Assembly (NCBI GenBank): GCA_016188425.1
Contig: JACPHX010000009.1
Coordinates: 3,582 to 67,581, forward strand
Reading direction: 5' to 3'
DNA from: Candidatus Uhrbacteria bacterium
Lineage (GTDB): Bacteria; Patescibacteriota; Patescibacteriia; UBA9934; GWF2-40-263
DNA length: 64,000 nucleotides
The translations under genes and the position numbers were made by a program. Positions 1 to 64,000 of this stretch are shown one piece after another. Numbering within the stretch: the first letter of the stretch is position 1; every line of letters starts with the position of its first letter. The notes beneath the pieces were generated by a model. That model was not told the DNA's origin, searched no databases, and saw only the letters and a list, made by a program, of their open reading frames with translations.

Positions 1-180
1 GGCACGGCGTTGCGCGGCACGTTCATTATCGATCCGGAAGGAATTCTCAAATACGCCCTCATTCACGATAATGGCGTAGGACGAAGCGTCACAGAGACCT
101 TGCGCGTGCTTCAGGCGTTCCAAACAGGAGATCTGTGCCCCGTCGATTGGCAGCAAGGAGAACAGACCTTAGGAAAGTAA
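1..180 (+). CDS. Peroxiredoxin (AhpC/Tsa-type 2-Cys), C-terminal fragment truncated by the window edge
   Basis: Frame-1 translation GTALRGTFIIDPEGILKYALIHDNGVGRSVTETLRVLQAFQTGDLCPVDWQQGEQTLGK* matches the conserved AhpC C-terminus (GRSVDE..LR..QA.Q, resolving Cys, CP.NW). Stop TAA at 178-180. Confidence 0.6.
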   Translation, partial: GTALRGTFIIDPEGILKYALIHDNGVGRSVTETLRVLQAFQTGDLCPVDWQQGEQTLGK

Positions 181-209
181 CTCCGAAAACAGGCCGTGAG
201 GAAGAGGGA

Positions 210-1697
210 TCATATCCGCCTCAATACTTCTGCCAGCGTGCGAACACCCCATCCTGTTCCTCCGTGTTTCATATACGAATTGATCGGCTTCTCGGCAAAT
301 GCAGGGCCAGCGATATCGAGGTGCGCCCAGGGTTTTCCACCGACGAACTCCTGGAGAAACAATCCGGCTGTGACAGATCCACCCCAAGGAGAGCCGAGAT
401 TCTTATAGTCGGCAATCTCGGACTTCAAATCTCGCTTATATGCTTCTTCAAGAGGAAGTTGCCACATCTTCTCCCCCGTCGCCTGCGCAGAGTCCATAAC
501 CATTTTAATGAGCTTCTGGTCGTTCCCCATTACCCCGACGACTTCTTCTCCCAAAGCGACCAAACAAGCGCCGGTAAGCGTCGCAAGATCGATAATGGCA
601 GTCGGTTCGGACTTGAGGGCAAACGTAAGCACATCCGCGAGCGTCACACGCCCCTCCGCGTCGGTATCGTGGATCTCGATGGTCTTCCCATTCATAGCCG
701 TCACAACATCACCTGGGCGAAGGGCTTTCCCCGAAGGCATATTCTCGCAGGCACCGAAGTACCCGTGCACTTCGACCGTCGGCGAAAGTTCATTGATAAT
801 CGAAAACAACCCTATGACCGCGGCTGCCCCTGCCATATCGCATTTCATGGAAAGCATGTACTTCGTTGGTTTGAGTGACAACCCGCCCGAATCGAAGGTA
901 ATCGCTTTTCCGACGAGCGCAATGCGTTGCTTCGACGCTTTCTTTGGTTTGTACGTCAGGTGAACCAGATATGGTTCATGGTCAGATCCTTGCGCGACGC
1001 CGAGCAAACCCCCTGCGCCCATTTCTGTGAGCTGTGCCTTATCAAACACTTCCATCTCTACTTGAGGAACCCCTTCGACGAGTTTCCGAGTCTCCTCGAC
1101 TAATTCTTTTGGTGAAAGATGTGCACCGGGCGTGTTGACGAGGTCCCGCGCAAAAATCGTCGCCCGTGCAAGCGCTTCCGCCCGTGGGCGGATCTTCTCT
1201 GCCAGCCGAACCAATGCGGCATCCGCGAGGGCAATCGTCACCTCTTCCGGAGGAACTCCCTCTTCTTTCTTATACCGACCAAACGCATAGCTCGCTAGAA
1301 GGAGCCCTTCGACCATGGCCGTGGCATACGATTCGAATTGGGTCTTCCCTTTTCCAAAAAAAATAATGGTCGCTGATGCGGTCTTTGCGCCCTTGAGACA
1401 ATTCATTGCGGTTCCAGCCGCCTGTCGGACGATCTCTGGCGTCAACTTCTTTTTCTCCCCCATCCCCAACAAGATCACCCGCGCGGCTCCAATTTTCCCA
1501 TCCGTGCGGATGAGGAGGGTCTGGGCTGCCTTCCCTTCAAAGTGCTCTTCCTCTGCATATCGGCTCAGCATTTGTCCCAGATGTTTATCAACAAGCATGG
1601 TCTCGGCTGGTTGGGTCTTTCCCCCGCTAAACCAAGGCAAAACCAGTACCGGCGTCGTGACGGTCTCAATGGATTCCTTTTTGAAACGAATAGTCAT
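210..1697 (-). CDS. pepA: Leucyl aminopeptidase (M17 family)
   Basis: 495-aa ORF with an ATG start at 1697. M17 signature NTDAEGRL is present as HDTDAEGRVTLADVL, plus conserved MKxDMAGAA and GxxxGxxQxxARxL-like blocks. Confidence 0.9.
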   Translation of the reverse strand: MTIRFKKESIETVTTPVLVLPWFSGGKTQPAETMLVDKHLGQMLSRYAEEEHFEGKAAQTLLIRTDGKIGAARVILLGMGEKKKLTPEIVRQAAGTAMNCLKGAKTASATIIFFGKGKTQFESYATAMVEGLLLASYAFGRYKKEEGVPPEEVTIALADAALVRLAEKIRPRAEALARATIFARDLVNTPGAHLSPKELVEETRKLVEGVPQVEMEVFDKAQLTEMGAGGLLGVAQGSDHEPYLVHLTYKPKKASKQRIALVGKAITFDSGGLSLKPTKYMLSMKCDMAGAAAVIGLFSIINELSPTVEVHGYFGACENMPSGKALRPGDVVTAMNGKTIEIHDTDAEGRVTLADVLTFALKSEPTAIIDLATLTGACLVALGEEVVGVMGNDQKLIKMVMDSAQATGEKMWQLPLEEAYKRDLKSEIADYKNLGSPWGGSVTAGLFLQEFVGGKPWAHLDIAGPAFAEKPINSYMKHGGTGWGVRTLAEVLRRI

Positions 1698-2016
1698 AGT
1701 GGGGGAAGAGTAACAAACGAGGAGAAAAGAGGAAAGATTCCATTGACAGTGTTTTTGTTTTTCCGTATATTATTGGCATTCCTTGAGAGCCAATGGGCGT
1801 GCCCTTGGCCACAAGTTTGACCTCTGTCTCCTTTGTTCCCCTCTAAGATATCTGCCTGCCCACCATAGCTCTGTGCCATTTGAGCGACGGCGGGTTATCC
1901 TTCACCAATATGAGCCGCCGCAAAGAACATCGCCAAATCTGGAAAGACGCTCGGAAACAAAATCTCTCCGACCAGCGTAAAGCCAAGGCAAAACGCTTCG
2001 TCAAAGCGAAAGCCAA

Positions 2017-2054
2017 GTAAAAAAACCACCGAGAGAAATCTCGGTGGTTTTTTT
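2017..2054. terminator. Bidirectional intrinsic terminator (ends the minus-strand Complex-I-like operon)
   Basis: Perfect 9-bp stem ccaccgaga/tctcggtgg (2026-2034 / 2039-2047) with loop gaaa, flanked by A8 on the left and T7 on the right. It sits just downstream of the NuoD-like gene stop at 2098. Confidence 0.7.
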
Positions 2055-2097
2055 ACCCTCCCTTTCCAGCCCTTTCTTGCCCTTCCTGCCCCCTCTC

Positions 2098-3663
2098 CTA
2101 CATATCTGTCCCCGAGTACGACAAATTGAGCGACTTATTGCACAGCGGGAAATCTGGGACGATGTTCCCTGGACCAATCTCCCCGAAGAGCGCCCAGTTG
2201 CAGAATGAGGGGTCGCGTGGGAAACAGCGGTCGATTTTCCCGTCTTTGAGGCGGACGGCCACGAGAACTTCGCCACGCCAGGATTCGACGGCGCCTAGGC
2301 CGGAACCGTTTTGGGCGAGGCAGGGCACCAGGACGCCACCACTCCCCTTCTCTGTGAGCAATCGACGGACGATGTCCATGGAGGTCTTGATCTCCTCGAT
2401 GCGCATCGTAAAGCGCGCGTGGACGTCTCCAGCGGTTTGGGTGATGATTTGTGGAACCAAATCAGGCATCGATCGGAACGCGGCGTATGGATGGTCGCGG
2501 CGGACGTCGATGTCTACGCCAGAAGCGCGAGCGGGGACGCCCAAAGCGCCGTAAGCGATGGCGGCTGCCTTTGAAAGAACCCCTGTCGTTTCCAGACGTT
2601 CAAGGAATGCATCGGAGGACATCGCAAGAGATAGGACGGATTGCATCTCTTCCGTGGCTTCCTTAACCACCGTCAATATTTGCTTCTTTTCCTCTTCCGA
2701 GAGTATTCGTTTTGCGCCTCCTGGAAGGATTTGCCCCCGCCAGTAGCGATTGCCAAACAAATCCATCGAAAGTCTCATCAAACGCTCCTTGATACGGAAT
2801 CCGCTGGCGGCCACGTACGAAAATCCCGTTCCCATCCCCCCCATGTTCGCGAGGTCGTGGATGTGCATCGTCAGGCGTTCAAGCTCGACGAGCAGAGTAC
2901 GCAACAACTGCGCTGGTTTTGGGACTTCACATCCTGCAGCGGCCTCGACGGCCTCGCAGAACGCCAAAGCGTTCGCGGCTGCCATATCCCCGCTCAACCG
3001 TTCTATAAATGGCAGCGCCTCCATAGGCGTCTTCCCTTCCAACAGTTTCTCAACGCCCTTATGCGTGAAAAACAGCTTGCCTTCCAAAGTAATGATCCGT
3101 TCGCCAGCGACATTGAAACGGAAATGCCCAGGCTCGATGATACCCGCATGAATGGGTCCGACCGGAATTTCATAGATACCTTCCCCCTCCACGTGATGCA
3201 TGGGATAGGGAACATCTGCGTGGTCGAGCTTGGTATTCCAAGCGAATCCTTTGCGTAGCGGGTAGGTTCCCTCGGGCACATTCTCGTGATGAACCAGCCG
3301 GCGCGGATCCGGGTGGCCGACGGCTTTGAGGCCGAACATGTCTTGCATGTAGCGCTCATACCAGTGCGCGGCCATGACGGTCGGCGTCAGGGATGGATAC
3401 TCGGGCTTGGAAAATGGCACGGTGGTCGAGACGACAAGCCAGCCATGGCTCGCGACATGGGAAAAGACGGCGTGCATGCCGAAATCGGAGGCAGGCGATT
3501 CTTGCGTCGCATACAAGAGCGAGAGCGGAAGATGGAACTCCGATACCAAACGGGTCGCGAGCGGAGCAAGTTGCTCGGCGGTGACGGTGGCACGCGTCAG
3601 CTGTGGCGTCTTGGCCGTTGATTTTACACCGACGGCCGCGAGGATATGTTCGATCGTCATCAT
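2098..3663 (-). CDS. Fused NuoC-NuoD / hydrogenase large-subunit homologue lacking the [NiFe]-binding cysteines (EhrL-like)
   Basis: The NuoC-like N-terminus (MMTIEHILAAVG...) is fused to a NuoD/HycE-like domain. The N-terminal RxCGxC motif is replaced by RLSGDM, and the C-terminal DPCxxC by DPSFCNW. The start is taken at ATG 3663 (MMTIEH), which overlaps the upstream gene's stop. The ORF-track start at 3789 would overlap the neighbouring gene. Confidence 0.7.
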   Translation of the reverse strand: MMTIEHILAAVGVKSTAKTPQLTRATVTAEQLAPLATRLVSEFHLPLSLLYATQESPASDFGMHAVFSHVASHGWLVVSTTVPFSKPEYPSLTPTVMAAHWYERYMQDMFGLKAVGHPDPRRLVHHENVPEGTYPLRKGFAWNTKLDHADVPYPMHHVEGEGIYEIPVGPIHAGIIEPGHFRFNVAGERIITLEGKLFFTHKGVEKLLEGKTPMEALPFIERLSGDMAAANALAFCEAVEAAAGCEVPKPAQLLRTLLVELERLTMHIHDLANMGGMGTGFSYVAASGFRIKERLMRLSMDLFGNRYWRGQILPGGAKRILSEEEKKQILTVVKEATEEMQSVLSLAMSSDAFLERLETTGVLSKAAAIAYGALGVPARASGVDIDVRRDHPYAAFRSMPDLVPQIITQTAGDVHARFTMRIEEIKTSMDIVRRLLTEKGSGGVLVPCLAQNGSGLGAVESWRGEVLVAVRLKDGKIDRCFPRDPSFCNWALFGEIGPGNIVPDFPLCNKSLNLSYSGTDM

Positions 3664-5174
3664 ACGGTGGAAGTAATGAGCTTGGCGACTCTTGAAAGAA
3701 CCTGGAATCCTTCGGCGGTGAAGAACCAATAGCCCAGTGCCACAAGCAGCACCACATGAACAGCCATCACTCCGTGCGTGATGCGCCACCCTTCAGGATG
3801 TGCGGCTTCACGGCTTGGTTCGTGTGATTCTGTCCCAAGCATCGTTGGATCAAACAGCATCGCAAAGGTCGCGCGCATCATCCCCACAAAGGCGAGAACC
3901 AACAGGAGCATGAAAATGAAGGTTATTGGTTTATTGAGGTTGATACCAATGGCGACGAGGAAATATTCGCTTGCAAATAGCGGGGACAAAGGGACGGCCA
4001 GGAGGGCAAGCATCAAGGCGAGGAACAAACCGGCCGTGCGTGTGTCCGTGCGCATGAGGCGCGGGAGCAGGTCGATCTTGGTCGTCTTGTAGCGCAACAG
4101 CCATTCCCCTGCCCCAAAGAAAAGGCCGGACTTGGCAAGGGTGTGTCCCGCCATGTGCATCAGCATCGGCACGACGCCAATGGGGCCCAGGCCCACACAG
4201 ATTGCCATGAGGCCCATGTGCTCCACGCTCGAGTACGCAAGCAGGCGCTTGTAATTGCGAAGTCCCAGGAAGATGAATGCAGGCAAGGCGACGGAGAGAA
4301 GGCCAAAGACGAGAAAGAAACGCTCGGTCCACCAAGTCTGGTTTAATGAAAAATCAACCAAATCCTTGAAACGGAGTATCGTCACGAAGGCACAGTTGAG
4401 GAGCGTCCCCGAGAGGAATGCGGAAATTGGGGACGGTGTTTTGCTGTGCGCGTCCGGGAGCCAGGTATGCATTGGGACGAACCCGACTTTTGTCCCGATC
4501 CCGATAAAAAGAAAGACGAACGCCCAGCGCATCAGGTCTGGAGAGAGACTTCCAGCTGAAGCGCGGAGTGCCGCCAGATTGAATGCCTCTTGCGGCGAGA
4601 GGCCGGCCTGGGTCGCCGCGAAGCCAACCATGAGGACGCCGATCAGCCCCAAAGCAATGCCTGTCGAACAAAGCAGGACATACTTCCATGCCGCTTCGAC
4701 GCCCCCCTCTTTTCGATAAAAGGCGACGAGCAAAGTTGTCGACAAGGTTGTTGCCTCAAGCGCAAACCACAACACACCCACATGGTTCGCGACCGCGGCG
4801 AGCAACATCGAGAGGACGAACAAATGCCCCATGCCGTAGTACAAACGGTTTTTCCGCGCATCGACGATCCCTTCGACCTGTTCTTCACCCATGTACCGCA
4901 CGCTCACGAGCATCACGCTCGCGTACAAGACGGAGACCAGGAGCAAGAGGAAGCACGCGAGGGCGTCCAAACGCAGCACCTTGCCTGCAAAAAAGGATGC
5001 CACTTCCCCTTCTTGGAAGAATCCCCCCGTGTATGAGAGCCAACCAACGATCAAAAACGTTGCGACTCCGACGATCGCGGAAACTTGGCGCAATGCTTTG
5101 GATGGCACACCGGGAATGGCGGCCAATACGGCGCCAAGGACGGGAAAAAGGAAGAGAAGCAATTGGATAGGCAT
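3660..5174 (-). CDS. Complex I antiporter-like subunit (NuoM/NuoN / HyfD-F / MrpD family)
   Basis: 504 aa with about 14 TM segments. It carries the characteristic WLPDAHSKTPSPISAFLSGTLLNCA block of the NuoM/N/MrpD family. Confidence 0.85.
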   Translation of the reverse strand: MPIQLLLFLFPVLGAVLAAIPGVPSKALRQVSAIVGVATFLIVGWLSYTGGFFQEGEVASFFAGKVLRLDALACFLLLLVSVLYASVMLVSVRYMGEEQVEGIVDARKNRLYYGMGHLFVLSMLLAAVANHVGVLWFALEATTLSTTLLVAFYRKEGGVEAAWKYVLLCSTGIALGLIGVLMVGFAATQAGLSPQEAFNLAALRASAGSLSPDLMRWAFVFLFIGIGTKVGFVPMHTWLPDAHSKTPSPISAFLSGTLLNCAFVTILRFKDLVDFSLNQTWWTERFFLVFGLLSVALPAFIFLGLRNYKRLLAYSSVEHMGLMAICVGLGPIGVVPMLMHMAGHTLAKSGLFFGAGEWLLRYKTTKIDLLPRLMRTDTRTAGLFLALMLALLAVPLSPLFASEYFLVAIGINLNKPITFIFMLLLVLAFVGMMRATFAMLFDPTMLGTESHEPSREAAHPEGWRITHGVMAVHVVLLVALGYWFFTAEGFQVLSRVAKLITSTV

Positions 5175-5180
5175 AGCATC

Positions 5181-5834
5181 TTAGTCGGTCAATTCGCTCA
5201 AGGCCTTAGTGTCCTCCGTGCCATAGAGGGTTTGGACATGGTGGGAGAGCGTGGCCATCAAGAGGGCGCCAAACATGAGGGCGCCGAATATCCCCGCCTC
5301 CAAGAGCGCCGGCACACCGGTGATCGTGGCGAAGGCAAAGGCAGAAATACCATTCTCAATCGTGAGGAAGCCGATAATCTGGGAGAGGACGTCACGACGG
5401 AAGATTAAAAGAAGCATGCCAACAAAGAAAACCTCTACAGAAAGAAGTATTGCCTGGTTGGAAACCGCGTGTTGGACGAATGGCCAATGGGAAACCGCAG
5501 CTGCCAGCCCAAGCACCATGACTAACGCAAGCAACAAAGATGTGGTTGGTCGAACACTTGTTTGGAGGCGCTCTAGTGCATGGCTCTTGCGCACGGATCG
5601 TGACAGAATCCACGGGACGAAGGCGACCTTCACCAGCACGGTGAGCGCCGCGACCGCCCAAAAATGTATCTCCCCACCTTGCCAAGCTAACACCGCGGCG
5701 TACACCGCCAGCATCAGCGAGGCAAACGCGTACAACCTAAGGATACTTCGTAACCGTAGCGTCACGATGCACATGAGCGAGGCGAGTAGGCAAAGCCCAA
5801 GGGCTATGAACTGGATCGCAACAGGAGAAATCAT
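5181..5834 (-). CDS. Small membrane subunit, HyfE/NuoK-like
   Basis: 217 aa and fully hydrophobic. Its size and position between the NuoH-like and NuoM-like genes match hydrogenase-4 component E. Confidence 0.55.
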   Translation of the reverse strand: MISPVAIQFIALGLCLLASLMCIVTLRLRSILRLYAFASLMLAVYAAVLAWQGGEIHFWAVAALTVLVKVAFVPWILSRSVRKSHALERLQTSVRPTTSLLLALVMVLGLAAAVSHWPFVQHAVSNQAILLSVEVFFVGMLLLIFRRDVLSQIIGFLTIENGISAFAFATITGVPALLEAGIFGALMFGALLMATLSHHVQTLYGTEDTKALSELTD

Positions 5835-6766
5835 ACGATCAGAGTGATAATGAGGCCGGCGACGCCAAGGACAAACGCATACGCGAGGTATTCCTGCATC
5901 CGGAAGAACCGCATTTTGGCGATAGAGGTTTCAAGCAAGGCCAACGCTCCCCCAAGAACGATCAGCTTTACCACGAGCGCTCCTACCGCCATCCCCAGGC
6001 CGACGAGTGTATAATCGACACCCGCAAGCAAGTAGGTGCTTGGAAGCAAGAAAGAGCCAATAAGGAGAACAAACACCGTAAGTTTCGTCCAACTTGCAAG
6101 CTCAAGGAGTGCAAGATACGGCCCGGAATATTCTAGAATCATCGCTTCATGAACCATCGTCAGCTCCAGGTGGGTTGCTGGGTTATCGACGGGGTAGCGT
6201 GCATTTTCCGCCAATGACACCAGCACAAGTGCGGCCAGAGAAAGCGCGAGACCCGGGTGCACCACCCATCCCACGACTCCGTTTCCAATCATAAGACTCA
6301 CCATAGCGGTTCCGCTCCCAAGACCGAAACCCGCGAGCGTGACAAAAAAGGCTGGCTCAACGAGAGCCGCAATGGTCATTTCGCGGCTGGCTCCCATGCC
6401 GCCAAAGGCGCTCCCGCTATCGAGGCCACCCAAGACAAGGAAGACGGATCCAAGGGCAAGGATCCCCGAAATGAGGACAAAGTGGGAAAGCGGGCTGATC
6501 CCCTCAAGGGTCAACAACGGCAGGACGGCGGCGGCGAATACTGTTGTTCCGAGAACGACGAATGGGACGGTGCGAAACACCCAAGACGCATTTGTCGAAA
6601 AAACGATCTCCTTCTTCATGAGGGTGAGGAAGGTGTAGTAAGGCAACAGTGGCGAAGCACCGTGGCGTCCTTGCAGACGCGCTTTGCAGAGGCGCACCCA
6701 TCCGATAAGGAAAGGCGCGACCAGGATGACGAGGAATGCTTGGATAATGGCAAAGATGATCATCAT
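5831..6766 (-). CDS. NuoH/HycD/HyfC-like membrane subunit
   Basis: Start taken at ATG 6766 (MMIIFAIIQ...), a 4-nt overlap with the upstream gene. Motif GWVRLCKARLQGRHGASPLLPYYTFLTLMKKE is typical of NuoH/HycD. The 5' extension in the ORF track (to 7123) is an R/P-rich read-through into the neighbouring gene and is rejected. Confidence 0.8.
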   Translation of the reverse strand: MMIIFAIIQAFLVILVAPFLIGWVRLCKARLQGRHGASPLLPYYTFLTLMKKEIVFSTNASWVFRTVPFVVLGTTVFAAAVLPLLTLEGISPLSHFVLISGILALGSVFLVLGGLDSGSAFGGMGASREMTIAALVEPAFFVTLAGFGLGSGTAMVSLMIGNGVVGWVVHPGLALSLAALVLVSLAENARYPVDNPATHLELTMVHEAMILEYSGPYLALLELASWTKLTVFVLLIGSFLLPSTYLLAGVDYTLVGLGMAVGALVVKLIVLGGALALLETSIAKMRFFRMQEYLAYAFVLGVAGLIITLIV

Positions 6767-8760
6767 AGGGCGAGTATCAGGCTCACGATGAGGGCGAGGA
6801 ACAAGAGGAACATGTAGAACTGAACGGAACCCGTTTGCAGGCGGCGTGCCTGCTTGCTGATCCAGAAGACCAATTTTTCCATTGGCGCGTAGCCGTATTC
6901 GACCCAAATGGAACGAACTTGGAGCGAGTAGGTGCGGCGTGCCATCCAGGGATTGGTGCTGACCATCGGCGTCGCCACGATCTCTTTGCGGATACGTAAG
7001 AGGGAACGGAAAAAGAAACGGATCGGGCCCGAGAACGCGGTGGCGGTGTATTCCATCCCCGGCGTAATCGGCTGGCCGCAATCCCATTGGTGGTAGGCGC
7101 GCTCGCGACGGACATCGCTCCAAAGGCGGCGCAACGCGTAGCAGAAGAGGATGGCTGCCAGGAGGGCGAGACCGACGATGAGCGGCGAAGAAGCGTTGGT
7201 ATCGGCACCCGCAAGAGGGGGGAAGAAATAGTTACCGCTTTGGACGAATTGCACTGTCTCCAAGCCAAAGACCATCCGCACGATGAGCGGGGCGAACAAT
7301 CCCATGAGAACCAGGAGCAATGCAGGCACCGCCATCGTAAACCGGTAGATCCCCCCTGCCGGCGTGGCTGCCTCTGCTTCTTTGCTTCGAGGAGCCCCGA
7401 GCATAGAAATACCGAAAAGCCGCACCATCGCAAAGATCGCCAGGCCTCCAACACACACCATGATGATCGCGATCAATAAGAGCACGATGCTTCCAGGCAT
7501 TCCATCAAGAATGGCCTGCCATATACTTGAAAGGAACATCCATTCGCCCCAGAAAGTTCCAAAAGGAGGGAGTGCGGCCGCGGAGAGACAGAGCACAAGG
7601 AAGAAGGCCGCAAATACCGGCATGCGTTTTGCAAGACCGCCCATTGCCTCCAACGAATGCGAATGAGTACGGGTGATAATGGTTCCCGCAGACAAGAACA
7701 ACCCTGCTTTGAACAAACCATGTGCCCACACATGGATAACGAGCGCCAGCAAGGAACCAATCGCCAAGGCCTGGTTACCGCCATACATTCCCAAGAAAAA
7801 AACCCCAGCCATCGTGAAAAGCAGCCCCATATTTTCTACGCTGCTCATAGCAAGGACGCGCTTAATATCCCGCTCAAGAAGCGCATAAAGAACGCCATAG
7901 AGCGCAGAAAGGAGGCCGAATCCAACCACCACATACGCGACCCAGCTTGGAAGGAATGGGCCAATGACGAATCCAAACCGGAGAAACCCATACAGAGCGA
8001 CTTTGAGCATCACGCCAGACATCAGCGCAGAAATGTGGCTCGGGGCCTGCGGATGTGCTTCTGGAAGCCAGGCATGAAACGGAACCAGGCCGGCCTTGGA
8101 ACCAAAACCAAAGAAAAATAATCCAAATGCGAGCCCTAACATCGGAACAGGTAAATCCGCAGCCGCGGAAAGATTAATAAAATCGATGGACAATGACCCA
8201 TCCCCTATCAAGAGCAATCCTCCTAAAATGGCCGCCCCTGAAATCTGCGTCATGGTCAGATAAAACAATGCCGCTTTGATTGAGGCCCGACTACACTCGG
8301 CCATGACAAGAAACGCCGAAGAAAGGGACATCAGTTCCCAAAAAAAGAAAAAAGAAATTGAGGTTTGTGCCAACAAAACCCCCTGCATACCCAAGACGAA
8401 CAAAGCGGTCCCCGCGAGCAAGGTAGGAAGATGGTATTTTTCCCGATAATCTTCGAGATAACGAAGCCCGAATATACCGCACAAGGCGGAAACCAGGCAC
8501 ACGAGCGTGAAGAATGCGGCGCTTAAACTATCAATCGAGAGGATGGTTGAGAAAACCGCTGGGAAGGAAATAATGCCAAGAAATGGCGTGCCTCCAACCA
8601 GAAGGAACAAGAATCCAGCAAGAGCCCCGACAAGCGTACTCATGATAAATACCATTTGCGCCGCCCACTCCGCCAATCGCGACCGGATCAGAGGAAGAAA
8701 CGCGGATGCAAGAACACCCAAGAGCGACAGGACGAACAGGCGAGGAAGGATTTCAATCAT
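6763..8760 (-). CDS. NuoL/HyfB/HycC-like antiporter-type membrane subunit
   Basis: 665 aa (HyfB is about 672). Carries the HAWLPEAHPQAPSHISALMSGVMLK antiporter block. Many TM helices. Confidence 0.85.
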   Translation of the reverse strand: MIEILPRLFVLSLLGVLASAFLPLIRSRLAEWAAQMVFIMSTLVGALAGFLFLLVGGTPFLGIISFPAVFSTILSIDSLSAAFFTLVCLVSALCGIFGLRYLEDYREKYHLPTLLAGTALFVLGMQGVLLAQTSISFFFFWELMSLSSAFLVMAECSRASIKAALFYLTMTQISGAAILGGLLLIGDGSLSIDFINLSAAADLPVPMLGLAFGLFFFGFGSKAGLVPFHAWLPEAHPQAPSHISALMSGVMLKVALYGFLRFGFVIGPFLPSWVAYVVVGFGLLSALYGVLYALLERDIKRVLAMSSVENMGLLFTMAGVFFLGMYGGNQALAIGSLLALVIHVWAHGLFKAGLFLSAGTIITRTHSHSLEAMGGLAKRMPVFAAFFLVLCLSAAALPPFGTFWGEWMFLSSIWQAILDGMPGSIVLLLIAIIMVCVGGLAIFAMVRLFGISMLGAPRSKEAEAATPAGGIYRFTMAVPALLLVLMGLFAPLIVRMVFGLETVQFVQSGNYFFPPLAGADTNASSPLIVGLALLAAILFCYALRRLWSDVRRERAYHQWDCGQPITPGMEYTATAFSGPIRFFFRSLLRIRKEIVATPMVSTNPWMARRTYSLQVRSIWVEYGYAPMEKLVFWISKQARRLQTGSVQFYMFLLFLALIVSLILAL

Positions 8761-8808
8761 ATTTGCTTTGCAGAGACGCCCAAATTAGGCGTCTTTACAC
8801 GAAATGCA

Positions 8809-9342
8809 TTAACGTTGTGCGGATTTCAACGCTCGCAGGACTCCACGTAGGATCTCCGTCGGTGTAGGTGGATCCCCAGGGATCTTGATGTGGACTTGGA
8901 TCACATTTTCGACAGCACCGACGACGGCATACGAATCCTTCCAAATGCCACCCGTGCAAGCTCCATCCCCTACCGCGACGACGATGCAGGGCTGTGGCGC
9001 TGCCTCGTACGTCGTTTTGACGGCACGTGCGAGGTTCCGCGTCACAGGACCCGTAACCCACACCATATCGGCATGGCGAGGGGAAGCCACGAAAGAAAGG
9101 CCAAACCGGTCGATATCGTAGTAGGCGTTGTTGAGGGCTGTAAGCTCGATTTCCTCCCCATTGGTCGATCCTCCATCTACCGCGCGTATACGCAAAGAAC
9201 GCCCGCCGTAGAGGGATTTAATCGTCGATTTGAGCTCATGCCCCACCTGTTCCAGTTCGCTATCTTTAGGCAAAAAATCCTTTGTCTCCTGCGTCACCCT
9301 AGGCCCAAAAAACAGTCGCCCCCACAACTTCAAAAGATACAT
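8809..9342 (-). CDS. NuoB / hydrogenase small-subunit homologue lacking the N2-cluster cysteines (EhrS-like)
   Basis: Conserved SPRHADMVWVTGPVTRNL block. GSCNGCExE is replaced by GGSTNGEEIE, and PGCPP by PGDPP. At most one of the four cluster-ligand Cys is retained (in AVGDGACTGG). Confidence 0.7.
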   Translation of the reverse strand: MYLLKLWGRLFFGPRVTQETKDFLPKDSELEQVGHELKSTIKSLYGGRSLRIRAVDGGSTNGEEIELTALNNAYYDIDRFGLSFVASPRHADMVWVTGPVTRNLARAVKTTYEAAPQPCIVVAVGDGACTGGIWKDSYAVVGAVENVIQVHIKIPGDPPTPTEILRGVLRALKSAQR

Positions 9343-9372
9343 AGGTAAGATTGTTTGCGTGAAATTGTGCTT

Positions 9373-9400
9373 ATTCTATGCCCGCAGCGATTTTTGGCAA
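9373..9400 (-). promoter_or_regulatory. Sigma70-like promoter for the Complex-I-like operon
   Basis: On the minus strand: TTGCCA (9400-9395), a 16-nt spacer, then TAGAAT (9378-9373), about 30 nt upstream of the NuoB-like ATG at 9342. Phased A-tracts at 9421-9475 lie just upstream (UP-element or curved-DNA-like). Confidence 0.45.
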
Positions 9401-9470
9401 GGGAGGTTAGGCACAGGGGTTAAAAATCAAAAACCAAATTCAAAAAACCAAAAATGGCAAAATAAGTGTC

Positions 9471-9548
9471 GCAAAAAAGTGCCAACGCTCGGCGTTAGCA
9501 GTGGAAACGCGAGTCTGTTGAGCGAAATCGCCAACGCCGAGCGTTGGC
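9471..9548 (-). terminator. atp operon intrinsic terminator (long hairpin plus U-run)
   Basis: 16-bp perfect inverted repeat gccaacgctcggcgtt / aacgccgagcgttggc (9481-9496 / 9533-9548). On the minus-strand RNA it is followed by UUUUUU (9475-9470). Located downstream of atpC. Confidence 0.6.
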
Positions 9549-9705
9549 AGCAAGCGACTCTTAAAGACCAATGGGGTTTGGATTAAATCCGCACATGAGC
9601 CCATCCTTGCCACCGGCCCATTGCGTACAACGGGCGTAGGTCACACGATTGTTACTTCCAAGAATCGTCAGAAAAAAGTCGTAGTGTTCCTCCATACTTA
9701 AGACA

Positions 9706-10149
9706 CTACGGCGTACTCCTCGGCACTGAATGTATTGATAAGTGCTTTCTTCTCGCCACCTTGGTCCTTGCCAACTCTCTCTCAAGCGCGGCGGCAGCGG
9801 CCGCGAAACCTACATCGTCGACCTGATGCTTCTCCAAGAGAACCTGCCGTGCGCGTTCCTTCGCCTCCTCGACCCTCACGAGGTCCAGCTCTTCCATCTT
9901 CTCTGCCGTGTCTGCGAGCACCAATGCTTCCCCGCCTTTTTTCACTTCCAAAAATCCCGTGGAGATCGCGAGGTATTCTTCCTTGCCCGCGACCTTGAGC
10001 TTCATCTCCCCTGCCTTGAGCGCCGCCAAAAGTTCGATGTGATTGGGCAGGATCGTAATTTCCCCGCTGCCAGTCATGACGGTCACCGAATCAACGTCCT
10101 GTGAGAGGACGGCGCGTTCGGGGGTGACTATAGATAAATGAAGAGGCAT
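9706..10149 (-). CDS. atpC: F1 ATP synthase epsilon subunit
   Basis: The N-terminal beta-sandwich block LxIVTPERAVxSQDVDSVTVMTGSGEITILPNHIELLAALKAGEMK is typical of epsilon. It sits at the operon end after beta. The C-terminal tail is longer than usual. Confidence 0.85.
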   Translation of the reverse strand: MPLHLSIVTPERAVLSQDVDSVTVMTGSGEITILPNHIELLAALKAGEMKLKVAGKEEYLAISTGFLEVKKGGEALVLADTAEKMEELDLVRVEEAKERARQVLLEKHQVDDVGFAAAAAALERELARTKVARRKHLSIHSVPRSTP

Positions 10150-10152
10150 ATT

Positions 10153-12467
<2,315 letters not shown>

Positions 12468-12469
12468 AG

Positions 12470-13972
12470 CTAAACGCGTGTCTTTTTATAATCCTCAATG
12501 CCCTTCTTGAGCTCGGCCACCGTCTGATCCTTGAGCTCTCGATCCGTTTTGATCGTCTTCATCAGTTTGGAACCGACCGTCGCCATATATTCATGCAACC
12601 CCGCCTCCCATTCCGCTACCTCCTCCACCGGAACATCGTCAACGAGGCCGTTGATGACGGCAAATAAGACGACAACCTGATATTCAAACGGCATCGGGGA
12701 ATACTGGGGCTGTTTGATGATTTCCACGGCGCGGCGACCACGATCGATCTGCTTGCGCGTCGCTTCGTCCATATCCGTCGCAAACTGAGCAAACGCTTCC
12801 AACTCACGGAACTGTGCCAAATCCAGACGCAGCTTCCCTGCCACCTTCTTCATGGCCTTCGTCTGGGCTGCTGAACCTACGCGCGAGACAGACAAACCGA
12901 CGTTGAGTGCAGGACGGATTCCCCGATAGAATAGATCGGTTTCAAGATAAATCTGACCGTCCGTGATCGAGATCACGTTGGTCGGAATGTACGCAGATAC
13001 GTCACCCGCTTGGGTTTCGATGATGGGGAGCGCGGTCAGCGATCCACCACCATTTTCTTCATTGAGGCGAGCGGCACGCTCCAGGAGACGGGAGTGGAGA
13101 TAAAAAACATCTCCAGGATACGCTTCACGACCTGGCGGGCGGCGGAGCAGCAAGGAAAGCTCACGATACGCCCAAGCATGCTTGGAGAGGTCGTCATACA
13201 CCACGAGCACATCCTCACCCTTGCCCATGAAGTATTCGCCAATGGCGCAACCGGCATACGGGGACAAAAAGACGAGCGACGCAGGATCGGAAGCACCCGC
13301 AACAACAACGGTCGTGTATTCCATGGCTCCGGCCTTTTCAAGACGCGCGACAATATTGGCGACCTTTGATTCCTTCTGGCCGATCGCGACGTAAATACAC
13401 TTCACCCCCTCCCCTTTCTGATTCAAAATCGTATCAACGGCAATCGCCGTCTTTCCCACCTGGCGGTCGCCAATGATAAGCTCACGCTGTCCGCGGCCGA
13501 TCGGAATCATGGCATCGATGGCTTTGATACCCGTGTGGAGCGGCACCCCGACGCTTTTGCGAGTCATAACGCCTGGCGCCACCTTCTCAATCGGCATATG
13601 GGTCTTCACCTTGATGGACCCTTTGCCATCGATGGGCTCTCCCAGCGGGTTGATGACGCGACCGATCACTTCGTCAGAAACCGGAATAGAAAGAATACGG
13701 CCGGTTGATGTGACTGTATCCCCCTCCTTAATGCCAGAGGACTCGCCCAAAAGCATCGCTCCGACCGTCTCTTCTTCAAGGTTAAGCGCGACGCCGATGA
13801 CCCCGTTTGAAAATGAGAGCATTTCCGCGGCTTGGCAATCGGAAAGGCCAGTCAAGCGAGCGATGCCGTCACCGACAGAGATTACTTTTCCCACGTTTTT
13901 TGTCTCCGCCGTGGGAGCAAAATTCGCCAGCTGGCTTCGGAGCGCTTCGATTATGTCGTTTTTCTTCGTCAT
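12470..13972 (-). CDS. atpA: F1 ATP synthase alpha subunit
   Basis: GDRQVGKT P-loop, 500 aa, canonical alpha blocks. Confidence 0.97.
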
Positions 13973-13974
13973 AG

Positions 13975-14361
13975 CTAGTCTTTCACGAAATGTGAGTGCA
14001 ATTGTTGAAGCCGTCCCCGGATCGAGCCGTCGAGTACTTGGTCATCTTTCTCAATGATCGCTCCCCCGATGAGGGCTGTATCGACCACGACCCTCAAATC
14101 TGCTCCCGCGATAACCGACTCAATGTCCTTTTCTGTTTCTTTTGAAAGCGGATGCGCGGAGGTGATGCGGACATTGGCAAGCCCATAGCGTTCCATCCAA
14201 ACCCGGTCGATCGCGCGTTCCAGGTCGGGCAGATGTGCGCGCTTTCCTTGCTGCACCAACCGTTCGATGACGACCTTGGCGAGTTCCACTTGGTCTTTGG
14301 GAGCTGCCTGTGCCATCGCGTCCACGCAAGCTTCGGCTATACGCTGCCAGTGCTGTTTCAT
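13975..14361 (-). CDS. atpH: F1 ATP synthase delta (OSCP) subunit, unusually short
   Basis: 128 aa. An in-frame TGA lies 5 codons upstream of the ATG, so no longer form is possible. The start overlaps the atpF stop by 4 nt. The C-terminal region (…[25 protein letters not shown]) matches the delta C-terminal domain. Confidence 0.75.
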
Positions 14362-14927
14362 ACGAGTTTCATTTTCTCAATGACATCCTTCGCCAAACTC
14401 TCCGACTTTTTAGCCGTCATAGAATCGGAGAGCACAACACCGGCTGCCTCCACGACGACCGCGGCCAATTCCTTACGGGCAGATTGCACCATGCTCACAC
14501 GTTCGCGCGCGATCTCCTTCTTGCCAGATTCGACCACCTGACGCACTTGCTCCTTGGTCTCCTGAAGTACTCGTTCCCGTTCCACCTCCAGCTGGTCGCG
14601 GGTTTGGCGCATGAGTTCGGCCGCCTCCTTCTTGGCGCCGATGATCATGGAATCGCTGTGTTCCTTTGCTTGTTCGAGGGACTTTTTCGCCAGTTCCGCG
14701 TTTTGAACACCAGATTGGATCATGCCAGACCGTTCATCGAGCTTGGCGAGGACAGGCTTATAAATCCATTTCCAGACCACCAAAAGCACCAGCAGGAAGT
14801 TGAACCCCTGTGCCAGGAGGTAGCCGCCATTTATCCCGAGAGCCGAAAGGCCACCGGAGGGTGGCTCTGGTGACGACTCGACTGCCGTGGTGGTTGCGTA
14901 TGTCTGCGTGGTTTTCGCGGTCGCCAT
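14358..14927 (-). CDS. atpF: Fo ATP synthase b subunit
   Basis: 189 aa with a single N-terminal TM helix (FNFLLVLLVVWKWIY) followed by a long charged coiled coil. Confidence 0.85.
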   Translation of the reverse strand: MATAKTTQTYATTTAVESSPEPPSGGLSALGINGGYLLAQGFNFLLVLLVVWKWIYKPVLAKLDERSGMIQSGVQNAELAKKSLEQAKEHSDSMIIGAKKEAAELMRQTRDQLEVERERVLQETKEQVRQVVESGKKEIARERVSMVQSARKELAAVVVEAAGVVLSDSMTAKKSESLAKDVIEKMKLV

Positions 14928-14958
14928 AGATCGTCGCGGTGAGAACTCCTTTCACTAC

Positions 14959-15312
<354 letters not shown>

Positions 15313-16119
15313 TTAATGAGCCGCCGCATGTTCCTCCTCTCCCCCATGGGCGGTCGTCATGGTCGAGAGGAAGACGACAGTGAGCATGGCAAAGACGGTG
15401 GCCTGAATGAGGCCGACCATCATTTCCAAGAACAGGAATGGCAGGGGAATAAGGTAGGCAACCATGCTATAGATGACCGTAAGCAACACTTCACCGGCAA
15501 AAACATTTCCGAACAACCGGAGCGCCAATGATGCTGTTTTTGCGACTTCACCAATCGTTTCGAGCAATCCCACAAAGAACTCGGACAAAGCAACCACAAG
15601 AGCCATCGGGCCTTTCTTGACGGAAAGAACGATACCACGGAAGTTAAAAAACTTGCTGAAATGATTGAAGAATCCGATCGAGAGCAAACCGAAAATATGC
15701 ATCGAAACCACGGAAATGATGGCAATCGCGAGCGTAAAGTTCAAATCGCTCGTCGCGGGGCGAAACAAGGGGATCAACTCCCGCTCGCCTTGATGCATGG
15801 CCCAGACGCCGATCGATCCGACTCCTGGGAGCAAGCCGATCCAGTTTGAAAGGAGGATAAAGAAAAAAAGCGAGGCAACCAGCGGGAAAAACCGCCGCGC
15901 CTTCGTTTTGTTCCCCGTAATCTTTTCCATTTCCACGAGCAAAAAATCTACCAGCGTATCAACGACATGGGCAAAACCTTGCGGGGTGACCGCGGCACGG
16001 CGTCGGATGAACAATCCGGTGATAACAAAGACTACGAGCACGATCCACCCCGTAAAAATGCTATTTGTGACCGCAAAAGAGCCAAGATGGAAAATCGGTT
16101 CTGCCGCAATAGAAATCAT
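15313..16119 (-). CDS. atpB: Fo ATP synthase a subunit
   Basis: 268 aa with the conserved essential-Arg block LALRLFGNVFAGE and 5-6 TM helices. Confidence 0.95.
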   Translation of the reverse strand: MISIAAEPIFHLGSFAVTNSIFTGWIVLVVFVITGLFIRRRAAVTPQGFAHVVDTLVDFLLVEMEKITGNKTKARRFFPLVASLFFFILLSNWIGLLPGVGSIGVWAMHQGERELIPLFRPATSDLNFTLAIAIISVVSMHIFGLLSIGFFNHFSKFFNFRGIVLSVKKGPMALVVALSEFFVGLLETIGEVAKTASLALRLFGNVFAGEVLLTVIYSMVAYLIPLPFLFLEMMVGLIQATVFAMLTVVFLSTMTTAHGGEEEHAAAH

Positions 16120-16376
16120 ACCATGTCTTTAAATTCTTCCCCGAGCGCGCGTGTTTTCCGACGAACGGCGACCATGCTCCCCAAGAAGGAAGCGGCCACA
16201 CAGAGGATCAGGAACCAATGCCAGGTATCGAAACGTTTATCGAGCCAAGAACCAAGAAAAGCCCCAAGGACCGCGGGCGGCGCGATGAGTCCCGTTAGTT
16301 GAAAAAACGTCTTAGCCGCAAAGCGGTAGTAATTTCCAAGGCCGTCTGGCTTCTTTTGTTGGATTTTTTCATCCAC
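16116..16376 (-). CDS. AtpZ/AtpI-like small membrane protein leading the atp operon
   Basis: 86 aa with two TM helices, overlapping the atpB start by 4 nt. Its size and position fit the AtpZ (ATPase_gene1) family. The start is GTG at 16376. Confidence 0.55.
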   Translation of the reverse strand: MDEKIQQKKPDGLGNYYRFAAKTFFQLTGLIAPPAVLGAFLGSWLDKRFDTWHWFLILCVAASFLGSMVAVRRKTRALGEEFKDMV

Positions 16377-16468
16377 AGGTGGCCACAGTGTACCTTACTA
16401 GGAGATTTATTCAAGGATTTCAAAAATACCACTTGATTTCCAAAGCAAATTAACCACACAATGCTTCC

Positions 16469-17248
16469 ATGACGACGCCCGATACGTTCTTTCCACCCAT
16501 GAGACTATTCTGGACTTCCTTGAAACGGAACGCGAAAACAGTTTGGGTCCCCGTTGATGCAAAACTGTGGGCCATCGCAAGGGCGTTCGATCGCCTTGGC
16601 GTGAGCGGGAACCAAGTCACAGGGTACCGGGGCCTAGGCATTTTTCCTGGGGTGTATCTTTTCTCTACGAACCATTGGATTCTCGCGACGATCATTTTGG
16701 TTCCTTGCTTCCTAGGAGACAACACCGACGGGCTCGTCGCTCGTCTCCAAGAAGCGCGCCAAGCGGGGCCACTTCCCTTGCTGACAGAACTTCGAATGAC
16801 GTGGCGGGAGATATGGAAGTACAAAGGGTGCAGCCAATTCGGCATGGCCTTCGACCCATTTGTCGACAAAGTCCTCGTCCAGGGCGTGCTACAAATCACA
16901 GGGGGTGGCATTGTGCATCCTGGCTTGATGGTCGGCTCTATTTGTATAGCGCTCCTCTCGACGTGGCTGCGGATCATCATGTCGGAAATCAAGAAGAGTA
17001 CCGTTCTTTCAGGGAAGCCGGAACCCGTCTTTAGCATCGGCGCCAACACATGGGGCAAGGCCAAGATGGTGACAGAGGTCGGCTCGCTCATCGACATCGT
17101 CTTCCCCACCTTCATGATGGACCACAACCAGTACACGCGCGCAAACGCGAACGTGACTCTTCTCGCCTCTTGCATCCTGGGCCTCCTCTCCGTCCTGGGC
17201 CAAGCGCGAGGGCTGGTGCGGTATCTCGGAACCAGGCCCACGACGTAA
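16469..17248 (+). CDS. CDP-alcohol phosphatidyltransferase family protein
   Basis: Family signature D-x2-DG-x2-AR…G-x3-D-x3-D is present as GDNTDGLVARLQ…GMAFDPFVDKV. Multi-TM protein. The mirror ORF on the minus strand (16450-17241) is R-rich junk. Confidence 0.7.
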   Translation: MTTPDTFFPPMRLFWTSLKRNAKTVWVPVDAKLWAIARAFDRLGVSGNQVTGYRGLGIFPGVYLFSTNHWILATIILVPCFLGDNTDGLVARLQEARQAGPLPLLTELRMTWREIWKYKGCSQFGMAFDPFVDKVLVQGVLQITGGGIVHPGLMVGSICIALLSTWLRIIMSEIKKSTVLSGKPEPVFSIGANTWGKAKMVTEVGSLIDIVFPTFMMDHNQYTRANANVTLLASCILGLLSVLGQARGLVRYLGTRPTT

Positions 17249-17421
17249 TTCCCTTCTATCGAGAGATGGAGGGAAGTTTTTATAAGGGGAAGGATGATAG
17301 GGGATAATCTCTGTCATCCTTCCCCCCTAAACCACGCCGTTCACAAATTGAAAAGGCATGGTGATCCTGTTTGACACGCCACCTTTTCCGCGGTACGTTT
17401 TCCTTAGAAAGGAGGTGGCTA

Positions 17422-18324
17422 TTGGCCACAAAGCAACAGACGTACTCGTTCCTTAGAAACAGCATACAGTCAAACAACGACTGGCTCGCGGCATGCCATG
17501 CCGCTTTGCTCATGATGCTGGACAAATTGCATGATCCGAACCAGCAATTGCGGGATCCGGGCACCGGAAGCCTCAACAGCTCGGTGGCAAGGTTCCTGCA
17601 AATCATCCTCAAGACCAAATACGACATGAGGGCGGTCCGGATCTGCCGGGAATATCTTGAGCGCGCGGGGGTTGGCCCACCGCTCGATGGGGAGGAAACG
17701 CGAGCGCGCGCCCTTGCCCATATCGTCCGGCCGTATGTACAGGAACCCCTCCTGGACTTCGGCTGCGGCAGCGGGCTGACTTCTTGGGCGCTGCAGCCGA
17801 CGCAGCTTCCCATGAACTTCGACCCGGAAGCCGGGAACGAGCCCCCGCTCGTGCCCGTACAATTCGATCTCTCCGACGGGAGGGACGATCGGTGCAAGGG
17901 ATTCCCCTTTGCGACGAATCTCAAGGAGGTGTCCCGGCATGCGGAAACGATGGGGAAATTTACGACCCTCCTCATCGAAGTGCTTCATCACACGCAGGAT
18001 CCGGCAAAGATGCTGCGTTCCCTCATGCCGTTCACCCGGCGTTTCATCATCATCGAACCGGTCGTCGATACGCTCGTCTCGCGTCCGGTACAAGCGCTCA
18101 TGGACTGGTTCTTTGTCCGTGTCGTGCTTCAAAGCGACATGGACATCCCCAATACCTGGAAAACGGGTCACGAATGGCACGACGTATTCGAAGCTCCCGG
18201 CCTGAAGCTCGTCCACCGCGTCAAAATCGGCACCGCGTTCCCCCACGCGTACGAGGACCTTCGCTTGTATGTCGTCGATGTGGAGAACGGCGAAATCCTT
18301 GCCAGGCAGTTGTCCGCCGCGTGA
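17422..18324 (+). CDS. Class I SAM-dependent methyltransferase (putative)
   Basis: Motif I LLDFGCGSGLTS. The likely start is TTG at 17422, 6 nt after a strong SD AAGGAGGTG (17407-17415). The ORF track extends it to 17371. Confidence 0.5.
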   Translation: MATKQQTYSFLRNSIQSNNDWLAACHAALLMMLDKLHDPNQQLRDPGTGSLNSSVARFLQIILKTKYDMRAVRICREYLERAGVGPPLDGEETRARALAHIVRPYVQEPLLDFGCGSGLTSWALQPTQLPMNFDPEAGNEPPLVPVQFDLSDGRDDRCKGFPFATNLKEVSRHAETMGKFTTLLIEVLHHTQDPAKMLRSLMPFTRRFIIIEPVVDTLVSRPVQALMDWFFVRVVLQSDMDIPNTWKTGHEWHDVFEAPGLKLVHRVKIGTAFPHAYEDLRLYVVDVENGEILARQLSAA

Positions 18325-18521
18325 CCCCTCTTCGACTGGCTATCGATGTGGGGTTTATTTTTTTGCTCCCAAACCTTACAGATTGTCATTTTGTCATGCT
18401 TCCCGTCAGAGCATTTCACGCCTCATCCCGCCGCGTCTGTTTTGCTTCCAGTACCGAGACGGCTATGTGATCACCATAGATTGGGCGTCTGTACGGGAAA
18501 CGGGTATCATGATGCCAACCT

Positions 18522-19154
18522 ATGCTTTCTTGGATCCTCAAGCCATTTGATCTCATTTTTCACCTGGATCGTATTCTCCCCCCGCTCATCGCTACGCATG
18601 GCGATTGGGTGTATGGATTGCTTTCGTTCATTGTTTTTCTTGAAACCGGGCTCGTGATCGCCCCATTCCTACCGGGCGACTCCCTCCTGTTTGCTGCAGG
18701 AACGATGGCGGCTATCGGATCCTTAAATCCTGTTCTCCTATGGATTTTCCTCTGGATCGCGGCGGTCGCAGGCGATGCGTTGAATTACGCAGTGGGTCGA
18801 CTTGCCGGCGAACGTCTCCTTGCCTCCCGCTGGCTCTCCCGCAGACACTACGACCAAGCCCATGCCTTTTATGTGCGCTCCGGCAGTCTTGCCATTATCC
18901 TCGCTCGATTTATCCCGATTGTCCGTACCTTTGCCCCATTCGTCGCAGGCGTGAGCCGCATGCCCTATCAAGCATTTTTTTTCTATAACATCTTTGGCGG
19001 CGGGTTGTGGGTCACATTGTTTGTGTGGGGAGGGTATTTCTTCGGCAACCTCCCATTCATGCGCGATCGATTCTCCACGGTGGTTATTGGGATCGTGATT
19101 GTTTCGTTCCTGCCGTTTCTCTGGAAAACCTCGAGGGAATTCAAAAAAAGATAG
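18522..19154 (+). CDS. DedA/SNARE-associated (TVP38/TMEM64) family membrane protein
   Basis: 210 aa carrying FLPGDSLLFAAG and the conserved DedA core. Multi-TM. Confidence 0.85.
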   Translation: MLSWILKPFDLIFHLDRILPPLIATHGDWVYGLLSFIVFLETGLVIAPFLPGDSLLFAAGTMAAIGSLNPVLLWIFLWIAAVAGDALNYAVGRLAGERLLASRWLSRRHYDQAHAFYVRSGSLAIILARFIPIVRTFAPFVAGVSRMPYQAFFFYNIFGGGLWVTLFVWGGYFFGNLPFMRDRFSTVVIGIVIVSFLPFLWKTSREFKKR

Positions 19155-19244
19155 GCGGCACCATTGCCCTTCCGCCTGTTTTGTCGTACCATTTCGCCAC
19201 ATTCATCCTTCCAGCGACTTTTGTTCCCCCCTTCCACCCTCCTT

Positions 19245-20699
19245 ATGGATCCAGGAAACGTCATCATCCGTTTTGAAAATGTTACGTTTGGATACGATCA
19301 GGAAAACCCAAATCTCAAGGAGGTCAATTTTTCCGTTCGCGAGGACACGAAAATAACCTTGATGGGACAAAACGGAGCCGGAAAAAGCACCATTTTTAAA
19401 CTTATTACCGGGGAACTTAAACCAGATAAAGGGAATGTCCACATCAAGCAAGGTGCCAAAATCGGTATCGCGACCCAAGTGATGCCAAAGGAATGTCTGG
19501 ACATGGCCGTCTGCGACTTCTTCGCCCGTGCCTTCCCCGCAAGAATGTACGACTTGGACAGAAGGATCGCTGATGTCCTGGAGGCGGTGAACCTCGCGAC
19601 CCCCTACGATAAGCAGATAAAATTATTCTCTGGTGGCCAACAGGCGCGCCTGCTTTTGGCGTATGCCCTGATCCAAAACCCAGATATTCTCCTTTTGGAT
19701 GAACCGACCAACAACCTCGACGCGGCGGGGATTGAACACCTGACGGGTTTCCTGATGGTCTATTTAAAAACCGTCCTTGTCATCTCCCACGACGCCGAGT
19801 TCCTGAACTCGTTCACAGAGGGGGTGTTGAACCTCGATGTCCATACCAAAAAGGTAGAGAAATACGACGGAAACTACTTGAACGTTGTCGAAGAAATCGC
19901 CGCCCGCGTGGAGCGCGACCGTGCCAAAAATGCCCAGCTGGAGAAAGAAATTCAGGACCGGAAAGACAAAATCAACTTTTTTGCAAATAAAGGAGGAAAA
20001 ATGCGCGCCCTCGCCGCGAAGCTGCGCGATGAAGTCGTAGAGGCAGAGGAAAACATGGTGGATGTGCGCCGCGAGGATCGCACCATCCGCCCCTTTACGA
20101 TACCCGCGCAATCGTTTGTCGAGCCGATCGTCACGATCACTGCCGTTAAAGTGATCAAGGATCACGAACCATTTAGAGCCGCCATCTCGCTCCAACTCCG
20201 AAAACAACAGCGCCTCCTCGTCTCTGGACCAAACGGCATAGGAAAAAGCACGCTTCTTCGCACATTGGCAGACGGCGGCGATGAAGGAGCCGCCATCACC
20301 AAAGGAGTAAAGGTTGGCTATTATCGCCAAGATTTCTCGGGCTTGGATTTTGGCCAGACGGTTTACAAATCACTAGCTGCTTTGATGGAAATTCCCGACA
20401 ACGAACGTGTGCACGCTACCGCGGCGCAATTCCTTCTCACAGGGGAAACCCTGCATACGCTCGTGGGGTCGCTGTCAGAGGGCCAGAAGGGCCTTTTATG
20501 CTTTGCCAGGTTCGTGCTCCAAGAACCGGGCCTCCTCATTTTGGATGAGCCGACCAACCACATCAACTTCCGCCACCTCCCCGTGATCGCCGACGCGCTC
20601 AATGAGTATAAGGGCGCTATGATCGTCGTGAGTCACGCGCCAGACTTTTTAAACAAAATTAATTTCACGGAATACCTGGATTTAAGCACGCTGATATAA
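19245..20699 (+). CDS. ABC-F type ATPase (two tandem ABC domains, no TMD)
   Basis: Two Walker A motifs (GQNGAGKST, GPNGIGKST) and two signature motifs (LSGGQQARL, LSEGQKGLL). The start is placed at MDPGNV. The ORF track starts at 19164. Confidence 0.85.
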   Translation: MDPGNVIIRFENVTFGYDQENPNLKEVNFSVREDTKITLMGQNGAGKSTIFKLITGELKPDKGNVHIKQGAKIGIATQVMPKECLDMAVCDFFARAFPARMYDLDRRIADVLEAVNLATPYDKQIKLFSGGQQARLLLAYALIQNPDILLLDEPTNNLDAAGIEHLTGFLMVYLKTVLVISHDAEFLNSFTEGVLNLDVHTKKVEKYDGNYLNVVEEIAARVERDRAKNAQLEKEIQDRKDKINFFANKGGKMRALAAKLRDEVVEAEENMVDVRREDRTIRPFTIPAQSFVEPIVTITAVKVIKDHEPFRAAISLQLRKQQRLLVSGPNGIGKSTLLRTLADGGDEGAAITKGVKVGYYRQDFSGLDFGQTVYKSLAALMEIPDNERVHATAAQFLLTGETLHTLVGSLSEGQKGLLCFARFVLQEPGLLILDEPTNHINFRHLPVIADALNEYKGAMIVVSHAPDFLNKINFTEYLDLSTLI

Positions 20700-20714
20700 A
20701 CAATTCCTGGTCGC

Positions 20715-20755
20715 AAAAAATAGCGCAATGGTAACACCCTGCGCTCTTTTGTTTC
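20715..20755. terminator. Putative bidirectional terminator between the convergent ABC-F and surface-protein genes
   Basis: A7, then stem agcgca/tgcgct (20723-20728 / 20741-20746), then TTTTGTTT. Confidence 0.4.
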
Positions 20756-20768
20756 TTTGCTGCTGTTC

Positions 20769-23654
20769 CTACTCTTCTCGACGAACAGATAGGAGAGAAC
20801 CAAACAAAACGATCATGGAAAAAAAGCCAAAACCCGCCAATGGAAACCCAGTGCGAGGAAGTTCTGCCGCGGCTCCAAGAACTTTTGGTTCTGGAGGGAC
20901 GATCACGGATCCAGAAGAGTCCGCGGGCGGTTCTAGAGGCAATTCATCTGCGGCGCCCAGCACTTGGCCTTGCGGGACCGCTGGCGTCTGCGGCCCTCTG
21001 TCTCCACGTCGATGACCGCCTCCCCCTCCTCCGCCTCCTCCGCCCCCATCGCCGCTTCCCCCCTCTCCGATATCATTTACGTTTACTTCGCAGACGGCAC
21101 TCTGTCCATCCGCGACCAGCAACGAACCTCCTTCAGCACAATCTTTGGCGTAGGTCACCTCATATCCTTCCGGGGCTGTCACCGAGACGGCATGCGCTCC
21201 TTCCGCCACTTCGTGCGTACTCCCCTCTGCGATCGGCGATCCATCCAGCATCAACCCGAAATCGGATTCATTCGCCTGCCCTTCGCCATCATTGGTGATC
21301 AGCAACTCCACGCGCACCGAACCAACGCCCGGTTCGCCGTCGCCATCCCCCCCTCCACCTTCCTCTTCGATATCATTGACCGTTACTTCGCAGGTCTTGT
21401 CTTCACCCCCTCCAACGACAACGGATCCATCCTCGGCGCAATCCTCCCCAAACGTAACCGCATACCCCTCTGGAACCGTTGCCCCAACCGTATGGGTTCC
21501 TTCTGTGACTTCCTTTGCGCTCCCTGATGTGACGACCTCTTCATCCAAAGTCAACCCAATATCTGACTCTTCCGCTTCCCCGCCATCATCATTTACAAGA
21601 GTCAGATGAACCATGAGGGTACCGACACCAGGGTCACCCTCACCTCCTCCCCTTTTCGCGTCGTTGAGATGAACGAGGCAAACACGCAGGTCCCCCGGGG
21701 CGGCATCGCCGGCACACCCATCACCAAATGAGGCGGCATACCCGTGCAAATTATCACCCGTCACTGAGAAAGATCCGGCCGCGAGATAGTCGAGCGTTCC
21801 CGTTTCAGACCCAGTTACTACCTTTGAGGCCTCTGTGTTCGCCAGGTTATATGTGAATCCGGAAGCCAAGCGACTTCCACCGTCATCGTTTGTTACCTCG
21901 GTAAGAATCACGAGCTTGATCCGCTCATCCGCGCCTTCAGAGATGTCATCGTTCACGACCGTGCAATCGATCGGGCTCCCGGGGGCGAGTTCGGACATCG
22001 AGCAGGCGCCGGCATAGAACGGCGCGTACCCTTCGGGTCCATCGGTTTCTTCCACCTCAAAAGACATGGGCCAGACCCGCACATCCGTTCCGCTCGCGCT
22101 TCCCGGAAAACTTACTTCTTGAGACGCCGATGTTTCGTCTGGTACGCTCGCAAGCGAAGCGCCGATTCCTGCGGCCATCAAGGTAAAATCCTCACTCGCG
22201 GATTCGCCTCCATCGTCATTAATCACGAACGTGCGCACGCGTGCCCGTACGGCATCCGCAGGAGTCCACGGAAGTTCCGCCAGGGTATTAACAAACGTGC
22301 AAACCGTTTCTTCGCCCTCGAAGACGGTGGCAATAAGGGTTCCATCTTCAGAGAACGCGCAATGTTCCCCTTCTCCGCGCAAGAACTCGTATTCGGCCGG
22401 CCCGCTTTCCGTCACCCGGTATTCCCCTATGCGCATGGCGTCAACGAGAGTTGAGTCTTCCCCTTCAGGAATGGAGAAAAGAACGTCTCCATACGCATCC
22501 GGCGACACGGCGAAGGAGAAATCGGACGGAGTGCCGGACCCGACAAACGTCTTCCGCAGGCGCAAAGAACCATCGGGATGGGCTCGAAGCTCCGCCCTTG
22601 GAACCAAGATGTATTTGGCGGCCCCTTCGGCAAATGTCAGGAGATAATTTTCCTTGCCCTTATCGGCGTCTGAGCCAATGCGGATGCAAAACGGGACGAA
22701 CGCCTTTTGCCCCGGAAGTACGTTCTTCAGGGTTACGCGATAGTATCGGTAGCCCTTATGGGTCTTGGGCGTAAATTCAATATCGGTATTTCGGCCGCCA
22801 AAAGGACCGGTAACCGCCACATCGACCGGGGCGCCTGCGGCATCGCGCACCGAGGTTAGCGTGCCGATAGATTCAGTCAGATAATCGAAATCGTTCCGTT
22901 TGTGGGCGAGGGCAGGATTAAGCAAAGGCGAGGTAATCTGCTCCAAATCGTCGATCATGATAAACCCGTTATCTCCATGGCCAAAAATGATGGGAAAGGT
23001 AAGATCGCGCGTTTCCGCGGTGGTGTTTGTCGCTTCAAAAACAGAGGGGACGCACTCGCGAAGGTTGTACCCATGCACATACGCGCGCGGATTCGCGATG
23101 TTCATCGCCAAAGGATCGAGTGGGTTTTCGTCCGCATCCGACCACAAATCCACCTTGTCTAAATCGAGCGCGTACACCCCAAGCTCCGCGGGCGGGATGA
23201 CGAGCGGCGGCAATGACTCCATATCGACGGCCTGTTGGGAAAAAAGAGGCGCGTCTGAAGGCGCTTCTTCTTCATCCAAAGACGCATCCGATTCGGCCAC
23301 GGCTGGTTCCTGCATTGTTTCGCTCTGCGCGGGCTGGTCGGTTGCTTCTGTCCCAGCAGCCGTTTCATCCGCCATCCCCGCAACCGATTCTTGCACGGGA
23401 GACGGAACCTCCTGCAGAGGAAAAATTTCCTCAAACCCCTCTGGTCCAGACGCCTCTTCTGTTGACGTCGATTCCTCTGCCGCCGGCTTTTCTGAAGATG
23501 AATCGCCCGCGGCGCTCTGCGCGGCCGTCGACGGATCGGGTGGCGTTTCTGTCTCTTGCGCCTGTGCCAAGGACACGAAGCTGAACCCAACAACGAGGGA
23601 AAGGCAGAAGGCGAGTCGCCACGAAAACGGATGGGCTGGAATTAGACGACTCAT
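20769..23654 (-). CDS. LPXTG-type (LPRTG) sortase-anchored cell-surface protein with tandem beta-sandwich-like repeats and a poly-Gly linker
   Basis: N-terminal signal peptide MSRLIPAHPFSWRLAFCLSLVVGFSFVSLAQAQ. Repeated units of about 100 aa (…V.NDDGG…GY.V.…DC…) occur roughly three times. Then a G12 run, HRRGDRG, and a C-terminus …AAELPRTGFPLAGFGFFSMIVLFGSLLSVRREE, which is a sorting motif plus hydrophobic segment plus basic tail. Confidence 0.8.
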   Translation of the reverse strand: MSRLIPAHPFSWRLAFCLSLVVGFSFVSLAQAQETETPPDPSTAAQSAAGDSSSEKPAAEESTSTEEASGPEGFEEIFPLQEVPSPVQESVAGMADETAAGTEATDQPAQSETMQEPAVAESDASLDEEEAPSDAPLFSQQAVDMESLPPLVIPPAELGVYALDLDKVDLWSDADENPLDPLAMNIANPRAYVHGYNLRECVPSVFEATNTTAETRDLTFPIIFGHGDNGFIMIDDLEQITSPLLNPALAHKRNDFDYLTESIGTLTSVRDAAGAPVDVAVTGPFGGRNTDIEFTPKTHKGYRYYRVTLKNVLPGQKAFVPFCIRIGSDADKGKENYLLTFAEGAAKYILVPRAELRAHPDGSLRLRKTFVGSGTPSDFSFAVSPDAYGDVLFSIPEGEDSTLVDAMRIGEYRVTESGPAEYEFLRGEGEHCAFSEDGTLIATVFEGEETVCTFVNTLAELPWTPADAVRARVRTFVINDDGGESASEDFTLMAAGIGASLASVPDETSASQEVSFPGSASGTDVRVWPMSFEVEETDGPEGYAPFYAGACSMSELAPGSPIDCTVVNDDISEGADERIKLVILTEVTNDDGGSRLASGFTYNLANTEASKVVTGSETGTLDYLAAGSFSVTGDNLHGYAASFGDGCAGDAAPGDLRVCLVHLNDAKRGGGEGDPGVGTLMVHLTLVNDDGGEAEESDIGLTLDEEVVTSGSAKEVTEGTHTVGATVPEGYAVTFGEDCAEDGSVVVGGGEDKTCEVTVNDIEEEGGGGDGDGEPGVGSVRVELLITNDGEGQANESDFGLMLDGSPIAEGSTHEVAEGAHAVSVTAPEGYEVTYAKDCAEGGSLLVADGQSAVCEVNVNDIGEGGSGDGGGGGGGGGGGHRRGDRGPQTPAVPQGQVLGAADELPLEPPADSSGSVIVPPEPKVLGAAAELPRTGFPLAGFGFFSMIVLFGSLLSVRREE

Positions 23655-23873
23655 ATGCGGGGATGCAAATAAAAAAAATTATCTCCCCTGTAAAGTACCT
23701 TTCTTTTTCCCAGAAGACCACCGAGTCTTATCCACAGGAGATTCAGAAGAGTAGGAAAGGCGATCGCCCAACCGCAGCGACTTTTTACCTTGAATCATCT
23801 TTGTATTCGATATATTAAATATCATCGTTTATTGTTTTTCTTCATTTACTTGAAGAATACGTGCCTGAACACA

Positions 23874-23902
23874 AAAAGCTGCCAACTCGTGGCAGCTTTT
23901 TG
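23874..23902. terminator. Bidirectional intrinsic terminator
   Basis: A5, then stem agctgcca/tggcagct (8 bp, loop actcg), then T5. Located downstream of the zinc-ribbon gene. Confidence 0.7.
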
Positions 23903-23914
23903 TGTTCAAATCTC

Positions 23915-24427
23915 TTACACGACGAGGGTCGTCGGATCCTCCATCGGAGATTCTTCCTCATCCGTTCCTTCGGGCGTTTCTTCCCCTTCCTCCGATTCCC
24001 CTTCCTCTCCCCCTTCATCGATCACAAGCGCATCTTCCAGGATTGAAAGGATTGCGTCCAGCTTCTCGTTGATCATGCGCAGTTCCTTGGAGACATCCTT
24101 GCCGACTCCTAGCGGCGCTGGCGCGCTGCGGGAAAAAGAAGGTTTCTGGAATGAGCGGTCTCCGCCAAATCCTCCACGGGATCCATCCTCCTCTTCGCGC
24201 TGGAAACAGTCCTTGCAGTATACCGGCTTTTTGCCGTTTGGACGGAACGGAACTTGGCAATGATTGCCACACTCGGCACAAACAGCGTCAAACAGCTCTT
24301 TCATAAAGCCGCCTGTACCTTGGGAACGTCCTTGTCCGCCGCCCCAGGAACGACCGCCGCCGCCGAAACGGGGCCTGCTTTGATACCCACCTTGGCGTCC
24401 ACCGCCATTTCCTTGAAAATCTCGCAT
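23915..24427 (-). CDS. Arg/Gly-rich (RGG-box) zinc-ribbon protein, putative nucleic-acid binding
   Basis: Start at ATG 24427 (MRDFQGNGGGRQGGYQSRPRFGGGGRSWGGGQGRSQGTGG…). CxxC…CxxC ribbon: CAECGNHCQVPFRPNGKKPVYCKDCF. Acidic C-terminal tail. The upstream ORF-track extension runs into the terminator. Confidence 0.55.
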   Translation of the reverse strand: MRDFQGNGGGRQGGYQSRPRFGGGGRSWGGGQGRSQGTGGFMKELFDAVCAECGNHCQVPFRPNGKKPVYCKDCFQREEEDGSRGGFGGDRSFQKPSFSRSAPAPLGVGKDVSKELRMINEKLDAILSILEDALVIDEGGEEGESEEGEETPEGTDEEESPMEDPTTLVV

Positions 24428-24513
24428 ACGATGCTTCTTGTTTTTACTTTTTCTTATAGTGAATTGACGCACTATACGGGATGAGAGCGGAAAAGGCAAG
24501 GGTTCATACAATA

Positions 24514-24581
24514 GCAAAATGTAAAAACCAACCCCGGGGGTTGGGGGCCCTTAACCCCCGGGGTTGGTTTTTACATTTTGC
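24514..24581. terminator. 29-bp perfect inverted repeat / bidirectional terminator overlapping the RsmB-like gene's stop codon
   Basis: gcaaaatgtaaaaaccaaccccgggggtt (24514-24542) pairs with aacccccggggttggtttttacattttgc (24553-24581). The GC-rich inner stem is followed by U-rich outer arms. One arm encodes the RsmB-like gene's C-terminus …KTNPGG*. Confidence 0.65.
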
Positions 24582-25492
24582 TCTACTTGCTTCTTGCGAA
24601 ATTTGGCAACAAACAATCCCTCATGCGCGTCTGTGGGCAGCAGGGTGAGATACCCCTCCTTGGCCTTCCTCCCATCGATATTCACGGTCACCTGCTCCTG
24701 TACAACCGATGGGTACTCCTTCGCAAGCCAATCAACCATCAGCTCATTTTCCTCCGGAGCCAAGGTGCAGGTAGAGTAGACCAAGGTACCCCCCACTTTT
24801 AAGGAGGCGACGGCTGCCCGCAGGAGGCGACGTTGTTCCTTGGCATGGGCGATAATGTTCTTTTGAGACCAAAAACGAAAGCTCCGTGGATCCTTCGTCG
24901 AAATGCGTCCCTCGGCCGAGCAAGGGACATCCGCCAGAACCTTATCGAAGGCGCTCTCTAACCCCCTACATAGCAAGGAGGCATCCCCTTCCTTGGCTTC
25001 CTCGATCGTCACCCCTTGCTTGGCGATGGTATGGGTCAATTTTTGAAACCGGACGGCGTCGCTCTCCATCGCCACAATGAACCCCTCATTTCCCATCATG
25101 GCCGCCATCTGGCTTGTCTTGCTCCCGGGGGCGGCACACAGATCCAGCACCCGCTCTCCAGGCTTTGGATCCAGGACGATCGGCGGAACCATGGAGGAAA
25201 GGCCTTGGAGGTAAATAAAACCGGCTGTACACACATCTGTCTCAAGGAGCTCCTTGTCATCCATCGACTTGCAGATGAATGCGTGAGGGATGGCCTTGAT
25301 CCGCTCAAAGGCAATCCCCTGCTCGCGCAGGCGCGACATTAGTTCTTGATCGGCGATCTTCAAGGTATTGGCACGGAAGGTGGGGCGGCGATCAACGCCA
25401 AAAGCCGCGACGATGCGGTCGCGGGCGGAGGGGCCGTATTGTGCGGCGAGACGGTCGAGGAAAAGGAGCGGGAGCCGGCGTTGCATACTCAT
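24551..25492 (-). CDS. 16S rRNA (cytosine-C5)-methyltransferase, RsmB/RsmF (NOL1/NOP2/Sun) family
   Basis: SAM motif DLCAAPGSKT, and catalytic Cys motifs DVPCSAEG and YSTCT. 313 aa. Confidence 0.85.
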   Translation of the reverse strand: MSMQRRLPLLFLDRLAAQYGPSARDRIVAAFGVDRRPTFRANTLKIADQELMSRLREQGIAFERIKAIPHAFICKSMDDKELLETDVCTAGFIYLQGLSSMVPPIVLDPKPGERVLDLCAAPGSKTSQMAAMMGNEGFIVAMESDAVRFQKLTHTIAKQGVTIEEAKEGDASLLCRGLESAFDKVLADVPCSAEGRISTKDPRSFRFWSQKNIIAHAKEQRRLLRAAVASLKVGGTLVYSTCTLAPEENELMVDWLAKEYPSVVQEQVTVNIDGRKAKEGYLTLLPTDAHEGLFVAKFRKKQVEQNVKTNPGG

Positions 25493-25666
25493 TCAAATAC
25501 GGCGCTTCAATTTTAGCGGATACTTCCAATCGGTGACCCGCGATGCTATTGAGGAGAAGCGATGCTCTCTTTCCTATTGTATGTACTCAAAAAAAACGTA
25601 GAAACAAGAAACAGGAAAATACTTGGAATCAGCAACCAGTAAAAATATCCCCTCGAAGGAGTATTA

Positions 25667-25921
25667 ATGGCTACAAAAGCTGTGACGACACCGAATCCGG
25701 ACAGAAACAAACTGGCAGAAAGAAAAAGTCTAGATATTGCTGGTTTCATAAGGTGTAAAACACTGTTGTTTCAAAAATTCCCGTCACGAACCGACGAACG
25801 CCCTGAATATCCCCCATTGTACCAGAGGACAAGCACAAAGACGCCTTCGTTGAAAATAACACCCCGCCTCTTTCGAAGCAGGGGATTGATCAGGGCGGAC
25901 AATCGAGAACAAAGTCAGTGA
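25667..25921 (+). CDS. Hypothetical small basic protein (low confidence)
   Basis: A strong SD AAGGAG sits 6 nt before the ATG (cgaaggagtattaATGgct). 84 aa, Lys/Arg-rich, no recognisable motif. It lies in a local low-GC pocket and competes with a minus-strand 67-aa two-TM ORF (25546-25749). Confidence 0.3.
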   Translation: MATKAVTTPNPDRNKLAERKSLDIAGFIRCKTLLFQKFPSRTDERPEYPPLYQRTSTKTPSLKITPRLFRSRGLIRADNREQSQ

Positions 25922-26648
25922 GGTACCCCTCTGCACTGATCTGTGCGCCCGTAATTGTTCTCCTGTCGTAGGAGAACGCTCCCTCCACAAAAAACTCACC
26001 TCGATATCGCCTGTCTTCGAAGAAATCCAGCCCTGTCACGACTGGCTCACCTACCGGAAGTCCAATAAGGACCATTCTGTCGACGAGTCGATCCGACACG
26101 GGATCAAACCGTCCTTGCTCTCGAACCTCCAACAGAACCGATTGCCCCGTCGTGCGGTTTATGCATTCCTTCAAGAAGACCGGACCGAAAACGCCAGGCA
26201 CTGCCGCGTTCCAAACGTCGATTCGCTCTGTCGGACAAGCATCCAACAACGTTCGCCAGTAGTTCCGAGGTCCGTCCCAGCGAAAGCAATAGGTCGATTC
26301 TTGATCGACCCCCCGCAGCACATAAACGAAACTCGCCTCGCCGGACACGGCCGTGTCCAGCAGCGCTTCGCGCGCATCCGCTGCGCTGTCTTTGGGGTAA
26401 AAAAGGATGCGTCCGTCAGTGAATAGTACGGGAGAGACGAAGATGAGGGCTCCTGGGATACTGCTTGCATCGAACGTGCCGATATCTCGCACCCCAAGGT
26501 CTAGGAAGACAGTCCCGGCGTCGCGGCCGGAGGACGGCGCATCTTCGAGGCCCGCATCGTGATCGGGAAGATAGACGGGATCCTCTGCGCATGCAAACAC
26601 CACCGCTATGAAAACCGGTAACCGGAACAACGAACCCTGTTTCAACAT
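25890..26648 (-). CDS. Secreted/lipoprotein-like hypothetical protein
   Basis: 252 aa with signal peptide MLKQGSLFRLPVFIAVVFAC followed by AEDP (possible lipobox VFAC). No recognised domain. Confidence 0.5.
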   Translation of the reverse strand: MLKQGSLFRLPVFIAVVFACAEDPVYLPDHDAGLEDAPSSGRDAGTVFLDLGVRDIGTFDASSIPGALIFVSPVLFTDGRILFYPKDSAADAREALLDTAVSGEASFVYVLRGVDQESTYCFRWDGPRNYWRTLLDACPTERIDVWNAAVPGVFGPVFLKECINRTTGQSVLLEVREQGRFDPVSDRLVDRMVLIGLPVGEPVVTGLDFFEDRRYRGEFFVEGAFSYDRRTITGAQISAEGYLTDFVLDCPP

Positions 26649-26746
26649 TGGCTCCTCCTGCTTAAGGACGTGAAAAAGATAGCTTGTTTTTTCTTATCTG
26701 TCAACAACACAAAACCCCGCGCAAGCGGGGATTTGTTGTGAGGATC

Positions 26747-29700
26747 TTACTTAGAATGCTTCTTTTTTCTTGTCAGCACATAGGCCGCTGCTCCCCCAGC
26801 GGCTGCCAGAATCAAGAGAACTATAGGCCAGACGGCTTTCGGTTCCTCTTTCGTTCCAAGTATCCGTTCGCGGATCGAGCCGGGCTTTGTTGGCGCTTTA
26901 GGCGGCATCTGCTGCGCCTGTGCCAATTCCAACGTTCTCCCTGTCGGGCGATTGAGGCGTGCTGGCGATGCTTTCTCCGTTGCCACGGCGATCTTTCTCG
27001 TGATCACCTCTTTCGTTTTGCGATCCGTGTTAAACACCTTGAGAGTAGAGGTGAGATCGAATGCTTGCGGGCTTCCTATATCCGCCACCTGGAAGAGAGC
27101 GACTTTTTCTTCATTCGCCACCACCTCCTGCACGCAAGAGTCTGTGGCGACCATTTCCCCTGCTTCATTTATGACCCCAAGGAGCTTGTACCCTTCCGGA
27201 ACCTGCGCACAGACATTTACGCTCCAGTTGCTATCCGAGGAGAAGATGAACGGATAGAAGTTCTGCGATTCAGTGTTATCCCACAGAAGGACATCCGCGA
27301 AGGTGATGTTCAGGTAACTGCCTTCAAACTCTTCCTCGGTGGAGGCATCCCACTGATGCTCGTGCGATTGATTATGCGGAGGTTTCTTGATGGTACGAAT
27401 CGCTCCGAGCTTCTTGGTGGCCAATGTTCCATCCGGGGTCGCGATGAAGTCGTCTGGATTCTTGTTCTTCCCTGTGAAAACCACTCTTCCGCTGGACTGG
27501 TCCACGTACTTGCCGATCACGAGATATCTTCCTGGAGCCGGTTCACCCACGAGACAGCTGCCGTCGGCGGATGTCGTACAGCTTCCCATCAGGCCGACCG
27601 CTCCGTCGAAGACTTCGTCGTACTTGCTCTTCTTGGGGCCGCTCGTGCCGTAAAGGGCTACGAAGTCGGCATCGTCGCGATTGAACACGCGGACAACCGC
27701 TCCTTCCAGAGGACCTTTGCAGCTCGCCTTGTCGCCCGGGCAGGCGCCTGTTTTGTGCGGATCGACCGTATGAAGCGACATCTCGATCTTATCCGCGGCA
27801 GGGCAGCCGAAGTAGGCGGCGCTTCCCGAGACGGCCGGGCATTGGTCTTCGGCGTTGGGAACGCCGTCCTCATCGTCGTCGCCGGCCAGCGGACACCCGT
27901 TGTTGGATGCCGGGCCGGGAACCGCGGGACATTGGTCGACGTCATCCAGGACTCCGTCGCCGTCGGTATCCGGAATCGGGCATCCATTGTTGGAGGCGGG
28001 ACCGGGGTAGGTTGGGCAGGCATCTACGTCGTCCAGGACTCCGTCGCCGTCGGTATCGGGGATCGGGCAGCCGTAGTTGGAGGCGGGTCCGGGAAGCGCG
28101 GGACATTGGTCGACATTATCGAGGACTCCGTCGCCATCGGTATCCGGGACTGGGCAGCCGTTGTACTCGATGACTCCGACAACGTTTGGACACTGATCGA
28201 CGTTATCGGTGATGCCATCGCCGTCGGTATCGGGGTACGGACACCCGTTGTTTGATGCCGGGCCGGGAACGGCGGGGCATTGGTCGACATCATCGGGAAC
28301 TCCGTCGCCATCCGTATCTGTTGGAACCACCTCCGGGCACCCGTTATTGGAGGCCGGCCCCGGCTCGGTAGGACATTGATCGAGATTGTCCGTAATTCCG
28401 TCGTTGTCCGTATCCGGGTACGGGCAGCCATAATTCGCGGCAGGGCCGGGAATCGATGGGCACTGATCAACGTCGTCGAGGACTCCGTCGTTGTCCGTAT
28501 CCGGGATAGGACAGCCGTTGTAGGCAGAGGAACCGGGAACGGTTGGACAAAGATCGACGTTATCGAGGACTCCGTCGCCATCAGTATCTGGCCATGGGCA
28601 GCCATTGTTGAGGGCGGGGCCAGGTTCGTTTACGCATTGGTCGACATCATCGAGGACTCCGTCGTTGTCCGTGTCTGGTATCGGGCAGCCGTTATTGGAG
28701 GCGGGGCCGGGAATGGTTGGGCACTGATCGACGTTGTCGTAGACACCGTCGCCGTCTGTATCCACGGGTGCCGCGGTTGGGCAGCCGTTGTTGGAGGCGG
28801 GGCCCGCTGTTTCCGGGCAATAATCGGCGCTCTCGAGGACTCCGTCGTTGTCGGTATCCGTGCCTGGCGGTTTGCCAAACCCGAATACAAGTCTTTGGCC
28901 GGGGATTATCGCGCGCGTCAGGGTTTCCCCCTGAAAGGTCATGGTCAAAGTGGAACCGACGAGATCCGTACTGAACAAACAATTTTCAGATGAAGTCACC
29001 CCCGATGACGTACTCGAGAAAAAAACGCTCGACGTATCTAGGTCGATCATGCTTCCTTGATTGACCACCGTGTTCGTCTCGTCTCTCACAGACCATGTTT
29101 CCGGCATAATCGCGGTTTCCGTATCCCCAGGTCCGGACTGCGTCACAGAGACCGGATAATGATTATTGCCGATGTTTGATATCTTTATTTCACCACTCTT
29201 CGGGCACAAAATGGCTGCCTGTTTTCCCATATCAGCACTCACCAAAAACGCCGAACCAGCCGTCATTTCCCATTCGCAAAGGTCGGTGACCCCGTTATTG
29301 AAGCAGGCACCGTTCCCCCACCCGGTCACACCAAAATTACATGAATAAGTTGTACTTACCTCTGGACAGAGCCCCCAAATTGTGGTCTCCATGCTTTCGT
29401 GTTCACAGTTTGAGCGAACTTTGAACTGACCCCCTGCCAATTCACCTGCAGTATAAGGAATGACTCCATCGTCAATAATAATAGCCATTTTGTAATAATC
29501 CAACACCGGCATGTCAACGTTTATTTCTGAAGTCACCCACGATTTAAATCCCTCCTCGTTGCTAGGACGGCCATTATCATCCGTGGTGGTTTCTCTTCTG
29601 ACGTAAGACGTCCTGGTAGGACAGATGGAATCCGGATATGTATTCGGAATTTCACAAAACGCATGCAGCTTCAATAATCCTTCCGTGACGGTCCCATTCA

Positions 29701-32700
29701 ATTCGAGAGGGGCTATGATCACAGAGGCAGAAGACGGTGGAAGCCGGCATCTGTCACAGACGGTATTGATCGTTTGGGTCGGTAAGCATTCGAGCCCGGG
29801 CGTGCAGCCCGGTGGACTCACTTCTCCCAATACGGCGCATGGCGCGCCTCGTCTACTGCTTACTATGCCATCTTCGTCACAGGAAAGAATGCCGGTGTCA
29901 CAATCTTCTCCCGGATCTACCACGCCGTTTCCGCACGTAAGCGCTAAAGCCGCTGATTGTGCCGATGCTGAATGTATGCCGAATATATCCCGTAGATAAC
30001 CAGCGATACGCCCCACCAGGTTTCCCGCAACATGCGGCGGTGATGCAGCGGATACAACCGGGATCCCCGTGTTCACCCAACCAGGATCCAATAGGCACGA
30101 AGAGCACCCGTCTCCGTCTGCCGCATTTCCATCATCGCATTCTTCTGGCAACTGCCAAAGATTATCCCCGCAGCTTGGAAGAATCGGCCGGCAAGAACCA
30201 TCGCACGAATCCGTCTCATCCAGATTTCCGTCGTCGCATAATTCCCCTGGTTCAACCATCCCGTTTCCGCACACAGGCGCGAATTCGCATGTCAAGCAAC
30301 GATCACAAGACGTAATACCGTATCCAGTACACACAAACGGCGGAGCAGAGGCGCGGCAGTTGCTCGCGCATCCGTCGTTATTCACAGGCAGACACAATCC
30401 GCTGCCTATTCCCGCACAGTCGCTATTTTGCGTGCACTCGCGGAGATCGGGAGCAGGGCATCGCATACCGTTGTCACACACTTCTCCAGGATCTTGGACA
30501 GCGTTTCCACACAATCGAACACAGGTATTCACCCCAAAACCAGCGCAAGCAAAACCTGATTCGATTTGACACAAGGGGGAACACCCGTCGCCTCCCTGCG
30601 TGTTTGCATCGTCACAGGATTCGGCTCCGTTCTGAACGCCGTTCCCGCAGTCTGCTGGAATTTCAATGGCGCATACGTTCGAGCACCCATCGTTGTTTTC
30701 GGTATTTCCATCGTCACACGTTTCTCCGCAACCAATGACGCCGTTTCCGCAGGTATCTGTCGGCACCGTCTGGCAACTCGCAGAACAACAAGCCGTTCCG
30801 TCATCGCATGTCTCCCCTGCTTCCACGATAAAGTTTCCGCACACGGCGCCTGCCTCCAGCGTGCAGACGGCGCTGCATCCGTCGCCGGACGTTCTGTTGC
30901 CGTCATCACAAAATTCCGTGGCATCTGTTATCCCATCCCCGCAAAGAACCGGCGTGACGGTGGACCCCAGGTTTACCAATCTCGCCTCCGAATACACCCC
31001 TTCCGAATTTCCTCCGGCCCACACAAAGCCGTTTGGAAGCTCCACCATGTCGTTGAGCGCGGCGGCGCCGGGCGTGACGTCGTATTCCCAATTTGATCCT
31101 CCGTCGGGGGAATGCATCATCGTCGAGGCGGCTCTCGCGTACAAATTCACCCCATCCGCCGTCGCCACCTCAAAGAGGGGTTCGTTAGGTATCGAGGCAT
31201 TGATAAGCACGGTCTGCGACGCGCCGAACTTGACCGCTTTGCCGTTTCCGTTTCCGTCATTTCCAACAAGGAAAAAGTCCGTGAACCCTGGACCGAACTC
31301 TTCTTTTTGGAACACGTCTGTGTAGACGGAAGCGTCTGAACCGTTTCCGAGCAAGAATCGTTCCGAAGAGAACGCGCCCAGCGACGTCGGGGTGACGAGG
31401 AACAACGACGGGCCTTCGCTTGTGCGCGCCGTAAACAAGCACTGGAAGTTATTGTTACAGGTAATATCCGAATCGATGACGCAGGAATTCAGGGCGGTGC
31501 AATCCGAAATGGACACTGGCGTATCGAATGTGGTTCCGAAAAGAATATCCGACGACCAGCTCAAAGTTCGCGCGGTAGCATCGAGCTTCACGCCCATCCC
31601 CCCCCACTCATCGATGCTGATATCCGAAGTGAATGTTCCTGCTTGCGGTTGGTCTTCCCAGGCGCCAGGCGCTCCATATCCGCCTTGGAACGCCTGTCCT
31701 GGATTCCGCCAGAGAAGATTGTTTGCATCAACGGCCAAAACCTGTTCGTCTCCGAAATCCGCAAAGATCTTTTTGATTTCCGGTCCTCCGAAGGAAAGCG
31801 TCCATGACGCCCCTCCGTTTGCGGTTCGAACCATGCTTGTCCCGCCGGGCGTCATCGGTTCTCCGCCCGCCAGACACGTCAGCGCGTCTTTACAGACGAT
31901 CGCGTTGATTTTCTTCAACCCCGTATTGCTGAACGCGGTGTAATTTGATACGGGAATTTGGACGGATGTATACAGGACGTCACCCATCACAAACGGCGAA
32001 GAAGCGGGGCGCGCCGCCACCGCGACCGCGCCGCCGAAGAAGGTCGTCTTCGTCCATGTTGAACCTCCGTCGGTTGTTTGATACACCCCGTCGGAGGCGG
32101 AGAGATATCCTGTATTTGCATCCGCGAAACTCAACGTGGTGATGTCAGTGGGACTTCCTGGCAAGAACGCTTCAAACCAATTCTCCCCGGCGTCAGTCGT
32201 CTGGAAGAGTTTCCCCACAGAGTTCACCGACCCGATAATAAACCCGCTGTTCGCCGTTACCATTTTCAAATCATTGACCTTGAAGAACCCGGCGGAGGAG
32301 GGCAGAATTTCCGTCGATGTCCATCGCGGGGGGGCATTGATCACAGGAACCAAGCAAACCTGCCCTACCAATGAGCTCACGACGTGTGCTGGATTCGTCG
32401 TCCCGGAAGCGTAGTAATTCGTATCCGGGTTGTTGGCAAACTGATAATCCGCCTCAACCTGGCAGGTGTCGGAGCAGCCGTCGCCGCTGGCGGTATTGCC
32501 ATCGTCGCACGCTTCCGTGTTCACGACGTATCCGTCGCCGCAAACCGCCGCCTCGAACAAGCACAGGGAGGAGCAGCCGTCGCCGTCTCGGCCCTTGCAA
32601 TATCCGCCGGCCGTTGCGCAATCTCCATCAGAGCCGCAGGCGGTAGTGTTGTCTCCGGTGCACACGCCGCCGTCATCACATTCTTCCGACAGGTAACTGA

Positions 32701-34174
32701 TGGCTCCGTCGCCGCATCCTACGCGGGCGCCATCGATGACGAACGCGCATGTTCCGCCGTTGGGGCAATAATCGTAGCCACCATCCGGGACATAACAGAC
32801 CGAATCAGGAAAATCTCCGCCGACGCATTTTCCAGCTTCTAACTGGCAATGGCTGGAGCAGCCGTCGCCATCCGTCTGGTTGCCGTCATCGCATGCCTCG
32901 TAGCCGTCTCCGGATACCGCGCCGTCCCCGCACAGGCCGTTCTCTACCACGGAACCACGACGGACGTATCCCGCCTTGAGGGTGCAGTTATCGGAACAAT
33001 AGGCGGACGGATCCTCTACCACAACGCATTGCTCGGTTGGCGCTGCCATCGGACAATCTGCATCGGAGGCACATGCCTGTCCGGCATTCAGCCCCGCATC
33101 GCACAGCGAAACATCATGGTCGTAGACACACTGTTCGCCGCTGGTGCCGCAAAAATCTCCAGATTCATTCGTACAATCCATCCCCGCATTCGCTCCTGAA
33201 TCGCATAGATAGATTTCATCCTGGAAACAATTGGCGGTGGCCGGGCTTGCGCAATCGGCATCTGTCGTACATGTTCCCCCCGCATTCGATCCTGAATCGC
33301 ACTCCTTTACCGCCGCCGTCGGATCGCACTGTTCGCCAGAAAAGAACGTGTAAAAACCGTCTCCGCAAAACCGGCCGCACGAGGCCGCGGAGCCACCGGA
33401 ATCGCATCCGCCGCCAATCCCATCTTGCCCATCGCACTCTTCGCCATATTCAATCAGACCGTTGCCGCAGGTTGCGTTGTCGCACGATCCCCGTATGTCG
33501 TCTGTCAAATAAACGTTCGTATTGAAATTGCCCGTTTCACGGGCGACGACCACCGCTTTTTTGTCATCGATAAGGTCTATCTGCGATGGATCCGAACATC
33601 CCGGCTGCTCGCAGACAGAACCCTTATTGTAATAATGCGCTCCACCGTCGGACGTATAGGAAATCCGATCTCCGCTTAGCACGGCGCCGACGCTCTCATC
33701 AAAAAAAGCCAAATCCGTCGCGTTGGACGGCGCACTTACCTCGGCATCAAACGCCTCGTTCCCGTTGTTGGCTCCCGTGCCATTTATCTGAACCCACGCT
33801 CCCGAAAGGTCTTTTTTCGCCACGCCGTTTTGCGTGAGAGCCACCACCGACGAGGTCGTATCCGTCCGCTCAATGCTTATTACAAAATCTCCCGCGATCG
33901 AATCGTCCACCCAGCTCGCGCCCCCATCAACCGTCTTTGCCACGGATCCGAAATCCCCTTTCAGGTAACAGGTTTGATCCGAACTGCACGTAATCTGTTC
34001 GACGTCGGTGAGCAAATAGTCCGCACTCACCGGCTGCCAGTAGTTCGTCGCGAAGCTTTTTATCGAGTACCTATACACGTACGAGGCGGTTGCAGCCACC
34101 CCCACCAAAACCGCGACCATGGATAGGAACACGATGGGCTTTGAAAGCGTTTTCTTTTTCATAAGTAGAAACAT
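26747..34174 (-). CDS. Giant (2475 aa) anchored extracellular protein with Cys-rich repeats, BNR/Asp-box repeats, about 13 thrombospondin type-3 repeats and a C-terminal TM anchor
   Basis: N-terminal signal anchor [26 protein letters not shown]. Multiple CGDG…EECDDGN…GDGCS..C..E units (Myxococcus cysteine-rich-repeat type). TxDGGxxW BNR motifs. [29 protein letters not shown] repeated 13 times. A carboxypeptidase-regulatory-like segment. C-terminus [30 protein letters not shown], a TM helix plus basic tail with no LPXTG. Confidence 0.85.
27790..28900. repeat. Tandem array of about 81-nt DNA repeats (13 units) encoding the TSP3 calcium-binding repeats
   Basis: Near-identical units such as gggacattggtcgacgtcatccaggactccgtcgccgtcggtatccggaatcgggcatccattgttggaggcgggaccggg recur throughout. 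All three alternative frames on both strands also yield repetitive ORFs in the track. Confidence 0.85.
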
Positions 34175-35133
34175 AGTGTCGTGTGCCGCATGTTACAAAA
34201 AACCTTTTTGATCCTTACTTTGTTAAGAAAGAACAGAAGACAGAGCCCGAACGCGAACAGAACGATGGAAATGACCTGCGAGTAGGTCATGTGCAGGAGC
34301 GGACTCAACCTCGATTCGGTTGGATCCCGAAAAAATTCGAGAGAGAATCTCATGATCGGATACAGTATAGCATACGCGGCAAACACCGTGCCGTGGATAA
34401 GTTTCCGACGACGCACTTCCAGAAGCGCGATGAAGACGAGCAGGTTGCCCAGCGCGAGATAGAGCTGAACAGGATGAAGCGTTTGATATAAAAGATACAG
34501 GTGCGGACCGCTCACATACTTGATGGCCCATGGCAAAGCCGACCGCGTGCCAAAATCATCTCCACTATAAAAACACGTCAGTATCCTGGTAAAAAACGAC
34601 GTGAAAGAAATAGCCGGGGCGATCACGTCAAGCAGCAGGAGCGGAAATTTTTCCTTCACGAGGCGCAGGTAGGCAACACTGGCCGCCAGCAGTCCGACAA
34701 GGCCGCCATAAAAAACCGATCCGCCGGCCTTCCACATCAAAAATCCCTCCCAATCCCACCACCCCTTCCCCCATGGGCCAAGATAATGAAACGCTCTGCC
34801 GCCAAAATACACTCCCAGCTGCGCCACGATCGCAAACATGGCCCAATACCACCACGGACGACGAATCTTTCGCGCACGCGCATCGAGAAAAACCCATGAT
34901 AGGGGAATAAGAGCCCCGGCCGTCCAGATGGAATTCAGAATATTCACCCCTCCTTTTCCGCCTAAGGAAGCATGCGGTTGGTAGGGAATAAACCCATCCG
35001 GACCCAATAGCTGAATCGTCCAGGCCATCACACTGAGAATCGATAACAAAAGAAGCACGCCCACGAAAGCGGTGTGCACCTCTTCACGCTGATACCACGA
35101 GGGTTGAGACATAGCGCTCGTAGTATACAACAT
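34159..35133 (-). CDS. lgt: Prolipoprotein diacylglyceryl transferase
   Basis: Lgt core blocks (…GGLVGLL…; …[15 protein letters not shown]…) in a multi-TM protein. The start is uncertain (ATG candidates at 35112, 35133 and 35169; the ORF track uses 35271). The 3' end overlaps the giant gene's start by 16 nt. Confidence 0.75.
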
Positions 35134-35296
35134 CTTTATGAGGAGGATCGGTTTTTCCACGGCGCGCATCCGACTCAAGATCTTCCCCGCGTTTCCGACG
35201 CTCCTTGAGCTCGCCTGCTTCAAGGTGGATGCCCGTCTTCCCTGTGGATCAGCCAAGGAGAGACCGTCCATATCGATTTATCCCCACCTCCCCCGG

Positions 35297-35325
35297 TTGA
35301 CACGCACTGTTATTCGCGATGTAAT
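35297..35325 (+). promoter_or_regulatory. Consensus sigma70-type promoter for recQ
   Basis: TTGACA (35297-35302), a 17-nt spacer, then TGTAAT (35320-35325). The predicted TSS at about 35332 falls at the AAGGAGG element. Confidence 0.5.
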
Positions 35326-35348
35326 TTTTCCATAAGGAGGAGAGAACC

Positions 35349-35373
35349 GTCAGCTCTCACGCTGACTTTTTTT
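35349..35373 (+). promoter_or_regulatory. 5'-UTR hairpin plus T7 run immediately abutting the recQ start codon
   Basis: Stem gtcagc/gctgac (35349-35354 / 35361-35366) with loop tctcac, then TTTTTTT (35367-35373), then ATG 35374. The SD-like AAGGAGGA (35333-35340) lies upstream of the hairpin. Confidence 0.5.
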
Positions 35374-37545
35374 ATGCGAAATTTGCTTAAACAGTACTTT
35401 GGGTACGACGAATTCCGTCCGTTGCAGGAAGAAATCATTCAAACCGTTCTTGATCGAAAAGATGCGCTTGTCCTGATGCCCACCGGCGGGGGTAAATCAT
35501 TGTGCTACCAACTCCCCGCGCTCAAATTCGATGGCATCACCCTTGTCGTCTCCCCCTTGATCGCCCTCATGAAAGATCAAGTCGACGCACTCACGGAAAA
35601 CGGCATCGCGGCCGCGTTCCTCAACAGCACATTGCGATTCGATGAGATCGACGCCATACAACGACGCGCCATCGACGGCTCATTGAAGGTCCTCTACGTC
35701 GCGCCGGAGCGTTTGGCGACGCCGGGCTTCCAATCGTTTCTCCGGCAGCTGAACCTTTCTTTCATTGCCATAGACGAAGCGCATTGCATTTCTGAATGGG
35801 GCCACGATTTCCGCCCCGAGTACCGCAACCTCAAGGATCTCCGCCATGCCTTCCCGGACGCGCCTGTCATGGCGCTGACGGCGACGGCGACGCCGCGCGT
35901 GCGCGAGGATATCGTGCATCAGCTGAAACTCCAGGATGCGAAGGCGTTTCTTTCCAGTTTCAACCGACCCAATCTCCAGTACACCGTCCGACCGAAATCG
36001 GATTCCTTTGGGCAACTCGTCTCTCTCTTGGGCGGCCTCAACAACAACCCCGCGATCATCTATTGCTTTTCAAGAAAAGACACGGAGGCGCTCGCTGACG
36101 ATCTGCGCCGAACCGGCTTCAAAGCCCTCCCCTACCACGCGGGATTAGAACGAGATCTTCGACGGCAGACGCAAGAGCAATTCATCCGCGACGAGGTGAC
36201 GATCATCGTCGCGACGATTGCGTTTGGCATGGGTATAGACAAACCTGATGTCCGCCTGGTCGCCCACATGGATCTCCCTAAAACGATCGAGGGCTACTAT
36301 CAAGAAACGGGTCGTGCCGGACGCGACGGGCTACCTAGCGAGTGCGTCCTTTTTTACTCCTTCGGGGACAAACGCAAGCAGGAGTATTTCATCGATCAAA
36401 TCCAAGACGAACAGGAACGCGATCTTGCGCGGAAAAAACTGGCGCAAATGATCGACTATTGCGAGACGTCGAACTGCCGGCGGCAATATCTGCTCCAGTA
36501 TTTCGGCGAGTCGTGGGACGCGCCGTCCTGCGGATCGTGCGATGCCTGCGTTGCATCTCCAGAATCTCCGGAAACGGATGCGACGGAAATCGCTCAAAAA
36601 ATTCTGTCAACGATTCTGCGTACGGGTGAAAAATTCGGGGTCATTCATATCATCCACGTGCTGCGGGGCTCGCGTCGCGAGCAGGTGTTCCAATACCATC
36701 ACGAAAACCTATCGGTCTACGGAACAGCAAAAGGGCACTCGGCGACGGAGTTGCGCGAGTACATGCGTCTCCTTCTCAAGAAGGGGTACGTGGAGAAAAA
36801 CGAGGGGGAATACCCAACCTTGCGCGTGAGCAAAATGGGGAAAGCGGCGCTGATCGATCGGACGCAGATTCCGTTGCCTCAAGTAACGGTGGGGACGCGA
36901 TCCATCACGCCCGGCCCGTTTGGTGCACCCCGTGACGCAAAAACGGGTCTCCCGTTTGAGAAAGATTTGTTCGAGGATCTCCGACGCGTACGCAAGGAGC
37001 TCGCGGACACGCACGGCGTTCCGCCGTTCATCATCTTTGGCGACCGGACGCTCCAGGAAATGTCGTATTTCCTTCCTCGGTCCAAAGAACGTCTTGGGGG
37101 TCTCTTTGGTGTGGGACAGACAAAACTGGAGGCGTACGGGGATGCGTTTTTAGCGAGCATCCGTTCCTACGCTGTCTCTCGAGGCCTCCCCGAACGTCCC
37201 GCCCCCTCCCACCTTCCCCCTCCTCCCTCCCGTCCCCCCGCCTCCGTAAACCGGCCAAGCTCCACCTATCAGCAGACGAAGGATCTCGTTGAAAAAAAGC
37301 TCTCTCTCGCAGCGATCGCGCGGGAGAGGAATTTGAGCGAAGGGACGATCGTGGGACACATCGTTGCGCTGCTTCAACAACGGACACCCCTGGAGATCGC
37401 TTACCTGCGGCCAGCGGATGACAGATTGCAGGCCATTCGGGAGGCATACAAGAAGGCGGGAACGAATATGCTCACACCGGTGAAGATGATGCTGGGGGAT
37501 GGATACTCGTACGATGAGATCAAGCTGGCGAGGTTGTTCCTCTGA
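35374..37545 (+). CDS. recQ: ATP-dependent DNA helicase RecQ
   Basis: 723 aa carrying the RecQ N-terminus MRNLLKQYFGYDEFRPLQEEII, Walker A PTGGGKSLCYQLPAL, DEAH box IDEAHCISEWGHDFRPEY, a Zn-binding C4 region (CRRQ…CGSCDAC), winged-helix and HRDC-like regions, and a C-terminal extension. Confidence 0.95.
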   Translation: MRNLLKQYFGYDEFRPLQEEIIQTVLDRKDALVLMPTGGGKSLCYQLPALKFDGITLVVSPLIALMKDQVDALTENGIAAAFLNSTLRFDEIDAIQRRAIDGSLKVLYVAPERLATPGFQSFLRQLNLSFIAIDEAHCISEWGHDFRPEYRNLKDLRHAFPDAPVMALTATATPRVREDIVHQLKLQDAKAFLSSFNRPNLQYTVRPKSDSFGQLVSLLGGLNNNPAIIYCFSRKDTEALADDLRRTGFKALPYHAGLERDLRRQTQEQFIRDEVTIIVATIAFGMGIDKPDVRLVAHMDLPKTIEGYYQETGRAGRDGLPSECVLFYSFGDKRKQEYFIDQIQDEQERDLARKKLAQMIDYCETSNCRRQYLLQYFGESWDAPSCGSCDACVASPESPETDATEIAQKILSTILRTGEKFGVIHIIHVLRGSRREQVFQYHHENLSVYGTAKGHSATELREYMRLLLKKGYVEKNEGEYPTLRVSKMGKAALIDRTQIPLPQVTVGTRSITPGPFGAPRDAKTGLPFEKDLFEDLRRVRKELADTHGVPPFIIFGDRTLQEMSYFLPRSKERLGGLFGVGQTKLEAYGDAFLASIRSYAVSRGLPERPAPSHLPPPPSRPPASVNRPSSTYQQTKDLVEKKLSLAAIARERNLSEGTIVGHIVALLQQRTPLEIAYLRPADDRLQAIREAYKKAGTNMLTPVKMMLGDGYSYDEIKLARLFL

Positions 37546-37633
37546 GGGCCCAGCCAACACCAGGCGTTGGCAAAAAAAGAGCGCGCCGTGTCTGCCAAAG
37601 TGGCAGGCGTGCGCGCGAGGAAGCCGCGACGGT

Positions 37634-38737
37634 TCAAGACTCGGACTGGCGGATCCGCGTCTCTCCTTTGCGGTAGCACCACATGATCCGAATGGACCCG
37701 TTCTTCTTCCAGGTGAACCGGAGCTCATCGGAGCCGCGGCTGCTGAACGATCCTTCGGCCGTGAACGGGAGCTTGAAATTGCACTTGCGCGTATGGAGGG
37801 ACGCGTAGGACGCGCCGTGGACGCACAGGACCTCTAGCTGCGAGATGATCCGTTTCTGGTCATCAGACGGCAAGTCTCGCAGCGCACGCAGGAAGGCGGT
37901 TTCGTACTGGACCGTCCCCGCGTCGTTCTCCCACGCGAACTCCTTTGGAAGGAACCCGAGCAGGGCCTCTTCCTCCCGCTCCTGGCGGGTCTTCCCTTCC
38001 TTGATCTGCCCCGCGACACGCGCGAGCTCCGGGAACTCTGGGAATTCCTTCGCGAGGCGCGCGAGCCCGCCCGCCGCCACCTGGCTCAAACCCTGCTGGA
38101 GCGTGTCCACTTGCCGCTCGAGTCCTGCGCACCGCCGCTCCACGAAGTCGACCACGAGAGCGCGCTCTGCGTCGATTTCCGCCAACCGCTCGTTCTCCTG
38201 GCGAATGCGCTCGATCTCTTCACGGATCTGCTGGTCCTCGCCGATCATCTTTTCGAGCGCGCCGATGAGGCCGCTGGTGTGTGCGAGGACGTCGCGGCCG
38301 CCCTCCAGATCATCCAGCCGGAGCATCGGGATCGTCTCCTCCTCGATCTCATCATCGAGCTTCGCAGGCAGAGGGATAGCCCCCAATCCGAGATCCTCCC
38401 AGGTGCGCAAATTATCCTTGTTGAGGCAGAGAAACCCGTGCTGAATGGTCGAGGAGAGCGCCTTCCCTTCGATCTCGCGCTTCTGTGCGTCCGATCCGAT
38501 CAGCCACAAGTAGGCGTACCTGAGTGACTGCTTGTCCACTTGGTAGTTGGAATCGGAGATCTCGATCTCCAAGGGCTTGAGCGCCTCTCGAATGCGCTCG
38601 AACGTTGCCGCGTCTTGGTTGCGCACGGCCTTGTAGTTCTCTTGAAGGAACTGGCAGACGACCTGGCGCCGCTGCAAGAGTTTCGGGTTTGTTTTCCCCA
38701 TGTACGAGGGGCTTTTCTCCAAAAAATGAACGGCCAT
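37634..38737 (-). CDS. Hypothetical coiled-coil protein with an uncharacterised C-terminal domain
   Basis: Start at ATG 38737 (MAVHFLEKSP), preceded by GGAGAAG. The central region is heptad-rich and acidic (…EEIERIRQENERLAEIDAERALVVDFVERR…). The C-terminus is …LPFTAEGSFSSRGSDELRFTWKKNGSIRIMWCYRKGE. No confident family assignment. Confidence 0.45.
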   Translation of the reverse strand: MAVHFLEKSPSYMGKTNPKLLQRRQVVCQFLQENYKAVRNQDAATFERIREALKPLEIEISDSNYQVDKQSLRYAYLWLIGSDAQKREIEGKALSSTIQHGFLCLNKDNLRTWEDLGLGAIPLPAKLDDEIEEETIPMLRLDDLEGGRDVLAHTSGLIGALEKMIGEDQQIREEIERIRQENERLAEIDAERALVVDFVERRCAGLERQVDTLQQGLSQVAAGGLARLAKEFPEFPELARVAGQIKEGKTRQEREEEALLGFLPKEFAWENDAGTVQYETAFLRALRDLPSDDQKRIISQLEVLCVHGASYASLHTRKCNFKLPFTAEGSFSSRGSDELRFTWKKNGSIRIMWCYRKGETRIRQSES

Positions 38738-38840
38738 GTTCTTCTCCGGGGGTTTGTTGAACGTCTCTCTGGACCCCCACCAGAAAGACACGCAACCGTA
38801 CCCAAAAAAACCGGCGCTGTCAAGCGCCGGTTTCTCTCGT

Positions 38841-39401
38841 TCATTTGGTGCAGACGTACACGAACGCGGGTGGGATGTTTGGAACAACGTCAGTCATCCG
38901 CACGCCCGCAAACCGTCGCTCCAGCCGATGGCGGAATGCCTGCCCGTTTGGCAGATACTGCAACGGAAAATAGGCAAATGTTACGAAGACGCCGCCGGGA
39001 TGAAGCGCCTCATACAACGCCCCCAACAGGCGCTCTTGCAAGCCATTCTCAAAAGCCGTCCACGGCAGCCCGGAGATAACACGATCGCATCCGTCATGCC
39101 CTGCTTGTGTAAGCAGAGGCCCGATATCCTCCGCCGACGTCGTGTGGATCGGCAGGAATGGAAACCGCACCGAGAGCTCTTTGGAAAAATCCGCATTGAT
39201 CTCAATAAGGTGCAGCGCCGCCTCCGGCCGTTTTTTCTCGAGGATCGCCGACGTGAACACGCCGGTCCCTGGGCCGACTTCGACGATCACGCGGGCGTCT
39301 GCGAGCTGCGCCTCGCGTACCATAAGATCCGCGAGCCGCCGCGAGCTCGCGGCGATGGCGCCGGATTCTTTCGGGTGGAGGAGGGTTTGTTTGAGGAACA
39401 T
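38841..39401 (-). CDS. Small class I SAM-dependent methyltransferase, PmtA-like (phospholipid N-methyltransferase / RrnaAD-related family)
   Basis: 186 aa. The N-terminus FLKQTLLHPKESGAIAASSRRLADLMV and motif I VIVEVGPGTGVFT are the hallmarks of the Rhodobacter-type PmtA family. Confidence 0.65.
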   Translation of the reverse strand: MFLKQTLLHPKESGAIAASSRRLADLMVREAQLADARVIVEVGPGTGVFTSAILEKKRPEAALHLIEINADFSKELSVRFPFLPIHTTSAEDIGPLLTQAGHDGCDRVISGLPWTAFENGLQERLLGALYEALHPGGVFVTFAYFPLQYLPNGQAFRHRLERRFAGVRMTDVVPNIPPAFVYVCTK

Positions 39402-39419
39402 GGGATGGACGATGAACGA

Positions 39420-40568
39420 TTAGCGAATGGACGAATATCCTCCAGGAATCCCATTCTTTGAATACACGATCTGCCAGAGCTGGTTCTGGCGCACGCGGAA
39501 GGTGGCGGCGCAGGCGAGAAGGTAATAGCGCCACATGCGATGGAACCGCTCGTCGTACTTCCCGGCGAGCTCGACCCAGTGTTGCTCTACGTTCGCATAC
39601 CAGGCCATGAGCGTTTTGTCGTAGTCGGTGCCGAAGTTGTGCCAATCCTCCATCACGAACAACCCTTCGGCCGCTTTCGTGATCTGTGCCGCAGAGGGAA
39701 TGAGAGAATCGGGAAAGATGAATTTCTCGATCCAGGGGTCGGTCGTAATTGACGAGCGGTTGCCGCCGATCGTATGGAGGAGGAACAGGCCGTCGTCTTT
39801 GAGGCAGCGCCGTGCGACTTCGAAATACGTGCGGTAATTTTTGTGTCCGACATGCTCGAACATCCCCAAGGAGATGATATGGTCGAACGTTTCGTTCACG
39901 GAGCGGTAATCTTGCAGACGGATGTCCACTGTGAGTCCTTTGCAGAGCGTTTGCGCAAGCGCCATCTGTTCTTTAGAGACCGTAACGCCCACGACATGCG
40001 CGCCGTATTTTTCCGCCGCGAACTTTGCGAAGCTCCCCCACCCGCAGCCGATATCAAGGACGCGCTGCCCTCGCTGCAATCCGATTTTCCGACAAACCAG
40101 ATCGAGTTTCGCCTCTTGCGCGTCATCGAGGTTCATCGCGGTTTTCCAATACCCGCAGGTGTAGGTCAGACGCTTGTCCAACATCCGGGTGTAAAGGTCA
40201 TTTCCAATGTCGTAGTGCGCTTTGCCGATATGGAACGCGCGAGCGCCAAACTGGCGGTTCATCACTTGGGCCAAGAGCGCGTTCTTGGCCATGCCGAAGG
40301 TCGGCTTGATCTTGGAACGGATATTGCCTTTCAAAAGGAGGGCGACCATCTCGTCGATCGCTTCGCAGTCCCACCAACCGTCCATGTAGGACTCGCCCAA
40401 TGCAAGCGATCCGCCCGAGAGAACGCGGGCATAAAACCGTTCGTCACGGACACGAAGGTCGTGCGGAGCGGAGCCGTTAAGGTCTACACCCGTACCATTC
40501 AGCAGATCCGAGACCGCATGCTTCAAAGAAGCGCTCATAGGGATGATATGGCTCACTCTAGCACACAT
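39420..40568 (-). CDS. cfa: Cyclopropane-fatty-acyl-phospholipid synthase
   Basis: 382 aa. SAM motif VLDIGCGWGSFAKFAAEKYGAHVVGVTVS and the conserved CFAS blocks (…YSAAYF…, …ISLGMFEHVG…). Confidence 0.9.
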   Translation of the reverse strand: MCARVSHIIPMSASLKHAVSDLLNGTGVDLNGSAPHDLRVRDERFYARVLSGGSLALGESYMDGWWDCEAIDEMVALLLKGNIRSKIKPTFGMAKNALLAQVMNRQFGARAFHIGKAHYDIGNDLYTRMLDKRLTYTCGYWKTAMNLDDAQEAKLDLVCRKIGLQRGQRVLDIGCGWGSFAKFAAEKYGAHVVGVTVSKEQMALAQTLCKGLTVDIRLQDYRSVNETFDHIISLGMFEHVGHKNYRTYFEVARRCLKDDGLFLLHTIGGNRSSITTDPWIEKFIFPDSLIPSAAQITKAAEGLFVMEDWHNFGTDYDKTLMAWYANVEQHWVELAGKYDERFHRMWRYYLLACAATFRVRQNQLWQIVYSKNGIPGGYSSIR

Positions 40569-40611
40569 CCTGCATTGGTTTCCAGATAAAATCTGACGAA
40601 ACGTCGGGCTC

Positions 40612-40971
40612 TTATTCTTTTGGCATTTCTCCCTCCCCTTCTTTCACTAATTTCTTTTGAATTTCTTTCCATTGGCTTTTGAAGAATTGTTCCAAATCCG
40701 CCATCTCGCTCGCGGCGATCCCTTTGGCTCTCTGGAAGTGGCCAAGCACCTCCTTCACCATTTCCTCATATTCCGCCTTCGTGAAGCATTCATTCGCCTT
40801 CCATTTCTTGTTCAATTCCTTTTGGAGGGCCTGGGCCGCTTTTTTGGCTTCCGCCCTCAATTCCTCCCCTTTCCGGGATCGGATGAACAGCCCGGCAAAG
40901 AACCCCGCCGTCAGTCCCATCATCAGTGCCTTGCCCCAGTGACAAGTTTTACACGCGTTCTGACTTTCCAT
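40612..40971 (-). CDS. YtxH-like (DUF948) small membrane-anchored coiled-coil protein
   Basis: N-terminal TM/amphipathic segment GKALMMGLTAGFFAGLFIRSRKG followed by a Lys/Glu-rich helix. ATG at 40971. The ORF track gives a TTG start at 41013. Confidence 0.5.
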   Translation of the reverse strand: MESQNACKTCHWGKALMMGLTAGFFAGLFIRSRKGEELRAEAKKAAQALQKELNKKWKANECFTKAEYEEMVKEVLGHFQRAKGIAASEMADLEQFFKSQWKEIQKKLVKEGEGEMPKE

Positions 40972-41081
40972 ACGACAAAAGAAAAGGATTACTTGAAAGC
41001 AAGTATAGCGCAACTTGTCAGGAAGGAAAGACGGCGGGCATTTTGACTTTTGTGTTTAATACCTGTACCATAGGTGGAGGT

Positions 41082-41363
41082 ATGCATCATCATCCCTCAC
41101 ACACCGATTCGGAGCCGCGGCTCAAAAAAGCGGAAGGCCAGCTCGCCCATGTGGCGCGCATGGTTAAGGACGGCGCGTATTGCATGGACATCATCCAGCA
41201 AGTGAACGCGCTCATCGGCATCCTGCAACAAGCCAACAGCCAGCTGCTGGCGCGGCATCTTGCCACCTGCGGGGCGAACCTTGCGTCGGAAGATCCGGAG
41301 GTAAAAGAAAAATTCATAAAAGAGATAGTGCGCGCGTGGACGATGGCGCAGCGCAAAGGCTGA
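41082..41363 (+). CDS. csoR: Copper-sensing transcriptional repressor, CsoR/RcnR family
   Basis: 93 aa. ATG at 41082 with GGAGG 2-6 nt upstream. The conserved RLK..EGQ…R block is present. Cu(I) ligand pattern C…H-x3-C is present as Cys in YCMDIIQQ and RHLATC. Confidence 0.85.
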   Translation: MHHHPSHTDSEPRLKKAEGQLAHVARMVKDGAYCMDIIQQVNALIGILQQANSQLLARHLATCGANLASEDPEVKEKFIKEIVRAWTMAQRKG

Positions 41364-41364
41364 T

Positions 41365-41763
41365 ATGACACACCCTTCCTTCAAACCATTCGCGTCCTTC
41401 CTTCTCCTTGCTCTTGTGTCAGGAAGCGTGTGCGCGCTCTCCCTGTTCATGGCGCCGCCCGCCTACGCATCGCCTGTCTCGCGCGACCTGTCTCCCGCCG
41501 CGATGTCGGCATCCATGGAACCGGCGCCAGCGCCCGCCCCCCAGACGGCGGTCTTTTGTTGCGAGAAAAACCGCATGAATCACCAACCGGATGCGACGGC
41601 TCCGGAACGACCGACCGTCTCCCGCCTCTCCGCCACGGCGCCGTTCGCGGCGCCCCGTATGCTTCGGAACGAACCGGCGTCGGCCCTCGCTCTCCCAAAG
41701 GAGACATTCCCTTTTCAAAGGCACCGCCGACAAATCATAGCCGCCGCCATCAAGCGCGAATAG
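41365..41763 (+). CDS. Small secreted Cys-containing hypothetical protein (copper operon member, low confidence)
   Basis: The ATG overlaps the csoR stop. Strong signal peptide MTHPSFKPFASFLLLALVSGSVCALSLFMAPPAYASP. Mature part is about 95 aa with FCCEKN. No recognised domain. Confidence 0.4.
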   Translation: MTHPSFKPFASFLLLALVSGSVCALSLFMAPPAYASPVSRDLSPAAMSASMEPAPAPAPQTAVFCCEKNRMNHQPDATAPERPTVSRLSATAPFAAPRMLRNEPASALALPKETFPFQRHRRQIIAAAIKRE

Positions 41764-41809
41764 GGAAAAAGGGAAATTCGATGTTATTCAAGTTTTCCTC
41801 TTTCTTCAT

Positions 41810-43156
41810 ATGCCCCAACAAACTCTCCCTATCCGCGGCATGCACTGCCGCTCCTGCGAACTGCTTCTGGAGGATTCCATCGGTTCCGTCCAAGGCGTCG
41901 CAAAAGTTAAAGTGGATTTCCGCAAAGGATGCGCCCTCATCGAACACGGGGCGGATATTCCCAGCCGCCACGAGATCGAGCGCGCCATAACAAACGCCGG
42001 GTATGAAATCGGCGCCCCGGGGAAACTTCCTTGGCTCACCAAAGACTCGACGGATCGACGGTACGTCTTCATCGGTATCATCGTCGTCCTCATCCTCTAT
42101 TACGCCGCGCGCGGGACCGGGCTTTTTGACGTTGCTCTGGATGAATCGAACGTGGGCGTCGGTTTCGCCCTGACGCTTGGCCTCGTCGCCGGCATCTCTA
42201 CCTGCATGGCGCTTGTGGGTGGGCTCATCCTGGGTATCTCCGCCCGGCACGCCGAGCGCCATCCGGAAGCCACCTCCTGGCAGAAATTCCGCCCCCATCT
42301 CTTCTTCAATGCTGGTCGCATACTGGGCTACGCGATCCTCGGCGGACTCCTGGGTGGCCTGGGGAGCTTCCTTCAAATCTCCGGCGTCTTCCTCGCGTTC
42401 CTCACCCTCGCGGTCGCGCTCGTCATGATCTCGCTTGGGATTAAACTGACGAATCTCTCCCCGAGGATCTCGGCGACCTCCTTCACGCTTCCCTCCTCCA
42501 TTGCGCGCCTCTTTGGGATCTCGGAACATCAAAAAGAATACAGCCACAAGGCATCCATGGTGACCGGCGCGCTCACCTTCTTCCTCCCCTGCGGATTCAC
42601 GCAAGCGATGCAGTTGTATGCCGTCAGTACCGGGGACTTCAAAACCGGTGCGATGGTCATGGGCGCATTCGCCCTGGGAACCGCTCCGGCGCTTCTTGGC
42701 ATCGGAGGGCTCTCCTCGATCATGAAAGGAACCGCCGCGCGCGTCTTCTATGCCATCGTTGGCATCCTCTTGATTGCCTTTGGCCTCTACAACGTTCGCA
42801 GCGCGCTCTCGATCCTTCCCGTTACCGGTCCAACGAAGACAAATAACGAACTGAACTACTCGCCGATCAATCAAGGAGCGGCGCCTCAAGGAAACGTCCA
42901 GGTCATCACCATGACCCAATCCGCTTCCGGCTACTCCCCCGCCACGATGCGCGTCAAAGTCGGCATCCCGGTTCAATGGGTCGTCACCTCCGAATCGTCC
43001 TTCACCTGCGCCTCCACTATCGTGGCCCCGTCATTGGGAATTAATGCGGATCTGAAAAAGGGACAGAATGTCTTCACCTTCACCCCCACGGAAAAAGGAA
43101 CGATTCCCTTTTCCTGTTCCATGGGCATGTACCGCGGGTCGTTCATCGTTGAATAA
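41810..43156 (+). CDS. Fusion protein: HMA metal-binding domain + CcdA/DsbD-like (DsbD_2-type) 6-TM thiol core + C-terminal cupredoxin-like Cys/Met domain
   Basis: N-terminal GMHCRSCE (GMxCxxC). The TM core has single conserved Cys in GISTCMALVGG and FFLPCGFTQAM, the CcdA/DsbD arrangement. The extracytoplasmic C-terminal domain of about 100 aa carries FTCAS…FSCSMGMYRGSF. Confidence 0.7.
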   Translation: MPQQTLPIRGMHCRSCELLLEDSIGSVQGVAKVKVDFRKGCALIEHGADIPSRHEIERAITNAGYEIGAPGKLPWLTKDSTDRRYVFIGIIVVLILYYAARGTGLFDVALDESNVGVGFALTLGLVAGISTCMALVGGLILGISARHAERHPEATSWQKFRPHLFFNAGRILGYAILGGLLGGLGSFLQISGVFLAFLTLAVALVMISLGIKLTNLSPRISATSFTLPSSIARLFGISEHQKEYSHKASMVTGALTFFLPCGFTQAMQLYAVSTGDFKTGAMVMGAFALGTAPALLGIGGLSSIMKGTAARVFYAIVGILLIAFGLYNVRSALSILPVTGPTKTNNELNYSPINQGAAPQGNVQVITMTQSASGYSPATMRVKVGIPVQWVVTSESSFTCASTIVAPSLGINADLKKGQNVFTFTPTEKGTIPFSCSMGMYRGSFIVE

Positions 43157-43160
43157 ATCT

Positions 43161-43367
43161 ATGCACAGACTGAACTTTACGATCACGAATCTCACCTGTG
43201 ATGCCTGTATCAAAGTTTCGACTATGACGTTGCGCAAACTTCCTGGCGTCATGGATGTCCACGTTGATCTTTCAACAGGCGCCGCCACTATTCAATCGGA
43301 GGAACTTATCCATCCACGCGACGCAGAGCACGCGCTCACCGCAAAAGGATACACGGTCGCGTTCTAA
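43161..43367 (+). CDS. copZ: Copper chaperone CopZ (single HMA domain)
   Basis: 68 aa starting at ATG 43161 (MHRLNFTITNLTCDACIKV…), with the MxCxxC metal site. The ORF track starts it at 43068. Confidence 0.85.
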   Translation: MHRLNFTITNLTCDACIKVSTMTLRKLPGVMDVHVDLSTGAATIQSEELIHPRDAEHALTAKGYTVAF

Positions 43368-43376
43368 TCCAATTGT

Positions 43377-46262
43377 ATGCAACAACTCTATCGCGTCTCC
43401 GGGATGCATTGCGCTTCCTGCGAAACGCTTATCAACGAGGAGGTCGGAGGACTCCCCGGCGTGGTTGGTGTCGTCACCAGCGCCAAAGACGGAACATGTC
43501 GGGTCACAACCAGTGGGACGGTTTCAGAGGAAGCCGTCATCGGGGCGATCAAAGCGGCTGGCTATGATGCCGTACCGGAGACGATCTCTTCGCCGTCTAT
43601 CCCGACGCCGACCTCGAGAGACCCGCACACGACCCTCATCGAACGCGAAGGAACAACCGTGTCATTTCAATCAACCAAAAAGACTAAAGGAGAGGGAGTC
43701 TTGGAAATCGACGCGCACGGCCGGCCGACCTTCAAGGGAACCGTCACGACGGAACACTCGCATACGATCGAATTTCCCAAGAACATGCGGGAACAAATCA
43801 AAGACATCATCAGCTCCTTCGATTCCCTCTTCAAAGACAGGCAGGAATCGCCACAGACAAACCAACTGACCACGTCAGAAGCATCCGCCGCCTCGAGATC
43901 CGTGCAGCCGGCGCACTCGCAACAGGCCACCTTTGCATTGAACGGCATGCACTGCACTTCCTGCGCCGGCGTCATCAGCAAGAGCATCAAGAAACTCCCC
44001 GGGATCGTTGAAGCAAACGTCAGTTTTGCCTCGGAGAAAGCGCGGGTCACCTTCGATCCCCGCGTGGTGAACGAAGCTGTCATCATCGAACGCGTGAAAA
44101 AAGCCGGCTATCGCGCCGCCGTCTCCGCCAAGGCGGATCCGGAGGAGGATCGGGCGCGCCGCGCCAGGGAGATCGGTTCCTATTGGCGCCGTTTCCTCGC
44201 CGGAGCCATCCTCTCGTTGCCGATGGTCTATTTCATGTTCCTCGATTTCTTCGGCTTCCTTCCCGGCCGCTCCTTCCTCCTCCCTTGGGTCGGCGCCGTC
44301 TCCTTCGCGCTCGCGACCCCCGTCCAGCTCATCCTGGGAGCCGGATTCTACAAAGGGATGTGGTCGAGTTTGCGGATGAAGACGTTCAACATGGACAGCT
44401 TGATCGCGATCGGCACCAGCACCGCGTTCCTCTACAGCGTCGTCAACTTCCTCCTGTACGCGACGAAGAACGGCTCAATCCTAGGCCTCGCGGGAGAAAA
44501 AATTCCCGAGCTCTATTTTGAGACGGCCGCTTTCCTCATCACTTTCGTCCTTCTGGGAAAATGGCTGGAGAGCAAAGCGAAGGGGCAGACATCGGAGGCC
44601 GTGCGCAAGCTCATGGAACTGCAGGCGAAGACGGCGCGCGTCATCCGCGGCGGGAAGACGATTGATGTGCCGATCGGCGACGTCGTCGAACACGACACCG
44701 TCGTCGTCCGCCCGGGAGAAAAGGTGCCGGTCGACGGCATCATCGTCCGCGGCGACTCCTCGATCGATGAATCCATGCTGACCGGCGAGAGCATTCCCGT
44801 CGAGAAGCACGCGGGAGACAAGGTCATCGGCGCGACGGTAAACAAAAACGGCAGCTTCGAGTTCCGCGCGCTCAAGGTGGGAAGCGAGACGGTTCTGGCG
44901 CGCATCATCGAACTCGTAGAGGAGGCGCAGGGATCGCGCGCGCCCATCCAGGCATTTGCCGACCGCATCTCGGCGCGATTCGTCCCGATCGTCATTGGAA
45001 TCGCTGTCGCCACCTTCCTGGTCTGGTACTTCCTTCTCGGCGCCTCGCTTAGCTTCGCCCTCATGGCCTTTACGGCGGTCATCGTCATCGCCTGCCCTTG
45101 CGCGCTCGGGCTCGCGACGCCGACAGCCATCATGGTGAGCACGGGCATAGGGGCGCAACACGGCATCCTCATCAAGGGAGGCGAGCCATTGGAGGCCGCG
45201 TGCAAGGTACGTGCGATCGTCTTTGACAAGACCGGCACGCTCACTAAAGGCAAGCCGGAGGTCACGGACGTACAGACGCTTGGAACCCTCGACGAAGACG
45301 CGGTTATGGAAATCGCCGCGGGGCTGGAGGGCAAATCGGAACACCCGCTTGCGGAAGCCATCTGCCGGTACGCGGAGGAAGAAAACATCGAACCGTCCGA
45401 GGTGGCCTCCTTCCAAGCCGTTCCTGGCCAGGGAGTCCAAGGAGCGATCGATGGGACTCCGTACTATTTCGGCAATCGGAAATTGATGGAAACGCTGCAC
45501 ATTGATGGTCGTCGCATCGAGCGGAAAATGCGTAAGCTCGAGGAGGAGGGCAAAACCGCCATGCTCCTCTCCAGCGACAAAGAACTCCTCGGCATCATCG
45601 CCGTCGCGGACGCGATCAAATCTACGTCCCCATCCGCCATGGCATCGCTCAAACGCCTCGGGCTGGCCGTCTACATGATCACGGGCGACAATACGCGAAC
45701 CGCTCTGGCTATCGCGCGGCAAGCCGGCATCGAGGAGCAGAACGTGCGGGCGGAGGTGCTCCCGGAGGACAAGGCGAATGAGGTGAAAAAAATCCAAGCG
45801 GCGGGAGTGAAGGTTGCCATGGTCGGCGACGGGCTCAACGACGCCCCCGCGCTCGCGCAGGCGGATGTCGGCATCGCGATGGGCAGCGGCACGGACGTGG
45901 CCATGGAGGCGGGAAGCATCGTGCTCATGAAAAACGACTTGGAGGATGTTGTTTCCGCGATCCAGCTGAGCCGCGAGACGCTGGGGAAGGTAAAACAGAA
46001 CCTCTTCTTCTCGCTGTTCTACAACGTGATCGGCATCCCGATCGCGGCCCGCGTCTTCATCGGCTTGGGGATCGTCCTTCGCCCGGAACTCGCGGGCCTC
46101 GCCATGGCCTTAAGCTCCGTCTCGGTCGTGGCGAACTCCCTCTTGCTGCGCCGGTTCCGACCAGGCCGGCGCAACTGGCTCTCGACGTTCGCGCCCGTAG
46201 CGATGACCGGGGCGTTCACGATGGCGTTCATCCTCCTGGCCAGAGTAAGCGCGGGAGGATAG
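43377..46262 (+). CDS. copA: Cu(I)-translocating P1B-type ATPase CopA with two N-terminal HMA domains
   Basis: Two GMHCxSC motifs, TGES, CPC ([12 protein letters not shown]), [17 protein letters not shown]. 961 aa. Confidence 0.95.
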
Positions 46263-46277
46263 CGGCAACAGATAAAT

Positions 46278-46308
46278 CCGCCAGGCATTCATGCCTGGCG
46301 GGTTTTTA
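46278..46308 (+). terminator. Intrinsic terminator after copA
   Basis: 11-bp perfect stem ccgccaggcat/atgcctggcgg with a 2-nt loop, followed by GTTTTT. Confidence 0.75.
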
Positions 46309-46389
46309 ATAGAAGGTTCTGCGGGCGCTTTTTTATCGCCCGAAGAGTGTGACGAAAAAACGTCTTCACTCGCAATACCCACGAGAGCG

Positions 46390-48417
46390 TCAAAACGGCT
46401 TCCTTGTATTCTCTGCCAAAGACCTTCGCCGCAGCAATACCGCGTTCACCGCCACGATCACCGTGGACACGCTCATGAACACCGCGGCGACCGCGGGCTC
46501 CAGGATGATGCCTCTGGAGGCGAGCACGCCGGCGGCCAGCGGAAGCGCCACGAGGTTGTATCCTGTCGCCCAAAAGAGGTTCTGGATCATCTTGGCATAG
46601 GTCAGCTTGGAGAGCTTGATGATTTTTGGAATGTCTCTTGGATCGTTCTTGACCAGGATGATCCCTGCTGATTCGATCGCGACATTCGTCCCCGCGCCGA
46701 TGGCGATCCCCAGGTCTGCCTGCGTCAGGGCGGGCGCGTCGTTCACCCCATCCCCCACCATCGCCACGATATGCCCTTTTTGCTGCAATGACTTCACCGT
46801 ATCAGCTTTCTGACCGGGAAGAACCTTCGCAAAATATTCATCGATCCCGATCTCTTTGGCCACCCATGCGGCCACATCCTCCGAGTCCCCCGTGATCATC
46901 GCTGTGCGTATCCCCACGGCCTTCAAGGACGCGACTGCTTCTCTGGATTCTTCGCGGATGATGTCCGCAAGGGCGATGGCACCCAACAGACGGTGAACTG
47001 AAGCGACATAGATCACCGTCTTCCCCTCTCTTGAAAGCGTCTGGATCTGTCGTGCGACCTCGGATGGGATCGCGACAGACGTTTCCTCCATGAGCGCGAT
47101 GTTTCCGACAGACACCTTTCCCCCCTCGACCCAACCTTGAGCTCCCTTTCCCGGAACGCGCTCAAATTGTTTCACCTCTTTATGGTCGATCTTCCGCGCC
47201 CGCGCTTCGTCGACTATGGCTTTGGCAAGTGGATGCTCCGACTGGCTGTTGACCGACGCGGCCATGGCGAGTACTTGGTTTGCCTCAACCGAATCGACGG
47301 GGACGATTTCGCTCACGCCAAATGCCCCGAGGGTCAGCGTTCCCGTCTTGTCGAAAAGCACGGTATCAATCGTCCGCGCGGCTTCCAGCGAGAGACGCTG
47401 CTTGATGAGCAGGCCGTTGCGCGCAGCCATAGTCGTCGAAATAGACGCGACCAGCGGTACGGCGAGCCCAAGCGCGTGGGGACAGGCGACCACGAGCACG
47501 GCGACGAGTCGCTCCGTCGCGGTCACGAGACCGGCGTCGGCGAGAAGCCACGCGATGAAGGTGATCCCTCCAGATGTCACCGCGATGACGGTCAAATACA
47601 GCGCCGCGCGATCGGAGAGAATCTGGAGTTTAGATTTGGATGCCTGCGCCTGTGCGACTAATCGCATCACCCCCGCGAGGAACGTCGCCTCCCCGATCTT
47701 ATCGACGCGCACCGTAAGCCCGCCGTCGCCATTGAGCGATCCGGCGATCACCTGATCCCCCATCTTCTTGCTCACCGGTTTTGATTCACCCGTGACGACT
47801 GCCTCATTTACATCCGACTGCCCTTCCTCGATGACGCCGTCGGCCGGCACTTTGCTTCCTGGGCGGACGAGGACGCGGTCGCCTGCGACCAGTTCCGAGA
47901 GAGGGATCTTCTCCGTTTTTCCTTCTCGGATCACCTCCGCGACATCCGGCAATAATTTTGCGAGTTCCTTCAATGCCCCTTGCGCGCCGGACACAGCCCT
48001 CATCTCGATCCAGTGGCCAAGCAGCATCACCGCGATGAGCGTCGATAATTCCCAAAAGAGCGTTTCCTCTCTGCCGGCGAATACCGAGAACGCACTAAAC
48101 AGATACGCGGCCGTGATCGCGATAGAAATAAGCGTCATCATTCCCGGAAGTTTCGCGCGGATCTCGCGAGCCGCCCCCGCGATGAACACCCACCCGCCGT
48201 AAAAAAAGATGATGGATCCCAACAACAAAAATGAAATTTGGTCCCCGACGAATCGCGGGAGACGCCACCCGATCACGATTTCAGGCATGTCGGAAGCAAA
48301 GAGAATCGGCACCATCAAAATCAGCACCACCCAAAGTTTTTGCAAAAAAGCATCTGTCGAATGCCCCGCATGCTTGTCTGTCTCCTGCGCGTGTGAGTGG
48401 TGCTCTTCCATACGCAT
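46390..48417 (-). CDS. copB: P1B-type ATPase with CPH motif and His-rich N-terminus (CopB-type)
   Basis: Start ATG 48417 (MRMEEHHSHAQETDKHAGHS). TGES, CPH (VACPHALGLAVP), DKTGTLT, GDGVNDAPAL. The ORF track extends it to 48540. Confidence 0.9.
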   Translation of the reverse strand: MRMEEHHSHAQETDKHAGHSTDAFLQKLWVVLILMVPILFASDMPEIVIGWRLPRFVGDQISFLLLGSIIFFYGGWVFIAGAAREIRAKLPGMMTLISIAITAAYLFSAFSVFAGREETLFWELSTLIAVMLLGHWIEMRAVSGAQGALKELAKLLPDVAEVIREGKTEKIPLSELVAGDRVLVRPGSKVPADGVIEEGQSDVNEAVVTGESKPVSKKMGDQVIAGSLNGDGGLTVRVDKIGEATFLAGVMRLVAQAQASKSKLQILSDRAALYLTVIAVTSGGITFIAWLLADAGLVTATERLVAVLVVACPHALGLAVPLVASISTTMAARNGLLIKQRLSLEAARTIDTVLFDKTGTLTLGAFGVSEIVPVDSVEANQVLAMAASVNSQSEHPLAKAIVDEARARKIDHKEVKQFERVPGKGAQGWVEGGKVSVGNIALMEETSVAIPSEVARQIQTLSREGKTVIYVASVHRLLGAIALADIIREESREAVASLKAVGIRTAMITGDSEDVAAWVAKEIGIDEYFAKVLPGQKADTVKSLQQKGHIVAMVGDGVNDAPALTQADLGIAIGAGTNVAIESAGIILVKNDPRDIPKIIKLSKLTYAKMIQNLFWATGYNLVALPLAAGVLASRGIILEPAVAAVFMSVSTVIVAVNAVLLRRRSLAENTRKPF

Positions 48418-48421
48418 CTGC

Positions 48422-49126
48422 TTATCTAAGCGGCCGATCGAACCGGTAATCGCCCTCCATCCGCCGGAACACATCCTGCTCGCAGGCATAGATGACCGGG
48501 CGGGCCGTTTCCAATTCGATAAACGGAATTTGTTCATCACTGATGGACTCCAAAAATTTGATCACAGCGCGCAATGTGTTCCCATGGGCGGTCATGAGGA
48601 TGGTCTCCCCCGCTTTGATGCGCGGATGAATCTGCGTCTCAAAGTACGGAACGACACGGTCATACACATCCTTTAAACTTTCCCCGCCCGGAGGTCGAGC
48701 GACAAAACTTCTTCGCCATCCCAGCACTTGTTCTTCCCCAAATTCCTTCGCCGCCGCTTCCTTATTCATCCCTTGAAGTTCGCCATATGCACGTTCATTC
48801 AGGGCCTCGGAGGTGAAGATGGGAAGTGTTTCGCCCTTAAACCAAGCAGGCATTCGATCCAGCCGATTGTACCGTTCATCAGCCCCATGGCTGAACACGC
48901 CGATTTTATGCTGAGAGGATAAGATGATGAGCAGCGTCTGATGCGCCCGTTCGAGGTTCGATGTAAACGCCGCGTCATAATCGAAACGCTTGCAGTGGCC
49001 CGCCAAATCCTGCGCCTCCTGGATGCCGTTCTCGCTCAACGGCACATCCAGCCAACCGGTAAACCGATTCAAGATGTTCATTCGAGACTCACCATGGCGA
49101 ACAAGGACGAGAGTTCCGTGTGTCAT
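48422..49126 (-). CDS. gpmA: 2,3-bisphosphoglycerate-dependent phosphoglycerate mutase
   Basis: Start ATG 49126 (MTHGTLVLVRHGESRMNILNRFTGWLDVPLSENG…), a near-exact GpmA N-terminal signature. Its stop is 2 nt from the copB start. Confidence 0.85.
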   Translation of the reverse strand: MTHGTLVLVRHGESRMNILNRFTGWLDVPLSENGIQEAQDLAGHCKRFDYDAAFTSNLERAHQTLLIILSSQHKIGVFSHGADERYNRLDRMPAWFKGETLPIFTSEALNERAYGELQGMNKEAAAKEFGEEQVLGWRRSFVARPPGGESLKDVYDRVVPYFETQIHPRIKAGETILMTAHGNTLRAVIKFLESISDEQIPFIELETARPVIYACEQDVFRRMEGDYRFDRPLR

Positions 49127-49158
49127 AGGATTCAATGGGTGACGTTTTTGTCCCGGAG

Positions 49159-49551
49159 TTACTTCCACCACTCTCCCGACTTCCTGGGCCAGCCCATCAA
49201 GAGCAACAACGAAAGCGGAGATCCCCAATTAGCCCATCGTTCAACGAAATCCCACAAAGGATCTGGTCCAAACGGCCAACGAACAAGCGCGGTCCAGAGA
49301 CCCCAAAACGCCATCCAAAGAACCAGAGCGCGCACGGGGCGGACAAGGATGTGGATCGCCAACAACAGGTCGGCTATTCCTATCAACAAAAGAAGCGTGG
49401 TGATCGTTTTCTCGTCCGTGATCCCAAAGGAGGAAAAGTAGACAAACCAACTTTTCTTCGCTTCCAGGGCGAATACGCCGTGGCCGATGAATGTTCCTGC
49501 GGTGGCGATACGGAGAATCCACTGGGCATTGATGGACGTCGACATGCTCAT
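49159..49551 (-). CDS. Small multi-TM membrane protein, DoxX-like (tentative)
   Basis: About 130 aa with 3-4 hydrophobic helices (…ILRIATAGTFIGHGVFAL…, …LLLLIGIADLLLAIHILV…). ATG options at 49551 and 49545. The track uses TTG at 49563. Confidence 0.4.
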   Translation of the reverse strand: MSMSTSINAQWILRIATAGTFIGHGVFALEAKKSWFVYFSSFGITDEKTITTLLLLIGIADLLLAIHILVRPVRALVLWMAFWGLWTALVRWPFGPDPLWDFVERWANWGSPLSLLLLMGWPRKSGEWWK

Positions 49552-49671
49552 AGGGTGGAACAAATTTAAACAAAAAAATCAAATTCATTATACGTTCTTT
49601 CCGCTTCTTTGCCCAATGAATCCTCTTCTCCTGTACAATATATTCGATGATTCATCGTCTCCCCAAGATGT

Positions 49672-50295
49672 ATGTGGAAAGACAGAAGCGAGGCAGCACA
49701 AGAATTGGTTACACGCTTGAAACAACTCGCCCTCCCCTTCGATATCGTTCTTGCCCTCCCCCGTGGCGGGGTCATTCTTGGAGCGATCATTGCTCGCGCG
49801 TTCAAGAAACCCCTTGATTTGTTGATCCCCCGTAAAATAGGCGCGCCGTCCAATGAAGAATACGCCATCGGCGCGGTCACGGAAGAAGGGATCGCCGTTT
49901 GGAACGAAGAAGAGAAGGCCTCAGTGGATCCTTCCTGGCTTGAACACATGGTTGCGAAACAGCGTGCGGAAGCAACGCGCCGCCGATTGACATATCTGGG
50001 GAGCGCCCATCGCCGAGATCTCCGCGGGAAAAGCATTCTTATTGTCGATGACGGCATCGCGACCGGCCTCACCATGATGGCCGCGATCGCGGAAGCGCGG
50101 CAGCTCCAAGCCGGAAAAATTCTTCTCGCGATCCCCGTTGCACCGCCAGACACCCTTGAACGAATCCGCCCGGACGTCGAGGGCGTCGCGGTTCTTTCTG
50201 CCCCCGCATCGTTTGGCGCCGTCGGGGCGTTTTACGAAAATTTTCCGCAAGTAACCGATGCGGAAGTCATTTCTCTTTTGAAAGAATTTTTATGA
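49672..50295 (+). CDS. Phosphoribosyltransferase-domain protein (COG1926-like)
   Basis: 207 aa with the PRPP-binding motif SILIVDDGIATGLTM. Confidence 0.75.
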   Translation: MWKDRSEAAQELVTRLKQLALPFDIVLALPRGGVILGAIIARAFKKPLDLLIPRKIGAPSNEEYAIGAVTEEGIAVWNEEEKASVDPSWLEHMVAKQRAEATRRRLTYLGSAHRRDLRGKSILIVDDGIATGLTMMAAIAEARQLQAGKILLAIPVAPPDTLERIRPDVEGVAVLSAPASFGAVGAFYENFPQVTDAEVISLLKEFL

Positions 50296-51134
50296 TCACC
50301 TTCGTCTCCTCCTTCAGCGCCCCGTTCACGACGCTCGCGAGCGGCGCGTACTCGCTCGCGCATTTTGCCGACGGCGAGCCTGCGTATCGGTTATCTACCG
50401 TCGTCAAAGACGAACCCGTTCGCCTGATTGCCAGTGTGACAGCAGACCCCGCCTCCTTCTTTGAGCTCTTGAGCCTGCATCAACTGTTACAAGACGGCGG
50501 CGCGCCATCGATTCAAATCGTCATCCCCTACCTTTGTTTTTCTCGGCTGGACAAACGTACGAAAACAGGAGAAGCGCGCCTGGGGATCATGGTCGCCAGG
50601 CAGATCAAAGCAACCAAGGCGCATCTGGTCGTTCTGGACGTCCACAGCCCCCGCATCCTCCGCGCGCTCGGGCAACGAGCAGAAGAAATCACCGCGATCC
50701 CCTTGCTCGCCAAGAGCATCGGCGATAGCGGCCCCGTTGATGTGGTCGTCGCTCCAGATAAGGGAGCGCGAGATCGCGCAAAGCGCTTTGCAGACGCCCT
50801 TGGGTCTTCCCCACGCCTCGCGTTCATTTCAAAGAAACGTCCAGCGGCGAATGTCGCGAAAGCCACACGGTTGGTCGGGGACGTACAGGGGAGTCGTTGC
50901 GTCATTGTCGATGACATGATCGACACAGGCGGAACGATCGCAGAAGCGGTTCGCCTCCTGCGCGCCCATGGCTCCGCCAGCATCCGGATTGCCGCCACCC
51001 ACGGAATTTTCTCCGCCGGGGCGAGAGAGAAGCTTGCCGCGCTCCCGGTAGAGCAGATCATCGTCACCAACTCGCTCCCGCAGACACCACACCAGAGGAT
51101 CCGGGTCGTCGACGCCACAACGCTTCTTTCCTAA
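50292..51134 (+). CDS. prs: Ribose-phosphate pyrophosphokinase (PRPP synthetase)-like
   Basis: 280 aa with FADGEPAYRL, IVIPYLCFSRLDKR and CVIVDDMIDTGGT (PRPP-binding loop). 4-nt overlap with the upstream gene. Confidence 0.7.
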   Translation: MITFVSSFSAPFTTLASGAYSLAHFADGEPAYRLSTVVKDEPVRLIASVTADPASFFELLSLHQLLQDGGAPSIQIVIPYLCFSRLDKRTKTGEARLGIMVARQIKATKAHLVVLDVHSPRILRALGQRAEEITAIPLLAKSIGDSGPVDVVVAPDKGARDRAKRFADALGSSPRLAFISKKRPAANVAKATRLVGDVQGSRCVIVDDMIDTGGTIAEAVRLLRAHGSASIRIAATHGIFSAGAREKLAALPVEQIIVTNSLPQTPHQRIRVVDATTLLS

Positions 51135-51148
51135 GTAGTGTCCATTCC

Positions 51149-51724
51149 TTACTTTCCCTGAAGTTCCTTCTGTCTGATTCCGCACCACCCGCGAAAAATC
51201 TTCATCGACGTTCCTGTTTTGCATACAAGCCATCCCGTGAGCATGCCCAGCACGATCCCTCCGAGGATATCCGAGGGGTAGTGTACGCCCCCTGCTACGC
51301 GAGCGAGGCCTATAAGCAGGCCGGACGCATAAAAGAAATACCCGAGACGCCGGTTGAACATCGTGGTGACGGTGGCGAGGGAGAACATGAAAATTGTATG
51401 CCCCGACGGGAACGAGTAGGCGTGGTCGGTGAGGAGGTGTGGGAGGGAGAGAGCAAGGAACGGACGCGGGCGATGGTAATAAAAACGAACAACGGAAATC
51501 ACGCCCAATCGGGCGACAAGCACGGACACGATGGCTAACGCATATGGGCGCAAGGCCGGACGTCCTCCCTTCCTCCAGGCCTTCAGGGCGAACACGGCAA
51601 AAATCAGCATGATCACGAACACAAAATGCTTCCCCAATAAAACAATGATCGCGTCGCCGGCCGTCGAGCGTCCGGCCAAGCCGTGGAGAAAATAGAAGAG
51701 AGAAAGGTCAATCGAGTTGGTCAT
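51149..51724 (-). CDS. PAP2-family phosphatase (BcrC/undecaprenyl-diphosphatase-like)
   Basis: PAP2 motifs KxxxxRxRP (HRPRPF), PSGH and SRVAGGVHYPSD. ATG at 51724. Confidence 0.8.
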   Translation of the reverse strand: MTNSIDLSLFYFLHGLAGRSTAGDAIIVLLGKHFVFVIMLIFAVFALKAWRKGGRPALRPYALAIVSVLVARLGVISVVRFYYHRPRPFLALSLPHLLTDHAYSFPSGHTIFMFSLATVTTMFNRRLGYFFYASGLLIGLARVAGGVHYPSDILGGIVLGMLTGWLVCKTGTSMKIFRGWCGIRQKELQGK

Positions 51725-51940
51725 AACGTCGTTTTCATAACAAGAAAAGTATAGCAAAAAAATCACGAACGCAGTGGCAATGCGGCATTTCTCCCTCTCT
51801 CAATTGAGCCAAAAATCACGCCGCTGTGTTAAGCGTATTTAGCTTTGTTTAGCAAATTTTTTGAGACGCTGGCCGTTGACAATTTGGTCAAAATATGGTA
51901 CCCTGTGGCGTCGACTGCAAAGAGCGGTCGTTTTATTTCT

Positions 51941-52537
51941 ATGACCAATCAGAGCCCTACCCCTTATTCCCTGACCATCAACTCTATGAAGAACGCATTT
52001 GCGCCCCTCATGCTCGCTTCGATGGTCTTGGGCTTTCCTGCCTATGCGCAGGCCTCCCCCGACGAAATCCAAATCGGCGTCTTTTCCACCCTTCCAATTG
52101 TGGAAGCGGTAGAGGAAACCCCGGTCGCGGAACAGCCAACCCCTACCGTCCAGGAGGTCTTGCTCTTGGTGTGTGAGGAAAAGGGCTATGGCGAGGATTG
52201 TGGAAAAACGCTCTTGGGCATGCTCTGGAACGAGTCGTCCAACCGGGCCACCGTCATCGGCGACCGCGGCGCGGCGCGCGGCTACTTCCAGATCCACTAC
52301 AAGCTCCACAAGATCACCGCCGCCTGTGCCGAAGACCTTGTGTGTTCTGCCCGCTGGTCGCTTGCCTACTTGGAGCGCAACCAATACCCTAAGTACAAGA
52401 ACTACGCGATCCAATGCCATAACAGCTGTAACGTGAAAAACGGCTACGCGGCCAAGGCGGTTCGCCACGGAAACTACTTCTGGGACAAGCCCCTTGCGAT
52501 CACCCAGCCGGCACCCATCGTACTGGCGGTGAAATAA
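51941..52537 (+). CDS. Secreted lysozyme-like / lytic-transglycosylase (SLT)-like protein
   Basis: Signal peptide MKNAFAPLMLASMVLGFPAYAQA. An alternative start is at the internal ATG 51986 (MKNAF), where the signal peptide begins. SLT-type catalytic arrangement WNESS…GDRGAARGYFQI. The antisense 233-aa ORF is junk. Confidence 0.55.
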   Translation: MTNQSPTPYSLTINSMKNAFAPLMLASMVLGFPAYAQASPDEIQIGVFSTLPIVEAVEETPVAEQPTPTVQEVLLLVCEEKGYGEDCGKTLLGMLWNESSNRATVIGDRGAARGYFQIHYKLHKITAACAEDLVCSARWSLAYLERNQYPKYKNYAIQCHNSCNVKNGYAAKAVRHGNYFWDKPLAITQPAPIVLAVK

Positions 52538-52544
52538 CAAGAAG

Positions 52545-52570
52545 GACCCGCAGAGCGCGGGTCTTTTTGT
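52545..52570 (+). terminator. Intrinsic terminator
   Basis: Stem gacccgc/gcgggtc (52545-52551 / 52557-52563), loop agagc, then TTTTTGTTTG. Confidence 0.75.
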
Positions 52571-52609
52571 TTGTGGAAGGTCAAACCACCAATCGCCCTC
52601 TCTCCCTTT

Positions 52610-53101
52610 CTATTTTAAATAACTTTCCCCTCTCACATAGTGGCACGTATACCCTCCCGGATTCTTCTGCAGGTAATCCTGATGGTACCCCTCGGCCACA
52701 TGGAACTCCTCCAATGGTTCCAGCAACGTCGCCACTGGATGTTTCCATCGACCGGACCTATTCACCCTTTCAATGAAGTTCTCCGCCTCTTTCTTTTCCT
52801 CATCATTCCCATAAAAGATCGAGGAGCGATACGACGTGCCGACATCGTTCCCCTGCCGGTTCCGCGTCGTCGGGTCGTGGATGCGGAAAAAGAAGTCGAG
52901 GATGGCACGGTACGTCGTCTTTCCTGGATCGTATTCAATCTGGATCGCCTCGGCGTGGCCTGGATGGTTTTCGTAAGTCGGATCCGCATTTTCTCCGCCG
53001 GCATAGCCGACCTCGGTATTCACGACGCCGGGCAGCGCGCGGAACAACTCCTCCATTCCCCAGAAACATCCGCCGGAAAGCACGGCTTTTTTTGTGGCCA
53101 T
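52610..53101 (-). CDS. msrA: Peptide methionine sulfoxide reductase A
   Basis: 163 aa with the GCFWG active site ([12 protein letters not shown]) and conserved MsrA blocks. Confidence 0.95.
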
Positions 53102-53189
53102 ATATCCGATGAGTTCATCAGATATTTATGGTACCTCAAACCTCTCGACGTTCCCAGAAGATCTGTCTCCTCGTTCCCTGGAACGACTA

Positions 53190-53217
53190 TCACAAACCGC
53201 CCCCTTGCGAGGGCGGT
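53190..53217. terminator. Stable hairpin between the giant surface-protein gene and msrA (putative terminator/attenuator)
   Basis: 10-bp perfect stem caaaccgccc/gggcggtttg with an 8-nt loop. No clear U-run on the minus strand. Confidence 0.35.
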
Positions 53218-53229
53218 TTGCAGGGAATC

Positions 53230-56200
53230 CTAGAGGCCGAAAATCGTCTCTATCTGCGCCCGAAGCTGCGGGCCGTTCTGCGATCCTTGGATCATGCCGA
53301 CAAGGCGGTGATCCGCATCGAGGAAGTAGAATTGCGGCAAGCTCATCACGCGATACGCATCGTAGAAATCGTCGCCGACCTTGTAGACCGGGAGCGAATA
53401 GGAGCCGCGGCGCACCTGGGACCAGCTGACATTGATAGGATCCAGGGTGCTGACGGGCAACAGGACGATGTCCGGGTACTGGTCGATCAGGTCTGCGAAC
53501 GCCGTCATCTGCTCCATGGAGAGCGTATTCCAGGCGCTGTAGGCCATCACGACGGATCTCTTGCCGGCGGCCGCGCTATACAGCGAGCGCGTCTCGCGGT
53601 CCACGGATGTCAAAGAAATATCGGGCATCTGCGTTCCAAGAGGAATCGCGACTTGCGATTCTGCGGCCGCCACATTGAGCGCGAAGTTGTCCGGCGCCTG
53701 GATCAGGCCGAAACGGGAGAACAGGTTGTGCCAGAATCCTTGATTTGATTCCATGACGATATCTGCCGTCACGACGCTTCGAGTCGGTATCGTGGTGATC
53801 GAAGAGGTGATGGTGCGGTGGCCAGCATGGGAAACCTCCAGATAGAACTCTCCGGGAGGAAGCACGAGCGAGAAATTCCCGCTGACAAGGAAAGGATTCA
53901 TTTGTCCGTAGGATGCCCCGTTCCAGATGTCGAATGAACCGTCGTTCCCGCGCTCATACGCCGTCACGGTCACATCGGAAATGAATTCCTTCGTCTGTTC
54001 ATCCGAAATGGTTCCGTCGGTAATAACCAGGACGCCGTTGATCGGCCGCTGGTAATCCCGGACGCCGTTTGAGAAGCTCGCGGTGAGCTCATGCATTCCG
54101 GTTTCTTCGAAGGAGATGTCTCCGACCCATAGGTGCAGGTCGCGGTCGAAGGTGAGGGGGAACTCCCGCCGTTCGGAGGCGCCGATAATCATGGCCTCCG
54201 TCGCTCCAGGTGTCCCCTCCAAGAAAATCGTCCCGCCTTCCCCCTCCTGCAGATGAACCGTCCCATCGCCATCCAGCGGAGAAGCCTGCGCACCCAGCGT
54301 CGTAATTTCGTTTGCCCCTATGATAAGGCCGGCATCAAGGGTGAAAGGACAAGCACTGGAAGTGGTAATCGTCCCATCGATATCAACCGCGCGGACGAGC
54401 GCCGAGTAGAAGCCGGAGGGGATCGTTGTGAAGGTCAGGTTGTATCCTCCCGCGTCGGTGCCAAGACCGAAGACGGTTGGAACAGGGATCCAGCTTAACC
54501 CGCCGTTGAGCGAATAATCGACGGTGGAAATATTGCCTGCCGACGCGTTCACAAACCCTCCGATCGTGATAGGCAAGGCGTCATACACCGTAAAACACCC
54601 GAAGGTCCAGTCGATCGCGGTGGGGGTTGGGGGCGGTGGCGGTTCCGGGGCTGCAAGGAAAGCGAACGGAACGATCAGAGGTTCAATCGGCGGCTGTTCT
54701 GGTATGGGCGGGGGTGGGGGCTGTTCTCCTCCTCCGCCTCCTCCTCCGCCTCCTCCGCCTCCTCCTCCTCCGCCATCACCTCCGCCTCCGCCTCCTCGGC
54801 GCCGTACTTGAATGGTGACGGTGGCCGTATCGCAGAGATCATTGGTATCGCAGATTTGGTAGACAAAGGTGTCATCGCCGACAAAGCCGTTGTTTGGCGT
54901 GTAGGTAATCACTCCGGTCTCTTCATCGATAGCGGTAATCGTGCCGTTGCCGGGAGGGGTGATAATCGTGATGGAACCAAGAACCAATTCCCCATCGACT
55001 CCCTCATCGTTCGCCGGCACATCTATATCGACCGGCGTATTGCGATTCGTGACGGCCGAATCGTCGTTGGCCACCGGAGGAGCAAGCTCTCCGACGGTGA
55101 TCGTCACCACCGCGGTGTCGCACAGCCCGTCATCGTCGCACACTTCGTAGGTAAACGTGTCGGTGCCGGTGAACCCTTCTCCCGGCGTATAGGTCGCGAC
55201 GCCCGTTTCCGGATCGATGGTTACCTCTCCGTTGGTGGGAGGATCCGTGACCGTCACGGTCGAAGGGACAAGGAGCCCGTCAAGATCCGAGTCGTTCTCC
55301 AAAAGATCGATCTCGACGGGGACGTCGACGGTGGTGCTTGCTCCGTCATCGCCCGCGATGGGCGGAGCGAGGACGGTAATGGTCACCAAGGCCTGGTCGC
55401 ACAAATCGGTGGTATCGCAGACCTCGTAGACAAAGGTGTCTACGCCGTAGAATCCTTCATCCGGCGTGTAGGTGACGGCGCCTGTTTCCGGATCGACTGA
55501 TACTTCCCCGTCGGTGGGTGGCGTCACGATCGCTACCGAGGCCGGGTCGAGATTCCCGTCTTCATCGGTGTCATTGTCCAAGATGTCGATCACCACCTGG
55601 GTATCCATGGTGGTCGTGGCTGCATCGTCGTTGGCAACCGGCGGATTTTCTTCCGGCGTAAACACGCAGTCCTCCGGCGTGATCTCTTCATCGCCATTCA
55701 AATCCGTAATCGGGATGATGTCTCCCTCGTGGTTGCCGTGGTCGTTGTTTCCTTCCCCGTCAACCGCGCTCGCGTCAACCGTCAGCACGGTGAAGGGGTT
55801 GTTTTCTGATCCGGTGGCGTGACAAATGGTGACCTGGTCATCGCCCCCCAGGACGAGAATCGTTACCTCCGCGGTATCGCATAGGGTATCGGTATCGCAA
55901 ATCTGGTAGACAAAGGAATCGGAGCCGATGAAATCCACATCCGGATCATAGGTAATTTCCCCGGAGACGGGGTTGATGCTGACGATGGACCCGTTGCTCG
56001 GCGGCGTGATGATGGTGACAGATGCAAGATCCAGGTTTCCATCGGGATCCGTGTCGTTCTCCGGCACGTCAACCGCCACCGGCTGGTTCACCATGGTGAA
56101 GGTCGAGTCATCGACGGCGACCGGCGGCTGGTTCTCTTCGGGCGGGATATAGACACAATCGTCCTCATCGACCACCTCGTCGCCATTCAAATCGGCAATA

Positions 56201-57972
56201 GGGATAATATCCCCCTCATGGTTGCCGTGGTCGTTGTTTCCTATGCCATCCACCGCGCTCGCGTCAACGGTGAGCACGGTGTAGGGATTTTGTTCCGAGC
56301 CGGTGGCGTGACAAATGGTCACGTTGTCCTCGCCTCCAAGAACCAGAATCGAGACTTCGGCCGTATCACAGAGGGAATCCGTGTCGCAAATCTGGTAGAC
56401 GAATGCGTCGGAGCCGATAAAGTCCGTGTCTGGCGTATAGGTGGCCTCACCTGTTTCTGGGTTCACTGATACCCCTCCATTGGAGGGAGGGGTGATAATC
56501 GTGACGGATGCCAAATCCAAATTCCCGTCAAAATCCGTATCGTTGCCTGGAACGTCGATATCGACGGGGGTATTCACGAAACTAAACGCTGCATTGTCGA
56601 CGGCATCGGGCGGTTGGTTCCCCTGGGGCGGAACGTAGACGCAGTCGTCCGCATCGATATTTTCATCGCCGTCCAAATCTGTAATGGGAATAATGTCCCC
56701 TTCGTGGTTGGCGTGGTCGTTGTTGCCTTCGCCATCCACCGCGCTTGCGTCAACGGTAATGACGGTGTACGGGTTGCTTTGGGATCCGGTCGCGTGGCAA
56801 ATAGTCACTTTGTCATCCGATCCCAATACATCGATGGTAACGGTCGCCGTGTCACAGGCGCCGTCTTGGTCGCACACCTCATAGGTAAAGGAATCAGATC
56901 CCACAAAATCCGCGGCCGGGGCATAGGTAATTTCCCCCGTGGCTTCATTGATATTCGTAATGATGCCGTTGGTGGGAGGAACCGTAATGGCTACCGAACC
57001 GGCATCCAGCTCCCCTTCCGGATCCACGTCGTTGTCAAGGATATCGATGACGACCGGCGTATTGACCGCCGTAGCAGCCGCGTCGTCATTGGCAGTTGGC
57101 GGCAGGTTCTCATCCGGAACATAGGTGCAATCTTCCTCGGTAATGTCTCCGTCGCCATTGGCATCGCCAATCGGAATGATGTCCCCAAAGGCATGCTGCT
57201 CGTCGACGATATGCTGGGTATGGTCGTTGTTCCCCTCGCCGTCGACCGCATCCGCATCAACTGTTATGACGACGTACGGATTCGCGTCGGAGTTCGTCCG
57301 ATGGCAGATGGTTACCTGGGGGTCTTCCTCTTGGTGGTTGGCAGCGACCAAAAACGATTGGGTTGCCAAGGCATCGAAACGGCTGGTCTGCACCCGCGTT
57401 TCCTGCGCCGTTTGCTGGGTAATCCGTCCTTTAGACAGCATGGCGATGGATGTCAGCGTTGGAATGCTTCGCGGTCCGCTGGTAAGGGACAGGCGCAGCT
57501 TGATGCTGTCGCTGGCAAGCGGGAGGCTGCCGATATGCGCATTGACTTCCTCTACTTTATTCCAGCAAGTGGAACAATTGTTTGCTTGCGTCCACTTCAG
57601 CCCGTCGTACCAGTACCAATAGGTAAAGTCTGAGGTCAGCTGGTACCCGATGGATGACCCGGCTCCCACAGAGGCCTGTTGGGCAAACCCGACGAGCGAT
57701 GCTTCTTCCGGCAGCCGGAGGTCTTCTAAGTAGACGACCTCTTCTGTGGCGTTATTGCGAACCGGGCGCACACCATCGCTGTCCATGACGACGCTCGTTA
57801 CATCGTAGGAGAAATGGCTTGGCTCGGTTGTTTTGACGGTAAAGGCACGCGCCCCTATCTCGCTGCCGCTGCGCGTTAAGAGGAAGACGGAGATGCCCAG
57901 CACCGCAAGGAACCCCGCCAGGAGCTTGAGGCCAGCGCCCCCTTGCGATTTTCGTGGAGAATATGACGTCAT
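53230..57972 (-). CDS. Giant (1580 aa) surface protein: four [Cys/His module + cadherin-like/VCBS-type beta-sandwich] units, two extra cadherin-like domains, a poly-Gly/poly-Pro linker and a C-terminal Cys-less thioredoxin-fold domain
   Basis: N-terminal signal anchor. VTICHATGSxxNPYTV.TVDASAVDGEGNNDH.NHEGDIIPI modules repeat 4 times. Cadherin-like units A.DD…NTPV.IDVL.ND.D.DG.L…GSDSFVY.VCDT…CDTA.VTI repeat 6 times. Then G22…P5…P5 and a C-terminus …SLPQFYFLDADHRLVGMIQG. Confidence 0.85.
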   Translation of the reverse strand: MTSYSPRKSQGGAGLKLLAGFLAVLGISVFLLTRSGSEIGARAFTVKTTEPSHFSYDVTSVVMDSDGVRPVRNNATEEVVYLEDLRLPEEASLVGFAQQASVGAGSSIGYQLTSDFTYWYWYDGLKWTQANNCSTCWNKVEEVNAHIGSLPLASDSIKLRLSLTSGPRSIPTLTSIAMLSKGRITQQTAQETRVQTSRFDALATQSFLVAANHQEEDPQVTICHRTNSDANPYVVITVDADAVDGEGNNDHTQHIVDEQHAFGDIIPIGDANGDGDITEEDCTYVPDENLPPTANDDAAATAVNTPVVIDILDNDVDPEGELDAGSVAITVPPTNGIITNINEATGEITYAPAADFVGSDSFTYEVCDQDGACDTATVTIDVLGSDDKVTICHATGSQSNPYTVITVDASAVDGEGNNDHANHEGDIIPITDLDGDENIDADDCVYVPPQGNQPPDAVDNAAFSFVNTPVDIDVPGNDTDFDGNLDLASVTIITPPSNGGVSVNPETGEATYTPDTDFIGSDAFVYQICDTDSLCDTAEVSILVLGGEDNVTICHATGSEQNPYTVLTVDASAVDGIGNNDHGNHEGDIIPIADLNGDEVVDEDDCVYIPPEENQPPVAVDDSTFTMVNQPVAVDVPENDTDPDGNLDLASVTIITPPSNGSIVSINPVSGEITYDPDVDFIGSDSFVYQICDTDTLCDTAEVTILVLGGDDQVTICHATGSENNPFTVLTVDASAVDGEGNNDHGNHEGDIIPITDLNGDEEITPEDCVFTPEENPPVANDDAATTTMDTQVVIDILDNDTDEDGNLDPASVAIVTPPTDGEVSVDPETGAVTYTPDEGFYGVDTFVYEVCDTTDLCDQALVTITVLAPPIAGDDGASTTVDVPVEIDLLENDSDLDGLLVPSTVTVTDPPTNGEVTIDPETGVATYTPGEGFTGTDTFTYEVCDDDGLCDTAVVTITVGELAPPVANDDSAVTNRNTPVDIDVPANDEGVDGELVLGSITIITPPGNGTITAIDEETGVITYTPNNGFVGDDTFVYQICDTNDLCDTATVTIQVRRRGGGGGGDGGGGGGGGGGGGGGGGEQPPPPPIPEQPPIEPLIVPFAFLAAPEPPPPPTPTAIDWTFGCFTVYDALPITIGGFVNASAGNISTVDYSLNGGLSWIPVPTVFGLGTDAGGYNLTFTTIPSGFYSALVRAVDIDGTITTSSACPFTLDAGLIIGANEITTLGAQASPLDGDGTVHLQEGEGGTIFLEGTPGATEAMIIGASERREFPLTFDRDLHLWVGDISFEETGMHELTASFSNGVRDYQRPINGVLVITDGTISDEQTKEFISDVTVTAYERGNDGSFDIWNGASYGQMNPFLVSGNFSLVLPPGEFYLEVSHAGHRTITSSITTIPTRSVVTADIVMESNQGFWHNLFSRFGLIQAPDNFALNVAAAESQVAIPLGTQMPDISLTSVDRETRSLYSAAAGKRSVVMAYSAWNTLSMEQMTAFADLIDQYPDIVLLPVSTLDPINVSWSQVRRGSYSLPVYKVGDDFYDAYRVMSLPQFYFLDADHRLVGMIQGSQNGPQLRAQIETIFGL

Positions 57973-57984
57973 AGGTGGTGGGGA

Positions 57985-59328
57985 TCAGGAAGGCATTTTA
58001 CGGAAGTTGCGAATGGCCGAGTACCCCACGAAGGACACCAGAAGAGAGATGAGGGTCAGGATGATGAAGGTTGAAAGAAGCTGCTGGCGGGTCTGTTCGA
58101 ACAAGACGGTGGTTGGAGACCCGACGGAAACCATGCCGATGATTTTGCCATTGATATCGCGCAACGGCACGAACGCGCTGTAATAAAGCGTTCCGAGCCG
58201 ATCAAGACTCGTGCTTAAAACCTCTCCTTTTGCCAAGGTGGTTTCCAAGACGCGCAAATCCGTTTCCTGGCTTCCGACCCAACGAGAGACGCCGTCGGTC
58301 GTGGTAATGGTCGTTGCCGATCGTCGATCGTCGGTGTAAATGGTGGTTTCAAGCCCGGTTGCCTTTTTGGAGAAGTCCACGAAGGCCGTGTCGAACTTGT
58401 ATCCGACTTCAACCGCCCCCACCGCATTCGTCCCCGAGAGAATCGGGGCAAACGCGTGCGTGACCACCAAGGGCGAAAGCACGCCCGCTTCCTTGTCGAA
58501 CGACTTGATGTGTTTCTTTTCCTTCAAAACGTAGGTCACAAGCGGATCGACGTTTGCCACGCGCCCGCGATCGCGGATATCGGAGGGAGAGACGATGATT
58601 TCGCCGTAGGAATTGTAGATTTTGAGGATATCCACGCCAGAACTTAAAAAGAAATCGCTCATGAGCTGATCCAGCACCTTCACCTGGCCTCCTTTGAAGG
58701 CCTCGAGGAAACGGCTGTCATTGGCAATCGTACGCGCCAGGATGAGAGAGGTGTTCTCGCGATCGAGCATCACCACTTGCTGGGTCTCGGACCCTTGCTC
58801 CATCAGCCGCAAGTTATTGCTTTCGACAATGCGGAAGACCAGCATGGAAAAAATGAACGAACCGAGCGTGGAGACAACGATGGCGATAGTGAGGAAGACG
58901 ACATAGGTACGCAGGAAGGGACGAAGTTTGATGAAGTTCCATGCCCAGATCGCCAGGAAGAGAAACCCGATGAAACTAAATAAGACCCCCCACTGCCAGG
59001 CCGGGCTGAATCCAAGCGACTGTTCGCGCAAGGGAACGAGGGAGAGAGCGGGAAGGCGGGAAACGATCAAACTGATGCTGTAGCCCAGCAAAGAGAGATA
59101 TCCGAGCATCGGCCAAAGGTTTTGGCGCTTGGAAGCCGGATTGTCGCGCTGGCTGCGATAGCGTCGGATCTGGATGCGGATCGTGGCAAGGATGAAGAGG
59201 GTCGACATGCCCGCGAGGATGGAAGGGACGAACCCCTTGGCACTGGGCCAGGCAATGACGAGGACCGCGGCGAGGAGGGCGTAGATGGTGATCTCCAGCC
59301 CGGAAAAAGAGCGTGATTCTTTTTGCAT
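57985..59328 (-). CDS. Membrane protein with an extracytoplasmic double-Cache-like sensor domain and no recognisable output domain
   Basis: About 5 N-terminal TM helices. A 250-aa extracellular region has Cache-like modules (…LSPLVVTHAFAPILSGTNAVGAVEVGY…; …LYYSAFVPLRDINGKIIGMVSVGSP…). A final TM helix follows, then the stop. Confidence 0.6.
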   Translation of the reverse strand: MQKESRSFSGLEITIYALLAAVLVIAWPSAKGFVPSILAGMSTLFILATIRIQIRRYRSQRDNPASKRQNLWPMLGYLSLLGYSISLIVSRLPALSLVPLREQSLGFSPAWQWGVLFSFIGFLFLAIWAWNFIKLRPFLRTYVVFLTIAIVVSTLGSFIFSMLVFRIVESNNLRLMEQGSETQQVVMLDRENTSLILARTIANDSRFLEAFKGGQVKVLDQLMSDFFLSSGVDILKIYNSYGEIIVSPSDIRDRGRVANVDPLVTYVLKEKKHIKSFDKEAGVLSPLVVTHAFAPILSGTNAVGAVEVGYKFDTAFVDFSKKATGLETTIYTDDRRSATTITTTDGVSRWVGSQETDLRVLETTLAKGEVLSTSLDRLGTLYYSAFVPLRDINGKIIGMVSVGSPTTVLFEQTRQQLLSTFIILTLISLLVSFVGYSAIRNFRKMPS

Positions 59329-59337
59329 ACGTCCGAA

Positions 59338-59637
59338 TTATTCGTTTGTCCGTTGGAGATGAATAAGACTTGGCTCTGCGAGAACGCCCTTGTAGATGCT
59401 AAAAAACCCGAACAGCTGCACCGCCAGCGCGGGCAGGCCGAGTCCGGGGTATTTCCTCTCCAGAATAAAAAGGAAAAACGCAAACGCGAGCGAAAAGAAC
59501 CCTATGATACGCCACACCGTCTTTAACTGCTTCTCATACTTATAGGTGGTGAGAAACAGCGACGCGGACGATACACAGACAAGGACGGCGAACACGGCCA
59601 TGACATAGTGCGTGAACTCGAGCCAAAAAATATACAT
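59338..59637 (-). CDS. Small (99 aa) three-TM membrane protein, hypothetical
   Basis: Hydrophobic ORF tightly packed between two surface-module genes. Confidence 0.4.
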   Translation of the reverse strand: MYIFWLEFTHYVMAVFAVLVCVSSASLFLTTYKYEKQLKTVWRIIGFFSLAFAFFLFILERKYPGLGLPALAVQLFGFFSIYKGVLAEPSLIHLQRTNE

Positions 59638-59698
59638 AGATTACATTCAGTATACCACTTTACGGCACGTGAGCATGTGGATAATGGTGACGAAGGGG

Positions 59699-61585
59699 TT
59701 ATTTTTCCGCGCGGAGCTTTACGTTTTTCGCAAACGTCTGCGCTTCTTTCGCCGCTTTGAGGTCCGCCTCCAGCCGCTCTTCCTTGTAGCCGTCCTTCTG
59801 ATAGGAGATCGAGTAGCAATTGGGGCCCAGGAGGAAGAAGTAGCGCCCCAGGGAGTCGGTGAGCGTGGTCTCCAGCACTTTGTTGTACTCCGTCTCAAAT
59901 ATGCGCACGACGGCGCGATCGATCGTTTGTCCGGAAGCCGCATCGCTCACGCGCCCCCAGTTCTTGGGCTTCTTCAGATGCGCCAAACGCCGCGCGAGCA
60001 TGAGGGCGACGAGCTGAAGCGCCAAGAGGCCGAAGGAGACGGCATCCGGACGCAATATGGCCACGCCGATCGCAAGCACGATACCGATGTAGGTAAGCAA
60101 AAACTCGAATTTCCTTAGGAGACGGCGGAACAGAATGGATGTAGGCTTGTGATAATTTTCATCCTGCGTCGGGTCCACGGGAATATTGGCGGCAATGGTC
60201 GTCCCCTTTGCCGGCACGCTCACGGCGCCACCGACGTAGATCGAGGAGAATTCGCCGTCCGCCTTTTTTCCTTTGAGGATGTTTGAGGGGAATGTGAATG
60301 GCGGTTTCATCACCTGCATGGTGTAGCGCCCCGGGAGGACGAGGAAGAAATATTTTCCGTCGCGCCCCGTGACGCGCGTTTGCGCCAGGCGTCCGTCTTC
60401 TTTAAACAGGCGAACGGTGGCGAGTTCGATGGGCAGCTTGCTGATCGCGTTATAAACCATGCCGATCCCCGTTGCTTTGCGCTTGCGGAGAAAACCGAAC
60501 GGGACTCCAAGCAGATAGCGGACGTACTTGATGAGGTCGAAGTACCGAAGCAGGATGATGAGACTCAAAATCGACGCAAGGAGTATCGTCCCTTTGGATG
60601 CCGCGACGATCGTGTCCCCTACCCCGGAAGCGAGCGCGTTTTTCAAAAAGCCCACCACGGATTCTCCCGTGAGCGAATCCATGAAGTTCGCCCAGCTCTC
60701 CAGGGTGGAGGAGGCGCCGGCGGGAAGCAAGGGGGGGGGAGGCGGGATGGAGGGTGGAGGGGAGGAGGGAGGAAGTGGGAGGGAGGAGGGCAACGAAGGG
60801 GAAGAAGGAGGGGGAGCGGAGGGGGAGGGGGCGGGAGGGGGCGGAGAGGAGGGGGCGGGAACGGGAGCGGGAACGGGGATTCCTGCGGTCGCAAAAGAAC
60901 TTTCGTAGCTCGCGCTATTTCCCCACTCATCCGCCGAGGTAGCCTTGTAGTAATACGTTGTGCCTGGATCCAGCCCGGACAGGTTTACGACATGGTTGGT
61001 ATCCGTCACGGCCGCAAGCTGCCACGAGGCCGTCGCGGCCTTCACCCCCCTCCCGCCTCCCATCCCGACGCTTCCATAGGCCCGGGTCGTGCCGTAATCA
61101 ACCCGCGTCGTGGCCGGTTCATCGGTGGTCCAATGGATGGTCGCGGAGCTCTGCGTCACGCTCCCGGCCTGCACATCGAAGAGCTTCGGCGCCACGGCAT
61201 CCGCCGTTTCGAATACTTTCGTCGCGACCGCCGTTTGCTGGCACGCATCGTAAACGGTCGCTTTGAGATAGATGAGGGTATCCTCCGGAAGATTCGTCAG
61301 AGAAAAAGAAAATCTCGTCGTGGGGTTCTCCTCTGACTCCATCCCGAGTTCATACCGCGTGGAAGTGCCGACCGCGAGCGTGGCTGTGGCGGACACGTTC
61401 GTCCGGAACGAAACCTGCGCGCTGTCGAGCGTGACTCCGGATACGCTGAAGGAGGAAATCGCCGGCGGATCTGGGCACGGATTCGTCCGTGGAGTGTCAT
61501 TGTCCGGCGGCGGAGCCACGAATGATTGGGCGCGAACAAACATCGGCTGCAGAAGGAAAAGAACGGCGCATAGGTACGCAAACAT
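59699..61585 (-). CDS. Membrane/surface protein with two Fn3-like (PAP-N-terminal-like) domains, a Pro/Ser-rich linker and two CarboxypepD_reg-like domains
   Basis: Start at ATG 61585 (signal peptide MFAYLCAVLFLLQPMFVRAQS). The track start is 61651. TIHWTTDEPATTRVDYGTTRAYG Fn3-like blocks. Linker PVPAPVPAPSSPPPPAPSPSAPPPSSPSLP…. …GRDGKYFFLVLPGRYT… and …SLGRYFFLLGPNCYSI… CarboxypepD_reg-like blocks, separated by TM helices. Confidence 0.6.
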   Translation of the reverse strand: MFAYLCAVLFLLQPMFVRAQSFVAPPPDNDTPRTNPCPDPPAISSFSVSGVTLDSAQVSFRTNVSATATLAVGTSTRYELGMESEENPTTRFSFSLTNLPEDTLIYLKATVYDACQQTAVATKVFETADAVAPKLFDVQAGSVTQSSATIHWTTDEPATTRVDYGTTRAYGSVGMGGGRGVKAATASWQLAAVTDTNHVVNLSGLDPGTTYYYKATSADEWGNSASYESSFATAGIPVPAPVPAPSSPPPPAPSPSAPPPSSPSLPSSLPLPPSSPPPSIPPPPPLLPAGASSTLESWANFMDSLTGESVVGFLKNALASGVGDTIVAASKGTILLASILSLIILLRYFDLIKYVRYLLGVPFGFLRKRKATGIGMVYNAISKLPIELATVRLFKEDGRLAQTRVTGRDGKYFFLVLPGRYTMQVMKPPFTFPSNILKGKKADGEFSSIYVGGAVSVPAKGTTIAANIPVDPTQDENYHKPTSILFRRLLRKFEFLLTYIGIVLAIGVAILRPDAVSFGLLALQLVALMLARRLAHLKKPKNWGRVSDAASGQTIDRAVVRIFETEYNKVLETTLTDSLGRYFFLLGPNCYSISYQKDGYKEERLEADLKAAKEAQTFAKNVKLRAEK

Positions 61586-61725
61586 TCTGAATAAACGTGA
61601 CGCCGGCTGACTCGCCAAAACCGATGGCTCCTCCATAGATAGATGGATCATGAGATGATGAGCTGACTATTGATGACAGTTTACCAACAATACGAGTCTG
61701 CGAAAAGAAACCGATTCGCCGCCTG

Positions 61726-63255
61726 CTACTCCCGCATCACCGGGATTCGATTCAAATCCGCATTGCTGATCCCCAGCCCCAGCGATCGCATGAGCGCGAA
61801 GGCATCCGCGGGGCGGCCGAGGTAGTATCGCAAACCATCGACAGGATTCACATACCACGCTTCCCCATGTTCCTCGACTTGTAGCAATATGCGGCCACGC
61901 AATCGGTTCACAAGAACAGGATCAATCGGTGCCATCGTCTGGTTGAGAGAATTCCCTCCGCTGATAGGGATCTTCGACAGATCTCGATTCGTAATCCCCA
62001 ACCCTTGTTCGCGCATGAGCGCAAATGCGTCATCCGGTCGGCCAAGATACCGGCGTGCCTGCACGACCGGATCCAGCCACCACGCTTCCCCATGCTCTTC
62101 ATCCTGGAGCAGGATTCGACCATTCAGACGACGTATCAGCATCGGATCGCTTCCGACAAACCGCGCGCGCTCGCGCGCGTACACGTCCTCCACCCCCGTC
62201 TCTCCCCCTCCTCCACTCTCCCCTCCCTCCGCATTGATCCTCGATCTCCCTCTCGTCGAGAGATTCCACGCGGTCGGGAAATTCCGTGCAATGTAATTCA
62301 GCTGCGAGAGTTCCCGTTCATTCGCCTGCGTCCCCCGTTCAAGGACAAGAACGTATCCGACCGAAAAATCGCGCAGCGCCGCCGGGTAGGCGGGCTCCCG
62401 CGGCGCGAGCGTCGAGACAAGGTCGTCTCCCGTAAGCGCCACCATCGTCCCCTGCACCGTCTCTCGTTCTCCTCCCTCGCTGCCCGCTGCCAGCTGCCCG
62501 CTGCCAGCTCCCCCATCAACCTTGATAAAATGCATCGGCTGGATCTCGCTCTTCCCCGCAAAGCCCATCAGGTACATCTCAAACCAGTTGAACCGCTGAT
62601 AATCACTCCCCTGCTCCCCGTCGGCACTGTCATTGATGAACGTGCGGTCCCCGACATATCTCCAGGGATTCCCGCCAATGGGGCTGAGGTAAAGTTTGTC
62701 GTTCTCGCGGGTAGACGTGTCGAAAAAATCAGACCAATGCGCGCCGTCGCGCTGGAGATTGATGCCCGGATCTCTCGCCACGCCGGCGGGGTAGGCCAGC
62801 CAGTAGTGGCTTGTTTCATGGACGATGTCGCCGATCGTCGGCGGGAGAAACTCGGAGCCGGGAGGCGCGATGTCGTGGAAGACCATCACGCCAAGGAGCC
62901 GGCCCGCGCTTCCGTACTCCTCTCCCAGATCGATGGGCGTATCTCCATCGCTGCGCAGGCCGCGGATATCGGTGCGCACGGGAAGCTCGTAATCGTAGGG
63001 AGCGCCCTTCTCTGGAAAATTGGTGTAGATCGCGAGGAAGTCGTACGCATCGGCATGCGACTCGTAGAATTTCTTCGCGACGCGCATGGGGTCGACGGAG
63101 CCATCCTGGGAGCGCAACGTGCCGTCGTCGGTCAGGAGGTAGGCATGGGGAGGGAGAAGGGCGGCAGCCTGCGCGGTCCGTGTGGTAACGAGCGGAATCA
63201 CGAGCGCGAAACACAGGGACACGACACAAAAAAGAGTGCGCACGTTCATGGTCAT
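61726..63255 (-). CDS. Secreted putative HExxH zinc metallopeptidase with two C-terminal ~55-aa repeats of unknown family
   Basis: Signal peptide MTMNVRTLFCVVSLCFALVIPLVTTRTAQA. HExxH present as IVHETSHYW. Repeats: RLNGRILLQDEEHGEAWWLDPVVQARRYLGRPDDAFALMREQGLGITNRDLSKIP and RLRGRILLQVEEHGEAWYVNPVDGLRYYLGRPADAFALMRSLGLGISNADLNRIP. The antisense 529-aa ORF is R-rich junk. Confidence 0.55.
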   Translation of the reverse strand: MTMNVRTLFCVVSLCFALVIPLVTTRTAQAAALLPPHAYLLTDDGTLRSQDGSVDPMRVAKKFYESHADAYDFLAIYTNFPEKGAPYDYELPVRTDIRGLRSDGDTPIDLGEEYGSAGRLLGVMVFHDIAPPGSEFLPPTIGDIVHETSHYWLAYPAGVARDPGINLQRDGAHWSDFFDTSTRENDKLYLSPIGGNPWRYVGDRTFINDSADGEQGSDYQRFNWFEMYLMGFAGKSEIQPMHFIKVDGGAGSGQLAAGSEGGERETVQGTMVALTGDDLVSTLAPREPAYPAALRDFSVGYVLVLERGTQANERELSQLNYIARNFPTAWNLSTRGRSRINAEGGESGGGGETGVEDVYARERARFVGSDPMLIRRLNGRILLQDEEHGEAWWLDPVVQARRYLGRPDDAFALMREQGLGITNRDLSKIPISGGNSLNQTMAPIDPVLVNRLRGRILLQVEEHGEAWYVNPVDGLRYYLGRPADAFALMRSLGLGISNADLNRIPVMRE

Positions 63256-63430
63256 ATGCGTAAATTTATCATGAAGCGCCGCATCGAGCTATGTCGCGGG
63301 CCAGCGTATCGGGAGGTTTGGGTGGTATACTGTCCCCAGTATGCCAAACGCCCGCCACCACCAGCATCCTCCCAAGCGCGAGCATGTCCTGCGCGAGGCC
63401 TTCCCCTCCAGGGACCGATTGAAATACGGT

Positions 63431-63676
63431 ATGGATCGCCTCGTCTACCTCGCCGGTTTCGTGCTCCCGCTCATGACGATTCCTCAATTGACGACCCTCT
63501 ACATCCATCGCGACAGCACCTCCCTCTCCGCCGTCACCTGGGTGACGTATTTCCTCGGCTCCTGCTTCTGGTTCTTCTACGGGATCGTCCATAAGGAGCG
63601 TCCGATCATCTTTATCAACATGATGCTGGCGATCGTGCAGGGACTGATCGTGGTGGGAATTTTCTTGTTCAGGTAG
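63431..63676 (+). CDS. SemiSWEET (PQ-loop / MtN3-like) sugar transporter
   Basis: 81 aa from ATG 63431, three TM helices, and a conserved PQ motif (LPLMTIPQLTTLY). The ORF track starts at 63341. Confidence 0.55.
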   Translation: MDRLVYLAGFVLPLMTIPQLTTLYIHRDSTSLSAVTWVTYFLGSCFWFFYGIVHKERPIIFINMMLAIVQGLIVVGIFLFR

Positions 63677-63779
63677 AGAGATGGTCTCTGGCACCGCCGC
63701 GGAACCCCAACGCGAATCGCCATCAAAAATCACCAGGTGTTTCCTGGTGATTTTCCGGCTCGACCTGCGGGGATCCGTC

Positions 63780-63935
63780 CTATGCTTGCTCGTGGGTCTC
63801 CGGAGACTTCAAACAGCAATCAATCGCCTTTTTTCCAGAACCACAGGGACACATCTCATCCATACCATGGCATTGGACATACATCTTTCCCGACCCGCAC
63901 GAACAAGATGCTTTAAGTTCATCGATCGTCTTCAT
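63780..63935 (-). CDS. Small SEC-C motif (metal-binding) protein
   Basis: 51 aa, too short to appear in the ORF track: MKTIDELKASCSCGSGKMYVQCHGMDEMCPCGSGKKAIDCCLKSPETHEQA*. It carries two CxCGSGKK-type SEC-C motifs. Confidence 0.5.
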   Translation of the reverse strand: MKTIDELKASCSCGSGKMYVQCHGMDEMCPCGSGKKAIDCCLKSPETHEQA

Positions 63936-64000
63936 ATCCTTAGATGATAAGAATTATAGGCACAAGTATACCACGACCTGACCCGTTTTCTTTGCAACAC

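What the first reader, a model, noticed from the sequence alone, without database searches (positions are those of the whole stretch)
2098..9342. Cofactor-less Complex-I / energy-converting-hydrogenase-like six-gene module (Ehr-type)
- **Module:** six co-directional, translationally coupled genes (4-nt ATGA overlaps). They encode a NuoB-like subunit, a NuoL/HyfB-like subunit, a NuoH/HycD-like subunit, a HyfE-like subunit, a NuoM/N-like subunit and a fused NuoC-NuoD/HycE-like subunit. This is the minimal energy-converting hydrogenase / formate-hydrogenlyase-type architecture.
- **Lost cofactor sites:** the two peripheral subunits have lost nearly all cofactor ligands. In the NuoB homologue GSCNGCE becomes GGSTNGEE and PGCPP becomes PGDPP. 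In the large subunit RxCGxC becomes RLSGDM and DPCxxC becomes DPSFCNW.
- **Missing subunits:** there is no ferredoxin-like (HycF/NuoI) subunit and no electron-input module in the cluster.
- **Implication:** the complex appears to have no redox centre near the membrane arm. That resembles the described-but-functionally-unknown Ehr class and the redox-independent uses of the Complex-I scaffold, for example the cyanobacterial CO2-hydrating NDH-1 variants. What it couples to ion translocation here is an open question.
Basis: partly seen in the sequence, partly recalled or inferred. Interest (0 to 1): 0.8.

Follow-up and report, generated by a model that had tools for sequence, protein, structure and literature searches.

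The report
Cofactor-free Complex-I-like ion pump (Ehr)
A tiny uncultured groundwater bacterium (Candidatus Uhrbacteria) carries an intact six-gene relative of membrane hydrogenases and respiratory Complex I that has lost every metal-binding site yet kept its ion-pumping parts. In most close relatives it sits between the ATP synthase genes and a carbonic anhydrase gene, which suggests it links ion gradients to CO2/bicarbonate chemistry rather than to electron transfer.

Summary
**Observation:** real. Six minus-strand genes (9342 to 2098) encode HyfI/NuoB-, HyfB-, HyfC/NuoH-, HyfE-, HyfF- and HycE/NuoCD-like proteins.

**Cofactor sites:**
- All four [4Fe-4S] ligands (now T60/E63/G127/D157) and all four NiFe ligands (now S224/M227/S515/G518) are gone.
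It is NLSYSG at the very end, not DPSFCNW.
- No ferredoxin-type gene lies in the 64-kb window or in 80 related loci.

**Identity:** it belongs to the CPR clade of Ehr complexes. That clade's large subunit was already reported as Cys-less (Jaffe 2020).

**Added here:**
- Sister Ehr lineages keep the small-subunit cluster, so this clade is a further-reduced variant.
- The replacement residues and the pump residues are nearly invariant, so the complex is under selection.
- Gene order is invariant in 67/67 complete loci.
- In the window's clade, 38/47 loci lie directly downstream of the ATP synthase operon.
- In the same clade, 37/45 loci have an adjacent carbonic-anhydrase-like gene, drawn from four different families.

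**Best reading (about 0.4):** a redox-independent, ion-gradient-coupled CO2/HCO3- converter.

**Main rival:** an Mrp-like antiporter.

**Caveat:** this window itself has no CA gene.

The parts
8809..9342 (-). S: NuoB/HyfI/HycG-like small subunit (177 aa) without [4Fe-4S] ligands. The four ligand columns are T60, E63, G127 and D157; D126 is invariant.
   Evidence: PF01058 at 82.7 bits. Alignment to MbhJ and HycG. Column counts in 67 orthologues.
6763..8760 (-). L: HyfB/NuoL-like antiporter-like subunit (665 aa). E142, K222, K253, K351 and E406 are conserved.
   Evidence: PF00361 at 175 bits and NF005086 HyfB at 486 bits. Conservation at 95% or more in 69 sequences.
5831..6766 (-). H: NuoH/HyfC/HycD-like subunit (311 aa). 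The ENARYPVDNPATHLELTMVHEAM loop is nearly invariant. The start codon overlaps the L stop codon (ATGA).
   Evidence: PF00146 at 91 bits. Conservation. Junction sequence.
5181..5834 (-). E: HyfE-like subunit with a NuoK-like C-terminal half (217 aa). E160 and E179 are conserved. ATGA overlap with H.
   Evidence: NF008556 HyfE at E = 2.4e-22 and PF00420 at E = 7e-5, both below their curated cut-offs. Conservation.
3660..5174 (-). F: HyfF/NuoN-like antiporter-like subunit (504 aa). E140 aligns to E. coli NuoN E133 and K229 to NuoN K217. K348 is conserved. The TM8 Lys is replaced by a conserved N260.
   Evidence: PF00361 at 144 bits and NF005044 HyfF at 335 bits. Alignment to chain 3rko_N. Conservation.
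2098..3663 (-). CD: fused NuoC-NuoD/HycE-like large subunit (521 aa) without NiFe ligands. RLSGDM occupies residues 222-227 and NLSYSG residues 513-518. ATGA overlap with F.
   Evidence: PF00329 plus PF00346. HycE chain 7z0s_E at E = 3e-63 with residue alignment. Column counts in 80 orthologues.
9373..9400 (-). Promoter-like site TTGCCA-16-TAGAAT, about 30 nt upstream of the S start codon.
   Evidence: Consensus scan, 10 of 12 matches. This is a pattern match only.
9481..9548 (-). Two similar hairpins (9548-9530 and 9499-9481) in the atpC-S spacer. The second is followed by CTTTTTTG and is terminator-like. Together they separate the atp operon from the module.
8774..8794 (-). 7-bp hairpin AGACGCC-TAATTTG-GGCGTCT in the 48-nt gap between S and L.
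   Evidence: Read directly from the sequence. Function not tested.
2019..2054 (-). Intrinsic-terminator-like hairpin after the CD stop codon: A7, CCACCGAGA, TTTC, TCTCGGTGG, T7.
   Evidence: Read directly from the sequence.
9706..16119 (-). Context: the F1Fo ATP synthase operon atpB-E-F-H-A-G-D-C lies immediately upstream on the same strand. The c subunit lacks the Na+-binding Gln and Ser/Thr motif.
   Evidence: ORF translations. Pfam annotation of the identical contig L081. c-subunit sequence. Same synteny in 38 of 47 related loci.

Best explanation
**Shown.**
- The module is a member of the CPR (Patescibacteria) clade of Ehr complexes. It is a six-subunit membrane complex descended from Hyf/formate-hydrogenlyase-type group-4 [NiFe] hydrogenases.
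- The Ni-Fe site was lost earlier; that loss is shared with other Ehr lineages.
- In this clade the last [4Fe-4S] cluster of the small subunit is also gone.
- No ferredoxin-like subunit is encoded.
- The complex therefore has no ligands for any of the redox centres of its relatives, so it has no recognisable electron path.
- The ion-translocating residues of both antiporter-like subunits, of the NuoH-like subunit and of the NuoK-like subunit are conserved.
- The residues that replaced the cysteines are also conserved: E63, D126 and D157 in S, and S224, D226, S515 and G518 in CD.
- It is therefore a working, selected machine.

**Inferred mechanism.**
- The complex moves H+ across the membrane without redox chemistry.
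- H+ is preferred because the neighbouring ATP synthase c-ring has an H+-type binding site.
- This ion flow is coupled to CO2/HCO3- interconversion catalysed by a partner carbonic anhydrase.
- It would thus be a gradient-coupled (vectorial) carbonic-anhydrase system, analogous to DabAB/MpsAB and to the cyanobacterial NDH-1MS.
- The gradient would be supplied or used by the adjacent F1Fo ATPase.

**Caveats.**
- In this particular genome the CA partner is not in the 64-kb window. It must be encoded elsewhere, or be dispensable.
- The interchangeability of four CA families argues for functional coupling. It does not require a fixed docking interface.
For: **Identity and cofactor loss.**
- Domain and family matches.
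- Residue-level alignments to MbhJ, HycG and HycE.
- Ligand columns in 67 S and 80 CD orthologues carry no usable Cys set.
- No ferredoxin-type motif ORF in the window; in the 80 loci only one antisense ORF inside the CD gene of L080, treated as spurious.
- The CPR Ehr clade is described in PMC7304191.
- Sister Ehr operons share the RxSGD and N(L/Q)SYSG large-subunit motifs but keep GSCNGC, GDC and PGCPP in the small subunit (L128, L139, L142, L143, L170).
- Of the 150 best 50%-identity representatives of the small subunit, 89 have all four Cys. About 10 show the window's x-E-G-D pattern.

**Evidence that the complex is functional.**
- Pump residues are at least 95% conserved.
- F aligns to E. 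coli NuoN at E133 and K217.
- Gene order S-L-H-E-F-CD holds in 67 of 67 complete loci.

**Coupling partners.**
- The ATP synthase operon lies directly upstream in 38 of 47 main-clade loci.
- CA-like genes lie directly adjacent in 37 of 45 main-clade loci.
- The CA-like genes fall into four families that replace one another at the same two positions.
  - CsoSCA-like: PF20686 above its cut-off. C-x-D-x-R, His and Cys are invariant, and the His and Cys align to CsoSCA His242 and Cys253.
  - PF20393.
  - Gamma-CA: CcmM chain 3kwc at E = 4e-36, with the three His and RADEG conserved in the aligned member L003. The three His are also conserved across the five family members.
- Independent contigs show the order atpC, beta-CA-fold gene, then S-L-H-E-F-CD.
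- CsoSCA-like genes also lie next to the Cys-retaining Ehr type in four other loci.
Against: - The window has no CA-like gene in 64 kb, nor in a further 5.5 kb on one side.
- Eight of 45 main-clade loci lack an adjacent CA gene. So do all 15 basal-clade loci, which come from Acidobacteriota and from Saccharibacteria- and Kaiserbacteria-like genomes. The core function therefore cannot strictly require an adjacent CA.
- From the CA side the link is not exclusive. Most CsoSCA-like relatives at 40-45% identity sit in unrelated contexts.
- Four unrelated CA families are unlikely all to dock on one site. A direct 'vectorial' mechanism is therefore less certain than a looser metabolic or pH link.
- No physiological need for bicarbonate pumping in these fermentative organisms has been shown.
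- A terminator-like hairpin and a promoter-like site separate the module from the atp operon in this window.
- No structure, activity or expression data exist.
Confidence: 0.4

Rival explanations
1. Mrp-like secondary antiporter or ion-gradient converter. The two antiporter-like subunits together with the NuoH- and NuoK-like subunits exchange Na+ (or K+) for H+. The cofactor-less peripheral arm serves only as a structural cap or regulator. The carbonic anhydrase neighbours reflect pH and bicarbonate buffering, not a coupled reaction.
For: - Pump residues are intact.
- No redox ligands are present.
- The module is self-contained, with no CA gene in the window, in 8 of 45 main-clade loci, or in any of the 15 basal loci.
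- NCBIfam matches of L and F to MrpA and MrpD are significant.
- The ATP synthase is adjacent, which fits management of the gradient made by ATP hydrolysis.
Against: - It does not explain why the former active-site pocket is so conserved. E63, D126 and D157 in S, and S224, D226, S515 and G518 in CD, are near-invariant.
- It does not explain why a large soluble arm is retained at all.
- CA adjacency in 37 of 45 loci, with non-orthologous replacement of CA families, is stronger than expected for a buffering role.
- The ATP synthase c subunit lacks the Na+ motif.
Confidence: 0.28
2. A non-redox reaction other than CO2 hydration takes place at the remodelled S/CD pocket and drives, or is driven by, ion translocation. 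Candidates are a decarboxylation, a hydrolysis or metal-ion binding. The pocket is now lined by three carboxylates plus Ser, Asp and His.
For: - The replacement residues are conserved in a way that suggests a new polar or metal-binding site.
- The peripheral arm is retained in every lineage.
- A second lineage has a different Cys-less pattern (D-A-A-D, locus L169), which shows the pocket evolves under constraint.
Against: - No candidate substrate-handling gene is conserved next to the module apart from the CA genes.
- H231 is N in the window and five relatives, so at least that residue is dispensable.
- There is no precedent for such a reaction in this scaffold.
Confidence: 0.17
3. Still a redox enzyme. 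Electrons from an unlinked partner, or a non-Cys-ligated or organic cofactor, reach an acceptor at the S/CD interface, as is generally assumed for Ehr and Mbx-type complexes.
For: - The general literature on Ehr assumes a redox partner (PMC6349859).
- Sister Ehr lineages keep the N2-type cluster.
Against: - All eight metal-ligand Cys are absent in 67 S and 80 CD orthologues.
- The remaining Cys, C119 and C129, are not invariant.
- There are no ferredoxin-motif ORFs; the single match is an antisense ORF inside the CD gene of L080, treated as spurious.
- The quinone-binding Tyr of NuoD aligns to an invariant Gly.
- No electron-input genes were found among the window genes I checked.
Confidence: 0.08
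4. Decaying relic of a hydrogenase operon with no present function.
For: Loss of all cofactor ligands would be expected during decay. One locus (L097) keeps only a 68-aa CD remnant next to the CA gene.
Against: - All six ORFs are intact and in the same order in 67 of 67 complete loci spanning several phyla, at 51-70% identity.
- Pump residues and replacement residues are at least 90-95% conserved.
- Genes are translationally coupled, and the unit has its own promoter-like and terminator-like sites.
Confidence: 0.02

Closest known systems
[quoted passage not shown] 2013), including the CPR clade (Jaffe et al. 2020, PMC7304191)
   Same: - Descent from group-4 hydrogenases.
- Large subunit without the two CxxC NiFe motifs.
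- The substituted motifs RxSGD and N(L/Q)SYSG are shared with other Ehr operons.
- NuoB-, NuoH- and antiporter-like partners.
- Function unknown.
   Different: - This clade has also lost all four ligands of the small-subunit [4Fe-4S] cluster. Sister Ehr operons (L128, L139, L142, L143, L170) keep them.
- The usual assumption of a redox partner therefore cannot apply.
- Synteny with ATP synthase and CA genes is not mentioned in the papers I could read.
E. coli hydrogenase-4 (Hyf) and formate hydrogenlyase FHL-1 (PDB 7z0s)
   Same: The six proteins are homologues of HyfI/HycG, HyfB/HycC, HyfC/HycD, HyfE, HyfF and HyfG/HycE. These are the best NCBIfam and PDB matches.
   Different: - No HyfA, HyfH or HycF ferredoxins.
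- No HyfD.
- No formate dehydrogenase.
- No NiFe site.
- No Fe-S ligands.
- S is encoded first instead of last.
DabAB / MpsAB inorganic-carbon pumps (PMC13144422; bioRxiv 10.1101/476713)
   Same: Redox-independent pairing of a beta-CA-fold protein with a PF00361 antiporter-like membrane subunit. Proposed PMF-driven vectorial CO2 hydration.
   Different: - DAB is a two-gene system whose CA (PF10070) is a dedicated subunit.
- Here there are six subunits, including a complete cofactor-less peripheral arm.
- Here the CA genes come from four other families, and none is in this window.
Cyanobacterial NDH-1MS / NDH-1MS' (CupA/CupB; PMC6981117)
   Same: A Complex-I-type scaffold used to hydrate CO2.
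   Different: NDH-1MS is driven by ferredoxin-to-plastoquinone electron transfer through intact Fe-S clusters, and it uses Cup proteins. This module has no redox centres and no Cup homologue.
Mrp (multiple resistance and pH) antiporters
   Same: Redox-independent multisubunit cation/proton machines built from MrpA/MrpD antiporter-like and NuoK-like subunits.
   Different: Mrp has no NuoB-, NuoD- or NuoH-like subunits. MrpE, MrpF and MrpG are absent here.
Gamma-carbonic-anhydrase domain of plant and protist mitochondrial Complex I (for example PDB 7a23, 6x89)
   Same: A gamma-CA physically associated with a Complex-I-type membrane arm. The gamma-CA next to the module in some relatives matches these chains weakly.
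   Different: There the CA is an accessory domain of a fully redox-active Complex I. Here the link is genomic only, and the scaffold is redox-dead.

Membership tests
Ehr complexes | Large subunit homologous to group-4 [NiFe]-hydrogenase large subunit / NuoD | tested here: met
   PF00346, PF00329 and PF00374 matches. HycE chain 7z0s_E at E = 3e-63 and MbhL at E = 7e-39.
Ehr complexes | Both CxxC NiFe-binding motifs absent from the large subunit | tested here: met
   RLSGDM replaces RxCGxC and NLSYSG replaces DPCxxC. The same holds in 78-80 of 80 orthologues.
Ehr complexes | Encoded together with NuoB-, NuoH- and NuoL/M/N-like membrane partners | tested here: met
   Six-gene operon. The order is conserved in 67 of 67 complete loci.
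Ehr complexes | Falls in the Ehr clade of a group-4 / NuoD phylogeny | tested here: inconclusive
   No tree with reference sequences was built. Indirect support: substituted motifs are shared with other Ehr operons, at 34-39% identity. The orthologues at 51-65% identity are from Uhrbacteria and Moranbacteria, the lineages whose Ehr clade is reported in PMC7304191.
Functional group-4 [NiFe] hydrogenase (Hyf/FHL/Mbh/Ech) | Four Cys ligands of the NiFe centre | tested here: not met
Functional group-4 [NiFe] hydrogenase (Hyf/FHL/Mbh/Ech) | Proximal [4Fe-4S] cluster in the small subunit, plus a HycF/NuoI-type 2x[4Fe-4S] subunit | tested here: not met
   Ligand columns are T/E/G/D. No CxxCxxCxxxC[PAG] ORF in the window; in the 80 loci only one antisense ORF inside the CD gene of L080 matches.
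Respiratory Complex I (NDH-1) | Cluster N2 ligands in NuoB and the quinone-site Tyr in NuoD | tested here: not met
   N2 ligands are absent. The NuoD 'DY' position aligns to S224-G225, seen in the alignment to A. aeolicus NuoCD2.
Respiratory Complex I (NDH-1) | Full set NuoA, H, J, K, L, M, N plus NuoI (with or without NuoEFG) | tested here: not met
   Only six genes are present. No NuoA-, NuoI-, NuoJ- or NuoEFG-like genes lie in the cluster.
Vectorial carbonic anhydrase systems (DabAB/MpsAB, NDH-1MS) | A CA-like or Cup subunit encoded with the antiporter-like subunit | tested here: not met
   In this window there is no match to any of the four CA-like family HMMs, even at E = 50, and no beta-CA motif pair. 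In orthologous loci of the same clade the feature is met in 37 of 45.
Vectorial carbonic anhydrase systems (DabAB/MpsAB, NDH-1MS) | Zn-ligand and catalytic residues intact in the CA partner | tested here: met
   Tested for the partners found in related loci. CsoSCA-like: C, D, R, H and C are invariant. Beta-CA-fold family: C39, D41, H114 and C117 are invariant. Gamma-CA: three His plus RADEG in the aligned member L003; the three His are conserved across the five members.
Vectorial carbonic anhydrase systems (DabAB/MpsAB, NDH-1MS) | Physical complex and gradient-dependent CO2 hydration | not testable with these tools
   Needs biochemistry, or multimer modelling, which was not available here.
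Mrp antiporter | Seven-subunit MrpA-G set, including MrpE, MrpF and MrpG | tested here: not met
   Only MrpA/MrpD-like and MrpC/NuoK-like homology is present. No further small membrane genes lie in the operon.

The most novel reading that the evidence does not exclude
The Parcubacteria/Uhrbacteria/Moranbacteria Ehr clade would be the first complete hydrogenase/Complex-I-type machine that works with no redox centre at all. It would be a proton-gradient-coupled CO2/HCO3- converter that teams up with interchangeable soluble carbonic anhydrases and the F1Fo ATPase. It could run in either of two directions. In one, ATP-generated PMF is spent to trap CO2 as bicarbonate. In the bolder version, CO2/HCO3- disequilibrium is used to move protons and support ATP synthesis in organisms that have no respiratory chain.
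Probability: 0.3. Interest if true: 0.85.

Novelty: new variant of a known kind. Interest (0 to 1): 0.6.

Why it matters
**An old open question.** Ehr complexes have had no assigned function since they were defined in 2013. They occur in many uncultured lineages, in nitrifiers and in mycobacteria-like contexts.

**What this clade offers.**
- It is the extreme case, with no recognisable binding site left for any of the redox cofactors of its relatives. It therefore isolates the question of what a Complex-I scaffold can couple to ion translocation besides electron transfer.
- The conserved three-way neighbourhood of ATP synthase, carbonic anhydrase and Ehr gives a concrete hypothesis that can be tested experimentally.
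- It bears on how CPR bacteria manage membrane energetics. These bacteria lack respiratory chains.

**Practical points.**
- Public annotations of these genes are misleading. They read 'NADH-quinone oxidoreductase subunit C' or 'Ni,Fe-hydrogenase III large subunit'.
- A previously unrecognised beta-carbonic-anhydrase-fold family with no Pfam model came out of the analysis.

Tried and rejected
- **Flanks of the Acidobacteriota and basal-clade loci.** They hold only unrelated genes such as DUF2911, glycosyltransferase and regulators. There is no electron-input module, no CA and no ATP synthase.
- **Reciprocal test anchored on the CsoSCA-like CA.**
  - An 8-sequence alignment worked.
  - It showed that most distant CA relatives are not next to Ehr. 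I therefore rejected the idea that this CA family is a dedicated Ehr subunit.
- **Search of the window for any CA.** I used the four family HMMs with all filters off, plus beta-CA motifs. Nothing was found.
- **Extending the contig.**
  - One side gained 5.5 kb (peroxiredoxin, superoxide dismutase, DUF3179, methylase) and no CA.
  - The gene at the other end is not on record.
- **Correlation of the H231N substitution in CD with absence of a CA neighbour.** There is none.
- **The original Ehr paper (Marreiros 2013).** It is not in the searchable library. Its definition was taken from citing papers.
- **Literature searches for a published link between CPR Ehr and CA or ATP synthase.** None was found.
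- **Not done.** No formal phylogeny with reference hydrogenases was built, and no multimer model was possible.

Full report
**1. What is in the sequence**

Six genes lie head to tail on the minus strand.

| Gene | Coordinates | Length |
|---|---|---|
| S | 9342-8809 | 177 aa |
| L | 8760-6763 | 665 aa |
| H | 6766-5831 | 311 aa |
| E | 5834-5181 | 217 aa |
| F | 5174-3660 | 504 aa |
| CD | 3663-2098 | 521 aa |

- Three junctions (L/H, H/E, F/CD) are ATGA overlaps. S-L is a 48-nt gap with a 7-bp hairpin, and E-F is a 6-nt gap.
- Pfam assigns PF01058 to S, PF00361 to L and F, PF00146 to H, and PF00329+PF00346 to CD.
- NCBIfam's best models are HyfB for L, HyfE for E and HyfF for F.
- The best solved relatives are P. 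furiosus MbhJ and E. coli HycG for S, and E. coli HycE (E = 3e-63) for CD.
- The module is therefore a trimmed Hyf/formate-hydrogenlyase-type group-4 hydrogenase operon with the small subunit moved to the front.

The transcription signals below are pattern matches only.
- A promoter-like site lies at 9400-9373.
- A terminator-like hairpin at 9499-9481 lies in the 363-nt spacer after atpC.
- A strong hairpin followed by T7 lies at about 2047-2019, after CD.
- Together they suggest a separate transcription unit.

**2. Cofactor sites**

*Small subunit*
- The alignment to MbhJ/HycG puts T60 and E63 in place of the CxxC pair and D157 in place of the Cys of PGCPP.
- The alignments to MbhJ and bovine PSST put G127 in place of the third Cys.

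*Large subunit*
- The alignment to HycE puts RLSGDM in place of RVCGIC.
- The extreme C-terminal NLSYSG stands in place of DPCYSC.
Its conclusion is unaffected.

*Quinone site and ferredoxin genes*
- The quinone-site Asp-Tyr of NuoD aligns to S224-G225.
- No ORF with a ferredoxin-type CxxCxxCxxxC motif exists in the 64-kb window. In the 80 related loci the only match is one antisense ORF inside the CD gene of L080, which I treat as spurious.
- None of the window genes I annotated is an electron-input module.

**3. Who carries it**

- The CD protein is 100% identical to an NCBI protein of a Candidatus Uhrbacteria MAG. It sits on a 78,961-bp contig and is annotated 'NADH-quinone oxidoreductase subunit C'.
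- A scan of one genome per species returned 80 loci at 51-65% identity. They are mostly Patescibacteria: Uhr-, Moran-, Falkow-, Peregrini-, Kaiser- and Saccharibacteria. A set of high-GC Acidobacteriota/Vicinamibacterales is also present.
- The literature already describes a monophyletic CPR clade of Ehr large subunits lacking the metal-binding cysteines (PMC7304191).
- That paper says nothing about the small subunit, the gene neighbourhood or the function.
- Ehr are defined as group-4-hydrogenase relatives without NiFe ligands. They are generally assumed to couple some cytoplasmic redox reaction to ion translocation.

**4. Conservation across the family**

*Ligand columns in 67 S and 80 CD orthologues*
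- S, column 60: T54, S6, N5.
- S, column 63: E in 67 of 67.
- S, column 127: G in 67 of 67.
- S, column 157: D60, N5.
- S, D126 is invariant.
- CD: S224 in 78/80, D226 in 79/80, S515 in 79/80, G518 in 80/80.
- No orthologue keeps a usable cysteine set.

*Canonical ion-translocation residues, at least 95% conserved*
- L: E142, K222, K253, K351, E406.
- F: E140, K229, K348, E403.
- H: a near-invariant loop and Glu/Asp set.
- E: E160, E179.
- F E140 and K229 align to E. coli NuoN E133 and K217.
- The TM8 Lys of F is a conserved Asn.

*Interpretation*
- The complex is under purifying selection as an ion-translocating machine.
- Its former active-site pocket is now lined by conserved carboxylates and polar residues.

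**5. This clade is a further-reduced Ehr**

- A second Ehr operon type (order L-H-E-F-CD-S; loci L128, L139, L142, L143) shares the RxSGD and N(L/Q)SYSG substitutions in the large subunit. So does a third type with the S-first order (L170/L171).
- Both types keep GSCNGC, GDC and PGCPP in the small subunit.
- Among the 150 best 50%-identity representatives of the small subunit, 89 have all four Cys. About ten show the window's x-E-G-D pattern. A further set shows other Cys-less patterns such as D-A-A-D.
- One such case, L169, has the same six-gene order in a non-CPR genome.
- The NiFe site was therefore lost first.
- The last Fe-S cluster was lost later, possibly more than once.

**6. Neighbourhood**

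- The order S-L-H-E-F-CD holds in 67 of 67 complete loci.
- A neighbour-joining tree of CD splits the family:
  - a basal group of Acidobacteriota and Saccharibacteria-, Kaiserbacteria- and high-GC-like genomes;
  - a main clade that contains the window.

| Feature | Main clade | Basal group |
|---|---|---|
| ATP synthase operon (atpAGDC) directly upstream, same strand | 38 of 47 | 0 of 15 |
| CA-like gene wedged between atpC and S, or immediately after CD | 37 of 45 | 0 of 15 |

The CA-like genes belong to four families that substitute for one another at the same two positions.
- **(i) CsoSCA-like.**
  - PF20686 scores 30.7 bits against a cut-off of 21.5, and TIGR02701 gives E = 8e-10.
  - C-x-D-x-R, His and Cys are invariant.
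  - The His and Cys align to the positions I recall as CsoSCA His242 and Cys253.
  -.
- **(ii) PF20393 'putative carbonic anhydrase'**.
- **(iii) A gamma-CA.**
  - It is close to the CcmM N-domain and to Cam (3kwc, E = 4e-36).
  - The three His and RADEG are conserved in the aligned member L003.
  - The three His are also conserved across the five family members.
  -.
- **(iv) A family of about 210 aa with no Pfam match.**
  - Its AlphaFold model has pLDDT 85.7.
  - C39, D41, H114 and C117 are invariant.
  -.

Further checks on the CA link:
- Independent metagenome contigs show the order atpC, family (iv), then S-L-H-E-F-CD.
- From the CA side the association is not exclusive. Distant CsoSCA-like relatives mostly sit elsewhere.
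- Four of those relatives flank the Cys-retaining Ehr type, and a few flank other PF00361 genes or ATP synthase operons.

**7. The window itself**

- ATP synthase is immediately upstream, as in most of its clade.
- There is no CA-like gene in the 64 kb, nor in the extra 5.5 kb recovered on one side.
- The window is thus one of the roughly 20% of clade members without an adjacent CA.
- The ATP synthase c subunit has Ile, Ala and Ile where Na+-binding c-rings have Gln, Ser and Thr. The motif is from my own knowledge of the I. tartaricus c-ring.
- The local coupling ion is therefore probably H+.

**8. Mechanism**

*Shown*
- No ligands remain for the NiFe or Fe-S centres of its relatives.
- No ferredoxin-like subunit is encoded.
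- The pump residues are intact.
- The remodelled pocket is conserved.
- The module has clade-wide genomic linkage to ATP synthase and to carbonic anhydrases of unrelated folds.

*Inferred*
- The complex translocates protons without redox chemistry.
- It is functionally coupled to CO2/HCO3- interconversion, in the manner of DabAB/MpsAB or NDH-1MS.
- The F1Fo ATPase would supply or use the gradient.
- Non-orthologous replacement of the CA argues that CA activity, not one particular protein, is what matters.
- That same replacement makes a fixed docking site less likely.

*Rivals*
- The main rival is an Mrp-like antiporter with a structural peripheral arm.
- A different non-redox reaction at the carboxylate pocket cannot be excluded.
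- Cryptic redox chemistry cannot be excluded.
- Decay is excluded by the conservation.

**9. Novelty and score**

- The class (Ehr) and the Cys-less CPR large subunit are known.
- I found three things in no paper I could search:
  - the complete loss of the Fe-S cluster relative to sister Ehr;
  - the conserved replacement residues;
  - the ATP synthase-CA-Ehr neighbourhood.
- I therefore rate it a new variant of a known kind.
- Interest is moderately high. It turns an open question, what Ehr complexes do, into a specific testable one.
- For this particular locus the key partner is not in view, and the mechanism rests on comparative genomics alone.

Noticed in passing
[not shown]
   Followed up: yes
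L128, L139, L142, L143 (metagenome contigs) and L170/L171: Other Ehr operon types have the same RxSGD and N(L/Q)SYSG large-subunit substitutions but an intact four-Cys small subunit. In the first four loci they lie near a CsoSCA-like carbonic anhydrase gene. The CA-Ehr link may therefore extend beyond the cofactor-less clade.
   Followed up: partly
L169:9001-16536: A non-CPR genome with the same S-L-H-E-F-CD order. Its small subunit is Cys-less with a different pattern (D-A-A-D: GSDNAAE, GDAARDGG, PGDPP). This may be an independent loss of the Fe-S cluster.
   Followed up: partly
L097:9043-10450: A CsoSCA-like CA gene is followed directly by a 68-aa remnant of the CD C-terminus, and the rest of the Ehr operon is missing. 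It looks like a recent deletion of the module.
   Followed up: no
L108:8509-10038 and L130:8983-11574: CsoSCA-like CA genes lie directly next to ATP synthase operons with no Ehr module within 9 kb. CA and ATP synthase may therefore be linked independently of Ehr.
   Followed up: partly
L036:2487-4124 and 13086-20045: One Moranbacteria locus has atpB-(E)-F copies immediately upstream of S and a complete atp operon downstream of the module.
   Followed up: no
window 9481-9548 (minus strand): Two near-identical palindromic hairpins lie 30 nt apart in the atpC-S spacer: GCCAACGC-TCG-GCGTTGGC and GCTAACGC-CGA-GCGTTGGC. Only the second is followed by a T-run. A 44-codon ORF (9695-9561) is called here in a public assembly and is probably spurious.
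   Followed up: partly
window 14959-15177 (atpE): The ATP synthase c subunit has Ile, Ala and Ile at the positions of the Na+-binding Gln, Ser and Thr. A proton-coupled c-ring is predicted.
   Followed up: partly
window 26747-34174 and 53230-57972 (minus strand): Two very large ORFs of 2475 and 1580 aa, likely surface proteins. They were not analysed.
   Followed up: no
window 41810-48540: A metal-homeostasis cluster. It holds a DsbD_2/HMA/cupredoxin fusion protein and two P-type ATPases, one of which has HMA domains.
   Followed up: partly
L081:10618-11818 (just beyond the window's left end): Peroxiredoxin (AhpC-TSA) and Fe/Mn superoxide dismutase genes lie next to the leucyl aminopeptidase. 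The organism evidently meets oxygen.
   Followed up: no
L138:2812-7619, L125, L116, L154: In other bacteria, CsoSCA-like CA genes repeatedly neighbour DASS-type Na+:anion symporters (PF00939/PF03600), CBS-domain proteins and sigma-54 activators. This may be a regulated inorganic-carbon or anion uptake locus.
   Followed up: partly
window 2098-3663 (protein P0015 in public databases): Public annotations call this protein and its orthologues 'NADH-quinone oxidoreductase subunit C/F/E' or 'Ni,Fe-hydrogenase III large subunit'. These names imply activities the protein cannot have.
   Followed up: yes

What the first reader, a model, noticed from the sequence alone, without database searches (positions are those of the whole stretch)
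26747..34174. 2475-aa mosaic adhesin-like giant protein with Myxococcus-type Cys-rich repeats, BNR repeats, TSP3 array and a non-sortase C-terminal anchor; lgt overlaps its start
- **Domain mosaic:** the architecture combines domain types more familiar from eukaryotic extracellular matrix and myxobacterial surface proteins.
  - More than 15 CGDG…EECDDGN…GDGCS..C..E modules.
  - At least 6 Asp-box/BNR motifs.
  - 13 calcium-binding thrombospondin type-3 repeats.
  - A CarboxypepD_reg-like domain.
- **Anchor:** a C-terminal TM helix plus KKK tail with no LPXTG or PEP motif, in addition to an N-terminal signal anchor.
- **Neighbour:** the upstream gene is lgt, the first enzyme of lipoprotein maturation, and its 3' end overlaps the giant ORF's start by 16 nt. 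That implies co-transcription.
- **Interpretation:** a protein of this size and composition is a prime candidate for cell-cell or cell-host attachment.
Basis: partly seen in the sequence, partly recalled or inferred. Interest (0 to 1): 0.6.

Follow-up and report, generated by a model that had tools for sequence, protein, structure and literature searches.

The report
Giant calcium-binding surface protein, CPR bacterium
This is a real 2475-residue membrane-anchored surface protein of an uncultured Uhrbacteria (CPR) bacterium, built mostly from known repeat modules and probably used for attachment, and the only unexpected points are its rarity and a recurring lgt gene next door.

Summary
**Observation.** It is confirmed with corrections.
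- The ORF 26747..34174 (-) is real. It is already deposited as MBI2551132.1, [quoted passage not shown].
- HMMs recover TSP_3, DUF4215/TIGR02232 and a Ycf48-like BNR propeller.
- My counts are 13 canonical Cys-rich modules (not more than 15), 6 Asp boxes and 12 TSP3 repeats (not 13).
- The CarboxypepD_reg call is not supported.
- The N-terminal hydrophobic segment looks like a cleavable signal peptide.
- The C-terminus is a plain TM helix plus a basic tail, and it matches no known sorting signal.
- lgt overlaps the start by 16 nt, or by an ATGA at Met5. The protein has no lipobox.

**Relatives.**
- One other protein, P0121 (912 aa), has the same domain order in miniature.
- A Zambryskibacteria protein, P0122, shares only the C-terminal two-domain module.
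- P0121 also has lgt next door, and a lipobox protein immediately downstream.

**Reading.** It is a type-I anchored fibrillar adhesin-like protein, with a stalk stiffened by disulfides and Ca2+ that carries propeller heads. The adhesion function is inferred, not shown.

**Novelty and interest.** It is a new variant of a known kind. Interest is modest.

The parts
34159..35271 (-). lgt (prolipoprotein diacylglyceryl transferase), 370 aa, with an N-terminal extension of about 95 aa relative to its homologue in L002
   Evidence: PF01790 scores 3.9e-31, 108.7 bits against a cut-off of 24.9. TIGR00544 scores 86 bits, below its equivalog cut-off of 118.9. tblastn against the L002 Lgt gives 39% identity, starting at residue 95.
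26747..34174 (-). Giant ORF of 2475 aa. It is identical to NCBI MBI2551132.1 from Candidatus Uhrbacteria bacterium.
34085..34174 (-). N-terminal Sec signal (aa 1-30). It has a KKK n-region, an h-region at aa 13-30 and the site ATA|S. An alternative start at Met5 (34162) forms an ATGA overlap with the lgt stop codon.
   Evidence: Hydropathy scan and the junction sequence. Cleavage is inferred, because no SignalP tool was available.
33485..34039 (-). BNR/Asp-box propeller segment 1 (aa 46-230), with 2 Asp boxes
   Evidence: PSII_BNR matches weakly (E=0.004) to profile positions 8-56. The segment aligns to the N-terminal blades of the P0121 propeller. Asp boxes were found by regex.
32450..33484 (-). 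Cys-rich acidic repeat block 1 (aa 231-575). It holds 5 canonical DUF4215/TIGR02232 modules plus inserted CD[SA]GxNAG Cys knots, 41 Cys in all.
30944..32449 (-). BNR/Asp-box propeller segment 2 (aa 576-1077), Ycf48-like, with 4 Asp boxes
   Evidence: PSII_BNR scores 1.4e-7. Sortilin-Vps10, BNR and DUF6242 give weak hits. PDB Ycf48 chains match at E of about 0.003-0.005.
29747..30943 (-). Cys-rich acidic repeat block 2 (aa 1078-1476), with 8 canonical modules and 46 Cys
28859..29746 (-). Orphan all-beta 'X' domain (aa 1477-1772). Its C-terminal ~190 aa are shared only with P0121.
   Evidence: No Pfam, NCBIfam or PDB hit. An exhaustive phmmer search of 1.84 billion representatives found only the query itself and P0121, at E=3.2e-6. 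The AF2 model has pLDDT 44 and is unusable.
27794..28858 (-). Array of 12 thrombospondin type-3 Ca2+-binding repeats (aa 1773-2127). The period is 29 aa, with 2 Cys per repeat and a net charge of -72.
   Evidence: PF02412 scores 7.5e-31. The repeats were counted in register. They align residue by residue to the solved bacterial TSP3 structure 5wtl at E=2.6e-43. The DNA period is 87 nt with 67% matches.
26975..27793 (-). C-terminal module of two beta-sandwich domains (aa 2128-2400), conserved in P0121 (first domain only) and P0122 (both domains)
   Evidence: Alignments A2 and A3. The AF2 model has pLDDT 59 and is all-beta with two domains. The best Foldseek PDB matches are tandem Ig-like stalks (integrin alpha leg, SpaD pilin, RbmA) at TM-scores of about 0.2. 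There is no Pfam hit, and CarboxypepD_reg is rejected.
26750..26974 (-). Basic Pro/Lys-rich linker (aa 2401-2446), then a single TM helix (aa 2448-2470) and the cytoplasmic tail RKKKHSK
   Evidence: Hydropathy scan. No C-terminal sorting-signal model reaches its cut-off.
26715..26730 (-). Intrinsic-terminator hairpin CCCCGC-TTGC-GCGGGG followed by TTTTGTGTTG, starting 17 nt after the stop codon. It ends the lgt-giant transcription unit.
25890..26648 (-). Downstream 252-aa orphan protein with a lipobox-like signal (MLKQGSLFRLPVFIAVVFAC). It has its own promoter-like site and an AGGAGG ribosome-binding site. It may be associated with the giant gene, but this is not shown.

Best explanation
The ORF encodes a genuine, Sec-exported, type-I membrane-anchored surface fibril of a Candidatus Uhrbacteria (CPR/Patescibacteria) cell.

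**Proposed architecture**
- After probable signal-peptide cleavage, the protein is held by one C-terminal TM helix with a short basic cytoplasmic tail.
- From the membrane outwards it runs: two Ig-like beta-sandwich domains, 12 TSP3 repeats, an orphan beta domain, and then two rounds of [disulfide-rich acidic hairpin repeats + BNR beta-propeller].
- The propeller heads therefore sit at the distal N-terminal end.

**Proposed mechanism**
- The repeats act as a stalk that is rigid when its thiols are oxidised and Ca2+ is bound.
- The propellers, and possibly the X domain, act as ligand-binding heads for attachment to another cell or surface.
- The gene is co-transcribed with lgt and probably translationally coupled to it, but the protein is not itself an Lgt substrate.

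**Shown versus inferred**
- Shown: the ORF, the domain identities, the two hydrophobic segments, the overlap and the terminator.
- Inferred: cleavage, topology, stalk and head roles, and adhesion.
For: **The gene is real**
- The ORF is confirmed and is identical in an independent assembly.

**Domain identities**
- TSP_3, DUF4215/TIGR02232 and PSII_BNR all score above their curated cut-offs.
- The 12 TSP3 repeats keep DxDxDGxxDxxD and both Cys, and they align to the solved Ca2+-binding bacterial TSP3 structure 5wtl. The title of the 5wtl paper, as cited in PMC12045341, states that its Ca2+ binding depends on the intra-repeat disulfide.
- Cys-rich repeats of this type are interpreted as the presentation stalk of M. 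xanthus TraA (PMC12045341).

**Topology**
- Only two hydrophobic segments exist. The first has an AXA site and the second is followed by a basic tail.
- The ectodomain is strongly acidic and holds 139 Cys.
- The C-terminal module is predicted as tandem beta-sandwiches resembling integrin legs and pilins.

**Family and context**
- P0121 has the collinear order SP, propeller, Cys repeats, X domain, TSP3, beta domain, TM. The order is therefore a conserved design, not an accident.
- The same window encodes other surface proteins, including an LPRTG pilin-like protein and a 1580-aa cadherin/Big_9 protein.
- Large surface proteins with adhesion domains are reported for other Patescibacteria (PMC13059738).
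- The operon structure is supported.
Against: - No binding partner, expression data or localisation data exist.
- The propeller match to Ycf48 covers only about 80 of 303 profile positions. Propeller completeness was not modelled, and neither was the question of whether the two segments form one fold.
- DUF4215 has no experimentally defined function.
- The X domain and the C-terminal module have no annotated relatives, so a non-adhesive activity could be hidden there.
- A protein with 139 Cys needs an oxidising exterior or a Dsb-type system, and that was not demonstrated for this organism.
- Signal-peptide cleavage was judged by eye, without SignalP or DeepTMHMM.
Confidence: 0.55

Rival explanations
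1. It is an envelope scaffold or S-layer-like structural protein. Its role would be to bind and buffer divalent cations and to organise the cell surface, not to attach the cell to a partner.
For: - The ectodomain net charge is about -245, summed over the aa 46-2400 segments, and about -230 for the whole protein. The TSP3 block alone carries -72, with 12 Ca2+-binding repeats.
- In known bacterial proteins, TSP3 repeats mostly sit in envelope-tethering OmpA-family proteins.
- Co-transcription with the envelope-biogenesis gene lgt fits an envelope role.
Against: - The protein is a singleton with only two or three distant relatives. Core envelope proteins are usually conserved within a lineage.
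- It has no OmpA, SLH or LysM wall-binding domain.
- Distal globular propellers on a long stalk are the layout of adhesins, not of lattice formers.
Confidence: 0.2
2. It is a surface-anchored glycan-active enzyme or lectin. The BNR propellers would be sialidase/GH-like or carbohydrate-binding modules that harvest host glycans, and the repeats would be only spacers.
For: - Asp-box propellers occur in sialidases and GH74-type enzymes (general knowledge).
- NCBIfam gives a weak hit to the F510_1955 family glycosylhydrolase (9.3e-6, 25 bits) and Pfam a weak hit to Sortilin-Vps10.
Against: - The glycosylhydrolase hit is far below its cut-off (25 vs 175 bits) and covers only the same ~75 residues (aa 639-712) as the Ycf48 match.
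- The best-scoring model is the non-catalytic Ycf48 propeller.
- No CAZy-type catalytic domain was detected anywhere in the protein.
Confidence: 0.1
3. It is one part of a conserved lgt / adhesin / lipoprotein envelope module. The adjacent Lgt would mature a partner lipoprotein, encoded immediately downstream, that works together with the fibril.
For: - lgt is the immediate neighbour of the gene in both full-architecture family members. The two Lgt are only 39% identical, the orientation differs, and no other gene is shared within +-10 kb.
- In both loci, the only lipobox-bearing ORF is the gene immediately downstream: 1 of 47 ORFs in the window and 1 of 15 in L002.
Against: - There are only two loci.
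- The two downstream proteins are not homologous (E=0.28).
- The window's lipobox (VFAC) is non-canonical, with F at position -2, and could be an SPase I site.
- A terminator and a separate promoter-like site split the downstream gene from the giant.
- P0122 has no lgt nearby.
- Neither adhesin has a lipobox.
Confidence: 0.12
4. It is a chimeric or repeat-collapsed assembly artefact.
For: The gene comes from a metagenome-assembled contig and contains long repeat arrays.
Against: - The sequence is identical over 19.5 kb in a second, independently assembled contig.
- The TSP3 DNA units match each other at only 67%, with 2% indels.
- GC content is uniform with the flanks.
- The frame stays open for 7.4 kb.
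- The domain order is mirrored in P0121 from another sample.
Confidence: 0.02

Closest known systems
P0121 (912 aa, Logan SRR22388166 contig, unannotated), the only collinear relative found
   Same: - It has the same order: signal peptide, Ycf48-like BNR propeller, DUF4215 repeats, X domain, TSP3, beta-sandwich, then TM plus a short basic tail.
- Identity is 30-31% in the X domain and the C-terminal module.
- lgt is adjacent, and a lipobox protein lies downstream.
   Different: - It has 1 propeller, 2 Cys repeats and 1 TSP3 repeat, against 2 propeller segments, 13 Cys modules and 12 TSP3 repeats in the giant.
- It lacks the second beta-sandwich.
- Its lgt is divergent rather than overlapping.
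Myxococcus xanthus TraA/TraB cell-cell recognition adhesin pair
   Same: - TraA uses TIGR02232-type Cys-rich repeats as a stalk that presents an N-terminal recognition head.
- TraB carries Ca2+-binding TSP3 repeats (PMC12045341).
- The giant unites both repeat types in one chain, with distal globular heads.
   Different: - The giant has no PA14-like variable domain, no MYXO-CTERM (no Cys before the TM), no beta-barrel and no OmpA domain.
- NF033763 TraB scores 231 against a cut-off of 700, and MtsC scores 59 against 350.
- CPR cells lack an outer membrane (general knowledge), so outer-membrane exchange cannot apply.
Bacterial OmpA-family TSP3 proteins (PDB 5wtl, Capnocytophaga gingivalis)
   Same: The TSP3 repeats align residue by residue, including both Cys and all the acidic ligands (E=2.6e-43).
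   Different: - In 5wtl the repeats link to a peptidoglycan-binding OmpA domain in a diderm.
- Here they sit between an orphan domain and Ig-like domains above a TM anchor.
Fibrillar adhesins of monoderm bacteria (LPXTG-anchored stalk-plus-head proteins) and the very large surface proteins reported in Patescibacteria and Omnitrophota
   Same: - They share a C-terminal anchor, a repetitive stalk and distal putative binding domains.
- Large size and surface targeting with adhesion domains are reported for Absconditicoccaceae (PMC13059738).
- TSP3/dockerin-type giant proteins with a C-terminal TM are reported in Omnitrophota (10.1101/2023.11.21.568195).
   Different: - The anchor here is a plain TM helix, not a sortase signal, although an LPRTG protein lies 3 kb away.
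- The stalk is made of DUF4215 and TSP3 repeats, not Ig/Cna-B/Rib domains.
- The size is modest compared with the >30,000-aa Omnitrophota proteins.
Ycf48/HCF136 seven-bladed propellers
   Same: They give the best HMM and PDB matches for aa 631-710, and they share the Asp-box blade pattern.
   Different: - Ycf48 is a small, stand-alone PSII assembly lipoprotein.
- Here the propeller is a module of a non-photosynthetic surface protein, and only about a quarter of the profile is matched.

Membership tests
Thrombospondin type 3 repeat (PF02412) | HMM score above the Pfam gathering threshold | tested here: met
   106 bits against 25, E=7.5e-31
Thrombospondin type 3 repeat (PF02412) | Ca2+-ligand motif DxDxDGxxDxxD and two Cys per repeat (intra-repeat disulfide) | tested here: met
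   All 12 repeats keep the motif, with the last one as [12 protein letters not shown], and all keep both Cys. They align to the solved structure 5wtl. Actual Ca2+ binding was not tested.
Myxococcus Cys-rich acidic repeat (TIGR02232 / DUF4215, PF13948) | HMM above the curated cut-offs, and the repeating pattern CGxG...ExCDDGN...GDGCSxxC | tested here: met
   TIGR02232 scores 232 bits against 20.8, and PF13948 scores 91 against 27. Regex finds 13 canonical modules.
BNR/Asp-box beta-propeller (Ycf48-like, PF14870) | HMM above the gathering threshold | tested here: met
   35.3 bits against 27, but only profile positions 63-139 of 303 are matched.
BNR/Asp-box beta-propeller (Ycf48-like, PF14870) | Repeated Asp boxes (SxDxGxTW) spaced at blade intervals, and a closed propeller fold | tested here: inconclusive
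   Six Asp boxes were found. The propeller regions were not modelled, so blade number and closure are unknown, as is whether aa 46-230 and 576-1077 form one fold.
CarboxypepD_reg-like domain (PF13620/PF13715) | HMM or profile-level similarity | tested here: not met
   No hit at E<=1 on aa 2125-2475. hhalign probability against the window's own CarboxypepD_reg domains is 2.3%. The model shows a generic beta-sandwich only.
Sortase substrate (LPXTG cell-wall anchor, TIGR01167) | LPXTG-type pentapeptide directly before the TM helix and basic tail | tested here: not met
   No LPXTG is present. TIGR01167 scores 14.5 against 15.9 and matches only the TM and tail positions 13-34. The neighbouring gene 20769..23654 does carry LPRTG.
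MYXO-CTERM / PEP-CTERM / other exosortase-, archaeosortase- or rhombosortase-type tags | Signature motif (invariant Cys, PEP, GlyGly and so on) before the TM, and a model score above its cut-off | tested here: not met
   There is no Cys in the last 128 residues. Only Loki-CTERM appears, at 15.3 bits against 19.9, and no other sorting model appears at E<=10.
Bacterial lipoprotein (Lgt substrate) | Lipobox [LVI][ASTVI][GAS]C at the end of the signal peptide | tested here: not met
   The first Cys is residue 63, and the signal ends in VAATA|S. The same holds for P0121.
M. xanthus TraB (NF033763) / MtsC (NF047638) | Full-length model score above the cut-off, with a beta-barrel plus OmpA domain (TraB) or a MYXO-CTERM tag (MtsC) | tested here: not met
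   Scores are 231 against 700 and 59.5 against 350. The hits are confined to the TSP3 array.
Fibrillar adhesin (stalk repeats + adhesive domain + surface anchor) | Repetitive stalk and a surface anchor | tested here: met
   There are 13 Cys modules, 12 TSP3 repeats and 2 Ig-like domains, plus a C-terminal TM anchor.
Fibrillar adhesin (stalk repeats + adhesive domain + surface anchor) | Demonstrated or family-annotated adhesive (ligand-binding) domain | not testable with these tools
   The propellers and the X domain are candidates only. No binding data or annotated adhesive-domain family was found.
Lgt (PF01790), the neighbouring gene | HMM above the Pfam threshold | tested here: met
   108.7 bits against 24.9. 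It scores below the NCBIfam equivalog cut-off (86 against 118.9), as is common for divergent CPR proteins.

The most novel reading that the evidence does not exclude
The giant and its mini-homologue may define a rare, CPR-specific attachment module. A type-I anchored propeller/Cys-repeat/TSP3 fibril would be genetically linked to Lgt and to a downstream lipoprotein partner. Surface presentation or function of the fibril would then depend on a lipoprotein matured by the neighbouring Lgt. The X domain and the C-terminal beta module would be new folds specific to this system.
Probability: 0.12. Interest if true: 0.55.

Novelty: new variant of a known kind. Interest (0 to 1): 0.3.

Why it matters
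**If the reading is right**
- It would give a concrete candidate for how a member of the Uhrbacteria, a lineage with no cultured representative (general knowledge, not checked here), contacts other cells or surfaces.
- It shows that the 'myxobacterial' Cys-rich stalk and TSP3 modules have been recruited into monoderm-type CPR surface proteins with a plain TM anchor.
- The small family (giant, P0121, P0122) adds two orphan extracellular domains that are worth structural study.
- The recurring lgt neighbourhood is a cheap hypothesis to test on more genomes.

**What limits it**
- The protein is already deposited and correctly named by its dominant repeat.
- Large adhesin-like surface proteins in Patescibacteria are a recognised pattern.
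- No long-standing question becomes directly testable from this locus alone.

Tried and rejected
**Searches that added little**
1. The full-length homology search returned 490 hits, all through DUF4215 repeats and each covering <=18% of the query. It found no full-length relative.
2. A word-index search with the two orphan regions concatenated returned nothing, not even the giant itself. It is therefore a weak negative.
3. A scan of GTDB genomes with Lgt and another with the C-terminal profile found nothing. A JGI metagenome scan with the C-terminal profile found only the already known P0122 contig.

**Structure work**
4. The AF2 model of the X domain reached pLDDT 44. It was not used for fold search.

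**Ideas tested and rejected**
6. CarboxypepD_reg homology.
7. Known C-terminal sorting signals.
8. Lipoprotein status of the giant protein.
9. Homology between the two downstream lipobox proteins.
10. Shine-Dalgarno analysis, which was uninformative. Only 7 of 40 crude gene starts in the window show an SD-like motif.
11. Recent horizontal transfer judged from composition. GC content is 0.55-0.57 across the gene, like its flanks.
12. A polymorphic-toxin or contact-dependent-inhibition reading, because no toxin or immunity module is present.

**Also checked**
- No tRNA or Rfam element occurs anywhere in the window.

Full report

The ORF 26747..34174 on the minus strand is open for 2475 codons from an ATG. 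At this base composition the chance of such an open frame is about 1e-41. GC content across it (0.55-0.57) matches the flanks.

The exact protein is deposited at NCBI as MBI2551132.1, [quoted passage not shown], on a 78,961-bp contig. It also occurs on an independently assembled Logan contig from SRR12113421. That contig is 100% identical to the window over 19,487 bp.

The TSP3 array has an 87-nt period, but its units match each other at only 67% at the DNA level. Repeat collapse is therefore unlikely.

**2. Domain scan**

It does not fail.
- Pfam: TSP_3 at 7.5e-31, DUF4215 at 5.1e-26 and PSII_BNR (Ycf48-like BNR propeller) at 1e-8, all above their gathering scores.
- NCBIfam: TIGR02232 myxo_disulf_rpt at 2e-70. 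The hits to TraB and MtsC lie far below their cut-offs and are confined to the TSP3 array.

Counting in register gives:
- 13 canonical CG[DN]x...ExCD modules, 5 in aa 236-575 and 8 in aa 1078-1476. Several carry inserted Cys knots such as three CD[SA]GxNAGxxC units.
- 6 Asp boxes.
- 12 TSP3 repeats of 29 aa, each with DxDxDGxxDxxD and two Cys.

The TSP3 repeats align residue by residue with the solved bacterial TSP3 structure 5wtl (E=2.6e-43). According to the title of its paper, as cited in PMC12045341, Ca2+ binding in 5wtl depends on the intra-repeat disulfide.

The "CarboxypepD_reg-like domain" is not supported. There is no Pfam hit at E<=1 on aa 2125-2475. hhalign probability against the CarboxypepD_reg domains of two other proteins in this same window is 2.3%.

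**3. Anatomy (N to C)**

| aa range | Feature | Evidence |
|---|---|---|
| 1-30 | Signal: KKK n-region, 18-residue h-region, ATA\|S site | |
| 46-230 | BNR propeller segment 1 | |
| 231-575 | Cys-rich block 1 (41 Cys) | |
| 576-1077 | BNR propeller segment 2 | |
| 1078-1476 | Cys-rich block 2 (46 Cys) | |
| 1477-1772 | Orphan all-beta 'X' domain | |
| 1773-2127 | TSP3 x12 (net charge -72) | |
| 2128-2400 | Two beta-sandwich domains | |
| 2401-2446 | Basic Pro/Lys linker | |
| 2448-2470 | TM helix, then RKKKHSK tail | |

These are the only two hydrophobic segments in the protein. The AF2 model of the C-terminal module has pLDDT 59, with 70-85 in the domain cores. Its best Foldseek matches in the PDB are tandem Ig-like legs and stalks (integrin alpha, SpaD pilin, RbmA) at TM-scores of about 0.2. 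This points to a generic stalk-type fold, not a specific relationship.

The C-terminal 61 residues match no known sorting-signal model above its cut-off. There is no LPXTG, no PEP, and no Cys in the last 128 residues. By contrast, the gene at 20769..23654 (-) carries LPRTG and a SpaA_2 domain. The genome therefore uses sortase, but not for this protein. The "non-sortase anchor" is confirmed. The simplest reading is a stop-transfer type-I anchor.

**4. Relatives**

The full-length search found 490 proteins. All match through DUF4215 repeats and cover no more than 18% of the query. Most of the hits that carry a source name are from Myxococcota. One is a Dojkabacteria (CPR) giant.

An exhaustive phmmer search of the X region against 1.84 billion representatives returned only the query itself and one other protein, P0121 (912 aa, E=3.2e-6). 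P0121 is a miniature of the giant. Its order is signal peptide, Ycf48-like propeller, two DUF4215 repeats, X domain, one TSP3 repeat, a beta-sandwich, a TM helix and a short basic tail.

A profile of both sequences then found P0122 (1032 aa, Candidatus Zambryskibacteria). It shares the TSP3-plus-two-beta-sandwich module at 39% identity, but it has a different N-terminal half and no TM.

Scans of GTDB genomes and JGI metagenomes added nothing. The giant therefore looks like an expanded member of a very small CPR family with a conserved design. A duplicated [propeller + Cys repeats] unit and TSP3 amplification would account for the expansion. That evolutionary route is an inference.

One caveat applies. 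The word-index search failed to return the giant itself for its own sub-sequences. Negatives from that tool are therefore weak, and the C-terminal module was never searched exhaustively.

**5. The lgt neighbour**

The upstream ORF is Lgt (PF01790, 3.9e-31). It overlaps the annotated start of the giant by 16 nt. A second ATG at codon 5 overlaps the lgt stop codon as ATGA, the classic arrangement for translational coupling.

No terminator lies between the two genes. A strong hairpin plus a T-run follows 17 nt after the giant's stop codon. The next gene has its own promoter-like site and an AGGAGG ribosome-binding site. Co-transcription of lgt and the giant is therefore well supported.

The giant is not an Lgt substrate. 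There is no lipobox, and the first Cys is residue 63.

Unexpectedly, P0121 also has lgt as its immediate neighbour. There it is divergent, with a 327-bp gap. The two Lgt are only 39% identical, and nothing else is shared within +-10 kb. In both loci the gene immediately downstream is the only lipobox-bearing ORF in the region: VFAC in the window (1 of 47 ORFs) and LTAC in L002 (1 of 15). These two proteins are not homologous to each other.

With two loci this is a lead, not a result. P0122 has no lgt nearby.

**6. Mechanism**

- Shown: it is an exported, very acidic, Cys-rich protein with known Ca2+-binding repeats and one C-terminal TM.
- Inferred: after signal cleavage it stands on the membrane as a fibril. 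The Ig-like domains, the TSP3 array and the Cys-rich hairpin repeats would form a stalk stiffened by Ca2+ and disulfides. The BNR propellers, and perhaps the X domain, would be the distal binding heads.

This layout is that of fibrillar adhesins. It also parallels M. xanthus TraA, where the same Cys-rich repeats are thought to form the presentation stalk of a recognition head, and TraB, which carries TSP3 repeats (PMC12045341).

Large surface-targeted proteins with adhesion domains have been described in other Patescibacteria as candidate host-interaction factors (PMC13059738). TSP3/dockerin-type giant proteins with C-terminal TM segments have been described in Omnitrophota (10.1101/2023.11.21.568195).

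The rival readings rank lower but are not excluded. They are an envelope or Ca2+ scaffold, a glycan-active propeller enzyme, and an lgt-linked module.

**7. Verdict**

Nothing here would greatly surprise a specialist. The protein is already in GenBank under an appropriate name, its modules are known, and giant adhesin-like proteins are a recognised CPR trait.

The new elements are:
- the unprecedented combination of domains;
- the tiny collinear family;
- two orphan domains;
- the plain TM anchor;
- the recurring lgt/lipoprotein neighbourhood.

I rate it a new variant of a known kind, with interest 0.3.

Noticed in passing
window 25890-26648 (-); L002 12797-14308 (+): In both loci the gene immediately downstream of the adhesin encodes an orphan protein with a lipobox-type signal. 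The window has MLKQGSLFRLPVFIAVVFAC and L002 has MTYLSDKKWVFFFFLLFLTAC. Each is the only such ORF in its region (1 of 47 and 1 of 15). The two proteins are not homologous to each other.
   Followed up: partly
L002 8879-9673 (-) next to 10001-12739 (+): The 912-aa mini-homologue P0121 also has lgt as its immediate neighbour, here divergently oriented. No other synteny with the window is detectable.
   Followed up: partly
window 53230-57972 (-): This is a 1580-aa surface protein with six Big_9/cadherin-like repeats, a weak CarboxypepD_reg hit below the gathering score (5.9e-05, 23.8 vs 32.3 bits) and a weak C-terminal AhpC/TSA (thioredoxin-fold) hit, also below its gathering score (8e-05, 23 vs 26 bits). 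If real, that would be an unusual fusion of an adhesin-like stalk with a thiol-redox domain. It might be relevant to disulfide formation on the cell surface.
   Followed up: no
window 41810-43156 (+): This is a fusion of HMA, a DsbD_2 (CcdA-like thiol-disulfide transporter) and a cupredoxin domain. It lies next to P-type ATPase-like genes at 43377-46262 and 46390-48540, whose products match a cation P-type ATPase gene in L002 by tblastn; they were not domain-scanned. It may be part of copper or redox handling at the envelope.
   Followed up: no
window 20769-23654 (-): This 961-aa protein has SpaA_2 (prealbumin-like pilin) domains and an LPRTG sortase signal followed by a TM helix and the tail RREE. 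It shows that the organism has sortase-anchored surface proteins alongside the TM-anchored giant.
   Followed up: partly
window 59699-61651 (-) and 57985-59328 (-): The first is a 650-aa protein with CarboxypepD_reg x2, SdrD_B and purple-acid-phosphatase N-terminal domains. It sits next to a 447-aa Cache-domain (dCache_3/sCache_3) protein. Together with the cadherin-like giant, this makes a cluster of surface and sensory genes.
   Followed up: no
window 2098-8760 (-): This region encodes a fused Complex1_30kDa/49kDa [NiFe]-hydrogenase-like large subunit, an NuoK-like protein and a Proton_antipo_M subunit. That makes a group-4 hydrogenase or Mrp-like membrane complex, which is uncommon for a reduced CPR genome. 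By inference from ORF layout and termini, not from a family scan, 9.7-16.1 kb looks like an F-type ATP synthase operon.
   Followed up: no
window 34987-35271 (-): The Lgt ORF carries an N-terminal extension of about 95 aa, with an extra hydrophobic segment (aa 66-90). The 264-aa Lgt of L002 lacks it. The true start codon is uncertain.
   Followed up: no
P0122 (L003 8001-11099): The Zambryskibacteria relative pairs the shared TSP3-plus-two-beta-sandwich module with a different N-terminal beta-propeller-like region (weak Vgb_lyase hit) and a non-TM C-terminus. This suggests the C-terminal module is a mobile CPR 'stalk base' cassette.
   Followed up: partly

What the first reader, a model, noticed from the sequence alone, without database searches (positions are those of the whole stretch)
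41810..43156. Unusual three-part fusion in the copper operon: HMA domain + CcdA/DsbD-like thiol transmembrane core + cupredoxin-like Cys/Met domain
- **Fusion architecture:**
  - A cytoplasmic metallochaperone-type GMHCRSCE domain.
  - A six-helix core that has exactly the two conserved single cysteines (…STCMALV…, …FFLPCGF…) that CcdA/DsbD use to shuttle electrons across the membrane.
  - An extracytoplasmic beta-domain of about 100 aa with FTCAS and FSCSMGM motifs, suggestive of a Cu-binding cupredoxin-like or CopC-like site.
- **Proposed function:** a single polypeptide that could accept Cu(I) or electrons in the cytoplasm, relay reducing power through the membrane, and present or reduce copper on the outside.
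- **Context:** it sits between csoR and copZ-copA, so it is under copper control.
- **Novelty:** I am not aware of a characterised protein with this arrangement. It is a candidate new copper-handling mechanism, for example an extracytoplasmic Cu(II) to Cu(I) reductase coupled to CopA efflux, or a MerT-analogous importer.
Basis: partly seen in the sequence, partly recalled or inferred. Interest (0 to 1): 0.65.

Follow-up and report, generated by a model that had tools for sequence, protein, structure and literature searches.

The report
Three-station copper thiolate membrane relay
This gene is a real member of a widespread but uncharacterised family of membrane proteins that string three cysteine-based copper(I) sites from the cytoplasm, through the membrane, to the cell surface, and it probably helps move or hand off toxic copper alongside the CopA pump.

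Summary
ORF 41810..43156 (+, 448 aa) carries HMA, DsbD_2 and Cupredoxin_1 domains, each above Pfam's cutoff. All six candidate ligand cysteines (C13, C16, C132, C261, C400, C436) are invariant in 66 representatives of 33-53% identity.

- **Membrane core:** it is a true DsbD/CcdA homologue. Its two cysteines align with E. coli DsbD Cys163 and Cys285. It belongs to the DsbD_2 ("UreH-like") branch, not TauE/SafE.
- **C-terminal domain:** it is neither a blue-copper protein nor CopC. It is a CupA-type Cu(I) chaperone domain (Foldseek TM 0.85 to PDB 4F2E) with all four CupA ligands conserved. A 7-TM, N-in topology places it outside the cell.
- **Context:** a CsoR-operator-controlled operon, csoR / small CC protein / fusion / copZ / copA. 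CopA follows the fusion gene in 67 of 80 related loci.
- **Fission and fusion:** the three modules also occur as separate neighbouring genes in Firmicutes and Deinococcus.

The architecture is common (at least 587 species genomes, mostly Patescibacteria) but I found no characterised member. My best reading is a Cu(I) thiolate relay or permease acting in export (about 0.45). The main rival is a CcdA-type reductant shuttle (about 0.3).

The parts
41043..41071 (+). Sigma-70-like promoter (TTGACT, 17 nt spacer, TACCAT) upstream of csoR
   Evidence: Consensus scan, 9 of 12 matches. This is a pattern match only.
41060..41082 (.). Candidate CsoR operator TACCTGTACC-ATA-GGTGGAGGTA. It is an imperfect palindrome that overlaps the -10 hexamer and the csoR start codon.
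   Evidence: Inverted repeat with 11-nt arms. It is the only perfect match to TACCnnnACCnnnGGTnnnGGTA in the 64-kb window. The motif occurs 16 times (<=1 mismatch) in 80 related loci against 0.2 expected by shuffling. Thirteen of those lie within 1.3 kb upstream of the fusion gene, mostly 15-70 nt before csoR.
41082..41363 (+). csoR: copper-sensing repressor, 93 aa from the ATG at 41082
   Evidence: Pfam Trns_repr_metal, E 8.9e-18. NCBIfam RicR-like hit. Called as a 93-aa gene on identical contigs. The sequence shows a C34...H59...C63 pattern, which I read from memory as the Cu(I)-type CsoR ligand fingerprint.
41365..41763 (+). Small membrane-anchored protein (132 aa) with a near-invariant P-x-CC motif (C65, C66) and a C-terminal KRE. 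Probably a real extra operon member.
   Evidence: No Pfam or NCBIfam hit. Positional equivalents in many related loci share an N-terminal anchor, a CC motif, a PP motif and a C-terminal (K/R)E. Pairwise E 2e-4 to the 134-aa gene called in L086.
41810..43156 (+). The fusion gene: HMA, TM0, six-helix DsbD_2 core, linker and CupA-like cupredoxin (448 aa)
41822..42007 (+). Cytoplasmic HMA domain (res 5-66) with C13-x-x-C16 (codons 41846..41857)
   Evidence: Pfam HMA, 38.5 bits against a cutoff of 24.8. [quoted passage not shown] C13 and C16 are 66/66 invariant.
42059..42115 (+). Extra transmembrane helix TM0 (res 84-102) that sets the N-in, C-out topology
   Evidence: Hydropathy peak 1.87. AF2 helix 80-103.
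42152..42808 (+). Six-helix DsbD_2 / UreH-like core (res 115-333). C132 (codon 42203..42205) lies in core TM1 and C261 (42590..42592) in core TM4, each at a helix break.
   Evidence: PF13386, 111 bits. hhalign to E. coli DsbD aligns C132 with Cys163 and C261 with Cys285. Helix breaks at 128-130 and 259 in the AF2 model. C132, C261, R170, T264, F166 and S130 are 66/66; Q268 is 65/66.
42809..42883 (+). Flexible, poorly conserved linker (res 334-358)
   Evidence: pLDDT below 50 for res 339-359. Length is variable in the alignment.
42884..43150 (+). Extracytoplasmic CupA-type cupredoxin domain (res 359-447). Ligands are C400 (43007..43009) and C436-S-M438-G-M440 (43115..43129).
   Evidence: Pfam Cupredoxin_1. 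phmmer to CupA 2MRY/4F2E, E 1.2e-9. Profile search E 2.5e-16. Foldseek to 4F2E gives TM 0.85, rmsd 1.9 A. The ligands align with CupA C74, C111, M113 and M115.
43161..43367 (+). copZ: 68-aa HMA metallochaperone (CDAC motif), starting 5 nt after the fusion gene's stop
   Evidence: Pfam HMA and NCBIfam CopZ hits. Called as a 68-aa gene. Sequence.
43377..46262 (+). copA: P1B-type Cu(I) ATPase with two N-terminal HMA domains
   Evidence: Pfam E1-E2_ATPase, Hydrolase and 2x HMA. A CopA homologue lies downstream on the same strand in 67 of 80 related loci.

Best explanation
The protein is a 7-TM membrane protein with three Cu(I)-type sulfur sites placed in series across the membrane:
- a cytoplasmic HMA domain (C13xxC16);
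- a mid-membrane cysteine dyad (C132 on core TM1, C261 on core TM4) inside a DsbD/CcdA-derived, UreH-like six-helix core;
- a tethered extracytoplasmic CupA-type cupredoxin domain (C400 and C436-x-M438-x-M440).

I propose that Cu(I) is passed by ligand exchange from the cytoplasmic HMA site (loaded directly or from CopZ), through the membrane dyad, to the outer CupA-like site. That would make it an ATP-independent Cu(I) export or hand-off path. It is co-expressed with CopZ and CopA from a CsoR-repressed operon when copper rises.

**Shown here:** domain identities, ligand conservation, the homology of the dyad to DsbD's catalytic cysteines, the operon and operator, synteny with CopA, and fission/fusion of the three modules.

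**Predicted:** topology.

**Inferred:** that the cargo is Cu(I) rather than electrons, and that the direction is outward.
For: 1. All three modules carry invariant Cys or Met ligands across 66 diverse representatives.
2. The outer domain is CupA-like with all four CupA Cu(I) ligands. CupA is a Cu(I) chaperone with a high-affinity bis-thiolate S1 site and a Met-rich S2 site (review PMC7558416).
3. Hydropathy and the positive-inside rule give 7 TM helices. Loops on the HMA side carry K+R of 4, 4 and 1-2; loops on the other side carry 0, 0 and 1. This places HMA inside and the cupredoxin outside.
4. The HMA domain is a metal-binding module. It is fused to the core in most close Firmicutes relatives even when no outer domain is fused (326-395 aa 'HMA+DsbD_2' proteins). 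This suggests HMA plus core is the basic unit.
5. In those relatives TM1 reads SLHCxAMCGG (His, two Cys, Met), which I read (my inference) as a soft-metal-binding signature.
6. NCBI names one such protein 'UreH domain-containing'. Some members of the UreH family are reported to mediate Ni transport (PMC2667541). That the window's DsbD_2 core belongs to that same family rests on this one NCBI name and was not tested directly.
7. Fission and fusion link the modules:
   - Stand-alone, N-anchored CupA-like proteins (NGCN...YSCWMGM) sit next to HMA-core genes in L089, L090 and L091. The L090 protein is 44% identical (E 2e-36) to the Acetoanaerobium fusion's C-terminal part and gives E 9e-18 against the window protein.
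   - Deinococcus has a core-cupredoxin gene with a separate HMA gene next to it.
8. Copper context: CopA follows on the same strand in 67 of 80 loci, and in 68 of the 72 informative loci it is adjacent. The CsoR operator motif is enriched (16 hits against 0.2 expected).
9. An analogy recalled from memory: in the Mer system Hg(II) passes between a membrane Cys pair (MerT) and HMA domains (MerP, NmerA). NCBIfam lists MerT-HMA fusion families (MerTP, MerT/CopZ), seen here only as HMA-region hits.
Against: - The membrane dyad aligns exactly with DsbD Cys163 and Cys285, which carry electrons, not metal. Some relatives pass Pfam's DsbD_TM cutoff. So an electron-shuttle role is a live alternative.
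- No member of this family has been characterised.
- No driving force for export is identified, and UreH-type relatives are importers.
- CopZ and CopA already form a complete export path in the same operon.
- The AF2 model of the core has only moderate confidence (pLDDT about 60-78), and I had no coordinates to check the Cys-Cys distance.
- No solved structure matched the core.
Confidence: 0.45

Rival explanations
1. CcdA/DsbD-type reductant shuttle. The C132/C261 dyad carries electrons, not metal, from the cytoplasm to the outside. This keeps the extracytoplasmic Cu(I)-binding thiols reduced: its own CupA-like domain (C400/C436), the small CC protein, and CC tails. Those sites can then capture Cu(I) expelled by CopA. 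The HMA domain would act as a copper sensor or gate, or as a docking module.
For: - The dyad aligns with DsbD's catalytic Cys163 and Cys285.
- Relatives hit PF02683 DsbD_TM above its cutoff.
- Both cysteines sit at helix breaks in TM1 and TM4, which I recall (not tested here) is also the arrangement in CcdA/DsbD.
- Cysteine-based copper sites outside the cell need a reductant. From memory, the precedents are CcdA/TlpA keeping Sco reduced, and ScsB-ScsC in copper tolerance.
- Membrane-anchored DsbA-like proteins occur within 6 kb in 11 of 80 loci, and directly upstream of the fusion gene in 4.
Against: - There is no thioredoxin-fold acceptor fused or consistently adjacent (69 of 80 loci lack one).
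- From memory, the thioredoxin-to-CcdA pathway needs no HMA domain, yet HMA is near-universal here.
- The proline-flanked motifs seen around DsbD's cysteines (TPCVLP, SPCTTAP) are absent from TM1 (STCMAL) and altered in TM4 (LPCGFTQ).
- Extra His, Met and Cys residues in TM1 of Firmicutes relatives look like metal ligands.
- From general knowledge, many host lineages (Patescibacteria, Clostridia, Syntrophomonadaceae) are anaerobes, where surface thiols would stay reduced anyway.
Confidence: 0.3
2. Extracytoplasmic cupric reductase (one of the first reader's proposals). Electrons shuttled through the dyad let the outer CupA-like domain reduce Cu(II) to Cu(I).
For: - CupA reduces Cu(II) to Cu(I) in vitro through its S1 cysteines (PMC7558416, citing Neubert 2017).
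- The DsbD-like dyad could recycle those cysteines.
Against: - From general knowledge, Cu(I) is the more toxic and more permeant species, so making it outside the cell would be counter-productive in an operon that CsoR de-represses when copper is in excess.
- The review cited treats CupA's reductase activity as secondary to its chaperone role.
- The domain lacks the two His ligands I recall for type-1 copper centres; Cys and Met align at those positions.
Confidence: 0.07
3. MerT-like importer. The outer CupA-like domain captures Cu(I) and passes it inward through the dyad to the HMA domain, then to CopZ.
For: - The order of sites mirrors, from memory, MerP to MerT to NmerA.
- Some members of the UreH family are reported to mediate Ni uptake.
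Against: - The gene sits in a CsoR-controlled efflux operon and is adjacent to CopA in 68 of 72 informative loci.
- Import that is induced by copper excess, and feeds the exporter, would be a futile cycle.
Confidence: 0.06
4. Passive surface Cu(I) acceptor or buffer. The membrane core is only an anchor or scaffold, and nothing crosses it. The outer domain simply accepts Cu(I) released by CopA.
For: - Synteny with CopA is tight.
- Stand-alone anchored CupA-like proteins exist.
Against: - A simple anchor would not keep C132, C261, R170, T264 and Q268 invariant over 66 divergent representatives.
- A simple anchor would not need a fused cytoplasmic HMA domain.
Confidence: 0.07

Closest known systems
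[quoted passage not shown]
   Same: - Cupredoxin beta-barrel fold (Foldseek TM 0.85, rmsd 1.9 A, 31% identity).
- All four Cu(I) ligands are conserved: C74, C111, M113 and M115 correspond to C400, C436, M438 and M440.
- It is tethered to the membrane by a preceding TM helix.
- It is encoded in a cop operon.
   Different: - Here the domain is the C-terminal module of a 7-TM protein and is predicted to face outside. The review describes CupA as trapping copper that has already entered the cell and passing it to CopA's N-terminal metal-binding site, which implies a cytoplasmic site of action.
- The local CopA has HMA-type metal-binding domains, not cupredoxin ones.
- The review states that CupA occurs in only a few streptococci. 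This domain family was found in hundreds of Patescibacteria and Firmicutes genomes.
CcdA/DsbD transmembrane thiol-disulfide electron transporters (PF02683; TC 5.A.1)
   Same: - Homologous six-helix core (hhalign E 6e-6 to E. coli DsbD).
- One invariant Cys in TM1 and one in TM4, aligned with DsbD Cys163 and Cys285.
- Helix breaks at both cysteines.
   Different: - The window protein matches only the sister family PF13386.
- The flanking proline motifs are changed.
- There is no thioredoxin-fold partner.
- The fused partners are two metal-binding domains (HMA and CupA-like).
- Electron transfer was not tested.
UreH-type secondary Ni transporters and other DsbD_2 ('UreH-like TM domain') proteins
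   Same: - NCBI names a close HMA-core relative that carries PF13386 'UreH domain-containing'. This name is the only link I have between PF13386 and UreH.
- Six-helix membrane domain, linked to metal handling.
   Different: - UreH is linked to Ni uptake for urease and lacks the HMA and cupredoxin modules.
- I could not compare a bona fide UreH sequence directly.
MerT/MerP/NmerA mercury relay, and MerT-HMA fusion proteins (NCBIfam MerTP_fusion, MerT_CopZ_Se)
   Same: - The logic is the same: a soft metal is passed by thiol ligand exchange between an HMA domain and a membrane Cys pair (recalled from memory).
   Different: - There is no sequence similarity to MerT's membrane part. The NCBIfam hits cover only the HMA region.
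- The probable direction is opposite, and the metal is different.
COG2836 proteins (HMA + DsbD_2 +/- DUF2318) of gut Firmicutes
   Same: - Same HMA-core unit.
- Predicted computationally to belong to the CsoR regulon (PMC4938975).
   Different: - That paper describes a different C-terminal module (DUF2318) and gives no mechanism or experiment.
- The CupA-like module, and its occurrence as a split gene, are described here.

Membership tests
HMA (PF00403) metallochaperone-type domain | Pfam score above the gathering cutoff | tested here: met
   38.5 bits against a cutoff of 24.8, res 5-66
HMA (PF00403) metallochaperone-type domain | [quoted passage not shown] | tested here: met
   G10-M-H-C13-R-S-C16 is present, and C13 and C16 are 66/66. 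The AF2 secondary structure is E3-9, H14-25, E30-36, E41-46, H53-62 at high pLDDT.
DsbD_2 / UreH-like TM domain (PF13386) | Pfam score above the gathering cutoff over the full model | tested here: met
   111.4 bits against 24.9, covering model positions 2-199 of 199. All 66 representatives match.
CcdA/DsbD thiol-disulfide transporter (PF02683, TC 5.A.1) | Sequence membership in PF02683 | tested here: not met
   The window protein has no PF02683 hit even at E<=10. Only 2 of 22 relatives hit it; for example the Acetoanaerobium protein scores 36.8 bits against a cutoff of 27.1.
CcdA/DsbD thiol-disulfide transporter (PF02683, TC 5.A.1) | One essential Cys in TM1 and one in TM4, equivalent to DsbD Cys163 and Cys285 | tested here: met
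   hhalign of core profile A3 against E. coli DsbD: prob 85%, E 6e-6. C132 aligns with precursor C182 (mature C163) and C261 with precursor C304 (mature C285). Both are 66/66 invariant.
CcdA/DsbD thiol-disulfide transporter (PF02683, TC 5.A.1) | Proline-flanked cysteine motifs (PCxxP type) in both helices | tested here: not met
   TM1 reads S-T-C-M-A-L with no proline. TM4 reads L-P-C-G-F-T-Q, with only the preceding proline kept.
CcdA/DsbD thiol-disulfide transporter (PF02683, TC 5.A.1) | Two homologous three-helix repeats | tested here: inconclusive
   There are six helices, with breaks at the cysteines in helices 1 and 4. hhalign of the N-terminal half against the C-terminal half was not significant (E 0.07-0.5).
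CcdA/DsbD thiol-disulfide transporter (PF02683, TC 5.A.1) | Thioredoxin-fold extracytoplasmic acceptor, and electron transfer from cytoplasmic thioredoxin | not testable with these tools
   No thioredoxin-fold domain is fused. DsbA-like genes lie nearby in only 11 of 80 loci. The activity needs biochemistry.
CupA-type cupredoxin Cu(I) chaperone | Cupredoxin beta-barrel fold matching CupA | tested here: met
   Foldseek top hit 4F2E, TM-score 0.85 (target-normalised), rmsd 1.9 A, E 3.6e-7. 4F2F is second.
CupA-type cupredoxin Cu(I) chaperone | Binuclear-site ligands Cys74, Cys111, Met113 and Met115 | tested here: met
   They align with C400, C436, M438 and M440. Conservation is C400 and C436 66/66, M438 65/66, M440 50/66.
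CupA-type cupredoxin Cu(I) chaperone | Cytoplasm-facing domain that serves a CopA with a cupredoxin-type N-terminal metal-binding domain | tested here: not met
   The predicted topology puts the domain outside. The neighbouring CopA has two HMA domains and no cupredoxin.
CupA-type cupredoxin Cu(I) chaperone | Actual Cu(I) binding and transfer | not testable with these tools
   Needs metal-binding assays or XAS.
Type-1 (blue) copper cupredoxins (plastocyanin, amicyanin) | His-Cys-His-Met copper ligand set (recalled from memory) | tested here: not met
   Amicyanin and plastocyanin hits are weak (E 0.01-0.5). In the CupA-type alignment the ligand positions are C400 and C436-x-M438-x-M440, with no His ligand.
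TauE/SafE sulfite exporter (the NCBI name given to homologues) | Match to Pfam TauE (PF01925) | tested here: not met
   No TauE hit for the whole protein or for 22 core sequences, even at E<=10.
MerT mercury transporter | Sequence similarity to the MerT membrane domain with its vicinal CC pair in TM1 | tested here: not met
   The NCBIfam MerTP and MerT_CopZ hits cover only the HMA part of those models (model positions 122-185 and 165-226) and are far below their cutoffs.
CopC | Match to a CopC family model | tested here: not met
   No CopC hit in Pfam or NCBIfam.

The most novel reading that the evidence does not exclude
A DsbD/CcdA electron-shuttle scaffold has been re-used as an ATP-independent Cu(I) conduit. 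A single polypeptide (or a split three-gene module) passes Cu(I) by thiolate ligand exchange from a cytoplasmic HMA site, through a two-cysteine mid-membrane site, to a CupA-type chaperone domain on the cell surface. That would be a previously undescribed class of copper transporter, typical of Patescibacteria and anaerobic Firmicutes. It would also be the first extracytoplasmic role for the CupA fold.
Probability: 0.4. Interest if true: 0.75.

Novelty: new variant of a known kind. Interest (0 to 1): 0.55.

Why it matters
Bacterial copper export is currently explained by P1B ATPases, RND pumps and soluble chaperones. A widespread membrane protein family sits next to CopA in nearly every Patescibacteria copper locus examined. 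It carries a strictly conserved chain of cysteine sites across the membrane. If the chain carries copper, it points to an unrecognised step in copper handling: an ATP-independent thiolate relay. If it carries electrons, it is a built-in reductant supply for surface copper sites.

Either answer would extend CupA biology. The 2020 review describes CupA as confined to a few streptococci and as acting on copper that has entered the cell. This family would take the CupA fold to the cell surface of many anaerobic and ultra-small bacteria.

The finding would also correct a misleading database name ('sulfite exporter TauE/SafE'). The hypothesis can be tested directly with Cys-to-Ser mutants in a heterologous host.

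Tried and rejected
- **TauE/SafE sulfite exporter (database name):** rejected. There is no PF01925 hit even at E<=10.
- **Blue-copper or CopC-like outer domain:** rejected in favour of CupA type.
- **PDB sequence-profile search with the core alone:** no relative found.
- **Internal 3+3 repeat of the core by hhalign:** not significant.
- **tblastn for the small ORF:** it found no homologues. Positional and motif analysis later showed that it is conserved but fast-evolving.
- **The ORF upstream of the fusion in L071:** I first took it for a CcdA. It has paired CC motifs but no Pfam hit, so I no longer call it CcdA.
- **Literature searches:** PF13386, COG2836, DsbD_2 + copper, CcdA + HMA fusion, TauE + CopZ + CsoR, and Cupredoxin_1 found no characterised member.
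- **Plasmid collection search:** it gave only 9 hits, which were useful for cultured examples in Acetoanaerobium and Deinococcus.
Full report
**1. The observation**

The window holds an ORF at 41810..43156 on the + strand encoding 448 aa.

Pfam finds three domains, each above its gathering score:
- HMA, res 5-66, 38.5 bits.
- DsbD_2 (PF13386), res 120-327, 111.4 bits.
- Cupredoxin_1 (PF13473), res 359-447, 37.6 bits.

The neighbours are as follows:
- a CsoR-family repressor (93 aa from the ATG at 41082);
- an unannotated 132-aa ORF (41365..41763);
- the fusion gene;
- a 68-aa CopZ (43161..43367);
- a CopA with two HMA domains (43377..46262);
- a convergent second P1B ATPase (46390..48540, minus strand).

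The protein has seven TM helices rather than six, and a small gene separates it from csoR.

**2. Conservation and spread**

A whole-database search returned about 6,000 hits. The best 120 nearly all share the three-domain architecture. Most come from Patescibacteria (Uhrbacteria, Magasanikbacteria, Kerfeldbacteria and others). They are named 'sulfite exporter TauE/SafE family protein' or 'heavy metal transport/detoxification protein'.

An exhaustive search of 50%-identity cluster representatives gave 980 clusters at E<=1e-30, a count that includes partial and shorter architectures. The best 150 almost all align over residues ~5-447 of the query.

In 35 relatives of 52-76% identity, and in 66 representatives of 33-53% identity, the conservation is:
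- C13, C16, C132, C261, C400 and C436: invariant (66/66).
- M438: 65/66. M440: 50/66.
- Core residues S130, F166, R170, P260, F263 and T264: 66/66. Q268: 65/66.

The window protein is therefore one ordinary member of a large, strongly constrained family. It is not a one-off fusion.

**3. The C-terminal domain is CupA-like**

- A sequence search of the PDB hits S. pneumoniae CupA (2MRY/4F2E, E 1.2e-9) and the cupredoxin-like metal-binding domain of its CopA (4F2F, E 2e-7). Blue-copper proteins appear only marginally (amicyanin, E about 0.01-0.06).
- With a family profile, CupA reaches E 2.5e-16.
- An AlphaFold2 model (mean pLDDT 72.9; this domain about 80-94) has 4F2E as its best Foldseek match: target-normalised TM-score 0.85, rmsd 1.9 A, 31% identity.
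- In the alignment, CupA's Cys at chain position 49 and its C-G-M-N-M at positions 86-90 (Cys74 and Cys111/Met113/Met115 in full-length numbering) pair with C400 and C436-S-M438-G-M440.

According to the review PMC7558416, CupA holds a binuclear Cu(I) cluster. [quoted passage not shown] The domain here is thus a Cu(I)-chaperone module, not an electron-transfer cupredoxin or a CopC.

**4. The membrane core**

- None of 22 core sequences hits TauE, even at E<=10. All hit DsbD_2, and two also hit the genuine CcdA/DsbD family PF02683 (down to 4.5e-10).
- The cultured-organism homologue from Acetoanaerobium noterae passes the cutoffs of both models.
- A profile-sequence comparison of the core with E. 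coli DsbD gives probability 85% and E 6e-6 over 172 columns. It places C132 on DsbD precursor Cys182 (mature Cys163) and C261 on Cys304 (mature Cys285). I recognise these, from memory, as DsbD's two catalytic membrane cysteines.
- The AF2 model shows helix breaks exactly at these cysteines (res 128-130 and 259).

Three things differ from the canonical family:
- The window protein is not itself a PF02683 member.
- The proline-flanked motifs are altered (STCMAL and LPCGFTQ, against TPCVLP and SPCTTAP in DsbD).
- NCBI names a close relative 'urease accessory protein UreH domain-containing protein'. This ties the DsbD_2 fold to the UreH family, some of whose members are reported to mediate Ni transport (PMC2667541). 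That link rests on this one name and I did not test it directly.

No solved structure matched the core by profile search.

**5. Topology**

Hydropathy analysis and the AF2 helices agree on TM0 (res 84-102) plus six core helices. Loops on the same side as the HMA domain carry 4, 4 and 1-2 Lys+Arg. Loops on the other side carry 0, 0 and 1. The HMA domain is N-terminal and has no signal peptide. The prediction is therefore N-in and C-out, which puts the CupA-like domain outside, on a flexible linker of about 25 residues (pLDDT below 50). This is a prediction, not a measurement.

**6. Regulation and context**

- A sigma-70-like promoter (41043..41071) overlaps an imperfect palindrome, TACCTGTACC-ATA-GGTGGAGGTA (41060..41082), which ends at the csoR start codon.
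- The pattern TACCnnnACCnnnGGTnnnGGTA has one match in the 64-kb window. It has 16 matches (<=1 mismatch) in 80 related loci against 0.2 expected from shuffles. Thirteen of those lie within 1.3 kb upstream of the fusion gene, usually 15-70 nt before csoR. I read it as the CsoR operator.
- The local CsoR shows a C34...H59...C63 pattern. From memory, this is the Cu(I)-type CsoR ligand fingerprint.
- A CopA homologue (>=300 bits) starts within 3 kb downstream on the same strand in 67 of the 80 loci. Eight contigs are too short to tell, one has CopA directly upstream, and four have none.
- CsoR-like and CopZ-like genes were detected in 29 and 28 loci. Both proteins are short, so detection is probably incomplete.

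**7. Fission and fusion of the modules**

- Searching with the Acetoanaerobium core showed that most Firmicutes-type relatives are 326-395-aa 'HMA + core' proteins with no cupredoxin domain. Their TM1 reads SLHCxAMCGG and their TM4 reads GLMPCGPLQAMQ.
- In three such loci the adjacent gene encodes a stand-alone, N-terminally anchored protein with NGCN...YSCWMGM and a C-terminal CC motif (L089, L090, L091).
- The L090 protein aligns to TM6, the linker and the cupredoxin domain of the Acetoanaerobium fusion (44% identity, E 2e-36). It aligns to the window's C-terminal domain at 41% identity, E 9e-18.
- These loci also carry P1B ATPases and metal regulators.
- In Deinococcus sp. QL22 the core-cupredoxin protein is followed by a separate 74-aa HMA gene.

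The same three modules therefore occur fused in different combinations or as neighbours. This is good comparative evidence that they act together.

**8. Mechanism**

Two readings fit the anatomy.

*(a) Cu(I) relay or permease.* All three stations are bis-thiolate or thioether sites of the kind that exchange Cu(I).
- The HMA domain is a metal module with no role that I know of in thioredoxin-to-CcdA electron flow, yet it is the constant partner of the core.
- The Firmicutes TM1 motif adds His, Met and a second Cys.
- The family is tied by name to UreH metal permeases.
- From memory, the Mer system offers a precedent for metal exchange between HMA domains and a membrane Cys pair.
- The direction would be outward, given CsoR control and the CopA context.

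*(b) CcdA-type reductant shuttle.* The dyad is homologous to DsbD's catalytic pair. Cysteine-based copper sites outside the cell need to be kept reduced. DsbA-like exported proteins lie near 11 of the 80 loci.

I rank (a) first at about 0.45 and (b) second at about 0.3. The cargo and the direction are inferences. Only biochemistry or genetics can decide.

**9. Novelty and score**

I found no characterised member in the searchable literature. The nearest mention is a computational paper that lists COG2836 (HMA + DsbD_2 + DUF2318) as a predicted CsoR-regulon member in gut Firmicutes (PMC4938975).

The architecture is catalogued, though misleadingly named, in public databases. The window adds just one more member of it. 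What this analysis adds is:
- identification of the outer module as CupA-type, with its full ligand set;
- its predicted extracytoplasmic location;
- alignment of the dyad with DsbD's catalytic cysteines;
- the fission/fusion pattern of the three modules;
- the conserved operator;
- the small CC-motif protein.

I rate it a new variant of known kinds (CcdA/DsbD-UreH core, HMA, CupA) with interest 0.55. It is a solid, testable lead for copper biology rather than a categorical surprise.

Noticed in passing
window 41365..41763 (+): The 132-aa ORF between csoR and the fusion gene looks like a real, fast-evolving gene. It has an N-terminal Lys-rich membrane anchor, a Met/His-rich stretch, a near-invariant P-x-CC motif (VFCCEKNRMNH), a PP motif and a C-terminal KRE. 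Positional equivalents with the same features occur in many related loci, and one is a called 134-aa gene in L086. It was not called on the identical Logan contigs, and it has no Pfam or NCBIfam hit. It may be an extracytoplasmic copper-binding partner.
   Followed up: partly
window 41060..41082; related loci L006, L010, L038, L050, L056, L061, L063, L069, L073, L074, L077 and others: A 23-nt palindromic motif, TACCnnnACCnnnGGTnnnGGTA, is conserved just upstream of csoR in Patescibacteria copper loci (16 hits against 0.2 expected). It is probably the CsoR operator for this lineage. In L050 and L060 a second copy lies downstream of the fusion gene, ahead of copZ/copA.
   Followed up: partly
alignment A1 columns about 490-655 (for example P0068, P0071, P0072, P0083, P0107): Many relatives (550-610 aa) carry a Gly/Cys-rich linker (GGSCGSGGCGCGG) and a second cupredoxin domain with GCM...TCPMGMWR after the first. 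The window protein lacks this extension. Firmicutes stand-alone CupA-like proteins end in a CC motif instead.
   Followed up: no
L012, L027, L042, L048 (directly upstream of the fusion gene); 11 of 80 loci within 6 kb: Membrane-anchored DsbA-like thioredoxin-fold proteins (ECPFCK or ECPYCK; Pfam Thioredoxin_4/DSBA) accompany the copper locus in a minority of genomes. A polytopic membrane protein with paired CC motifs (FAPCC...SACCAPV, no Pfam hit) lies near 9 of 80 loci. Neither is present in the window.
   Followed up: partly
window 46390..48540 (-): A second P1B-type ATPase, convergent with copA, has a His-rich N-terminus (EEHHSHAQETDKHAGH) and no HMA domain, which suggests a CopB-like pump. 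A strong terminator-like hairpin (46278..46301) sits between the two ATPase genes. Similar second ATPases occur near the fusion gene in several related loci.
   Followed up: no
database names of homologues; record titles: The common NCBI name 'sulfite exporter TauE/SafE family protein' has no Pfam TauE support. Several MAGs that carry this Patescibacteria-type locus are labelled Lentisphaerae, Gammaproteobacteria, Bdellovibrionales or Pseudomonadales. These are probably binning or taxonomy errors.
   Followed up: no
window 41810 vs 41840: Gene callers on the identical Logan contigs start the fusion protein at Met11 (438 aa). That would cut off the first beta-strand of the HMA domain. The homologue alignment and the AF2 model (strand 3-9) support the ATG at 41810.
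   Followed up: yes
L082 (Deinococcus sp. QL22 plasmid) 3843..10192: The core-cupredoxin gene and its separate HMA gene sit in a metal island with a DUF4396 membrane protein, a two-component system, merB and a MerR-family regulator. This hints that some family members may handle mercury or other soft metals rather than copper.
   Followed up: no
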